Virus record (IMG/VR): IMGVR_UViG_3300020235_000173
Location: 1 to 40,533 of that record
Strand: one strand, 5' to 3'
Length of the DNA: 40,533 nt
Origin: a virus
Taxonomy: Duplodnaviria > Caudoviricetes
Of this stretch, positions 1 to 40,533 are shown one piece after another (the stretch's first letter is position 1; each line of letters starts with the position of its first letter). A program made the translations under genes and the position numbers. The notes below the pieces were generated by a model. It searched no databases. It worked only from the letters and a program-made list of their open reading frames with translations, and was not told the DNA's origin.

Positions 1-138
1 CGGATAGCCTTGCGGCGACCACTGAACTGGTGAACCATCTCCGCAACCATCGTCGGCCATCGCCATGATGTCGGGATGCCACTCGCCGCAGACTTGGCAG
101 CAAGTCCCATCGAGCATGTCATCGGCTACCTCACCCAT
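1..138 (-). CDS. Small Cys-rich phage protein, runs off the window edge (not in ORF track)
   Basis: Manual translation from ATG 138: MGEVADDMLDGTCCQVCGEWHPD...GYP; CxxC motif; start overlaps the upstream stop (TAATG). Confidence 0.6.
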   Translation of the reverse strand, partial: MGEVADDMLDGTCCQVCGEWHPDIMAMADDGCGDGSPVQWSPQGYP

Positions 139-230
139 TAGCTGTACCTACCCCAGAAAATCCAAACTAAGCTGAACATTATGACGGCGAACAGCAGCCA
201 GGCGCCGCCATACAGCAGTACCTTACCCAT
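138..230 (-). CDS. 30-aa single-pass membrane peptide (not in ORF track)
   Basis: MGKVLLYGGAWLLFAVIMFSLVWIFWGRYS; fills the gap and overlaps both neighbouring genes. Confidence 0.55.
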   Translation of the reverse strand: MGKVLLYGGAWLLFAVIMFSLVWIFWGRYS

Positions 231-465
231 TGCTGACCCTCGCAATTCCGAATCGGCAGGCCTCGGCTCGGGCCACCGCCTTGTAGATGAACCACTTTTC
301 CATCATGTTGAATGCGCCATTTTGGGACGGATAGAAGTCAAGGCCGAGTAGGCCGTTACCGGTCCAGACCTGCTGGCCGGTCGGCTTATAGACGGCCGTG
401 TGGACACCGAATGCCCAGTTTTCGGGCTCCTCCTCGAGGAGCTGCAGGACGCGATCACAGTTCAT
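223..465 (-). CDS. Hypothetical phage protein (~80 aa, start revised to MNCDRV)
   Basis: 3' part of track ORF 223..597; ATG 465 is preceded by GGGGTGG and overlaps the end of the upstream 54-aa ORF. Confidence 0.6.
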   Translation of the reverse strand: MNCDRVLQLLEEEPENWAFGVHTAVYKPTGQQVWTGNGLLGLDFYPSQNGAFNMMEKWFIYKAVARAEACRFGIARVSNG

Positions 466-619
466 CGCGCCACCCCACTGGCTCCGATCCGTCATTCGGC
501 TCAAAGAGCAGGTCCGCTTTACCGCAGACGGAGCATTGAACGCCCCGAGTATATCGACCTCGAAACTCCGTGATCCATTGATGATCGTGCAAGCCAAGCA
601 ATCTGCGAATCCAGCTCAT
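455..619 (-). CDS. 54-aa putative Zn-ribbon protein (not in ORF track)
   Basis: MSWIRRLLGLHDHQW...VQCSVCGKA; HxH plus CxxC; ATGA overlap with the stop of 616..906. Confidence 0.6.
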   Translation of the reverse strand: MSWIRRLLGLHDHQWITEFRGRYTRGVQCSVCGKADLLFEPNDGSEPVGWRDEL

Positions 620-906
620 AGCTTTTGCAGGGCCTCGATGTGCTGGCCGACTGCCTCCTGCTGCGCCTGCAGAACGTCAATCTGGTGAAACAGCTCCTCG
701 ATATCTGAGCGCACCGGCTCGGGCGAGTCATCTGGCGGGCTTTCGTCAACGTGCTCGCCTAACAGGCGGCTCCGCAAGCCGCCGAGGATTTCCCGATGCC
801 CGCCCGTATTCCCGATGCACTGCCGCACCCGTTTGCTGGCGGCTTTCATTAAAGTCTCGGACTCTTTTGCCGTGCCTATTACTGATGTTGCCGTTTCATT
901 ACTCAT
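616..906 (-). CDS. Hypothetical protein with C-terminal coiled coil
   Basis: 96-aa ORF, AAGGGA upstream, ATGA-coupled to genes on both sides. Confidence 0.7.
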   Translation of the reverse strand: MSNETATSVIGTAKESETLMKAASKRVRQCIGNTGGHREILGGLRSRLLGEHVDESPPDDSPEPVRSDIEELFHQIDVLQAQQEAVGQHIEALQKL

Positions 907-1055
907 ACTGGTATCCCTTTTTTATGGGCCTGGGCCCGGATGTAATTTCGCAGATATTGAGACATTTTTACGCCGTCGAGCTGAGCAAGGCGCATCAGGG
1001 CCCTGTATTCCAGCGGGTCCATGCGGAACTGATATTTCTGGCCTTTGTTTCTCAT
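903..1055 (-). CDS. Ribbon-helix-helix (Arc/CopG-like) DNA-binding protein, 50 aa (not in ORF track)
   Basis: MRNKGQKYQFRMDPLEYRALMRLAQLDGVKMSQYLRNYIRAQAHKKGIPV: alternating strand YQFRM, helix, G-x-x-x-S turn, second helix; first gene after the divergent promoters; TGA overlaps ATG 906. Confidence 0.75.
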   Translation of the reverse strand: MRNKGQKYQFRMDPLEYRALMRLAQLDGVKMSQYLRNYIRAQAHKKGIPV

Positions 1056-1061
1056 TCAGGT

Positions 1062-1094
1062 AGTATGGACAAACGATGGACGTATGTCTATCGT
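1062..1094. promoter_or_regulatory. Superimposed divergent sigma70-type promoters
   Basis: Plus strand TGGACA(1066-71)-17 bp-TATCGT(1089-94); minus strand TAGACA(1090-85)-17 bp-CATACT(1067-62), ending 6 nt before ATG 1055. Confidence 0.65.
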
Positions 1095-1151
1095 ATGCGA
1101 GGAAAAAGTTCAATGCCAGATTCACAAAAACCAACCTACGAGGAACGCACC

Positions 1152-2189
1152 ATGAGCAACGAAATCCCCACGGACTATGACTCAGGCGATGCCGTCGCCA
1201 CAGCCCCCAAGCATGTGATCGAGTACAACATCACCGACGCCGCACTGGCCGAGCTGGCCGTGCGCCACAAGGATGTTGACGCCCACAAAGACTATGACAC
1301 CGCCAAGCTGGCGGCCAAGGAATGCCAGCAGCTCCGCAAGGGCCTCGAGGAGAAGCGCGTCGAGCTGAAAAAGGATGCCCTTGACTACGGGCGCGCCGTT
1401 GATGGCGAGGCCAACAGGATCAAGGCTGCCATCGTCAAGGTCGAGGACCCGATCAAGGATGGCATCAAGGCCGTCGATGATGCCGAGAAAATCAAGGAGG
1501 AGAAGCGTGTCATTGAGATCGAATCGAAGCTGGCGACACTGCGCGGCTACGGTCAGGAGACTGACGGCAAAACGCTGGCAGAGCTGCAGGAGTGGCAGGA
1601 ATTCCTGACTGGTGTGGAGATCACCGAGGATGAGTTTCAGGAGTTCCGCGAGCAGGCAGTCGGCGCCAAGGCCGAGAGCGAGAGCCGGCTACGCCTCGCC
1701 ATCGGACACAAGCAGGCCGCCGAGGAGGAAGCCGCCAAACTGGAGGAGCAGCGCAAGGCGCAGCAGGAGCAGCAGGACAAACTGGACGCACAGCAGGCCG
1801 AGATCGAGGAGGGCCAGTCCAAGCTGCGCGAGGCCCAAGAGGCCGCCGAGAAAAAGGCATTCGAGGCTGATCTCAAAGAGGGCAGGGAGGCCGCGGCCGA
1901 GCGCCAGAAGGAGCTGGACGCACAGCAGGCTGAGATCGACAAGCAGAAAGCCGAGCGTGAGGAGCTGGAGCGTGAGGAGCGAGAAAAAGCAGAGGCCGAG
2001 GCAGCGACAGCCCGATCAGCGGAGCTGGCGCCCGATAAAGATAAACTCGAAAGGCTGGCCAAAATAATCGATGCGACCGAGCTGCCCACGGTTGCATCGC
2101 AACAAGCAGAGGATGTGCTGAGCTACGTGAAATCGGAACTCAAAGCGATAGCCGACAACATCCGACACTACGCAGGAGAATTAAAATGA
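1152..2189 (+). CDS. Long coiled-coil early phage protein (DUF1351-like), 345 aa
   Basis: Start revised to ATG 1152 after GAGGA; E/K/Q/A-rich heptads; adjacent to the recombination genes. Confidence 0.75.
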   Translation: MSNEIPTDYDSGDAVATAPKHVIEYNITDAALAELAVRHKDVDAHKDYDTAKLAAKECQQLRKGLEEKRVELKKDALDYGRAVDGEANRIKAAIVKVEDPIKDGIKAVDDAEKIKEEKRVIEIESKLATLRGYGQETDGKTLAELQEWQEFLTGVEITEDEFQEFREQAVGAKAESESRLRLAIGHKQAAEEEAAKLEEQRKAQQEQQDKLDAQQAEIEEGQSKLREAQEAAEKKAFEADLKEGREAAAERQKELDAQQAEIDKQKAEREELEREEREKAEAEAATARSAELAPDKDKLERLAKIIDATELPTVASQQAEDVLSYVKSELKAIADNIRHYAGELK

Positions 2190-3043
2190 CTGACGAACCC
2201 GGCACTTACACGCCAGCCGAAAACCAAATCCTTCAAGCCGTTGAGCCGCTAAAAAAACGGCTCAATGTCATGGAGTCATACATCGAGGAACATAAATACC
2301 TGATCACCAAGCACGACCAGTTGTACAAGGCACTGGCCTTGGCTCAGGGTAGCATCGAGGCTGCCAAGGCAGAGCAAGAGGCCGACATGGGCACCTACAA
2401 GTACAGGTATGCCGATCTGGCAGCCTGCCTTGACGTTATCCGTATCCCACTGGCAGAGAACGGGCTGTGCCTGATCCAGATACCCTCGATCAATGGCACT
2501 GAGGTAAAAATCGAAACGGTGCTCGGCCATGAATCCGGGCAGTCAATCTCATGCGCCATGTCGATGCAGTCTGAGAAAGGCAGCCCCCAGGCTATCGGCG
2601 CCGTAATGACATATCTCAGGCGCTACAGCCTGTGCTCCCTGATTGGTGTCGCCCAGTTTGACGACGATGCCGCCAGCGCCACCAAGGGCCCGGAGGAGTA
2701 TGACCGGCTCACACCACGCGACATCGATGAACTGCTGCAGAAGGCCGACGAGCTGTTCGGTGAGAAAGCAGATTTTGTGCTCGAGCAAATGACGACGCTG
2801 GTGTTTAACGTGAAACATCTGGCTGATGTGCCGGCCGACCAGCTCAAGACGGCGCTCAATCGCCTGCAGAATACCGCCAAGCGTGAGGCCAAGAAGGCCG
2901 CTGATGCTGATAAGTCGCCAGTTGCAGAGCCCAAGCCGAAGGCCAAGCCGAAAGCCGGCCAGACCGTCAAGACTGCCGGCCCGGTCGAGCTGAATAAGAC
3001 GGAGGATCGAGAGCCCGGATCGGACGACGACAAAGGTGGCTGA
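2186..3043 (+). CDS. erf: ERF-family single-strand annealing protein
   Basis: Motifs YKYRYADL, L-x-ENGL, ETVLGHESGQ and GAVMTYLRRYSL...G...DDDA; acidic/flexible C-terminus. Confidence 0.9.
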   Translation: MTDEPGTYTPAENQILQAVEPLKKRLNVMESYIEEHKYLITKHDQLYKALALAQGSIEAAKAEQEADMGTYKYRYADLAACLDVIRIPLAENGLCLIQIPSINGTEVKIETVLGHESGQSISCAMSMQSEKGSPQAIGAVMTYLRRYSLCSLIGVAQFDDDAASATKGPEEYDRLTPRDIDELLQKADELFGEKADFVLEQMTTLVFNVKHLADVPADQLKTALNRLQNTAKREAKKAADADKSPVAEPKPKAKPKAGQTVKTAGPVELNKTEDREPGSDDDKGG

Positions 3044-3314
3044 GCACGATTTCATCGAGATTGAGACTGTCTTTTTCGGCAGGGTCAGGATGACGATTGA
3101 CAGCATTCCCCTCCACTGGCCGCCGCCTGAATTCATCGTGTTTGATGGTCAGTTTGTACGCGAGGCCAACAAAGATGATCCGAAGGCAGACCTGTTTCAG
3201 CGGCACTCTATGTCGAATCTGACCGACAAGCAGATGGAGAGCTGCCCGAACGTCGCGCGGGGCGCAGCCTATGGCTACGTGATGCCGCTCGATGTGGATT
3301 TTGGCCGTGACTGA
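3036..3314 (+). CDS. Hypothetical phage protein
   Basis: 92-aa ORF overlapping both neighbours. Confidence 0.65.
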   Translation: MAEHDFIEIETVFFGRVRMTIDSIPLHWPPPEFIVFDGQFVREANKDDPKADLFQRHSMSNLTDKQMESCPNVARGAAYGYVMPLDVDFGRD

Positions 3315-3748
3315 TGAATAACAAAGTAGTCCCGCTGTTCCCAGATGAGCCTACCTTTGGCGATCCTGACAATGTCACTGGCAAGTACATTCTGGTTGAT
3401 CGAGTGCCCGTACCATGCCCGGACCTGATGAAGTGGGGCCGGTTCATGGAGGAAGCCGACCGCCATGTTGCTGTGACGATGGTCGATGGCATCCGTGTAT
3501 CCACGGTGTTCCTTGGCCTCGATCATGGCTGGTGCGACGGCCCGCCGGTGCTGTTTGAGACAATGATTTTCGGCGGTGAGCACGACCAAGATTATCAGGA
3601 GCGGTGCTGCACATGGGCAGAGGCCGAGGCGATGCACAAGAAAGCAGTCAAGGCGGCCAAAGCTGGTAAGAAAGCACCGAGCTACGAGTGGTCGCAGCGG
3701 ATCAAGTCGAAATCGTGGCGTAAATTTATGAAACGATGGAGGCCCTGA
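3314..3748 (+). CDS. Conserved hypothetical phage protein
   Basis: Motif VSTVFLGLDH...PVLFETMIFGG...TWAEAEAMH, which I recognise from other phage proteins; TGATG coupling. Confidence 0.8.
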   Translation: MNNKVVPLFPDEPTFGDPDNVTGKYILVDRVPVPCPDLMKWGRFMEEADRHVAVTMVDGIRVSTVFLGLDHGWCDGPPVLFETMIFGGEHDQDYQERCCTWAEAEAMHKKAVKAAKAGKKAPSYEWSQRIKSKSWRKFMKRWRP

Positions 3749-4420
3749 ATGGAGTGCCGGGTAGTTCAGGTCGAGCAGGGGTCTGACGAGTGGCTGGACA
3801 TGCGGCGCACCCGGATCACGGCCTCCTGCCTGCACAAGGTCATGGCCAAGAAAGACACCAAGGCCTACACCAAGTACATGCAGGAGATCGTGCTCGAGCT
3901 GCTCGGGCACAAGAACGTCGAGGAGTCGCCAGAGTGGGCCCGTGAGGGCCGTGAGCATGAGCCCAAGGCCTTGGCAGGCTACCAGTGGCGATTCGAGCAG
4001 AAGCTCGAGCACGATATATTCCTGATCCACAAAAAGTATGACTGGCTGGCGGCCTCGCCTGATTTCCTGCATGTCACCGCCGACAACCAGTACGACGAGG
4101 GCGGCGAGATGAAAATTCGCAAGCTGTACAAAAACTATCGCAAGATAGTGGCCGACGCCGACCTCTACAAGGGCACGATCCGGTGCATCCCCGCGGCCGA
4201 CCGGCATCAGGTTCAGGGTGCGATGTGGCTGACCGGCTATGCTTTCTGGTGGTACGTCAATTATTATATCGGTGAGGATCTCGAGGGCGGCAAGGTACAG
4301 AAGATTCACCGCATCCCGGTGCCCCGCGATCAGGAATTGATCGAGCGCATGGAGGAACGCAGCATCGAATTCATGAAGCAATGTTACGAGCGAGCGGAGC
4401 TGGAATATGAGTCAAGATAA
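3749..4420 (+). CDS. YqaJ / lambda-exonuclease family protein
   Basis: EQGSDEWLDMR..RITAS, GREHEPKA, LAASPD, EMK, QVQGAMW motifs. Confidence 0.9.
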   Translation: MECRVVQVEQGSDEWLDMRRTRITASCLHKVMAKKDTKAYTKYMQEIVLELLGHKNVEESPEWAREGREHEPKALAGYQWRFEQKLEHDIFLIHKKYDWLAASPDFLHVTADNQYDEGGEMKIRKLYKNYRKIVADADLYKGTIRCIPAADRHQVQGAMWLTGYAFWWYVNYYIGEDLEGGKVQKIHRIPVPRDQELIERMEERSIEFMKQCYERAELEYESR

Positions 4421-4661
4421 ACCTGACGCTGATGACGGACTGGTGCGCATCCATCTGGAGCCCTGCCCGTGCGGGCAGACGCCGACGATGCTGATGGTCG
4501 AGCTGGAGAATTCCAAGAAGCGAGGCCACACATTCGGAGACTGCTGCGGCGAATGGCTGGTCGAGTTCAGCAACAATTACAACGTGGACAGAGATAAGAT
4601 GGCAGCGAAAGCCAAGGCCGCATGGAACCGTGCGCCGAGGTCTGATCCAGTTTCCTCGTAG
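4407..4661 (+). CDS. Lar-like (restriction alleviation) Zn-finger protein
   Basis: LEPCPCG...DCCG...AKAAWNR pattern; sits after the annealase and exonuclease. Confidence 0.55.
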   Translation: MSQDKPDADDGLVRIHLEPCPCGQTPTMLMVELENSKKRGHTFGDCCGEWLVEFSNNYNVDRDKMAAKAKAAWNRAPRSDPVSS

Positions 4662-4704
4662 GGAACCGGCACCCGCCAGCCGGCTGCAAAATGGTGGGAG
4701 GAAG

Positions 4705-4730
4705 GGGCGCATACCTGCGCCCTTTTTTTT
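4705..4730 (+). terminator. Rho-independent terminator of the early rightward operon
   Basis: GGGCGCA-TACC-TGCGCCC followed by T8. Confidence 0.9.
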
Positions 4731-4821
4731 GCGCAAAGGTGGTCCCGGTCACATTAGGAACGTAGTGACTTCGGCCGATGGTCAGGCCAAAAATACACGC
4801 AAGTCTATGAAAAATCAGGGA

Positions 4822-4830
4822 TGTTATACT
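4822..4830 (+). promoter_or_regulatory. Extended -10 promoter for the 72-aa ORF
   Basis: TGTTATACT (TGn-TATACT); no good -35 element. Confidence 0.5.
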
Positions 4831-4899
4831 ATGTGGGCAGTAAAAACCCCGGCATAGGGCCGGGGCTGTGTTCTGGGTACCCATCTTGGAGAAAGTGAA

Positions 4900-5118
4900 A
4901 TGTACCACTCAACGGGTAAGCCAAGTGTAGCAAAATTCCGCGCTCGCTTGGAAGTAATTAGGAAGGCGTCAGTATCCGGGCTCGAGTTTGCTGAGCACTG
5001 GAATCCTAAAGGCCGCTACTACGATACGAGATTTCAGATGATGAAATTTTTCGGAGCGAATATCCAAATCTGTGACGGCCTGCTACGTCATATCAATGCC
5101 GGGAGGAGACGGCAATAG
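4900..5118 (+). CDS. Stand-alone 72-aa basic hypothetical protein
   Basis: GGAGA upstream of the ATG; has its own candidate promoter and terminator. Confidence 0.6.
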   Translation: MYHSTGKPSVAKFRARLEVIRKASVSGLEFAEHWNPKGRYYDTRFQMMKFFGANIQICDGLLRHINAGRRRQ

Positions 5119-5125
5119 GAAACGG

Positions 5126-5147
5126 GGCCGCCTCCGGGCGGCCTTTT
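5126..5147 (+). terminator. Terminator at the early/late convergence point
   Basis: GGCCGCC-TCCG-GGCGGCC-TTTT between convergent stops at 5118 and 5147. Confidence 0.75.
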
Positions 5148-5443
5148 CACGGGTCATTCGGATCGCGACCCAGGAGCACCGCAAAGGCCTGCTCGACCCG
5201 GTCCTTGTTGTCCTCGATGTTGTCCTTGTTGGCGCTCACGCCTGCAGTATTCAGCGCGGCGACCTTGTCCATTGACACGATCTTGGTATCAGTGCCGAGA
5301 TCCTGAGCCTCCAACGCCAATGCGACATTGACTGAGACGCGCCACTCCATCAGCACCCCGCCGATCAAGATAAGCACCGTGGCCAGCGCAGCAAGGCCGC
5401 CAATCAATCCCTTGAATTCCTTGAGCTGCTCCACCGTAGTCAT
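5147..5443 (-). CDS. Single-TM membrane protein with coiled coil
   Basis: TM segment LIGGLAALATVLILIGGVLM; last gene of the late region. Confidence 0.7.
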   Translation of the reverse strand: MTTVEQLKEFKGLIGGLAALATVLILIGGVLMEWRVSVNVALALEAQDLGTDTKIVSMDKVAALNTAGVSANKDNIEDNKDRVEQAFAVLLGRDPNDP

Positions 5444-6156
5444 TTTTCCGGCTCCCCTTTGTCACCCTTGATGATCTGCCACGCCTGCTCGAGCTGCTCC
5501 TCGCTGATCCGCGGCTCGGCCTGTACATAGACAGGCTCGGGCCGCTGCGCGAGCCGTGCCTCGTACTGCTCCAGCCGATCACTCAGGATGGCCTGCTCCT
5601 GCAGCACCAGCGTCAGCTTAGTGTCGTGGCGCTGCTCGGACTCCTGATGCTCGTCAAAGCGGGCCGCCTGATTGTACAGCTCGGTGAGCTGCGGTGACTC
5701 GATGGCCTCATGATTGACGGTGTTGGCCTGCAGGCAAGCGTAGTCAGTCTCGAAATGTGATCGGATCACAGGGATATCGCAGCGCATCAGCGCGCCCATG
5801 TCCCACAGCCCCTTGCTATCGAATACCTCGCCCATGCACCACAGATTGTAGTCGTAGCCCTGCCAGCTCACGATGAATGTGCCGGTCTGCTTGCTGACGA
5901 TGCACTGGTTGATGTCAACGTCGCCCAGTGCATGCGAGAACCCATATGCCCGCGAGGAAAATGAGCTGCCGGCAATGTCGGTGTTTACATCGCCGCCGGT
6001 CACATTGGTCGTGACATCAGTGGTGACATCGGTGACCACATCGACATTGGGCCCGCGCTCATCGTCGCTGCCCCAGGCCATCGGAGGACCGACTACCAGC
6101 CCCACCATCAGTGCCGCCAGCAAAAAGAAAATCAGTTTCCATCGATTCAAAGTCAT
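5440..6156 (-). CDS. Secreted/membrane-anchored Cys-containing protein with C-terminal coiled coil
   Basis: Signal-peptide-like N-terminus ending AWG; VTTD repeats; four Cys; ATGA coupling. Confidence 0.75.
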   Translation of the reverse strand: MTLNRWKLIFFLLAALMVGLVVGPPMAWGSDDERGPNVDVVTDVTTDVTTNVTGGDVNTDIAGSSFSSRAYGFSHALGDVDINQCIVSKQTGTFIVSWQGYDYNLWCMGEVFDSKGLWDMGALMRCDIPVIRSHFETDYACLQANTVNHEAIESPQLTELYNQAARFDEHQESEQRHDTKLTLVLQEQAILSDRLEQYEARLAQRPEPVYVQAEPRISEEQLEQAWQIIKGDKGEPEK

Positions 6157-6584
6157 AGCGCTAACCCCGCCGCCAGTAAGAGAATCAAACCATTGCGCAG
6201 CATGTTATCCATCAGGTGATCCTGCCGCTCCTGCTCGAGTGACTCCTCGCGAACCTCCATCCAGATGCCGGCATAGCGGGCGCACTCTATCAGCTCATTA
6301 ACTTCGGTGTTGCGGGCCTCGAGCGCTGCAGCATTCTCCGAGGCGACACGCTCATTGGTCACTGCAGCCACACGTAGCTGCGTGAGCTGCACGATGCCAT
6401 CCCGGTCGAAGGTCGCACTGGCATCGGTACGCGAGGTCTCTAAGGGCATCTCAGGGACACTCACAGGCTGGCCGACTTCGGGGGAGGGCCCCGGAATCTC
6501 GCAGGTCGGCAGCTCAGTCGGGGTGGTACTACAGGCCGTCAACAGGCTTGCGCCAAGAATCCAGCAGCTCAGCCATCGATTCAT
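6153..6584 (-). CDS. Lipoprotein, spanin-like (o-spanin or unimolecular-type)
   Basis: Lipobox LLTA-C18, Pro-rich linker, coiled coil and hydrophobic C-terminus GLILLLAAGLAL; lies in the lysis module. Confidence 0.65.
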   Translation of the reverse strand: MNRWLSCWILGASLLTACSTTPTELPTCEIPGPSPEVGQPVSVPEMPLETSRTDASATFDRDGIVQLTQLRVAAVTNERVASENAAALEARNTEVNELIECARYAGIWMEVREESLEQERQDHLMDNMLRNGLILLLAAGLAL

Positions 6585-6825
6585 TATTCGCTCCTACCCG
6601 GTCCATGATTTTCTTGCCCTGCTTGCCGGCCACCACCGCATTGAGCTGGTGCATGTCGGCCTTGATGCCTGCCAGATGCGCCTTGGCCTTGGCCCTGCCT
6701 GACCCCTCGCGGATCAGATCGTCGCGCTGCTTGCTGACCTTCTTTACTGCCCGCTCAGGCCCGCCGAGAATCCAGAAGGCCAGCAGGGCCAGCCCGCCGG
6801 CCGCAGCATACAGCCACGTTTTCAC
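6529..6825 (-). CDS. Putative inner-membrane spanin-like protein
   Basis: N-terminal TM (WLYAAAGGLALLAFWILG) then a helical region; overlaps the downstream lipoprotein gene. Confidence 0.55.
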   Translation of the reverse strand: MKTWLYAAAGGLALLAFWILGGPERAVKKVSKQRDDLIREGSGRAKAKAHLAGIKADMHQLNAVVAGKQGKKIMDRVGANNESMAELLDSWRKPVDGL

Positions 6826-7079
6826 TTGGCGACACCGCCGAGGCTGTTCGCCATGTAGCCGACCATGAATGACGAGGCGTAGCTCAGCTCACCGACAGCC
6901 ATCAGCCCGAGGAAGCCACCGACCCCGGCCATGGCCGTGAGGATGGTGCGATACGGGTACTTGGTCAGCCAGTCCTTGAGCTGGTAGTCCTCATCGGTTG
7001 CGCGGACCTCCACCACTTTCTTGATGATGTGCGTGGCGGTGCCTGCGAGCAGTGCGATTATCAGCAACACGGTTTCCAT
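6822..7079 (-). CDS. Putative holin
   Basis: 85 aa with 2-3 hydrophobic segments; strong AAAGGGAG RBS; lies between the endolysin and spanin-like genes. Confidence 0.65.
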   Translation of the reverse strand: METVLLIIALLAGTATHIIKKVVEVRATDEDYQLKDWLTKYPYRTILTAMAGVGGFLGLMAVGELSYASSFMVGYMANSLGGVAK

Positions 7080-7092
7080 ATCGATCTCCCTT

Positions 7093-7404
7093 TCAACTCA
7101 GTACCACATTGACTCCGGTCACTACGCCAGGGGGCGTGTCGTCGGGCACTGTGAACGGCTCATCATGAGCCGCGCCTCTTAAGCCTGCAGTGTCGATGCA
7201 GACCAAGGTAAAAATCCAGTCACCGATCTCGAGATCAGGCACCAGCAGCTCGAGGGTGTCAGGCGGCACTACGGCCAGCACTGACGAGGGTGCGCCGGCA
7301 ATCGCGAGCGATACCTCCTCACCCTGAATCTCGGCAGGGTCCAGCGACTTGCCACTGCCCCGGACGGTCGGCAATACCCAGTGAACGGTTGCATTCATGG
7401 TCAT
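7093..7404 (-). CDS. Fibronectin type III-like protein
   Basis: ATVHWVLP (strand B Trp), LLVPDLEIGDWIFTLVCIDTAG (E-F strands), C-terminal PPGVVTGVNV. Confidence 0.7.
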   Translation of the reverse strand: MTMNATVHWVLPTVRGSGKSLDPAEIQGEEVSLAIAGAPSSVLAVVPPDTLELLVPDLEIGDWIFTLVCIDTAGLRGAAHDEPFTVPDDTPPGVVTGVNVVLS

Positions 7405-7407
7405 GAT

Positions 7408-7509
7408 TTACTCCGTGAGTTCGACCTCAACATCTGTGACCGGGCCCGGCGGGTCGCCGCAGAACCAGCCGAACCAGCGACACAGCAATGCCTTTATCCT
7501 TACGAGCAA
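7408..7509 (-). CDS. 33-aa mini-ORF carrying an FN3 A-strand-like peptide (not in ORF track)
   Basis: TTG start after GGTGGT; MLVRIKALLCRWFGWFCGDPPGPVTDVEVELTE; fills the intergenic gap and is in frame with 7093..7404. Confidence 0.55.
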   Translation of the reverse strand: MLVRIKALLCRWFGWFCGDPPGPVTDVEVELTE

Positions 7510-8069
7510 TCTGCGACCACCACTATCGGCTCGACGTTGCCGAACCAAGTGACCAGATCAGTCGGCACCACGTAGCGCCCGTTGACCGTTTCACTTGGAT
7601 CGCATAGCGTACCTGCCGGCACCGTGCCGGCCGCCAGCAGCACAAATTTATCCACCTGCTTGATGACGTTGTAGACGGTCAGATCGGTGACTATCAGCAT
7701 CGATGGAGGATTCGGTACAGCAAATGGGATCAGCTTGCTGACCTCATTCGAGATGTCGCTTTCCTGTACCGTGGCGGCGCTGTTATAGGCCGTCGATACA
7801 AAGTAGTAGGTCACGCCATCGGTAAGATTCGGCACTGTGAAGGTGGTCGCCAACGGATCAGGGATGTCCACGCTCACCGGGTACGGGCCGCCCGCGGTCT
7901 GGCCAAGGTAGAGCTTGAAGCCGGCGAGATCGGTGAGCGGAGTGCCGTCAGTGTTTTGCGTCGGAGCGGTCCAAGTCAGTGTGGCCTCGCCGGCTAATGC
8001 CTGACCAGTACAAAAACCGAGCAGAAAACAAATCGGCAATCCCAGTGCAAGAAATCTCAAGCGTTTCAT
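7500..8069 (-). CDS. Secreted fibronectin type III domain protein
   Basis: Signal peptide ending QALA; ATLTWTAPTQNTDGTPLTDLAGFKLYLG...NLTDGVTYYFVSTAYN...ESDISNEVS is a clear FN3 signature. Confidence 0.85.
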   Translation of the reverse strand: MKRLRFLALGLPICFLLGFCTGQALAGEATLTWTAPTQNTDGTPLTDLAGFKLYLGQTAGGPYPVSVDIPDPLATTFTVPNLTDGVTYYFVSTAYNSAATVQESDISNEVSKLIPFAVPNPPSMLIVTDLTVYNVIKQVDKFVLLAAGTVPAGTLCDPSETVNGRYVVPTDLVTWFGNVEPIVVVADCS

Positions 8070-8515
8070 ATCAATCTCCTCACTCCGAGCAGGCGGGACG
8101 CACGATACCGAGAAACCTTGACCATGTCAGACTGATTGCCGCCGAGGATCTCGATGAAATCACCGAACTGGCCGGCATAGAAACCGACATGCCCCGGTGC
8201 GTCGATCACTTCCGGGCCCGGTTGCTCGCCCTTGCCGCGGCTGAGTATCACCACATCGAACCCGGCCTTGGCCTCATTCAGCGGGATGCCCTTGCCGATC
8301 TCCAGCCATGAGCGCGCGCGCAGGCTCTTGGACCGCGGCAGGCGCAGCAGCTTGCAGACAAAATTGACGAACGCGCTGCACCACGGGACCTCGTCATCCT
8401 GTGGCCAGTTGTTGTCCGTCTTGAGCATGGCCAGGATCAATGGATTGTCGAGGCCACCGGCCATTTCCTTCTCACCGGTAAAGACCTGTGCGATGTCGAA
8501 TGCTGTGATGTTCAT
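8066..8515 (-). CDS. Endolysin, TIGR02594 / NlpC-P60-CHAP-like peptidoglycan hydrolase
   Basis: DDEVPWCSAFVN, ARSW, GHVGF and LGGNQ motifs. Confidence 0.88.
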   Translation of the reverse strand: MNITAFDIAQVFTGEKEMAGGLDNPLILAMLKTDNNWPQDDEVPWCSAFVNFVCKLLRLPRSKSLRARSWLEIGKGIPLNEAKAGFDVVILSRGKGEQPGPEVIDAPGHVGFYAGQFGDFIEILGGNQSDMVKVSRYRASRLLGVRRLI

Positions 8516-8907
8516 GGGTTTGCGATCTCCGCTCTGATTTTGGCGTCCATTGCGCCAGCCGAAATGTCTGGCAGTGAATGTAATGCCCGCAGCTCATTCA
8601 GCTCGAGCCGCATGACCTCGATCACTGCATTGAGGTTTACATCATCGCCAAACTGCCGCTGCAAATCTCCGATTTTCTGAGCGGCCAGCGCTGCACGATA
8701 GTCGGCATCGGCCTGTGTCTGCTGCGCTTGGTAGGCCGTCGCCCTGCCATCGAGCGCCGCCTGAGCGATGAAATCCTTGTTGACCTCAAAGGTATCGGTG
8801 GTCGGCTCGAATCCCATGTAGCCGCCCAGATTGCCAATGAAATGATTGAACGCCCGCGGATCGGCGCCCGCATGCAACACCACTTTTCTCAGAAATTCGT
8901 CAATCAT
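8512..8907 (-). CDS. Hypothetical protein, possible tail-fibre chaperone
   Basis: 131 aa directly after the fibre gene, ATGA-coupled; helical C-terminus. Confidence 0.6.
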   Translation of the reverse strand: MIDEFLRKVVLHAGADPRAFNHFIGNLGGYMGFEPTTDTFEVNKDFIAQAALDGRATAYQAQQTQADADYRAALAAQKIGDLQRQFGDDVNLNAVIEVMRLELNELRALHSLPDISAGAMDAKIRAEIANP

Positions 8908-10493
8908 CCTAATAACCTGAATTCAGCCCAGAAACCATTGGCCGGCGTGTCCCTCCTGCCCGCTTGGGTCAGGATCAGTACCTCGACATAATCGCCGGCA
9001 TCCATATTGATTAGCCCCGAATACCATGCCTGCATACCAGCCTCACCGGTGCCACCACCGGATTCATTGGTGCCACCGCCCGAGGCGTCCGAGTTCCACG
9101 GAATCCATGAGCCGACCTGTATCGAATCGACAGCACCATTGGTGATGCCATTCTTGCGCAGGCGAACGTGCCCCAGTCCATCTTGCGCACTGCCGAAGCT
9201 GTCCAGCTTGTAGCCGATAATCATTTCAAACTTAGTGAAGCCGACCGGCATCGTCCAGCGGGTGGAATTCGACAGCGGATCATGAATGTTGTCGGTGTCA
9301 TAGACATCGAGACTGAAATCGAGAATCTGCTCTGAGTTGCCGGTGACTGATGGAATCAGGAAGTCAGGCAGATCATTGCGCGGCCACGCGATAAACCCAG
9401 TCTTGACAGCCTTGGCCCCACGCAGCGTAGGCACTGCCCCGCCGACCGAGAAATCGAAAACCCGACGCCAATTTATTGACGGTATGGAATTGCTAATTGC
9501 GACAAAATACGCGCTGTTGCCGGCCGCCAAGATGACCGGCGCATCTTGGCCGGCGCCAATATCTTGGTCGGTTGTCGGGAACATCTGCAGCACGTTTGCG
9601 CCGTCATTGATGATCAACATACGGCGGCCCTGACTTAGCGTTTGAAAGGCGCTCGGGATGCGCACGGCATCGCCAGAATTTGCGACGGTGGCAATCTGAT
9701 TGTAACTCGAGAGCAGTTCCAGAGCACCAGCTTGAGTCTGCGTGGTGCTGGCCGTCAGCCCTACGTGCGCCTCACTGGTCACAATCACATGGTCGCTACG
9801 CTCGCGGAAATTGACCGCCGTAAAGCCGCCAGTAACGAGCCACATTGAATCCGCGGCGGTGACCACACCGCTATCGTCATCGAGATTATTAAACAGGACA
9901 TTGGGCGCTGCTATGGAGCCGTTTGCATTGATAAGTCTCGGTGCCCCGAGCACCGGAAATTCCAGATTGCCGTTGATCGTTAAATCGACGCCGTCCCAGG
10001 TCAGGTCGCCAAGGGTGCAGATCAGCACCCCGCCTGAGAAATACATCAGGTCATCGTCGCTGCAGCCGGTCAGGTCAACGTCAGAGAGATCGTCCAAGCT
10101 GTTGTTGAGGCTGAAAAATATCACGAAGTTAATCGGATCGGTGCCGATGGTCGGCTCGTCATTGGAGATACCGAGATTGGTCTGCACGTAGGAGGTAATC
10201 GAATTCGGGGGCACATTGACGTTGACGATGGTGCCCTTGGCGACATCGCGGTTGCCATCGAAGTCGGCAGCCCGCTCCCATGCTGATGTGCGCACGTTGT
10301 AGATGCCATTCTCGACCGAATCAGTCTGCGCTGCTACCAGCACTCGATCACCCGCGAGCACCGCGATGGTGTCCACAGTCTGCTCGCCCTCGAGCAGGAT
10401 ATTTGCGGTGTCTGATACCGCCTTGCAGGGCGCCTTGATGGCGAGCGAAGCAATTACGCCGTTGAATCTGTCCTCTGATAGATTTAGGGCCAT
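8904..10493 (-). CDS. Tail fibre / receptor-binding protein 2 (529 aa)
   Basis: N-terminal anchor GDRVLV..Q....ENGIY.....W.RA.DFD; LDDLSDVD repeat; C-terminal C1q/TNF-like beta domain (DVYDTDNIHD...MDAGDYVEV). Confidence 0.8.
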   Translation of the reverse strand: MALNLSEDRFNGVIASLAIKAPCKAVSDTANILLEGEQTVDTIAVLAGDRVLVAAQTDSVENGIYNVRTSAWERAADFDGNRDVAKGTIVNVNVPPNSITSYVQTNLGISNDEPTIGTDPINFVIFFSLNNSLDDLSDVDLTGCSDDDLMYFSGGVLICTLGDLTWDGVDLTINGNLEFPVLGAPRLINANGSIAAPNVLFNNLDDDSGVVTAADSMWLVTGGFTAVNFRERSDHVIVTSEAHVGLTASTTQTQAGALELLSSYNQIATVANSGDAVRIPSAFQTLSQGRRMLIINDGANVLQMFPTTDQDIGAGQDAPVILAAGNSAYFVAISNSIPSINWRRVFDFSVGGAVPTLRGAKAVKTGFIAWPRNDLPDFLIPSVTGNSEQILDFSLDVYDTDNIHDPLSNSTRWTMPVGFTKFEMIIGYKLDSFGSAQDGLGHVRLRKNGITNGAVDSIQVGSWIPWNSDASGGGTNESGGGTGEAGMQAWYSGLINMDAGDYVEVLILTQAGRRDTPANGFWAEFRLLG

Positions 10494-10504
10494 ATCCTAT
10501 GTCC

Positions 10505-11281
10505 TCATGAATCGCTGCTTTTCCAGCGGGCGCTAACAGCGTAGCTGTCATTGTTTTCCAGATTAGACAAGCCCCAGTTACCTACCGGCACACCGGGGTT
10601 TCCATCTGGTGTGACCCGGTATCCGAAAGCGGCTACTGCCCCATCCCCAAAGCCATTGTCAATATAATTGACAGCGCCGATTAAAGTGATCGTCGGCTGG
10701 CTTGGATCAACACTTACAGTAGCACCCGCTGCCCCTGGCGATGCCTTTTTTGCCGTGGCCCACACATCCAGAAGATGATCGAATCCGTTGTTGGGCGCGT
10801 CCTCGCGAAACATTGAGGCATCAGGTTTAGTCTCACTGGACTCATTATCGGCGGTGATGGTGTTCAGGCCAAAGGTCCAAGGATTCGAGAATCGCGCTAT
10901 TATCATTGCCGCCGGAAACGTGCCAACGCCACCCATCGAAACATTGTCATTCACAGTCCCAGTCGAAATGCGTGGATCAATAGAAAGCACTATGCGGCTG
11001 ACATCGGACCGCGAAATTCCACCTGTAGGCGACCACGGCTGAAACCCTATGCCCTCGCGCAAAACTACACTCCCCTGGCCAACGTAGCCGGGACCGGCCA
11101 TCGCCCAACACACCAGCAGATCACCGGCTCCAGCGGGGCCGGGAGCACCAAGGGTATATGGACCCGCAGGATCGCTACCATCGCCCTGCGTGAACAGACT
11201 GCTCTGGCTGACGAATGTATAGCCCGGACCCCCGCCCTCGGCATCGTCGGAGCCCAGTAGGCTGTTGAGGATCAACCCCAT
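10505..11281 (-). CDS. Beta-rich fibre-associated adhesin (start revised to MGLILNSLLG)
   Basis: TGATG overlap with the fibre 1 stop; AGDLLV motif; Gly/Ser/Asn-rich beta composition. Confidence 0.65.
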   Translation of the reverse strand: MGLILNSLLGSDDAEGGGPGYTFVSQSSLFTQGDGSDPAGPYTLGAPGPAGAGDLLVCWAMAGPGYVGQGSVVLREGIGFQPWSPTGGISRSDVSRIVLSIDPRISTGTVNDNVSMGGVGTFPAAMIIARFSNPWTFGLNTITADNESSETKPDASMFREDAPNNGFDHLLDVWATAKKASPGAAGATVSVDPSQPTITLIGAVNYIDNGFGDGAVAAFGYRVTPDGNPGVPVGNWGLSNLENNDSYAVSARWKSSDS

Positions 11282-12108
11282 CAGGAGAAGTCCCTCGCGT
11301 AAGTAGCGAGCCATGTGGTGCCGCCGTCGATGGAGCGGAAGTGAATGAGATAGATGGCATTGGCGCTGGAAATATCGATCTCAACACCATTCATCCACTT
11401 CACTGACGCCGGCCATGTGATCGTGCGGGCGATGCTATCTTGTAGCAGGTGCATCTCGAATTGAGCCAAGATGCCTGATGGTGGCAGGTTGATGAAATTG
11501 ACAGTGACCACAAACTCAGTCATCTCATAAAATATGTCCTGCCCAAGCTCGTAGTCGAGCGTGATCTCATTGATGCCGCCACTGGTGATCACCTGATGCT
11601 GCACCGTGAACCGCTCGAATGGATTTTCAGCGCAGTCGATGTTGGTGCCAAAGAACATGAAGTCATGCACCGGACTAACGTCAGTCAGGTCAGCAAACTT
11701 ATCGACGCCGCTGGCGATGCCCGCAGCAGCGGAGTCATACCACAGCCGGAAATTCACCGGATCGACGCCGACCTTGATCAGAACTATCAGTGTCGTGACC
11801 TCGTAGATCGCGGACGTACCTATGGAGCGGTTGACGTTGACGATGGTGCCGCGTGTGATGTCACGGTTGCCATCGAAATCAGGAGTGCGTGACCAAGCGC
11901 TGGTGCTGGCGTTATAGATCCCGTTTTCGATTGGATCAGCCTGATTGGCCACCAGCACCCGGTCGCCATCCACCGTTTGAAAGCCGTCAACTACCAGCAG
12001 GCCCTCCAAGTCAGCCAGCGGCGTGGTCTGCACCGCTATGCACGGTGCCTTGATCGCCAGCGATGCGAGCACCCCGTTAAACCGATCTTCTGATGCGAGA
12101 AATACCAT
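11281..12108 (-). CDS. Short tail fibre / adaptor protein 1 (275 aa)
   Basis: Same N-terminal anchor as 8904..10493; C-terminal RTITWPASVKW..G...F.SIDGGTTW domain typical of fibre tips or adaptors. Confidence 0.8.
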   Translation of the reverse strand: MVFLASEDRFNGVLASLAIKAPCIAVQTTPLADLEGLLVVDGFQTVDGDRVLVANQADPIENGIYNASTSAWSRTPDFDGNRDITRGTIVNVNRSIGTSAIYEVTTLIVLIKVGVDPVNFRLWYDSAAAGIASGVDKFADLTDVSPVHDFMFFGTNIDCAENPFERFTVQHQVITSGGINEITLDYELGQDIFYEMTEFVVTVNFINLPPSGILAQFEMHLLQDSIARTITWPASVKWMNGVEIDISSANAIYLIHFRSIDGGTTWLATYARDFS

Positions 12109-12110
12109 GG

Positions 12111-15100
12111 CTACCTCCTTCTGCCTATCAGATACTCATACCATGCCGCATCCTCGGCCATGTAGGCCTCGATGGCGCGGTTGACCTGACTCGAGGGCAG
12201 ATGCAATGCGGTGCCCAGTGCGCTGATCGTGGTGGTAATTGCCTGCTCATCCAGTTCGCCTTGCTTGACCTGCATAATTACATCGAATACATCCTTCATC
12301 AGCGAGCCAATCGGGGTGTTGCCTGAGCCGTATCTGGCGGTCGAGATTTCACGCAGGAACGGGATGCCGGCAATCATCGAGTCGAGCGTGGCCAGCCCCA
12401 CCCATGCCGCGACGTTGTAAGCATCCATTTTCTCCTCATCGTCACCCTCGGGCCAGTTACCGTAGACCAACTGCGAGGCGATGCCCTCAACCATGAATAG
12501 CATCACGTAATCAATCGCCAGGTTAGCGGCATCGCCAATGGTCCTATCGCTGCGCTTGTACTTCTGCGTTGACTCGTAAGCCAGCCCTTGCTTGCGGATC
12601 ATGTACGAGATCAGCGTCGTCCATAGCCTGACGTACTGTGATTGCCGGGTCCGGTTGCCAAGAGTGCCACGCTCGATCCCTGATCGATCTGCCCAGATAC
12701 CGGATGTCTGTGCGCCTTCTACCTGCGAGTCAGCAAACAGGCGGGAGTCAACCTCAGACAGCGCCATGTTGTTGCGACCATTCCAGTACGCACCCATCCA
12801 TGTCCACACATCGACCAGCGATTGAGCCTTGGCGATCATCCAGAAATACTTGCTGCTGAATAGCTTGAAATTTCGGCTGAATTGGGTCGGGATCGGGCCG
12901 AAAATAGATTTCATGAAGGCCTGAGAATCTGCCACTTCGACGCTGTAGGTCTGCATCACACCGTAGCGGGTGTGCATGAATTTCGAGTTTGCCATGACCC
13001 AGTTGTAGTGGCCGACAGGATTCTGCAGGAACTTGCCAAAGCCCATCATGAAATTTTTCTTGCCGATGAACGCCATCGATTGAAAGGCGCCGGTTATCTG
13101 CAGCAATGTCACCGTGATGCTGAATGCCAGCTTTGATTTCGTGAAGCCCACACGGGTCCAGCCGGCCATTTTCTCCCAGATATTTGACGCCGGCAGCTCA
13201 CCGACCGCGGCATCAGTCGCCCACAGCACCAGCTCTTTCAGTGCGACCTCGTTGTTGGTGAACGTGAATGCCCGCCTGACCTTCTCAGAGTTCAGCAGCC
13301 GCATGATGTAGTTGATCTCGTCGCCTATGGCGATGTCACGAATGGTTTCTCGCAAGTGCTGATCGATGCCGCCCAGTCCGAGACGCACTACCCGGCCATG
13401 ATTCCTGACCCGGTTGTAGGTCGATCCGGCTCGGGTGCTGGATGAGACGTAGAGCCCCTGCCCCATTTTTCTGGCGACCTCGTTAAGATCGTCGGCCTTT
13501 ACTTTGTCACCAAATTTCGGGTTATACCACAGGTGATAGTAGCCACCCTTGACCGTGATCTCTTGATTATCCACAGTATTGATCGTGAACGGCAGCGGCT
13601 CGATTTTCTGCGGCGCAACACCACGCCGGCGCTTTTCTACCGTGGCCAGACCTTCACGGATAACCTTGCCACTATCGTCTTTTTGATCGAACCAGTAAGT
13701 ATCGAGGTAATCCCACATATCCTGAATGAATAGCCAGTCACGGGCATCGAGCGTGGCCAGTGCGGCCATCACTTCGGCTTGCGGGAAGGCATTGCCGACG
13801 ATGTTGCCATCGATATCCTTTCTCACGCCGCCCAGGAGCGCAGCACGGTTGGTATCCGAGCCCCAGTTCAGGCCAATCGATAACACATCCGACCGGGACA
13901 GCTTCTCGCTAAAGCCCTCAATCGTTTTTTTCTTTTCAATGTCAGCCAGCTCCGGGTTGCTGTAGTGCTTGGTATACAGCGCGGCCACATCCTCCTGATA
14001 CTGGTGGATCATCGGGATCAGCTTTTCGGCGTAGGCGCGACGGATCGGAATAGCCAGCAATCTGGTCAGCGCCCCCCACGCATTGCCATCGAGGATGCGG
14101 GAGATCGCGCCGACGCTCAGCGAATGGTAGACCCCCTCTCTGATGGATTCACCAAAGCTCTTTTTGCCAGTCTCCTCTGCGACACCAAAATCGACCACCA
14201 CATTGTTAGCCTTGACGCTCTCGGCAATCTCAGTCTCGACCTCGGCAAGCACAACCTCCTCGCCGTTGACCATTGCCATTTCGCTACGCTTGGGCATGTT
14301 CTCGAGCTGCATCACAATGTCGCGCATCTCACGGAATTCCTGCACCGTGAGTTCCTGCCAGTTAATGCCAAAGCCCTCGTTCAGAATCACCTGCTCATTG
14401 CCGAGATCATCGACAACCACGCGGAATAGCTTGCCGGCCTGCTCGCCATTCATGCTGATGTGGCCAGCGTGAACCATCTCCGCGACTTCCTGCAGCGCCG
14501 TATTTCGATCTACCTCCGCGAGCGAGCGCCGGCGCAGATCAATGCCCTCGATGATCGCGAGGATCGGATCGAGCAGCCCTGCCTTGCCCAGTCGCCGCTG
14601 CGTTACGGGCTTCTCTAATCCCCTGAGATATTTCTGTATCCTGCTGGTCTCCTCCTTGGCCCTGATCGCCGCCCTGAATGCCTCATGATTGCGAATCTGC
14701 GTGGCCTTCTCATCGTAGGCAGTGGCCCAGTCCTGCTTTTCGATTGCCGCCCATGCCCGCCGGCCAGCCTTCTGCTCAGCCAGCCGGTACTTATTGGGAT
14801 TGATCTCTCGAATTTTCAGCTTGCTCATGAAACTCTGAGCCAGCTTCTTGATGATCGACAGCTCAACGCGGGTCGGCAGCAAAGCCTTGGCCGCCGCCTT
14901 GCCCTCAGTGACCTCACGGGCAGCCGCACGGCGCTCAGCGCCGACGATCTTCTGGTCCTTACGCTGCAACCTACGCAACGCCCGCATCTCAGCAGCGAGC
15001 ACCTGAGCCCGCTTGTCGTTATGCACGGAGATCAGCGCATCAGCCGCCAGAGTGCCATCGGTCATCGGATCAGGAAATCTTTCCTCCATCAGCCGATCCG

Positions 15101-18100
15101 TTTCAAACTGTATCAACTCATCCATTGGGCGAGCTGTGACCAAGGCCTGCAGCATGTCCTGTGCATCGGCGTAGCCAAAGACGCCAGCGGCGACATCGAC
15201 ATCGACGCCACCCTTGACGCTGTAGATTGCCGACCGACCGCGTCCGGGGAACCTTGCGAGGAATTCCTGTGAGCCGGCAGCAGCTCTCAGCAGGCTGACC
15301 TTGCTAATCTTGAAAGGAGCAGGCGATAGCGCTGGACTACCATCAGGGAGCTGACCCCGCTGCAGCATTGCCAGTGCGATATACACCGGCATACCATGAA
15401 CCTCGGCAGTGACCTGCTCCTCGATTTTATCGCGCTCGCTCTGCCACCATGCTTGTGCCTGACGAGTGACGTATGCGAGCTGCTTGCGGTGCTCCTGATC
15501 GACCGCCTCCTGATGGGCCTGTTCGGTATTCTCTCGATAGACCTCAAAGGCCTCGGGAGTCATGTTGGCCGCGGCGGCGGTAGAAAATATCGGTCTGAAT
15601 CCCTGCTGCGCCTCGGCGTTTGTGATCGCCTCATCAGTCGCCACCATGCGATCCATGACGCCACGAATCTCGTCGGTCAGCACAATGCCGTCATAGTAGT
15701 TCAGGATGTGCTTGTAGATTTTGACCAGCCACACACTGAATGCAGAGAAAAGCGGCTGCAGCTCATGGGTCGGCGCCACGCCCTCTTGGTAATACGCCTC
15801 TTGGGACTTGGCCCATATCTCATGCTCCTTGGCCGTAATCTCCGAGCGTCTGGTGACACCGATGTATTTCAGAATTTTGGCGTAGTCATCGATGGTTTTC
15901 TGCGGCGCCTCCGGGCGCTCAGCCAGATCGCCCATGATATTGAGCCACAGATGCGCGCTCTCATGCAGAAAGCTCGACAGATCCCGAGCCTTGGCCATGC
16001 GAATGATGCCGCGGCCCTGCTCATCGAATGTGATCGACGCACGGTGCTTGTCCTGAAAATAGGTCAGACCAAGCAGCGCGGTTTGTTTCATCTCGTCGCT
16101 TATATCCAGCGCATGAACCTCAACGCGGGCGAGGGCATCGAAATACTCCAGCTCGAAATTTATAACCCCGCCCTGATTCATGGCCTTCTGGGCGGCCTTC
16201 TTAGTCTTGTACTGACCTTTCCAACCGTTGCGCTTATCGGTGATCTGCCAGTGACCCGCATCAGGATGCTCGATCAGGCCACCGAATTTCTTGACCCGAG
16301 CTTTTTTGTCCAGCGACCGGGCCACGCGATTGGTGACGTTAATCAGCATGTCGTCGTAGAAATCGGCCATGCCCTCGCCGCCGACCATCAAATTATCATC
16401 CGTGATCTCTTGCGAGTAATCAGCCTCGAGAATCTGCTTGGCCAGCCGCTCACCGATGAGGTCCTCGAGCTGCTTGCCTTTCCAGTATTCCGGTGAACCG
16501 CGCTCGATGTTTTCGATAGTGCCATCTCGGGCGACACCAATGCTCATCAGGCGGTTATTGTACATTTTGAAACTCACGGAGCGGCCGGCGTCCGCACCAT
16601 CGGCAGTAAGCCGGCCTACGGCACTGATAGTTTGGACAACCTTTCGCAGATCGTATCGATTGGCCTGCTGCTCTCCGGTGGTCCAGGCTATCTGGTCGTA
16701 ACCCTGCTCGGCGGCTATCCTGATCAGCCGTTTCATGACCAGCTCCATCCACGCAGCACCGCCGAAGGCGAACGGCGGTGCCTTGTTTTCCTCATGCGCC
16801 AGTTGACGAGCAATAAAATCAGCCTCGGTACGGTTACGATGCCACATGGGTTCATTGAGGATGTGGTCTGTGATCGGATCACGTTGACTGGCCAAATCCT
16901 GAGACTGCGCATTCAGCTCAACCAGTCGCTCAGTCATCAACTCAATCGCCAGCAGATTCCTGATGCCATTTTTCCGGGCGAGCTTATCGAAGTCGCTTTG
17001 CATCTCCTCGATAAACAGAATCCGCTCGCCATTAGGACCGGTACGGTCATTCACACGGAACCAAGCGATGATGTTCTTGTAGTCCCTGAAAACGTGGCTC
17101 TCGAATTCACTCGCACTCTCATTCCGCAGTGCGCTCAGCAGCTCGTAGGCTCGCTGTATGGGCGCACCACCAAGCCCTGCAGCACCGAAATCCGCAGCAA
17201 TGACATCGAACTGCTCAAAAGCACGGAGAAAAGCACCCGCGACTGGGCGCAGGCTTGCGCTGAAATGCTCATCGAGCATGCCCTTCTGGTCCTTGGGCAA
17301 GTCATTGTAGGCCGCGATCACCGACAGCTTTGCGGCGTCGTATGCCGGCGTGGAAATGGTCGGCATCTTGAGGATGACCTCACGGTAGTTTTTGCCACCG
17401 GCCAGTTGCCAAGTCGATGCTTCCGGGCCCCGGATCAGGTAAGTGCCATCCCCCAGATCGGAATAGCCCCATCCCGGTATGATGGTGCGGATCGCATCAT
17501 GGGCCTCACGCATCTCTAATATCGCAGCCCTGCCCTCCGGGCTGGCCATCGTGAATTGACCACTCGACACGGCCGCCGTCGCTACATCTACCCGCATTCT
17601 GGCGGCGGCCTGCTCCTCGGGTGTGCCAAAGCGTCCGATAGTCGTGCCATGCTCTCCCTGCAGGGTCGCCATGAATCCGTGGACCTGCTGATCGGTCAGC
17701 ATCTCGAAGGTAATATCTGTGGCATTACCTGTTTTGACCAACTCGGCCTGCTGATCGCTCATCTCGGCCACCATGAGCTGAATGTGCGAGAACCGCCCGG
17801 ACTCCCAGGCCGCCTTAACGTCCACGGGTCTAATGATCTTGCCGGAAACCTCGCCAAGGGTGATCTCCTCGACCCTGAGCCCCCCGGATTCGATGAAATT
17901 GATCAGATTATCCCGTGTAACCGTGCCCTTGGCCGCCATCCATTGCGGTACGCCAATCCATTCCAGCTCGCGCTTTTTGACACCGGGCATTTTCTTGAGC
18001 ATGGAAAGCATCTGCTCAGCCGTGCCCTTCTCTTGCGGCAGCGAGCGGGCCGCATTCAGCAGCCCTGATGTGAACCCGATCTCAGACTGGAACAGGGTGC

Positions 18101-20615
18101 GACCGCCTGCCTTGCTGATCTGGTCCTGCAATTCAAACAAGGCCTGAGTTCTTGCGGCAGCGTCTCCGCGCAGGTACTCGATGTAGGGAACGCCGTGCTT
18201 TCGCAGGGTCGCCCGTATCTCAGGGGCCGCATCGAACGGGATCACGGCGCCGGCAAACTCACTGAGCTTGACCGCGCGCTGCGGCTTGGCCTCAAAATAC
18301 GGCACCGGGTTTGCAATGGTGGCGGCTGCCGCATCGATCCCCTGTTGAATGATCTCGTCAGTGATTGGCCCAACATAACCGGCACGTTGCAGACCGCGGA
18401 TCATGGCCTCTGTGTCACTCAGGCCATCTTTGTTTTGAATCCAGAACAAAGTCGCTTCCCGAGCGGCGTCACTGGCATCAGAGAAAGACCGTAGAGTGCC
18501 CGCATCGTATGGCCACCACGGCTTTAGCGCGGTGATCCAGTCGAGCATCATTTTCTGCGAGACATCGCGGGCGGCCTGCACCTTTTCCGGCGTGTCGATC
18601 TGCTCCAGCGCACGGCGTCTGGCCTCATCGAGGTTCTTGATTCTGTTGGCGGCCTTGGCCCGCAGCAGGCCCTCGCTCGGCATCGTAGTCTCTGTGGCGC
18701 GCAGCTTGCCGCGCATCTTGCGCAGCACGTTTTCCATGGTGTAGGGATACCACCGGCTGCCGATCTTGATGCGCCCCTCACCCATGAGCCCATGCACCTT
18801 GGCATCGATCCAAGCCTTGAATTCGGACTCAGCGCCATGCCCCCAGATGCGCTCATCGAGATAGGTTTTAGTGTCAACATCATTGATCCGGGTGCTGCCC
18901 TTGAGTTTTACATCCCTTTGCAGGCGGTCGTAGGCTTGCAGAGTAAGGGTGCCATCGTCATTGATGATGCCGGCAATCGCTATAGACCGCTGAGTAAGCG
19001 CCCAGACCTTCTCGGCCCGCTCAATCTCACTCTCCGTGATGCGATCTTTGGCCCCGAGGCTGGTCGCCAAAGTGTGATGATGCTGTATCGCTTTCATCAC
19101 GGCGCGGCCAGCTCGTTGCATCAGCTTGATGCGCCGCGGGTCCTCAGAGTCCAGATTTTCAGCGCTCAGATCACCCTCAAAAAACTTGATGATCTGCGGT
19201 TGCCAGCCCCAGATATATCCGGGCTGCACATCATCGACGGTCGGCTCAGGGTCCTCGCCATAGCGCTCGTTGAGAAACCACGCTTTTGCTGAATTGTCGA
19301 AAAGCATGAAATCAACCAGTGCTTGAGCATTGGGCCGGCGGCGAGCGTATTCGATAATGAAATCGGGCAGGCCCACATACCGCGAGCCCTCGATCATCAG
19401 TGACCAGATAGCAGCCTCATCGGCCATCGCCCTGACATCCTCCAGCGAGGCCGGCTTGTGCTGCGCCCGCGGAGTCCTGACCGCGTAGGCATCGGCATCG
19501 AATAGCGGCACCTGCTGCGGATCACCAAGGTCCTCCTTGCCGATCAGGGTGATTTCACCAAAGGACGATAAAGCCTTGTCCGCGGGCAATACAGCAATCG
19601 ATGGCATCGCCAGGCCGCCGAACGAGTCGGCAAATGTCAGGTCACTCGCGGTCAGGTTATGCAGTGCCTGCAGCCTCGGGCCGGCGTCCGACTGGAACAG
19701 CTCTTGGCCAATGAAATGATTGGCCAGCACCGAATGAATGTCCTCGAGGCGTATCGCCTTCTGTGCCGTACCGCGCGCCAGCTCTGCAATTTTCGGCTGC
19801 AGGTAGGTCATCAGGTAGAACATATAATCCGTCAGCAGTACCTCTTTATCGAACGTGATCGCGAAATCATTCGGGCTCTGCCGCTCCCTGAATGGCATCC
19901 CGGCATTGACACCATGCCGCCTGATATACAGATCGCCCTTGCCCGTGGTTTTGAGTTTCCACGGCACTTTAACGTGGATATTCTGAGATAGTTTGCGAGG
20001 ATTTCGGCGCTCACCGTAAAAGATCGTTTTCTGGCGCTCATCGAGCAGGCGTGATCGAATCTCATGCTCAAGGGCCTGATTCAGCAGGGTGTGGGCGCGC
20101 TGCTGCATGGCTTCCCAACTGGCCATCAGCTCCGTAGGCGAACTGCCTTTGATAAAACCACCGACGCCCGCACCCATGAAAACCTCACGCCGCACCGGAT
20201 CAGCAAAGAACATCGCGGCCAGCGCTGCCTGTACTTCCTGCGGGTCATTGAGATCGACTGGAGGCTCACCCTCCGCATAGTTTTGGATGACTTCCTCGGT
20301 CGTCCCGATACGCTCCTGTTCCTCCGTTACCGCAGCCTTCTCCTGCTTGAGGTCCATTTGCTCCTGATGCAGCGTGGCGAGCATGCGCATTTGCAGCGCG
20401 GCCAATTCAGTAATCTTGTCCGAGCGGCGCTGCACGGTGCCACCAGCCAGCTCAATGATGTCAACAACAGACAAAACCTCTGCGATGGCCTCAGACAGGA
20501 TGTTACGCACGGCCGTCACATCGGGCGTTCCCTGTGCGACATCAAGAATGATCGTGGCCCGATCATCGGGCTTGATATCCGCTCGCAGCGTGTGAAAACA
20601 ATCCCTTAGCGTCAT
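12111..20615 (-). CDS. Giant polyvalent internal virion (ejection) protein, C-terminal part (~2834 aa)
   Basis: Start revised to ATG 20615. Contains zincin motif FLHESAH (15951-15965) with downstream HE, an EEMQSD domain, an HNL..GGL.MPSIA...YFEAKP domain, and a helical C-terminal region; last internal-protein gene before the fibres. Confidence 0.88.
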   Translation of the reverse strand: MTLRDCFHTLRADIKPDDRATIILDVAQGTPDVTAVRNILSEAIAEVLSVVDIIELAGGTVQRRSDKITELAALQMRMLATLHQEQMDLKQEKAAVTEEQERIGTTEEVIQNYAEGEPPVDLNDPQEVQAALAAMFFADPVRREVFMGAGVGGFIKGSSPTELMASWEAMQQRAHTLLNQALEHEIRSRLLDERQKTIFYGERRNPRKLSQNIHVKVPWKLKTTGKGDLYIRRHGVNAGMPFRERQSPNDFAITFDKEVLLTDYMFYLMTYLQPKIAELARGTAQKAIRLEDIHSVLANHFIGQELFQSDAGPRLQALHNLTASDLTFADSFGGLAMPSIAVLPADKALSSFGEITLIGKEDLGDPQQVPLFDADAYAVRTPRAQHKPASLEDVRAMADEAAIWSLMIEGSRYVGLPDFIIEYARRRPNAQALVDFMLFDNSAKAWFLNERYGEDPEPTVDDVQPGYIWGWQPQIIKFFEGDLSAENLDSEDPRRIKLMQRAGRAVMKAIQHHHTLATSLGAKDRITESEIERAEKVWALTQRSIAIAGIINDDGTLTLQAYDRLQRDVKLKGSTRINDVDTKTYLDERIWGHGAESEFKAWIDAKVHGLMGEGRIKIGSRWYPYTMENVLRKMRGKLRATETTMPSEGLLRAKAANRIKNLDEARRRALEQIDTPEKVQAARDVSQKMMLDWITALKPWWPYDAGTLRSFSDASDAAREATLFWIQNKDGLSDTEAMIRGLQRAGYVGPITDEIIQQGIDAAAATIANPVPYFEAKPQRAVKLSEFAGAVIPFDAAPEIRATLRKHGVPYIEYLRGDAAARTQALFELQDQISKAGGRTLFQSEIGFTSGLLNAARSLPQEKGTAEQMLSMLKKMPGVKKRELEWIGVPQWMAAKGTVTRDNLINFIESGGLRVEEITLGEVSGKIIRPVDVKAAWESGRFSHIQLMVAEMSDQQAELVKTGNATDITFEMLTDQQVHGFMATLQGEHGTTIGRFGTPEEQAAARMRVDVATAAVSSGQFTMASPEGRAAILEMREAHDAIRTIIPGWGYSDLGDGTYLIRGPEASTWQLAGGKNYREVILKMPTISTPAYDAAKLSVIAAYNDLPKDQKGMLDEHFSASLRPVAGAFLRAFEQFDVIAADFGAAGLGGAPIQRAYELLSALRNESASEFESHVFRDYKNIIAWFRVNDRTGPNGERILFIEEMQSDFDKLARKNGIRNLLAIELMTERLVELNAQSQDLASQRDPITDHILNEPMWHRNRTEADFIARQLAHEENKAPPFAFGGAAWMELVMKRLIRIAAEQGYDQIAWTTGEQQANRYDLRKVVQTISAVGRLTADGADAGRSVSFKMYNNRLMSIGVARDGTIENIERGSPEYWKGKQLEDLIGERLAKQILEADYSQEITDDNLMVGGEGMADFYDDMLINVTNRVARSLDKKARVKKFGGLIEHPDAGHWQITDKRNGWKGQYKTKKAAQKAMNQGGVINFELEYFDALARVEVHALDISDEMKQTALLGLTYFQDKHRASITFDEQGRGIIRMAKARDLSSFLHESAHLWLNIMGDLAERPEAPQKTIDDYAKILKYIGVTRRSEITAKEHEIWAKSQEAYYQEGVAPTHELQPLFSAFSVWLVKIYKHILNYYDGIVLTDEIRGVMDRMVATDEAITNAEAQQGFRPIFSTAAAANMTPEAFEVYRENTEQAHQEAVDQEHRKQLAYVTRQAQAWWQSERDKIEEQVTAEVHGMPVYIALAMLQRGQLPDGSPALSPAPFKISKVSLLRAAAGSQEFLARFPGRGRSAIYSVKGGVDVDVAAGVFGYADAQDMLQALVTARPMDELIQFETDRLMEERFPDPMTDGTLAADALISVHNDKRAQVLAAEMRALRRLQRKDQKIVGAERRAAAREVTEGKAAAKALLPTRVELSIIKKLAQSFMSKLKIREINPNKYRLAEQKAGRRAWAAIEKQDWATAYDEKATQIRNHEAFRAAIRAKEETSRIQKYLRGLEKPVTQRRLGKAGLLDPILAIIEGIDLRRRSLAEVDRNTALQEVAEMVHAGHISMNGEQAGKLFRVVVDDLGNEQVILNEGFGINWQELTVQEFREMRDIVMQLENMPKRSEMAMVNGEEVVLAEVETEIAESVKANNVVVDFGVAEETGKKSFGESIREGVYHSLSVGAISRILDGNAWGALTRLLAIPIRRAYAEKLIPMIHQYQEDVAALYTKHYSNPELADIEKKKTIEGFSEKLSRSDVLSIGLNWGSDTNRAALLGGVRKDIDGNIVGNAFPQAEVMAALATLDARDWLFIQDMWDYLDTYWFDQKDDSGKVIREGLATVEKRRRGVAPQKIEPLPFTINTVDNQEITVKGGYYHLWYNPKFGDKVKADDLNEVARKMGQGLYVSSSTRAGSTYNRVRNHGRVVRLGLGGIDQHLRETIRDIAIGDEINYIMRLLNSEKVRRAFTFTNNEVALKELVLWATDAAVGELPASNIWEKMAGWTRVGFTKSKLAFSITVTLLQITGAFQSMAFIGKKNFMMGFGKFLQNPVGHYNWVMANSKFMHTRYGVMQTYSVEVADSQAFMKSIFGPIPTQFSRNFKLFSSKYFWMIAKAQSLVDVWTWMGAYWNGRNNMALSEVDSRLFADSQVEGAQTSGIWADRSGIERGTLGNRTRQSQYVRLWTTLISYMIRKQGLAYESTQKYKRSDRTIGDAANLAIDYVMLFMVEGIASQLVYGNWPEGDDEEKMDAYNVAAWVGLATLDSMIAGIPFLREISTARYGSGNTPIGSLMKDVFDVIMQVKQGELDEQAITTTISALGTALHLPSSQVNRAIEAYMAEDAAWYEYLIGRRR

Positions 20616-20616
20616 G

Positions 20617-23073
20617 TCAGTCCAAATCGTCAAATATCGCAGTGGCGGCGGCGATGACTATAGCAAGGATTTCCTCATCCTCGATCTCGAGGCGCTTGCG
20701 AATCGGGTCCTCGCGGGCGTAGTCATGCACGGTCGATCCGGGCACCACCAAGCCAACAATGATGGCGTTACCGGTAGAGAACGGTTTGCTGATCGACGGT
20801 GAGCCACTGGCCGTGTGAGTTTGTGGAACAAAGGCCACGCCAGTCGATGTTGGCTTAGTGATCGATGGAGCACCGCTGGCCTTGATCGTGTGAATGGCCG
20901 CGCCGCTCGATGTTGGCTTGGTGATCGAGGGCGAGCCAGCGGCGATCCGCTTGGTGATTGCACTGCCAGCCGCTATCAGCTTGCTGATCGATGGCGCGCC
21001 GCTGGCGGTTATCTTGACCGATGCCAGAGCCTCGCCGGTAGATGTTGGCTTGGTGATCGAGGGCGCACCACTGGCGAATCGCTTGACTGTAGCGCTACCG
21101 GTCGAGGTCGGCTTGGTGATCGAGGGCGCACCGGTAGCCGTGACGATACGGCGAGCTGTGCCGGCTGATACCGGCTTGGTGATCGAGGGCGCGCCGCTGG
21201 CGATCCGCTTAGTGATGGCCGAGCCGGCCGCTATTATCTGGTTGATCGAGGGCGCGCCGGTAGCTGTGACCTTGCGGGTAGCCTCTCCAGCCGATACCGG
21301 CTTGGTGATTGAGGGTGCGCCGCTGGCCTCATGCTTGATGCGAACCAGAGCCTCGCCTGCCGATACTGGCTTGGTGATCGATGGTGTACCGCTGGCGAAT
21401 CGCTTGACCGTAGCCTCGCCAGCCGATACTGGCTTGGTAATAGACGGTGCGCCGCTGGCAATCCGCTTGGCGATGGCTGAGCCTGCCGATACTGGCTTGG
21501 TAATCGATGGCGCGCCGCTGGCCGTGTGTGCGCCTACATGAACCGCCACACCGGTTGCGGTCGGCTTGGTGATTGCCGGGGCGCCAGTGGCCGTTATCTT
21601 GCGAATGGCGCTGCCGGCCGATACTGGCTTGGTAATTGATGGAGCACCGCTGGCCGTGACCCTGCGCGTGGCCTCGCCGGCAGACACCGGTTTGCTGATC
21701 GAGGGCGCACCGCTGGCTATGTGTACGCCTACATGAACTGCCTCGCCAGTCGAGGTCGGCTTGGTGATTGCCGGGGCGCCGGTAGCGGTGATCTTGCGAA
21801 TTGCACTACCGGTCGAGGTCGGCTTGCTGATCGAGGGCGCACCGGTAGCAGTGATCTTGCGGATCGCTGAGCCGGTCGAGGTCGGCTTGCTGATCGAGGG
21901 TGCGCCGCTGGCCGTATGGGTAACGCCGCTTACAGCCTTGAGATCGATGACCTGAAATGTCCGCTGCCGAGCGGTATCGGTGTCTGGTGTGGCTGCGCGA
22001 ATCTTCCATTGCAGCGACATGGCGGTGCTGCCGCTTTCGCCGGTAACAGCCCGCGCCATCAGCAGCGATTCGGCCCGGTCTGCCGCGTCGGTCCACACCG
22101 ATACCTCTGCGCCTTCCAGGGAGCCGCCGATGGACAAACGGTTGTCGCTGGTTTCGTCGGAGCCGGCGCCGATGGTGTAGTTCGCCAGCACCAGCGCTAT
22201 GCTGTCAGTCGAATCAATGACCGGTGTGCCGCTCATATCGGCTATGTCGGTATAGCCTGCCGCTGCGGAGTCAGCACTAACTGATTCCAGATCGACCAGC
22301 AGATCGAAGTCCTCAGTTATCTCAATGACTTGGAAAACCCGTGGCCGCGCCGTATCCATGATCGGCGTGTCAAGGCTACGTTCCCACTGGACCGAAAAGG
22401 TATGGCTGGCTGCCGAAACTCCGGTGACACCCCACGCCATCATGACGCCGGTTGTCTCGTCCACGTTATCCATCACGTTGGTCATGTTCGGGCCATCGCG
22501 TGTGCCGTCGATTGCGAAGCGATGATCCGAAACCTTCTGCCCGGTTTGACCAAGTATTTGACTGCCGTGAATGAATAGCAGCAACGCGCCGGCTGCCGGC
22601 GTTTGCGCCTGCGACAGGTTGGCCATGTTGGCAAAACTCGCAGGCGCGCTATCGCTTGATGACGTTTCAAGATCAACCAGAATCGACGCACCGGACTCGA
22701 TCTCTACGATCTGGAAGGTGCGCGGGAAGGCCGTATCAATGACCGCGGTGCCGGATCGGTTGACCGCTTGCACCGCGAAGGTATGACTGCCGGCCGACAG
22801 CCCGGTGAGCGCGAACATAAGCGTTCGCCCGGTGCCCTCGTCGGTGGCATCGGCAAAGGCACTGACTACCGGGCCGACGCGAGCGCCATCGTGCGTAAAG
22901 CGGTATTCGGCACACTCATCCCCGGACATTTCCGGGTTGAGCGACATCATCAGGATGACCACACTGCCGGTGCCGGCAATGGTCACGGTAGCCGACATAT
23001 CAGCAATGTCGGCAAACGAACCGGTGACTGTATACGCCGAGGAAAGCGTCAGATCAGTGAGCAGATTAGTCAT
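20617..23073 (-). CDS. 818-aa repeat-rich structural/adhesin protein
   Basis: Three tandem ~125-aa beta-sandwich units ending R(T/V)FQ(I/V)(V/I)(E/D), then 18 repeats of 21-23 aa, then an acidic-hydrophobic tail EDEEILAIVIAAA. Confidence 0.8.
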   Translation of the reverse strand: MTNLLTDLTLSSAYTVTGSFADIADMSATVTIAGTGSVVILMMSLNPEMSGDECAEYRFTHDGARVGPVVSAFADATDEGTGRTLMFALTGLSAGSHTFAVQAVNRSGTAVIDTAFPRTFQIVEIESGASILVDLETSSSDSAPASFANMANLSQAQTPAAGALLLFIHGSQILGQTGQKVSDHRFAIDGTRDGPNMTNVMDNVDETTGVMMAWGVTGVSAASHTFSVQWERSLDTPIMDTARPRVFQVIEITEDFDLLVDLESVSADSAAAGYTDIADMSGTPVIDSTDSIALVLANYTIGAGSDETSDNRLSIGGSLEGAEVSVWTDAADRAESLLMARAVTGESGSTAMSLQWKIRAATPDTDTARQRTFQVIDLKAVSGVTHTASGAPSISKPTSTGSAIRKITATGAPSISKPTSTGSAIRKITATGAPAITKPTSTGEAVHVGVHIASGAPSISKPVSAGEATRRVTASGAPSITKPVSAGSAIRKITATGAPAITKPTATGVAVHVGAHTASGAPSITKPVSAGSAIAKRIASGAPSITKPVSAGEATVKRFASGTPSITKPVSAGEALVRIKHEASGAPSITKPVSAGEATRKVTATGAPSINQIIAAGSAITKRIASGAPSITKPVSAGTARRIVTATGAPSITKPTSTGSATVKRFASGAPSITKPTSTGEALASVKITASGAPSISKLIAAGSAITKRIAAGSPSITKPTSSGAAIHTIKASGAPSITKPTSTGVAFVPQTHTASGSPSISKPFSTGNAIIVGLVVPGSTVHDYAREDPIRKRLEIEDEEILAIVIAAATAIFDDLD
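20760..21915 (-). repeat. Coding tandem repeat, 18 units of 63-69 bp
   Basis: Protein consensus xA(S/T)GAPSI(T/S)KP(T/V)S(T/A)GxAxxxx; recurring GGCTTGGTGATCGAGGGCGC on the plus strand. Confidence 0.92.
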
Positions 23074-23108
23074 TGATCTGACCTTGAGTTAAATGGCCAA
23101 GCGCGCCC

Positions 23109-23612
23109 CTAAATGTCTGCGTCTCGATTCGCACGGATGACTACTCTCGCAAGTGTGCTCACGTAAGTCCTGAACTGCGCGTCGGTCATGGTGCTGATAT
23201 TCGGATGGTTAAGCTCCAGCGCGGCATAATCAAGAACGTCCTGTCTGTCCCGGTCCTGACCGGCAGTGTGCTGCGTGGCGTCATGAGAACTCAGCAGTGC
23301 ATCGAGGATAGCGCCCTGCGGTCCAGTCAGGGCGGTGGCGAATTCAAACCGCAGCTCGCCCGGTTGTGCAATGTCCTGAGTGCCAGCGACCTTGTCCTCG
23401 GTGATAACCTTGGGGCCCGGCGCCGGCTCGCCAACAAATCGAGTTTTCTTGACAAAGCCGGCCAGGTCGATGGTTTGAAATGGCAATGCGGAAGCATCCA
23501 GCTCCTCGCGGATCAGGTCACGGTTAAAGTCCTTTAGGACCGTTCTGACTTCAGATGCCATATCAGTGACCTCCACGGTCACATTCGTTACTGGACCCGG
23601 AGGATCGGCCAA
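23109..23612 (-). CDS. Hypothetical structural/chaperone-like protein (TTG 23612 or ATG 23561)
   Basis: GGAGGT precedes ATG 23561, but the 17 upstream codons encode the conserved DPPGPVTNVTVEV peptide. Confidence 0.7.
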   Translation of the reverse strand: MADPPGPVTNVTVEVTDMASEVRTVLKDFNRDLIREELDASALPFQTIDLAGFVKKTRFVGEPAPGPKVITEDKVAGTQDIAQPGELRFEFATALTGPQGAILDALLSSHDATQHTAGQDRDRQDVLDYAALELNHPNISTMTDAQFRTYVSTLARVVIRANRDADI

Positions 23613-23987
23613 TCAGGCCGGTACAGTGATCGAGAAGGATGTCAGCTCAATGGTATCTCCACCTGCAATCACCAGCGATGTGATGTTGATATCGCCACCA
23701 GAGACCAGCACTACGCCCTCAAGCTGCTTCTGGCCATCGCGGTCGAAGATCGAAAACTGCGCAATGGTGCCGGCAGTCGCACTGGCATCCTCGAGCGGCG
23801 TACCCTGCAGCGTGATAACACCTGTGGCTGCTGCGCCAAAGGCGGGATTCTGAAAATCGATGGTTGCGACTTCGGCATCTGCGGAAGTCTCAAATTTCAG
23901 ATTGGAGGTTCCTGCGCCGGTATTGACCGAATCATCTATCGAATTGGCCAGATCGTCTCGCAGCACCGTTTCAAGTGTGAGCGCCAT
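23613..23987 (-). CDS. 124-aa beta-rich virion structural protein
   Basis: Pattern R......I.......L.....F.AA..G.......DASA..GT...F.I......L.G.V...GGD......I..G..I..TSF.IT.P, which I recognise from small phage appendage/tail proteins; AAGGAG RBS. Confidence 0.75.
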   Translation of the reverse strand: MALTLETVLRDDLANSIDDSVNTGAGTSNLKFETSADAEVATIDFQNPAFGAAATGVITLQGTPLEDASATAGTIAQFSIFDRDGQKQLEGVVLVSGGDINITSLVIAGGDTIELTSFSITVPA

Positions 23988-23990
23988 TTC

Positions 23991-24221
23991 TTACTCCTTG
24001 GCTGTTGATTTGTCGTCCGTTACAGCGGCTGCCTCGTCCGCTTCGGCACTAACGATCAGCTTCAATGCCCGCCCGTACTGGCCATTGAAACTGGTCAGTT
24101 CGCCCTTGACCGCGGCGAATTTGGCCCGAGCTGCTTGGAACTTGGCCTGTTCCTTCTCAAAGGCGCTTTGCAGCTTAGCCTGCTCCTTGCGAAGTCCGTC
24201 AAAATCTGGTGAATCAGTCAT
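23991..24221 (-). CDS. 76-aa coiled-coil protein
   Basis: KEQAK repeated twice; AAGGAG RBS; TGATG coupling. Confidence 0.7.
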   Translation of the reverse strand: MTDSPDFDGLRKEQAKLQSAFEKEQAKFQAARAKFAAVKGELTSFNGQYGRALKLIVSAEADEAAAVTDDKSTAKE

Positions 24222-24439
24222 CAGTGTGCTCCTTGGCCTGTGGCCTTATCCAATTCGTGGTAATCACCCGGCACCGCTGCCTCATCGTAGCGAATACTGC
24301 CATCAGGTTTGCGCACGACAGCAGTGCCTTTGAACTCCATTCCCGGCTGATTCAGCAGGGTAGCCAGCTCATCTGGGTCCATAGCCTTAATCTGCTCGAG
24401 CGTGAATGTTTTCTTGATAATTTTCGATGCTGTGTCCAT
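24221..24439 (-). CDS. 72-aa hypothetical protein
   Basis: Abuts both neighbours; beta-hairpin-like FKGTAVVRKPDGSIRY. Confidence 0.65.
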   Translation of the reverse strand: MDTASKIIKKTFTLEQIKAMDPDELATLLNQPGMEFKGTAVVRKPDGSIRYDEAAVPGDYHELDKATGQGAH

Positions 24440-24862
24440 TTAGGTCCCCACTGGTCGTGCAATGATTTTCTCGGTAAATCCGGTGCGCCGGTCGCGCTGA
24501 ATATCGAACTCCCACGACCGCTCACGCCGCATGGTGTTCTTGGCGATGGTGGTCAGCAGGGTGCGCGTCTCGTCGCTGTGTTCAGCCGGCGCCGGTGGCT
24601 CCCTTTCGACCACCGCCCTGAGCGCCTGCATATTCTCGATCAGGGCAGCCATCTGCTCCCCGTGCTGAGCCATATCGCCGCCCTCGTACTCACCGTCACC
24701 CTCAGTACGAGCGTTCCTATGTGTGATCGCATCACACAGTTTATCCATTTTCTCGAGCAGCTCATCGAACCCGGCAATGGTCCTCGGGCCCCTGCTGCTG
24801 TTGAATTCCTCGTCATCGAGGAGCAGTGTGAGCAGTTCCCTTGCTTTAATCTCAGGCGGCAT
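24440..24862 (-). CDS. 140-aa hypothetical protein with C-terminal WEFDIQRD..TG hairpin
   Basis: GGAG RBS; overlaps the end of the 838-aa gene; helical region followed by a terminal beta-hairpin. Confidence 0.7.
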   Translation of the reverse strand: MPPEIKARELLTLLLDDEEFNSSRGPRTIAGFDELLEKMDKLCDAITHRNARTEGDGEYEGGDMAQHGEQMAALIENMQALRAVVEREPPAPAEHSDETRTLLTTIAKNTMRRERSWEFDIQRDRRTGFTEKIIARPVGT

Positions 24863-27368
24863 TTAAGCACTCCAGTAAATCCTGCATCGATCTCAAACGA
24901 TTGACCGCGGTCTGGTATGCAGCATTAGCAGAGCGCGATATTCCCACAATTTCGCCGTCCCGACCAGCAATCTCCATCTGCATGACAATTTGCAGCTCAC
25001 CAAAATTCTGCTGCTCGAGGATGTTGTCTGGCAATGCACCGGGAACCTCGATGATTTCGCTCTGGTGCAATGTTTCGGCGCCGGCCAGTGCTTTCCTGAT
25101 CTCGGCATTGTTCATTGCCTGAATATCAAGCTCAGACTGATCCAGTATGTCAGCCAGCTCGTCCAAATCCTTTGCCAGCTTCGCCGCCAGCGGATCGGCG
25201 CCGCGGCCGAATATCTTCTCACCGCCAGCCTCGCGCATCACCGCTTCCACCAGCATTTCAGGATCGCGCTCGGCAATAAAACCAGCTTCTTCTGCCAGCT
25301 CGGCAGCCTCATCGTGGGTCAGGCCGCCCTCCAAAACCAGATTTTTGACCATAAGCTGCAAATCTCGGGCAGCCAGCTCACCGCCCTGATCCACCAGACC
25401 GCCTTTCTTAATCAGGAATTCGATCAGCGATTCGCCATAGATCTCCCGTTGTTTCGGGCCCTTCTCAGCGCGCAGCAGGTCCAGCAGCGGATCGATGGAC
25501 ATATCCACATCGATTTTCTCGCCAGTGGTATCGCGCTCCTTCTGAATCCCGCCCCAATAGCGATTAAACAGCTCCAGGGTATCGAGATCGTTTCTCTCGG
25601 CCGCGGTTGCATATTTGAACTCCTCGAGCGCCGCCTCTTTTGAGGCCGCGCTAAAGTCCCGGCCGGCATTGGCCATCAGCTCATTGCGGATACGGTCGAT
25701 GATTTCCTGCACTGGCACATGGGTCGATGGAGGTTCGCCAAGCGCCCACGCCTTTTCCAGCTCGCTGGCATTGGCGAAATACTCCGCTGACTCAGTGCCG
25801 GTCATCATCGCCAGATCGGTTTTTATGTCCATCGAAAGCGGATCGTAATGCTCGGTCGCCGCCAGCTTCTCGGCAAACGTGGCGACCTGAATCTCCAGAT
25901 AACTCTGATGTTCTCGGGCCTCTGCAAGCGCCTCGGGTGTGATATTGAGATCGGCAGCAACCTTGTCCGGGTCCATGCCGATATCCTGAAAATAGGTATC
26001 AAATTTCTTGATATCCAGCAGCACGTATTTCACCGATCCTGCTGCCTTATCGACAAAATCACGGAATCTGGCCGGTACGGACTGCCTGAGTTTCGAGTCC
26101 TTGGCAGCTTCACCGAGCGCCTGATAGGCGACCCGCAGGCCTTTGGCACGACGCGCTTGGACAAAATCGCCGGCATAGCTCATGGCGGGGCCAATACCAG
26201 CGATCAGACTCACCGCCTTGGCCGTCTGCACAATGGTCTCACCCATCGAGGATTTCCACTCATCCAGTGTGATGTGCGCATCCGGCTTTTCCTCGACCTG
26301 CACCAGGATGTTTTGCCCCACCGTCATCAGCGAGTCCTGATAAATCTCGACCACGATCTCTGAGCCCATTACCTCGCCATAACGCAGCAGCAGCTTGGCG
26401 GTTGCCGCTTTGACGCTCTGCTTTGCGAGCACCTGACCAGTCAGCTTCTCAGTCAATAGCGCCATGCCCTTACCAGTCAGTTTCCGTGCGCCCGGAATGT
26501 ATTTGAATAGCTGATTGATGCCGAAGGGCTCGGCCACCGCGCCAGCAAGCCCCGCGGCCTTGGCAGCGATAGACGCATTCGCATGAGTGAATCCTGCCTT
26601 GATATACCGGTTGTAGGACTCACCGGTAATCATGTCGTAGCTGCCCCTGACCAGCCCTATGTTCCAGCCTGCATAGCCGCCACTGATGCCACCGGAAGTA
26701 ATGCCAACAATTTCTGAGACGCCGAGAGTGGGCGCCGCCAACGGAAGGCCTGCGACACCGCCAACAACCATACCGAGGCCGATACCGAGCGCTATTTCGT
26801 CAGCGGTATTTCGGATCGCGTACCACATCGGGCCGACTTCCTTGGCGTTATAGACAATCGCCTTGGCCCACAGACTCTCGGCACCGAAGGTATGCGGCTG
26901 CAGCAGCTTCTCGTACTCAGCCATGCGCTCCGCATCGTTTTCGCGAAAATCGCCGTGAGCACGACGCTTGCCGATGTAGTTGTATTCGACCTTGGCCCAG
27001 GTGGAGTCAATCGACAGCGAGATGGCGCGCCAGTTGCGCTCCCATTTGGTCAGATTCTCATTGTCCATCTTGAGCACGGACAGGTGAAATGGATGCTCCG
27101 CGGCGTATGCTGCAAAGCCAGGGCTTTCGCGCTTCCACGCCTCGGGATCGAAGTCCTGATTTTGCTTGAGTTCCTCCTCCAGCTCCTCGAGATTGGCGTC
27201 GATCAGGTTCAGTGCCAGCCCGGTGTACTGGCCCACCGCCATCGAGCGCATTGCGCGGTCTGCATCAATGTTGATCTTATTGCCTAAAGCGAGACGCTGC
27301 GACTCCATCGCCCTGAGCTGCGCCTGCTCCAGCCATTTGTAGCCTAATTGGTCGGCAGGTGTGGACAT
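24852..27368 (-). CDS. Internal virion (ejection) protein, N-terminal part of a polyvalent protein (LPD22-like N-terminus)
   Basis: Follows the gp14/gp15-like genes; Gly/Ala-rich hydrophobic membrane-insertion segment; SKLR...P..F..FV motif; ends TLHQS...LLECLNAA. Confidence 0.8.
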   Translation of the reverse strand: MSTPADQLGYKWLEQAQLRAMESQRLALGNKINIDADRAMRSMAVGQYTGLALNLIDANLEELEEELKQNQDFDPEAWKRESPGFAAYAAEHPFHLSVLKMDNENLTKWERNWRAISLSIDSTWAKVEYNYIGKRRAHGDFRENDAERMAEYEKLLQPHTFGAESLWAKAIVYNAKEVGPMWYAIRNTADEIALGIGLGMVVGGVAGLPLAAPTLGVSEIVGITSGGISGGYAGWNIGLVRGSYDMITGESYNRYIKAGFTHANASIAAKAAGLAGAVAEPFGINQLFKYIPGARKLTGKGMALLTEKLTGQVLAKQSVKAATAKLLLRYGEVMGSEIVVEIYQDSLMTVGQNILVQVEEKPDAHITLDEWKSSMGETIVQTAKAVSLIAGIGPAMSYAGDFVQARRAKGLRVAYQALGEAAKDSKLRQSVPARFRDFVDKAAGSVKYVLLDIKKFDTYFQDIGMDPDKVAADLNITPEALAEAREHQSYLEIQVATFAEKLAATEHYDPLSMDIKTDLAMMTGTESAEYFANASELEKAWALGEPPSTHVPVQEIIDRIRNELMANAGRDFSAASKEAALEEFKYATAAERNDLDTLELFNRYWGGIQKERDTTGEKIDVDMSIDPLLDLLRAEKGPKQREIYGESLIEFLIKKGGLVDQGGELAARDLQLMVKNLVLEGGLTHDEAAELAEEAGFIAERDPEMLVEAVMREAGGEKIFGRGADPLAAKLAKDLDELADILDQSELDIQAMNNAEIRKALAGAETLHQSEIIEVPGALPDNILEQQNFGELQIVMQMEIAGRDGEIVGISRSANAAYQTAVNRLRSMQDLLECLNAA

Positions 27369-29269
27369 CAGTAACCCGGCAAGCCTCTAAGGCGATTGAG
27401 CGCAGCCTCCGGGCCGGTAGTGACCAGATAGAACCACGCCTCCGTCAGCACTTCCTCTGTCGGCTCGAGGCCCTCCTCTATCGGATTGACAGACGATCCA
27501 ATTTCTTTCAGCCAGTCGATAGCCAAGCCCTTGAAAGCAGGCATACCAATAGCCTCGTTTGCAGCGTGATCGAGTTCCATAGTGGAGGCAGTAAAGCCAA
27601 ACGGCGGTACTGGCTGATCGAGTTTCAGGTAGCCGCGCTCGATCTGCTCTGGCGACATGGTTGCCCAGTTGGTGCCTTCAACATCAAAACCCATCTCTAT
27701 GCGCTCATAGACCTCGAATTGGGTGATCTCATACGCCAGCTTGATGCGCTGTTCCGGGCTCAGCGTGTCCTCACCGCCGAGCTTAATCGCAGCATTGTGA
27801 TATGCCAGCAGCATCCGATTCCATTTTTGATGTGCTTCATGAATGCTGGCAGCAGTCGGCTTTTTCATCACCAGAGTAAACACCGCCTCGAGCTGCTGCG
27901 TCGGCGTCAGCCCAGTCTCAGGCGTCCTGCCCGCCTGTACCGCTCTGCGGTACTGGCCCGCTGCGTTTGTCCATGCAGTCGCTTGCTCGCGAGTCACATG
28001 GTCGCCCCATCGTTTAGGGTCCAACAGCGGCGGCCTCACCATCCAGTTATCAGGGCTCCAATCAATCTGTTCCTCAAGGCTCAGGGCAGCGTAGGCCTCG
28101 ATGGCCTCGGAGCTGGTCACGCTTGGAAAATCCTCCTGCCGGCGAGCGGCGATGGCATAGTCTTTTCTGGTTTTGTGCATCCCAGGAGGCAGGGCTGCTC
28201 TCAATGCACCCGGCGTCTCCTCCCATGCCGCGCCATCATCGATCAGCGCCTTGAGCTGCTCATCGGCCTCACGATAGCCCTCCGACCGAATGTTGGCCTC
28301 CATGAGTGTTTTGCGCACATTGGCTGCCTCGGCGGCTTTCCGCGCTTCCGATGACAGGCCCGCATCCTTGATGGCTTTCACGCGGGCTCTCTGCGCCTTC
28401 TCGCTGAGCCCCGGATTGACCCTCCAGGCCTCGTCATTGGTGGCGAACCCCTCGGCCTGCGCGGTGTTGATCTCGAGTTCCTTCTTGGTTGCCTCGAGCA
28501 TCGCCTTGGCGGTGTCGGCATGCAGGAAATCAGCAATCGAATCGGTGCCCTCACCAGCCGCGATCTGCTCGGTTGTCAGCGGGGCGAGCAGGCCTTTGCG
28601 GTATTTCAGCGACTTCTCGATTGCCTGCTTCCGCGGCTCCGGGTCCATGAATTCGAGCGAGGCCAGCGCCACATCCTGCACAAATCTCTGCCGCATATTC
28701 TTGGCCTGCTCCTCGTTGAGCCACAGCTTTTTCTGGGCCGCATTGATCTGATCGAGCGCTGTCTGCAGGATCTCGTTACGACTACCCGGCTCAGCAAGGA
28801 TAATTTTCTCCCTGACCATCTCCAGCGATCCATCCAGCTCAGCCAGGTTGTGGTCAATCTCGATCACGCGACGGAATTCCTGTACCGAGGCTGCCCCGCG
28901 TTCACGAATCAGGTCGGCATCGGCATGAAACAGTTCCAAATCGGCTGGCGTCAGTTTCCACTTACTCAGGATGCGATCACGGTCCTCGAGCAGACCGGTG
29001 CGGTAGCGGTCATCGTAAGTCTCGTAATCCCGGTCATCCTTGAGTTTCTCACGCTGCGCCAGATCAGCAGTCAGATACTCCTGCTTGGCCATCGAGTAAT
29101 TGAATGCGTCCTCTTTGACCTTGTGCTGAACCATCATGCGGCCGAATGTATCGGCAGCTACCGCTATCGAATCGGCCACCGCCAGCTCGCCCTGACCCGG
29201 AATATCAACCCGACCAGTGCGCAGTGATGGGCGCGCGCCGTAGTCGAGGACCTTCGGAATGCTTGCCAT
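27368..29269 (-). CDS. Internal virion (ejection) protein, T7 gp15 positional analogue
   Basis: 633 aa, helical; MASIP N-terminus; synteny. Confidence 0.75.
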   Translation of the reverse strand: MASIPKVLDYGARPSLRTGRVDIPGQGELAVADSIAVAADTFGRMMVQHKVKEDAFNYSMAKQEYLTADLAQREKLKDDRDYETYDDRYRTGLLEDRDRILSKWKLTPADLELFHADADLIRERGAASVQEFRRVIEIDHNLAELDGSLEMVREKIILAEPGSRNEILQTALDQINAAQKKLWLNEEQAKNMRQRFVQDVALASLEFMDPEPRKQAIEKSLKYRKGLLAPLTTEQIAAGEGTDSIADFLHADTAKAMLEATKKELEINTAQAEGFATNDEAWRVNPGLSEKAQRARVKAIKDAGLSSEARKAAEAANVRKTLMEANIRSEGYREADEQLKALIDDGAAWEETPGALRAALPPGMHKTRKDYAIAARRQEDFPSVTSSEAIEAYAALSLEEQIDWSPDNWMVRPPLLDPKRWGDHVTREQATAWTNAAGQYRRAVQAGRTPETGLTPTQQLEAVFTLVMKKPTAASIHEAHQKWNRMLLAYHNAAIKLGGEDTLSPEQRIKLAYEITQFEVYERIEMGFDVEGTNWATMSPEQIERGYLKLDQPVPPFGFTASTMELDHAANEAIGMPAFKGLAIDWLKEIGSSVNPIEEGLEPTEEVLTEAWFYLVTTGPEAALNRLRGLPGY

Positions 29270-29277
29270 CAGAAACC

Positions 29278-29814
29278 CTATGTGTAGCCTTCGGGAAGAT
29301 TATATTGCGGGATTTTGAGTTTGCTGGTCTTGGCGGCCAGCAGGCCGCGTTTCATTTGCTCGGACTGACCGAAACCACCAAATGGCGAGCCACCACCCAT
29401 GCCGTAATAGCCTGACACCGCACTGGTGATGGCGTTGATATAGCTGGCGTCCTTGGCAGCGCGGCCTTCTCGACGCGCTGCCTCGGCCCGGAATATCAGG
29501 CCCTCGGCCTCATTCTGGCCAGCCCACAACACCGACAGCATGCGGTACTCGCCCTCGGCGTTGAGATCAGCAAGCAGCGTGGTGATGCCCGGATCGGAGG
29601 TTCTGCCTGTCTGGGCGCCGGCCACCGCCAGCGCTCGGGAATACATGAATTCCTTCTCGCGTTTTTCCGCGGCCAGCTCACGGGTCGCTGCTGCCATGCG
29701 ACGATCAGCGGCCACACGATAGGCGTCGGCTTCACGGTCCTTGAGCTTTTTCTGCTGCGCACCTTTGTAAAGCTGGCCAATGGCCATCACTGCCATCACC
29801 GCTAATTTAGCCAT
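29278..29814 (-). CDS. Internal virion protein, T7 gp14 positional analogue
   Basis: Hydrophobic N-terminus, Ala/Arg-rich helices, Gly-rich C-terminus; synteny. Confidence 0.75.
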   Translation of the reverse strand: MAKLAVMAVMAIGQLYKGAQQKKLKDREADAYRVAADRRMAAATRELAAEKREKEFMYSRALAVAGAQTGRTSDPGITTLLADLNAEGEYRMLSVLWAGQNEAEGLIFRAEAARREGRAAKDASYINAITSAVSGYYGMGGGSPFGGFGQSEQMKRGLLAAKTSKLKIPQYNLPEGYT

Positions 29815-30257
29815 CCGTAATACGCTCCATGTAAATGCGTGAACCCAAGCCGGTGCAGTATCCGACAGCTTTCCGCGTGGTCCGCAACGGCAATCACCGG
29901 ACCTTGGTACTGGTCTGCAAATCTTAAGGAGGCCTTGATTGCGCGCATTATAGTGATTGATCGCAGGTGCGGCTGCAACTCAGGCTTGAAATCACAGAAA
30001 AACTTGCCGTATTCCCGCTCGCGTACCACGCCTATCACCCCTGACAGTTGGCCGTCCACAAAGGCGACAATGCACCGCATGGAGCCCTCTGGCGGGCCGC
30101 CATAATAGCTTTCGAGATCGTCCTGCGTGGCCTGCCGGGTGACTATCTTTGGCGGTTGCTGCGTCTCTCGACTGACTCCATGATCGCCAAGGCTGCCAAT
30201 ACCGTAGCTGGCCTCGGCGCTGCTGCTTCCAAGCATATCCTTGAATCCGTATTCCAA
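29802..30257 (-). CDS. GNAT-like protein, T7 gp13 positional analogue (start uncertain, 30257 or 30236)
   Basis: RQAT..D, VDGQLSGVIG and S.RILHRLGF motifs; lies between tail tubular B and the gp14-like gene. Confidence 0.7.
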   Translation of the reverse strand: MEYGFKDMLGSSSAEASYGIGSLGDHGVSRETQQPPKIVTRQATQDDLESYYGGPPEGSMRCIVAFVDGQLSGVIGVVREREYGKFFCDFKPELQPHLRSITIMRAIKASLRFADQYQGPVIAVADHAESCRILHRLGFTHLHGAYYGWLN

Positions 30258-32863
30258 TCGCCGCCAAAGGCGAAATCGTCCTCATGATAATCCTCATGGA
30301 TCGTGTTTGCCGCCTGATCCTCGCCACCCTCCACCAGCGGCAGATCGTACTGCGCGGGCAATGTCGGGCCGTACCTCAACCCTTGGAAATGCAGCCACTT
30401 GGCAATGAACCCCAGTCGCGTGACCTTCTTGCGCTCGAGTAAGCCGATGCCCTGCAGCTCGCCCAGTTTTGCAGACTTGAACTGCGCCGTATAACCGAGG
30501 CCGGCAACCACATCGCTGGCTACAACCGGCGTGATGTCCAGATGGCCCGGTGCGGTGACAACGAAAGTGCCGATATCCACGCCATCAGCCCACACCACCA
30601 CCGTCTCGCCAAGCAGCGGCGACATTTCCCCTTGGAATGGCAGAGATGTCGGCGCCCCGCTGTAAACAAAAAACGAATCCGCGATCTTGCTGACAGTGTC
30701 GCCACGCGCCTCACTCTCCAGCGCCCACTTCACGATATGCCGCTCGGTGCCGCCATTGATGGTGCGCTTGACGATGTAGTAAACCTGATCCTCGACCTTA
30801 CCCGGAAGTACCGCCACATCCTCGATAAAACCATCGGCGCCGGGTGAATTGATCTCGACCCAGGCGATCACATTCTCCAGCCGGTCATACACCAGCATGC
30901 CCACGGTGCCATCAGTCCTGACGCAATGCACCCGGATGTCGGGTTTCATCTGCACCGCGATCTGGGTGATGCCGACCTCGTTGAAATCAGGCGCGAACAC
31001 GCTCAGATCCAGCGAGCCATAGTCCTGCTGCTCGAAATCGTAGAGCAGCTCATACAGGCGTTGCTCGGTGCGATCCACGAACACCGCCCTCGAATAGGCG
31101 GTTTTGATGTTGAAATTGAATGGCGTCAGAGGCTCATCGAAGGTATTCGAGCGGGCCCCGAGGACGCTGTTGCCATCCATCTTGGCGGCATCGATCTGTG
31201 CTGAATTCTCGGAAGTGCCGAACATCAGCCGGCCAAGGCTCTTGAGCCAGTGGATCACACGGATCGGGCCAAAGCCGACCGAGCGCGAAATGGTACCTGC
31301 ATCGCCCACGAAATTGGAATCGAAGCTCTCGAAAGCATCCACGATAGAGCCCCAGATTTTGTCATTGCCGGCCCAGAACAGGCGCGCCTCATACAGATCG
31401 ACAGCACTGGGGAAGCCGCGGAAATCTGACCACTCGCCCTCCTCCCAGTCACGCGAGGCAGTTTTCGATCCGAAATCCTTCAACACGATGGCATCGAGCA
31501 CCGTAGGGCTTTGGAAGCCGTTTGCCCTTGCAATGCCCTCAATCGAGCCGCCCTGATAGTCCAGCGTCATGTCAACAGTGCCGGATGTGAAATCACCGAC
31601 CTTGACGATCAGGCGATAGAAAATGATCGAGCCATCCTGCAGATCGTTGAAGGTCTCCGAGGTCGGTGCGGTAAACGTGGTGCCCTGATCATTCCACGGG
31701 CCGGTGTCAGTGAACGCAAACTGCAGCGTGACCGTGGCCACGAATATGCCCTCGATAAAGATACTGAATATCCGCGCATCGCCGTTGCCAACCACCCTAA
31801 TCTCATCAGTGAATACCCCGGTATCCGCGCTGGCCGACGCACTGACGATCTGCCCCGCCGAGGCAATGCGCCACAGCGAGCGGCCGGTGACATGCTCGAC
31901 TCTGAAAATCCCCTCACTGGCGGTCAGTGTGATATTGCCGTTGAGATCGCTTGGCGCGATGGTGACGCCGGTGACATTCAGGTTCCTGAATGGCCCATCC
32001 TCAGACAGGTACAGCACAAAACTCCATGAGCGTCCAGTGCCGCGGCGCTCGAGCTTAAACATATTTTCCCCGAAAGCGCCGCCGGCAATGTAGATCACAT
32101 CGCCTGACTGCGACCACCGCAGCAGCGGCAGATCGGCAGAAGTGTACGCCGTCACCAGTAGCAGGGGGCCAGGAGGGGCGACCTGACACAGATCGATCTG
32201 CGCAAAGAATTCCCGCTCATTGGCGATCTCGACCACGAAATTGCCGGCTGATGGCGTAAAGGCAAGGAAATTCTGGCCCTGCCCGAGCCGTGTCTCCTGC
32301 ACGTAATCATCGAGGCCTACCAGAGAGCCGATCTTAAACCTGACCGGGCCGACATCGACATTGATATTGACGAAATGCTCGACGCCGGGATCGTTGACCA
32401 CCACCGTCTGGCGCAAAATGCCGAAGTCCGAGCCGTCGCCCTTGACCAGTGCCTTGCCGCTGGCATCCCACGACGCGGTACCACCACCGCCTGAGCCATC
32501 GATCCAGTCACCAGCGGGCACGATAGTATCGAAAAGAGCATTGCTAATGACCGCCGTGACTGATGGCTTGACGATCAGCTCATCATCCACGCGGAAGCGG
32601 ATACTGCCATTGCCCATCTCGATCAGCACCGTGTCATCGACGCCGAAGGTAAAAGGCAGGTTGCGGTGAAAATTGGCGTCAGAGCTGACGTTATCGATGT
32701 AGCCGAACCCCGGCCTGAGCATCATCGAGCCTAACACCCGCGGCACCCAATTCGACTGAATCTCGGCCGACATGCCAATGCGGTCCAGATCGATCCTTGC
32801 TAAGCCTATTTTCGAGACCACGCCCCGGTTGAAGGCCAGCAGTCGCTTATCCTGCATAGCCAT
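30143..32863 (-). CDS. Tail tubular protein B (nozzle, T7 gp12-like)
   Basis: 906 aa; AFNRGVVS...R.D, G....RPG, QSGDV, GFPSAV..YEARL, ENVIAW and GLGY motifs. Confidence 0.9.
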   Translation of the reverse strand: MAMQDKRLLAFNRGVVSKIGLARIDLDRIGMSAEIQSNWVPRVLGSMMLRPGFGYIDNVSSDANFHRNLPFTFGVDDTVLIEMGNGSIRFRVDDELIVKPSVTAVISNALFDTIVPAGDWIDGSGGGGTASWDASGKALVKGDGSDFGILRQTVVVNDPGVEHFVNINVDVGPVRFKIGSLVGLDDYVQETRLGQGQNFLAFTPSAGNFVVEIANEREFFAQIDLCQVAPPGPLLLVTAYTSADLPLLRWSQSGDVIYIAGGAFGENMFKLERRGTGRSWSFVLYLSEDGPFRNLNVTGVTIAPSDLNGNITLTASEGIFRVEHVTGRSLWRIASAGQIVSASASADTGVFTDEIRVVGNGDARIFSIFIEGIFVATVTLQFAFTDTGPWNDQGTTFTAPTSETFNDLQDGSIIFYRLIVKVGDFTSGTVDMTLDYQGGSIEGIARANGFQSPTVLDAIVLKDFGSKTASRDWEEGEWSDFRGFPSAVDLYEARLFWAGNDKIWGSIVDAFESFDSNFVGDAGTISRSVGFGPIRVIHWLKSLGRLMFGTSENSAQIDAAKMDGNSVLGARSNTFDEPLTPFNFNIKTAYSRAVFVDRTEQRLYELLYDFEQQDYGSLDLSVFAPDFNEVGITQIAVQMKPDIRVHCVRTDGTVGMLVYDRLENVIAWVEINSPGADGFIEDVAVLPGKVEDQVYYIVKRTINGGTERHIVKWALESEARGDTVSKIADSFFVYSGAPTSLPFQGEMSPLLGETVVVWADGVDIGTFVVTAPGHLDITPVVASDVVAGLGYTAQFKSAKLGELQGIGLLERKKVTRLGFIAKWLHFQGLRYGPTLPAQYDLPLVEGGEDQAANTIHEDYHEDDFAFGGDWNTDSRICLEAAAPRPATVLAALAIMESVERRSNRQR

Positions 32864-32867
32864 CAGA

Positions 32868-33506
32868 TCAGCCTATCAGTTGAGTACGTTTGCCCCGCTC
32901 ACCAGAACGGAAGCCTTGCCGTGAGCTGGCCCATGCGCCTTGCGGTGCAAACCTCGCCGGCGCCTCCATGCCATCGACCGCCTTGGCTTCCCGCAGCGCC
33001 AGTTTCCACTTCGACAGCAATACCGTGTCACTGAGATCCAGTCCGACCAGCCGTGGCGCCACCTTGTAGGCCAGATAGTGCTCGACCATCTCGGTGAAAT
33101 TGAAGGGCCACAGCGAGAAGTCACCGCCGAACTGAATATCGCTGGACACGTACTGCACGAAAATCTGGTCATCATTTGAAAACCAGAATCCAGCCTCGTC
33201 AATGTACTGGGTGATCGGTTGCTTGAAAAAATCGTCAAACGCGATGCGCATGGTGCGCACGAAATCATCGGGCTTGGGGAACGCGAATTCATAGCCAAAG
33301 GCCGGCGTGATGGTGGTCGAGGCCGGGATCTTTGCCGAGCGGGCGGCGAAATTCCACTGCCCCATCTGCAACACCCGCTTGAGAAAATCGTTGTCGAAAA
33401 TGTCATCGAGCTTGAACCGCGTCTCACGATTCTCGGTCAGGTTCGCCAGCCGGCGCTCACCAATGACGTTAAGCGCGCCGTTGTAAATCGATAACTTATC
33501 CGTCAT
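32868..33506 (-). CDS. Tail tubular protein A (adaptor, T7 gp11-like)
   Basis: IYNGAL..IGE, WNFA, FGYEFAFPKPDDFVR, LAYKVAP motifs. Confidence 0.9.
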   Translation of the reverse strand: MTDKLSIYNGALNVIGERRLANLTENRETRFKLDDIFDNDFLKRVLQMGQWNFAARSAKIPASTTITPAFGYEFAFPKPDDFVRTMRIAFDDFFKQPITQYIDEAGFWFSNDDQIFVQYVSSDIQFGGDFSLWPFNFTEMVEHYLAYKVAPRLVGLDLSDTVLLSKWKLALREAKAVDGMEAPARFAPQGAWASSRQGFRSGERGKRTQLIG

Positions 33507-33557
33507 GTCGCCCTCCAGGCCGGCGCATCCCTGCGCCTGTGTTCAGTCCTTGATCGG

Positions 33558-34193
33558 CTACCTTTCAACCGCCGCTTGGTGATTGGCGGCATAACGCCGA
33601 GCAAGATCAGCAGTCGCGAAATTTTCTTTGAGTGGATTGCCGTCCCGCAGGACGCGCCACTTGTGGTGCGCGCCTGCAAATTGGACCGTGTATCTCGATG
33701 GCACGATGGTTGGAGCTGTGGCCGGGACCAATTTGAAAAAGGACTTTTGTACCACATGCACGAACAGTGGCTCTTGCCCTGCTACGTGCAGCACCAGCTC
33801 CCACGACATATCATCTGGCAGCACATGAATGTTATCACCGGGCTGAATCAGCTTGGCAACGTGCTCCCAGAATGAGCCATCGAGGCATTGCTCGGGTGTA
33901 GTGTCCATATCGACATTCACCAGCCACGAATTGCGGGCCTGCTCCAGCAGGCCAAAGCGGGCCGCGGTAATTGACTTGGCCTTTTTTTCGAGTGGTTTGT
34001 CGAGTAGTGGATTTTTCTTTACGGTATCAGTGGCCGGCGCGTCCTTGACTTCCGGTATTTTCTCCAGCTCTGGGCTGATGACTTGAGACTGCACTTCGCC
34101 CGCCGGCGTAGCTGCCGCCTTGGCATCCGGCGTAACTGCCGGCTTGGCTTTCGAGCCTGTCTTTTTCTTGGTTGCTGCTGCTGTCGCGGCCAT
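33558..34193 (-). CDS. Hypothetical protein with Ala/Lys/Pro-rich N-terminus
   Basis: 211-aa ORF with GGAG RBS, between the capsid-associated gene and tail tubular A. Confidence 0.75.
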   Translation of the reverse strand: MAATAAATKKKTGSKAKPAVTPDAKAAATPAGEVQSQVISPELEKIPEVKDAPATDTVKKNPLLDKPLEKKAKSITAARFGLLEQARNSWLVNVDMDTTPEQCLDGSFWEHVAKLIQPGDNIHVLPDDMSWELVLHVAGQEPLFVHVVQKSFFKLVPATAPTIVPSRYTVQFAGAHHKWRVLRDGNPLKENFATADLARRYAANHQAAVER

Positions 34194-34204
34194 TTAGGTT
34201 CTCC

Positions 34205-34240
34205 AAACAAAGAAAGGGCAGGCCCAGATGAGCCTGCCCT
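34205..34240 (-). terminator. Terminator after the capsid and capsid-associated genes
   Basis: Minus strand AGGGCAGGC-TCATCTGG-GCCTGCCCT-TTCTTTGTTT. Confidence 0.8.
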
Positions 34241-34273
34241 CGCATTGTCGCCTAAGCGAGATCCTTATGCCAA

Positions 34274-34564
34274 TTAGCTGAATGCGATCAGCGTTGCATC
34301 GCCATCGGGATTGGTCGAGAAATCAACTACTGTGACCAATGCCCATTCAGCGAGCGGCGTGGCGTCATCGATCACGCAGACTTTGTCATTGACCCGCAGG
34401 CCCTTGTCTCCAGCGTCATTGATGTAACCGGCCGCGATCACCGTGGCAAAGTTGTCGGCAGAGCGATAGTCCCAGGTTGCGGAAGTGAAACCAGCGTCAG
34501 CCAGATTCTCACCCTCACCGAGCCGCGGAAGGCAGACGTTCAGAGATTTTGTGTCATAAGCCAT
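34274..34564 (-). CDS. Putative capsid decoration/cement protein
   Basis: 96 aa directly after the MCP and before a terminator; Y.SAD..ATV.AAGY..DA...GL...D pattern. Confidence 0.7.
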   Translation of the reverse strand: MAYDTKSLNVCLPRLGEGENLADAGFTSATWDYRSADNFATVIAAGYINDAGDKGLRVNDKVCVIDDATPLAEWALVTVVDFSTNPDGDATLIAFS

Positions 34565-34576
34565 TTCTACTCTCCC

Positions 34577-35428
34577 TTATGCGGCCGCCAGACTCGAGCC
34601 ATCGTGATTGATAACCACAATGCCACTATTCTGGAGGACTTGTGAGCCCATGTAAATGGAACACCGGGCCCATGAGTAATCCTGCTCCTCATCGTAGCCC
34701 GCCCGAGCTTCCAGATTGTCAGCGTTATACGCATGGCCAATCGCTGACTTGTGGAAGCAGAAACATTTCTCGGCGTTGGTGCCAGCACCCGGAAGATTCG
34801 GATGCACGACCCACAACATATTCAGCCAGAAGTAGGCTATGGGCCGGTCACGCCACGCCGGATCAGCGTTGCGCATGGGGCCGCCATCGATGTATTCGCG
34901 AGATGAAAATTCCCGCACCTGCATCATGAACGCCTCATAAGCTGGCGTCACCAACATGCAGATGTTGGAATCCCACGGTACATCGGCGTTGCCGAGGATG
35001 GTTTTCGCCCGCAGGGTCAGGCCCAGATCCGCGGTTACCGCGAGGCCGGTGTTGACCGTGCCGGTATTCAATTCTCCGATGATGTCCTGATCGATTTTAC
35101 GATTGATGACACCCATACAGGTCTGCTGCATGATCGCTCGCTGGTTGCCCTGCGAGGCGAAGATATTGAAATCCGTTTTGCGAACAAGGTCATGCCATTC
35201 GACCAAGGTCGCTACGGGCTGTGAGAGATTGTCGCCGCGGGCTGGAATCAGACCATTCACGCCGCGGGTCTTGGCGGTTGCGCCGCCGGAATCAGCTACC
35301 AGAAACGTCGCTTGATTGCCCTTGATGACTGCTTCGGTGGTGACGCAATCACGCAGGAGCGACTGGAGCTGCTCAAAACCTGCAATGAACTCTTGCCGGT
35401 ATTGAATTTGAAAGGCTGTTTCAGCCAT
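34577..35428 (-). CDS. Major capsid protein (start revised to MAETAFQ, 283 aa)
   Basis: F..QY..EF...FEQ..S.LR..V, NRKID..II and C..FHKSAIG...G.V.I motifs; GGAGG RBS; synteny. Confidence 0.92.
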   Translation of the reverse strand: MAETAFQIQYRQEFIAGFEQLQSLLRDCVTTEAVIKGNQATFLVADSGGATAKTRGVNGLIPARGDNLSQPVATLVEWHDLVRKTDFNIFASQGNQRAIMQQTCMGVINRKIDQDIIGELNTGTVNTGLAVTADLGLTLRAKTILGNADVPWDSNICMLVTPAYEAFMMQVREFSSREYIDGGPMRNADPAWRDRPIAYFWLNMLWVVHPNLPGAGTNAEKCFCFHKSAIGHAYNADNLEARAGYDEEQDYSWARCSIYMGSQVLQNSGIVVINHDGSSLAAA

Positions 35429-35471
35429 AAGGCTATCCTCCAATTTGATGGAAAATCCGTATCCACTAAAT

Positions 35472-35574
35472 CGGGTTGGCCTGTCTGGCGGCCATCAGGT
35501 TAGCCCGAAGGGGCTGATGGCAGTGCCGGCAGGGGCCGGTCGGGCGGCCAGGGCTCTTACGAGGTTAGCTGGCC
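35472..35574 (-). ncRNA. Structured 5' leader of the capsid mRNA (candidate cis-regulatory RNA)
   Basis: Hairpins capped by GUAA and cUUCGg tetraloops; three CC / C(U/C)AAC internal loops. Confidence 0.65.
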
Positions 35575-35586
35575 TGTGGTAGGGCG

Positions 35587-35615
35587 AATCTAATCGATGT
35601 GCAGATCGATGGCAA
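35587..35615 (-). promoter_or_regulatory. sigma70-type promoter for the capsid gene with a palindromic spacer
   Basis: TTGCCA-17 bp-TAGATT; spacer region ATCGATCTGCACATCGAT is a near-perfect palindrome. Confidence 0.7.
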
Positions 35616-35621
35616 GTTTTT

Positions 35622-35804
35622 TCACATGCCGCCGGTTTGACCGCCGGTGCCGCCGCTTTGTGCGATCACATGCTTGGTGCCGCCAGTCGAGGCCTTACGT
35701 TTCTTGAAACCGCCCGTGGCGTAATACATGGCCACCTGTTTGCGTGTGAACTTGCGGCCTGATGGTGACTTGTAGCCGCCGCCCTTGGCCTTCTTGAATG
35801 GCAT
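35622..35804 (-). CDS. Small highly basic protein (60 aa)
   Basis: MPFKKAKGGGYKSPSGRKFTRKQVAMYYATGGFKKRK; TGATG coupling. Confidence 0.75.
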   Translation of the reverse strand: MPFKKAKGGGYKSPSGRKFTRKQVAMYYATGGFKKRKASTGGTKHVIAQSGGTGGQTGGM

Positions 35805-36184
35805 CAGGAATACATGCCACCGGACTCGGAGCGGTTAGCCCGTGATCTGGAGCCTGAGCTGCGCCACGACCGCTGAGCTGATTTACCCATCATCGGGCTC
35901 GAGGCCACGCGACCAGCAGTGTTTGAGTAGCTGTAGCCCATGCCGGCATCCTTGACCACCTGAAACTTATAGCTGCCGATGCTGGAGACGAATTTATCGC
36001 CCTGTGGCGCGCTGCCTGAATACATGGCCTTCACCGATTGCGAGTGGCCACCACTCATGCCCTCCTTGATGCCCTTGTCGTACATGCCGCCGTGTGAGCT
36101 GCCGTGTGAACTGCCGTGCGAACTTCCGTGATATGGCATTTTCCTACTCCCTCGGTAATGCGTTTGAAAAGATGTCTCGGCCAT
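35804..36184 (-). CDS. Gly/Ser/His-rich low-complexity protein (alternative start 36139)
   Basis: (HGSS)3 repeat; first 11 aa resemble the MCP N-terminus; internal GGGAG/AGGA before ATG 36139. Confidence 0.65.
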   Translation of the reverse strand: MAETSFQTHYRGSRKMPYHGSSHGSSHGSSHGGMYDKGIKEGMSGGHSQSVKAMYSGSAPQGDKFVSSIGSYKFQVVKDAGMGYSYSNTAGRVASSPMMGKSAQRSWRSSGSRSRANRSESGGMYS

Positions 36185-36187
36185 CAG

Positions 36188-36394
36188 TCAGGCATTGGTC
36201 AGCACTGTGTTTGCGGCCGCTCCACCAACACCGCGGCGCCCACGCCGCCGCCGGCCCTCGGCAGTGCCATCAGGCAAAGCCGGGATCGCTGGCACCTGTG
36301 ATGGGTTCACACCCGGCTGAGCCCCAGGCAGTGCTGCACGGGCGGTATCGGCCATGCCGCCGGCCATCTTTATCGATTTGATCAGAGAACTCAT
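36188..36394 (-). CDS. Small Pro/Arg-rich virion protein (T7 gp7.3-like character)
   Basis: LPD...RRRRGRRG...NTVLT; AAGGAG RBS. Confidence 0.65.
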   Translation of the reverse strand: MSSLIKSIKMAGGMADTARAALPGAQPGVNPSQVPAIPALPDGTAEGRRRRGRRGVGGAAANTVLTNA

Positions 36395-36405
36395 CGCTTT
36401 GCTCC

Positions 36406-37380
36406 TTATTGGGCCTCATGCTTGGTGCGAATATCATACAACTGTCTGAGCCGCGCCTGTGCCGGCTCGTCATTATTGTACGCCTTGCGCTCATCCCTCA
36501 TATATTTTTCTATTTCCTGAATCTCGTCATTCAAGGTCTGCGCCGGATCGCCCCCCGCCGGTGTAAGCTGCGCCACCGGATTGACTTTGCGCGACAGCTC
36601 GGCAAGGCCCTCGAGGACGCCGGGTATGTTCATGATCGCACGGCCCTCGGGATCGCGGGCATTGAGTATCACTTGCTTGTACTCCTTGCCGAATGTCGAT
36701 TCGAGCAGGGAGCCAACCAGATTGATGTTGGCGCGGTAATCGCCGCCCCATGACTGCCTGAGCTGGTCCTCGGTTTCCTGATGGTGGATCGAATCAGCCT
36801 CGGCCAGGTCGTCCTGCGAGCGCTCGGCAAATTTGTTGTACCAGTCGATCACCGCATGGCCGACCTTGGGATCGACGTTCATGGAATGCAGCACCCCCAT
36901 GAAATCGCCCATCAGCTCGCGATCCTCCTCACCGACAATCAGCCCATCAGGCAGGTTGTCCATGTAGCCGGCTGCTTCCAGCGGGATGCCATTGGCCTCG
37001 CGGAAGGCCTTCACATCATCCTCGCTGGCGCCCTCGGCCGGTGGTGTCCTGCCCTGCCCACCGCGGATCAAGCCCTGTGCCTCACGATAGGCAGTGCCCA
37101 TGTCGGCAGGCGAGCTAAAGCGCTCCAGCGTTGACTTGAATTTGTCGTCATCGCCGGCGTACTCATCGCGCCAGTTACGATTGACCATGCCATCGTAATG
37201 CTCGAAAAATTTGTCCTGAGTCTCGAATGCCTGCAGTGACTCGAGCCGCTCGACGTTGTCGCCGGCCATCGATTCGCGCCAGTCCGCGTGGCCGGGATCA
37301 GTTATTATGCTGGCCGGGGGATCGCTTGGAGCGGGTGCGCTTGGACTGGGTGCGCTTGGGTTTGGGGCGTTTGCTGCCAT
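36406..37380 (-). CDS. Capsid scaffolding protein
   Basis: Pro-rich N-terminus, DWRE, L...WG.DY..N motifs, acidic and helical; lies between portal and MCP (start 37380 or 37386). Confidence 0.82.
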   Translation of the reverse strand: MAANAPNPSAPSPSAPAPSDPPASIITDPGHADWRESMAGDNVERLESLQAFETQDKFFEHYDGMVNRNWRDEYAGDDDKFKSTLERFSSPADMGTAYREAQGLIRGGQGRTPPAEGASEDDVKAFREANGIPLEAAGYMDNLPDGLIVGEEDRELMGDFMGVLHSMNVDPKVGHAVIDWYNKFAERSQDDLAEADSIHHQETEDQLRQSWGGDYRANINLVGSLLESTFGKEYKQVILNARDPEGRAIMNIPGVLEGLAELSRKVNPVAQLTPAGGDPAQTLNDEIQEIEKYMRDERKAYNNDEPAQARLRQLYDIRTKHEAQ

Positions 37381-37696
37381 GTTCATCTACCTTTCTGCTT
37401 GCTATTTTGTCTGGGTCAGTCCTGACCGGGGCCGCCTTGAGCATCCATACTATCGTAGTTCCGCAAAATCGCTTGCCTTCTGCGAAAGCCGTCAGGTGTT
37501 CGCCTGCCGGCCGGAATGAAATATCGTGAGTGCCGAAGGCGCGCATCAGGAAATCCAGTGCCATGCGCTGCTGGCGGGCATCGGCCTCGCCTCGATGGAT
37601 GGCCCTGAGCGCCTGCACTTCGGCCTCGATGTAATCGGGTCTTTGCAGCGGGTCCTTGTGCGGTAAACATTCCTCTATTCGGTCCTGGAGTGCCAT
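37298..37696 (-). CDS. Bbp19-like conserved phage protein
   Basis: SFRP.....TAFAEGKRF.G motif immediately after the portal. Confidence 0.75.
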   Translation of the reverse strand: MALQDRIEECLPHKDPLQRPDYIEAEVQALRAIHRGEADARQQRMALDFLMRAFGTHDISFRPAGEHLTAFAEGKRFCGTTIVWMLKAAPVRTDPDKIASRKVDEHGSKRPKPKRTQSKRTRSKRSPGQHNN

Positions 37697-37697
37697 C

Positions 37698-39356
37698 TCA
37701 AATCAGTTCGCCACCAGCACCAGCCCTCGCAGCCTCGGCTGCTGAGAATTTCTGCGCCGCATCGCCGGCAGTGGCAGCCAGCTCGGCCTCCTGTTGTGCC
37801 TCTTGTATGGCCTGTGCCCGAGCGATGATCTGCTTGGCCTCCTCATCGGAGCGAATGTGGCGCTGCTCCAGTCCCACGCCTTCAATCGCAGCGCGCAGAG
37901 ACGAGCTTACATCCATCACCGCACCAGCGGTCGGATCAAGCGCCATGGCGCGCTCAATGAGATCGGCTGATTCGAGGAATTCGGACGCATTCTTGCGCTC
38001 GATGGCCTCATGCAGCGGACTGATAAAGCGAAAATGCACATCCCTGCCCTGCAGCTCACGCGGAATATCGGTCACCGCGCCGAAGTGCCCGGAACGCAGC
38101 AAGGAATCAAACGTGTCCTCGCACAGCGCGCCGTTGTATTCGTGCTCCATCGGCTCGAACAGCGGCAGTGCTGCGCGCACGTACTCCTCGACCCGCTGAC
38201 CGACCTCGAATGCGGTCATATCGGAAGTCGGCGGCGGCAGCGTCAGCTTGTTGAGATAAAAAGCGGCAGCCAGCAGTTCATGTTGCTGCGAATGGACCTC
38301 GTAGCCCATCGGCAGGCCGCGGCGATCCTGAGTGATCGGCCGCAAAACCTCGCCCTTGCGCTCATCGTATTCGGCGTCGGCCCAGGTGATGCCGCCGGCA
38401 TACAGTTGAATGTCGGAGCGAATCACATCCTGAGTGGCCACCATCGGCGGCCTGACCGACATTTCGCCGGCCTCGAGCAAGGTCAGGGTCATCGCCTGTA
38501 ACAGACGCGCATCCGGCAGTCCAGCCACAGTTGCGGGGGAATACGCATACTGTGAGCCGGATACGGTCTGCCATCTCGGTAAAATGATGCCATGAGAAAA
38601 AGTGCCCTGCTCATGAATAATGTGCTTGTTCATCACATCCATGTACACCAGCACCCACGGATAGCCCTTGCCCTGACCGGTCTGGCCCTGGTAGACATCG
38701 GTGGAGATTGCGGCCCGCATGAATTGCGGGCTGACGTAGGTATCGGTGACGTAATCGGGTTTCTTGTTGCGCATGGTCGGATGCAGCGCGTCCTCACCGA
38801 ATTGCTGCTTGAGCTGCTTGATGGTCGGTTTCCACTTGATGTAGATTTCACCGACCGAGCCATCGGCCATTTCGTCCCAGGCCACATCGCGCAGATGCCA
38901 GCAGCGGTACAGCAGGTGCGGCTGCTCGGCATCCCAGTTGATCTCGCGGGTGATGCAGCACTGGCCGAAGGCGGCAAAATCGGCATCGCCCTCACTGGTT
39001 GCACGGATGAAATGCGCCTTGCGATCATACATGGCGAATTTCATGCGCTTGGTGGCCCACTCCAGCCATTCTTTCGAGGACTTGGTGAGCTTGTCCTCGT
39101 CGTCAACGGTAATGCCGAACCAGTTCTTGCGCCGCGGCCTGAGCATGGCGGCGAAGGCATTCGACAGCTCGCGATGCACGATCAGCGGATAACTCGAAAA
39201 GAGCTGCTCGGCAAACTCCTCACCAATGTAGCGGGTGAGCGTGAAATCAGCGCGCTGCGGGTAAAAATGCTCGGAGATTTCCTGCCACAGGGTGGTGATC
39301 GCCTTGCGCACGTTAAACAGTGCCACCGCCCGCTCAACCAGCTCTTGTGGCCTCAT
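37698..39356 (-). CDS. Portal (head-to-tail connector) protein, T7 gp8-like
   Basis: 552 aa; W.EI....YP, PRW....G..YA.SP and MTAFEV..R.EE motifs. Confidence 0.93.
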   Translation of the reverse strand: MRPQELVERAVALFNVRKAITTLWQEISEHFYPQRADFTLTRYIGEEFAEQLFSSYPLIVHRELSNAFAAMLRPRRKNWFGITVDDEDKLTKSSKEWLEWATKRMKFAMYDRKAHFIRATSEGDADFAAFGQCCITREINWDAEQPHLLYRCWHLRDVAWDEMADGSVGEIYIKWKPTIKQLKQQFGEDALHPTMRNKKPDYVTDTYVSPQFMRAAISTDVYQGQTGQGKGYPWVLVYMDVMNKHIIHEQGTFSHGIILPRWQTVSGSQYAYSPATVAGLPDARLLQAMTLTLLEAGEMSVRPPMVATQDVIRSDIQLYAGGITWADAEYDERKGEVLRPITQDRRGLPMGYEVHSQQHELLAAAFYLNKLTLPPPTSDMTAFEVGQRVEEYVRAALPLFEPMEHEYNGALCEDTFDSLLRSGHFGAVTDIPRELQGRDVHFRFISPLHEAIERKNASEFLESADLIERAMALDPTAGAVMDVSSSLRAAIEGVGLEQRHIRSDEEAKQIIARAQAIQEAQQEAELAATAGDAAQKFSAAEAARAGAGGELI

Positions 39357-39610
39357 GCCAGTCCTTGACGCTGCCCACCCAGTTGATCCGTGAGCACCGT
39401 TTCAACCCGCGAGCCGAGCCGTTTGGCCTGCTTGCGTTTGGCGGTGAGCCGTAGTGCCTCCTCATCCGGCAGTTGAGGCTCACCGAATATCTTGTCCATG
39501 GCCTCCTTTGAGCGCAGCGCGCGCAGCTCCACGCGCTCGCCGCCAGTCTTATAGCCGCGGCCCCTGACTGTATTCATAACCCTGTGAAAGGTGTTTTTCA
39601 GCCCACTCAT
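39353..39610 (-). CDS. Small virion protein upstream of the portal
   Basis: LPDEE...KRKQAKRLGSRVETVLT; ATGA-coupled to terminase and portal. Confidence 0.7.
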   Translation of the reverse strand: MSGLKNTFHRVMNTVRGRGYKTGGERVELRALRSKEAMDKIFGEPQLPDEEALRLTAKRKQAKRLGSRVETVLTDQLGGQRQGLA

Positions 39611-40533
39611 CGCCTTCTCCTTGGTCCCATATTGACAGACGGATACTTTTTGTGGAACGGAATCTTACCAACTCGCTGATCGGGCCGCCATTCCTGCAGA
39701 TGAGTGCTTGCCTTGGGCCCTGCCACCCACGCCATGACCACCGCATCGCCCTTGTCAGGTGAGCGCCCGAGCATCTTGATCACTTCGTCCTTATTGGTGG
39801 CCTTGATACCGTTTGGCGTCAGGCTCCAGCGCGGTGCGGTCAGATCGGACAGCAGCTCAGTATCATCCGGCAGTGCAATCGGTGAGCCACCGTCCTGCCC
39901 CGGATCGAGCGCCTCGCGGAATTTCCACAACACCTCAGAGCGTTTATTGAAAAACCCGAGCTGACGCTCTGCAGTCCTCGATGCACTTGAGTCCATGCCG
40001 ATGTGACGGCGTACCTCGATGCCGTTTTCCTTGCAGTGCGCATAGGCTTGTGCACCGTTTGTCTCGCCACAGTCGAAAATCACCACCGCATCATGGCGGC
40101 GGTGCTTGACCACCAGTGCGGCGACATCAGTGCCGTGCGGGGTCTCCGATCCGGGCACCGCAATCAGCGGCGCATACCAGCCATCGTGACGCCGCGCCAG
40201 TACCGTTTTATCCTTCTGCCGCGCGGCATCCACGCCGATGGCACACATCGGCACCCCGTAGGGCGGCAGTGCCTGCCAGCGGGCCTGTGCGCGGCGCACC
40301 CATTCGGTCGGTATGAGCTGGTCAGCCTGATCCTGCCTAGCGGCCATGAAATTGCCGTCGCGGATCGCGGAGCGTAATGGTTCTGGAAGCGCATCGAGCT
40401 GCGCCGCATAGCCGGTTTTGGCAAGAAACGGGTTATCCGAAAGACGCGCTGGAATGAAAGTACGCGACATCGGCCGCTGCAGCTTGCCGTTGACTTCAAC
40501 CGGCTCGGGCCCATCGACCCACATATCCTTGCC
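39607..40533 (-). CDS. terL: Terminase large subunit, C-terminal part (5' end outside the window)
   Basis: FIPARLSDNPFL, GVDAAR..D.TV, F.NKRSE..W..REAL and GRSPDKGDA motifs; frame is open to the window edge. Confidence 0.92.
   Translation of the reverse strand, partial: GKDMWVDGPEPVEVNGKLQRPMSRTFIPARLSDNPFLAKTGYAAQLDALPEPLRSAIRDGNFMAARQDQADQLIPTEWVRRAQARWQALPPYGVPMCAIGVDAARQKDKTVLARRHDGWYAPLIAVPGSETPHGTDVAALVVKHRRHDAVVIFDCGETNGAQAYAHCKENGIEVRRHIGMDSSASRTAERQLGFFNKRSEVLWKFREALDPGQDGGSPIALPDDTELLSDLTAPRWSLTPNGIKATNKDEVIKMLGRSPDKGDAVVMAWVAGPKASTHLQEWRPDQRVGKIPFHKKYPSVNMGPRRRR

What the first reader, a model, noticed from the sequence alone, without database searches (positions are those of the whole stretch)
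20361..25070. Giant ejection protein split by a six-gene structural cassette inserted in its variable-domain slot
Seen: the 838-aa ORF has the N-terminal and membrane parts and the ~2834-aa ORF has the cargo, peptidase and C-terminal parts. Between them lie six co-oriented, tightly coupled genes (140, 72, 76, 124, 167 and 818 aa) that look like appendage proteins. The 4.7-kb interval is bracketed by the same tetrapeptide TLHQ in both ORFs and supplies a new ~65-aa C-terminus and a new ~80-aa N-terminus. From my recollection of BPP-1/epsilon15-like phages, the LPD22-type N-terminus and the HExxH/C-terminal region are normally one polypeptide. Inference: a whole operon entered as if it were a polyvalent domain, bringing its own stop, start and docking ends so the host protein still works in two pieces. 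It may add an undescribed appendage coupled to the ejection machinery.
Basis: partly seen in the sequence, partly recalled or inferred. Interest (0 to 1): 0.82.

Follow-up and report, generated by a model that had tools for sequence, protein, structure and literature searches.

The report
Clasp-ended cassette splits giant phage protein
A giant protein that most related phages make as one chain, and likely inject into the host, is cut in two here by a six-gene block whose ends give each half its only cysteine on short end-pieces predicted to bind each other, and a similarly built block also splits an N4-like phage's RNA polymerase, so it likely is a portable insert that mends the protein it breaks.

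Summary
The split is real, not an assembly chimera. It is shared by a clade nested among one-chain relatives such as Carin1 gp32. The insert spans 19983-25061 and is bounded by the [LFY]xQ motif that ends cargo modules in this family. It supplies a 69-aa tail and a 211-aa head carrying the only cysteines of each half (C834, C6). A complex model docks them (ipSAE 0.75, best control 0.01) with the cysteines touching, resembling the disulfide in cyanophage A4 gp27-gp26. In 14 complete cassettes the first gene is always a g140-family gene, the last usually (13/14) ends in an acidic-hydrophobic helix, and the interior swaps freely. One such cassette splits an N4-like virion RNA polymerase. g818 is a predicted single-chain C1q/TNF-trimer fibre. 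Physical coupling of an appendage to ejection is untested. Cysteine clasps also occur without cassettes and were noted earlier in this scan. New variant of a known kind; interest 0.68.

The parts
24852..27368 (-). N-half of giant ejection-type protein (838 aa): weak LPD22, hydrophobic Gly-rich segment aa 192-210, conserved core to aa ~765
   Evidence: 19 full-length split relatives at 33-95% identity
25062..25073 (-). Left slot border, TLHQ aa 766-769 (instance of the [LFY]xQ module end)
   Evidence: motif in 25 of 25 distinct one-chain relatives with cargo where the anchor was found
24855..25061 (-). Insert-borne tail, aa 770-838: QDF motif, hairpin, helix ending at Cys834, the only Cys of the N-half
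24440..24862 (-). g140, conserved first gene of the frame: helices plus C-terminal beta-hairpin; function unknown, likely anchor or adaptor
   Evidence: 253 clusters at 50% identity; 29 of 29 held copies directly behind a Cys-ended ORF; low-confidence fold, no match
24221..24439 (-). g72, interior gene, no family
   Evidence: homologues in 7 close loci
23991..24221 (-). g76, interior gene, no family
   Evidence: homologues in 7 close loci
23613..23987 (-). g124, small virion-structural-family protein
   Evidence: phrog_3758 E 4e-9; 39% to Vibrio phage genes
23109..23612 (-). g167, travels with the g818 head domains into unrelated phages
   Evidence: 44% and 59% homologues directly before g818-like genes in L003 and L005
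20617..23073 (-). g818, predicted fibre adhesin: three tandem C1q/TNF-like domains (aa 1-385), 18 repeats of about 21 aa, C-terminal acidic-hydrophobic helix (conserved last element of the frame)
   Evidence: model pLDDT 83, pTM 0.86; Z 16.1, rmsd 2.6 A over 222 aa to single-chain C1q 5hzf; repeats; tail motif
19983..20615 (-). Insert-borne head of the C-half, aa 1-211: docking part about aa 1-64 with Cys6 (only Cys of 2834 aa), helical extension, ends KLSQ (true right border, 19994-19983)
   Evidence: L008 and P0183 heads end in LYQ/YFQ directly before the peptidase
20364..20375 (-). Second TLHQ, aa 81-84: mid-helix, not a border
19692..19982 (-). Cargo module 1, aa 212-308, ends ELFQ; also internal in other giant proteins
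   Evidence: weak DUF6943; P0030 and P0031 matches
18087..19691 (-). Cargo module 2, aa 309-843, PBECR5 nuclease-like domain, ends TLFQ
   Evidence: PF18814 E 1.9e-14; matched end to end in L093, L115, L135, L136, L138
16053..18086 (-). Cargo module 3, aa 844-1521, ends TYFQ
   Evidence: matched from its border in L013, L034, L112, L114
12111..16052 (-). C-core: HExxH metallopeptidase-like region (HESAH 15965-15951) and IVP-D-like C-terminal part
   Evidence: BPP-1 Bbp10 listed as an IVP-D homologue in PMC4819975 Table 2

Best explanation
This phage encodes its giant Bbp10/Carin1-gp32-type protein, likely an injected internal virion protein, as two genes separated by a six-gene block, and each half ends at the break in a short insert-borne piece that carries its only cysteine; these pieces are predicted to dock and likely form a Cys834-Cys6 disulfide that rejoins the halves. 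Shown by sequence comparison: the family has a cargo slot whose modules end in [LFY]xQ. The unit [tail + stop, g140, variable genes, last gene with an acidic-hydrophobic C-terminal helix, start + head] occupies that slot in module format. Split forms closest to this one make one clade among one-chain forms, and the same frame also splits an N4-like virion RNA polymerase. Inferred: the unit entered once in the ancestor of this clade and was tolerated because its own ends re-tie the host protein. Since then the interior has been a swap site for accessory virion genes, here a predicted C1q/TNF-type adhesin fibre. g140 and the terminal helix likely mount the payload on the virion. The disulfide would form after lysis and might be reduced on entry into the host, releasing the cargo half (speculative).
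For: One-chain relatives are collinear with both halves. Empty-slot one-chain forms carry a single motif (8 rows). Empty-slot split forms show tail|cassette|head-xYQ|peptidase (L008, P0183). The motif is present at the left border in 25 of 25 and before the peptidase in 74 of 83, against 20% background. Trees: 23 of 24 split-labelled rows form one clade, 100/100; 12 of 12 C-cores form one clade, SH-aLRT 99. Cysteines: a single terminal Cys in 27 of 27 N-halves and 15 of 15 C-halves (4 of them partial); none in 14 of 15 one-chain proteins and in 63 of 73 further non-split ORFs. Complex: ipSAE 0.75 against best control 0.01 (mark reached by 116 of 157 solved and 2 of 215 mismatched pairs; counts hold only roughly with own alignments), runs agree in at least 76% of contacts, partner pLDDT at least 75, residue 6 touches tail residue 65 (= Cys834) at 0.8 A expected error. 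No solved sequence homologue was found for the tail, head or peptidase profiles. Precedent: Cys1715-Cys5 disulfide between A4 gp27 and gp26 (PMC12002296 section 8). Frame linkage: 29 of 29 g140 genes lie behind a Cys tail, and 28 of 28 tails lie before g140. g140 was not found in 9 records of one-chain relatives or interior-gene donors, while 3 of 3 positive controls were found. Portability: L160. In L230 the tail starts after a cargo module ending ILNQ and the head ends SLFQ at about aa 67.
Against: No bond or binding was measured. The model may pass by likeness of shape to A4-type pairs. Cys-tipped ends also join abutting ejection genes with no cassette: 12 of 12 short-group loci and 10 of 19 filtered pattern hits. 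The clasp therefore need not have arrived with the cassette, although profile comparison found no homology to the short-group ends (L186-type ends were only scanned with the tail and head profiles, without a hit). No DNA repeat or recombinase marks the insertion. Portability to a different host protein rests on one locus, found with a pattern that selects the head motif; its tail and last-gene matches are weak (E 0.003 and 0.02 among 8 proteins). An independent origin of L230 is not shown (AU p 0.53). L012 has a tail-like QDFG, falls outside the clade and is cut by the contig end. L230's last gene lacks the acidic helix. Loci were fetched via the ejection genes, so g140 in other settings would be under-sampled. 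The source habitats are largely marine sediment and subsurface, where disulfide formation may be disfavoured (my inference).
Confidence: 0.66

Rival explanations
1. Fission first, cassette later: the protein split and acquired clasp ends as two abutting genes, as in the phrog_684-partner phages, and accessory genes then collected in the intergenic gap. The halves work the same way today, but the block is not a self-mending insert.
For: Abutting Cys pairs without any cassette are common (12 of 12; 9 distinct). The L186-type tail (hairpin, helix, LKGC) resembles the L160 tail by eye.
Against: No abutting case in this family: 28 of 28 tails are followed by g140, and 7 of 7 Cys-headed C-halves among the 80 best peptidase loci are preceded by a cassette gene. 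The same first gene follows the tail in a different host protein (L160). No profile homology to the abutting group.
Confidence: 0.2
2. The frame genes are part of the ejection machine: g140 and the terminal acidic-hydrophobic helix bind the clasp, so the payload fibre is physically tied to the ejection protein and could trigger or guide ejection.
For: Strict adjacency and translational coupling of g140 to the tail and of the helix to the head across proteins only 30% identical.
Against: No interaction was tested. Ejection proteins lie inside the capsid (PMC12002296), whereas a C1q/TNF fibre should be outside. The interior also holds non-structural genes, such as Asp/Arg hydroxylase-like genes in L008 and L026. 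L230 lacks the helix. Linkage is equally explained by co-transfer.
Confidence: 0.12
3. The ends dock, but the two cysteines bind a metal or the contact is non-covalent; no disulfide forms.
For: The model shows contact only. Likely anoxic habitats (inference).
Against: Only two cysteines, one per chain, and no conserved second ligand pair in the tail or head alignments. A disulfide is seen in the analogous A4 pair.
Confidence: 0.12
4. Assembly chimera or a decayed, non-functional interruption.
For: All evidence is from short-read contigs, and the one fully spanning contig may be the source sample.
Against: A diverged strain and many relatives at 30-95% identity keep the same arrangement with intact ORFs and invariant terminal residues.
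Confidence: 0.01

Closest known systems
Bordetella phage BPP-1 Bbp10 / Cobetia phage Carin1 gp32 / Xanthomonas podophage giant core proteins (phrog_9880; phage polyvalent proteins of Iyer et al. 2017, PMC5512222)
   Same: Collinear N-core, HExxH peptidase region and C-core; PBECR5 cargo; same gene position after nozzle, acetyltransferase-like gene, IVP-B and IVP-C.
   Different: Those are single chains with no cysteine (Carin1 and SAC). Here there are two chains with insert-borne Cys ends and six genes between. 'Split' does not occur in the main text of PMC5512222.
Cyanopodophage A4 pre-ejectosome gp27-gp26 (PMC12002296)
   Same: The C-terminal helix of one ejection protein docks on the next and is tied by a disulfide to Cys5; here Cys834 and Cys6 are predicted to touch.
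   Different: No sequence match to any solved chain. The section read describes no intervening cassette and no one-chain relatives.
Pseudoalteromonas phage phiRIO-1 nozzle split into gp44 and gp40 (PMC4819975)
   Same: A virion gene that is whole in relatives is split by an inserted module encoding structural proteins, and both pieces are made.
   Different: A different protein and a rare event. No docking ends, cysteine pair or conserved portable frame is described in the section read.
Single-chain C1q/TNF trimers and BclA-like or TNF-like lectin heads (for g818)
   Same: Predicted fold: Z 15-16 to engineered single-chain trimers; Z 7-8 per domain to PLTL lectin, BclA and phage fibre heads.
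   Different: A natural three-domain head at the N-terminus, followed by a 21-aa repeat shaft and a C-terminal helix; about 7-13% identity; ligand unknown.

Membership tests
phrog_9880 / Bbp10-like giant ejection (polyvalent) proteins | Sequence homology of N-core and C-core to the family | tested here: met
   E 1e-29 and 3e-219; Carin1 gp32 31% and 29%
phrog_9880 / Bbp10-like giant ejection (polyvalent) proteins | HExxH metallopeptidase-like motif plus variable cargo domains | tested here: met
   HESAH aa 1551-1555; PBECR5; activity untested
phrog_9880 / Bbp10-like giant ejection (polyvalent) proteins | Position in the internal-virion-protein operon after the nozzle | tested here: met
   nozzle phrog_376 and internal virion protein phrog_418 upstream, fibre-like genes downstream
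phrog_9880 / Bbp10-like giant ejection (polyvalent) proteins | Single polypeptide | tested here: not met
   Two ORFs 4.2 kb apart; filed as a split variant, not a standard member
phrog_9880 / Bbp10-like giant ejection (polyvalent) proteins | Packaged in the virion and ejected | not testable with these tools
   Inferred from synteny; the relative gp35 is only a candidate core protein in bioRxiv 10.64898/2026.02.16.706137
A4-type disulfide-clasped ejection pair | Terminal Cys on facing ends of consecutive ejection proteins | tested here: met
   C834 and C6 are the only cysteines
A4-type disulfide-clasped ejection pair | C-terminal helix docks on the partner's N-terminus | tested here: inconclusive
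   Supported by model only, ipSAE 0.75 vs best control 0.01
A4-type disulfide-clasped ejection pair | Homology to gp27 and gp26 | tested here: inconclusive
   No hit among solved chains; I did not fetch A4 sequences for a direct comparison
A4-type disulfide-clasped ejection pair | Disulfide observed | not testable with these tools
   Needs virions or purified proteins
Self-mobile insertion element (IS, intron, intein) | Target-site duplication or terminal repeats | tested here: not met
   No direct repeat within either border region; the two borders share 12/48 nt
Self-mobile insertion element (IS, intron, intein) | Encoded recombinase, endonuclease or splicing domain | tested here: not met
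   No such Pfam, PHROG or NCBIfam hit for the six genes or the halves

The most novel reading that the evidence does not exclude
A portable, self-mending gene frame: an operon-scale analogue of an intron. It inserts at module borders of giant phage ejection proteins of different families (Bbp10-like and N4-like vRNAP), repairs the cut after translation with its own cysteine clasp, and carries its own mounting pair (g140 plus terminal helix) for an exchangeable set of adhesin and appendage genes.
Probability: 0.45. Interest if true: 0.85.

Novelty: new variant of a known kind. Interest (0 to 1): 0.68.

Why it matters
It shows how an essential giant virion gene can accept a whole operon without loss of function, and it defines a short [LFY]xQ-bounded module grammar for a large family of injected phage proteins. 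It gives a compact two-peptide test (69 aa plus about 65 aa) of whether ejection proteins are tied head to tail by disulfides, which bears on how such proteins are packaged and threaded out. It also marks a conserved slot from which unknown receptor-binding appendages of uncultured sediment phages can be read. The clasp idea has one structural precedent and has been raised repeatedly in this scan; the conserved frame, its portability and the slot motif are what this locus adds.

Tried and rejected
TLHQ as a duplicated target site: rejected. DNA repeats, promoters or terminators marking the block: none above chance. Chimera: rejected. Homology of tail and head to the abutting short-group pairs: no signal above internal control windows. 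g140 identity: no Pfam, PHROG or NCBIfam family, Atlas under 0.9, model pTM 0.25 with no BFVD match, no match in cultured phages for a distant member. My recollection that such hairpins end portal proteins was not borne out in the 150 of 253 hits listed, all but one under 190 aa. g140 elsewhere in one-chain relatives: 0 of 9 records, several incomplete. Solved-structure sequence searches for N-half, C-half, g124, g818, tail, head and peptidase: nothing meaningful. Independent origin of L230: not resolved. L084, L094 and L104 looked split but are one-chain genes with a frameshift or stop and no clasp ends. The first direct locus search with N838 found nothing. Literature searches found no description of this cassette; the library lacks most subscription papers, and no supplements were read (those of PMC5512222 and PMC12002296 may bear on split forms and on clasp conservation).
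Full report
Setting. The window is a 40.5-kb podophage record. On the minus strand lie terminase, portal, scaffold-like gene, capsid, adaptor, nozzle, an internal virion protein of phrog_418, a 633-aa gene, then the finding, then fibre-like genes. Runs that hold the stretch are marine sediment, marine and subsurface metagenomes.

The observation. The ORFs are as described. N838 and the 2834-aa ORF match successive parts of one profile, phrog_9880. They also match one 2854-aa protein of Cobetia phage Carin1: N838 262-763 aligns to gp32 377-886 and the C-half resumes at gp32 907. The arrangement is not a chimera. One contig spans 16000-29500 (possibly the source sample), contigs of a roughly 93-94% identical strain cross each junction, and no listed joint skips the block. 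Nineteen N-halves of 824-884 aa at 33-95% identity end the same way.

The borders. The second copy is mid-helix and variable, and a shared tetrapeptide is expected in 58.5% of shuffles. The slot idea is nevertheless right. One-chain relatives carry [LFY]xQ just after the N-core in 25 of 25 distinct cargo-bearing cases (8 rows without the anchor were dropped). The motif also precedes the peptidase in 74 of 83 rows, split and one-chain together, against 20% background. Eight empty-slot proteins have one motif only. C2834 has four such ends (KLSQ 211, ELFQ 308, TLFQ 843, TYFQ 1521), and relatives share its modules from border to border. In L008 and P0183 the head ends in LYQ or YFQ directly before the peptidase. 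The insert therefore runs from after TLHQ 769 to KLSQ 211, window 25061-19983. No DNA repeat remains. Whether the motif is a recombination-friendly linker or a cleavage site for the HExxH domain is untested; autoproteolysis is proposed for such domains in PMC5512222 (passages).

History. On the N-core tree, 23 of 24 split-labelled rows form one clade (100/100) among 14 one-chain rows; the exception, L012, is cut by its contig end. On the C-core tree 12 of 12 split rows form one clade (99) among 37 one-chain rows; 2 rows were dropped and only part of the 80 loci was used. Roots are midpoint only. Among the 80 best of 521 peptidase loci, 7 have the Cys head and all 7 follow a cassette gene.

The ends. 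N838 has one cysteine, C834, and C2834 has one, C6. The same holds for 27 of 27 N-halves and 15 of 15 C-halves, while 14 of 15 one-chain proteins have none; 63 of 73 further non-split ORFs have none. The complex model of head 1-211 with tail 770-838 scores 0.75 against a best control of 0.01. The mark was reached by 116 of 157 solved and 2 of 215 mismatched pairs, counts that hold only roughly with own alignments. Contact agreement is at least 76% and partner pLDDT at least 75. The interface is head 1-64 on the tail helix, and C6 touches C834. This supports binding but does not show it, and a pass by likeness of shape to a solved pair is possible, though no sequence homologue was found among solved chains. 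In cyanopodophage A4 the C-terminal helix of gp27 is tied to gp26 by Cys1715-Cys5 (PMC12002296, passages and section 8). I was led to that paper and to the sole-cysteine count by earlier scan notes and checked both.

The cassette. I count 14 distinct complete cassettes: window, L006, L007, L008, L011, L015, L040, L078, L081, L162, L163, L212, L230, L160. All begin with a g140-family gene. Thirteen end in a gene with an acidic-hydrophobic C-terminal helix coupled to the M[AT]LxDC-type start; L230 does not. The blocks hold about 4 to 12 genes and the interior varies. Across all loci then held, 29 of 29 g140 genes follow a Cys-ended ORF and 28 of 28 tails precede g140; these loci were mostly fetched through the ejection genes. 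The g140 family has 253 clusters at 50% identity. It was absent from 9 records of one-chain relatives or donors and found in 3 of 3 controls. Interior genes move on their own: g167 plus the g818 head occur at 44-84% identity in two unrelated phages. g124 is in a virion-structural family. g818 folds as three tandem C1q/TNF-like domains packed like a single-chain trimer, followed by 18 repeats, so it is a likely adhesin fibre. g72, g76, g140 and g167 have no family. Most interior genes of relatives also have none, and two are hydroxylase-like.

Portability. A head-motif scan gave L160. There an N4-like virion RNA polymerase is split into 1331-aa and 2087-aa genes, each with one facing Cys, around six genes that start with a g140 homologue (E 1.3e-5 genome-wide) and end in an acidic-hydrophobic helix. 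The head motif was selected by the search; the other three features were not, though the tail and last-gene scores are weak. L230 and L212 are divergent phrog_9880 members with the frame and short heads of about 65 aa. L230 is cut after a cargo module, again between motif instances, but its separate origin is not shown (AU p 0.53).

Against. Of 79 loci from a wider scan, 19 passed an ORF filter: 9 were cassette-associated (g140 upstream in 8, the acidic last gene alone in the truncated L171) and 10 were abutting Cys pairs with no cassette; the two partners scanned belong to phrog_684. Twelve short-group loci show the same abutting pattern. The clasp is thus wider than the cassette and may be its source. 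Nothing ties the payload physically to the ejection protein.

Known and new. Bbp10 is listed as an IVP-D homologue, and phiRIO-1 has a nozzle gene split by inserted structural genes (PMC4819975, passages and section 7). The Xanthomonas relative gp35 is a candidate core protein with no structural match (bioRxiv 10.64898/2026.02.16.706137, passages). bioRxiv 10.1101/2021.05.28.446129 (passages) and PMC13730344 (abstract) added nothing decisive. Seven searches found no description of a clasp-ended cassette; supplements were not read. Earlier scan notes describe cysteine clasps several times; they are leads, not support. The labels IVP-A/B/C for neighbouring genes follow the gene order in PMC4819975, and 'acetyltransferase-like' for 29802-30257 is recalled, not hit. 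Verdict: real; a new variant of a known kind; interest 0.68.

Noticed in passing
window 35804-36184 (-) versus 35428 onward (-): The 126-aa Ser/Gly/His-rich ORF upstream of the capsid gene begins MAETSFQTHYR, nearly the capsid's own start MAETAFQIQYR, suggesting a duplicated capsid start left by insertion of small basic genes between scaffold and capsid.
   Followed up: no
L160 minus strand, 2767-16534: N4-like virion RNA polymerase split by a six-gene block with the same frame as this finding.
   Followed up: partly
L003:9498-11443 and L005:8267-11358: g167 plus the triple C1q/TNF head of g818 (84% and 66% identity) in unrelated phages, with different shafts and next to phrog_240 genes: a mobile adhesin module.
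   Followed up: partly
L018, L053-L071, L178, L186, L191, L195, L199, L206, L208, L225, L240: Abutting ejection genes (about 560-830 aa followed by about 750-850 aa; phrog_684 for the two partners scanned), nearly all with a single cysteine on each facing end and no cassette.
   Followed up: partly
L038:4885-5965: A T7-type tail-fibre N-terminal domain gene (phrog_1640) follows the cassette genes; the contig ends before any C-half is seen.
   Followed up: no
L008:7734-8183, L026:6207-6647, L041:1594-1939: Enzyme-like genes inside cassettes: two Asp/Arg beta-hydroxylase hits and one sulfotransferase-like start (recalled motif, no hit); possibly fibre-modifying.
   Followed up: no
L012:9293-11574: Distant N-half with a very short link to a QDFG tail motif, outside the main split clade; the contig ends before the stop.
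   Followed up: partly
window 7093-7404 and 7500-8069 (-): Two small proteins resembling by eye fibronectin-like genes found inside cassettes of L008 and L031; g189 matches the L031 cassette gene at 31%, so this payload type also sits outside the frame here.
   Followed up: no
window 16053-19982 (-): [LFY]xQ module ends resemble protease cleavage sites (recalled); the adjacent HExxH domain could process the cargo.
   Followed up: partly
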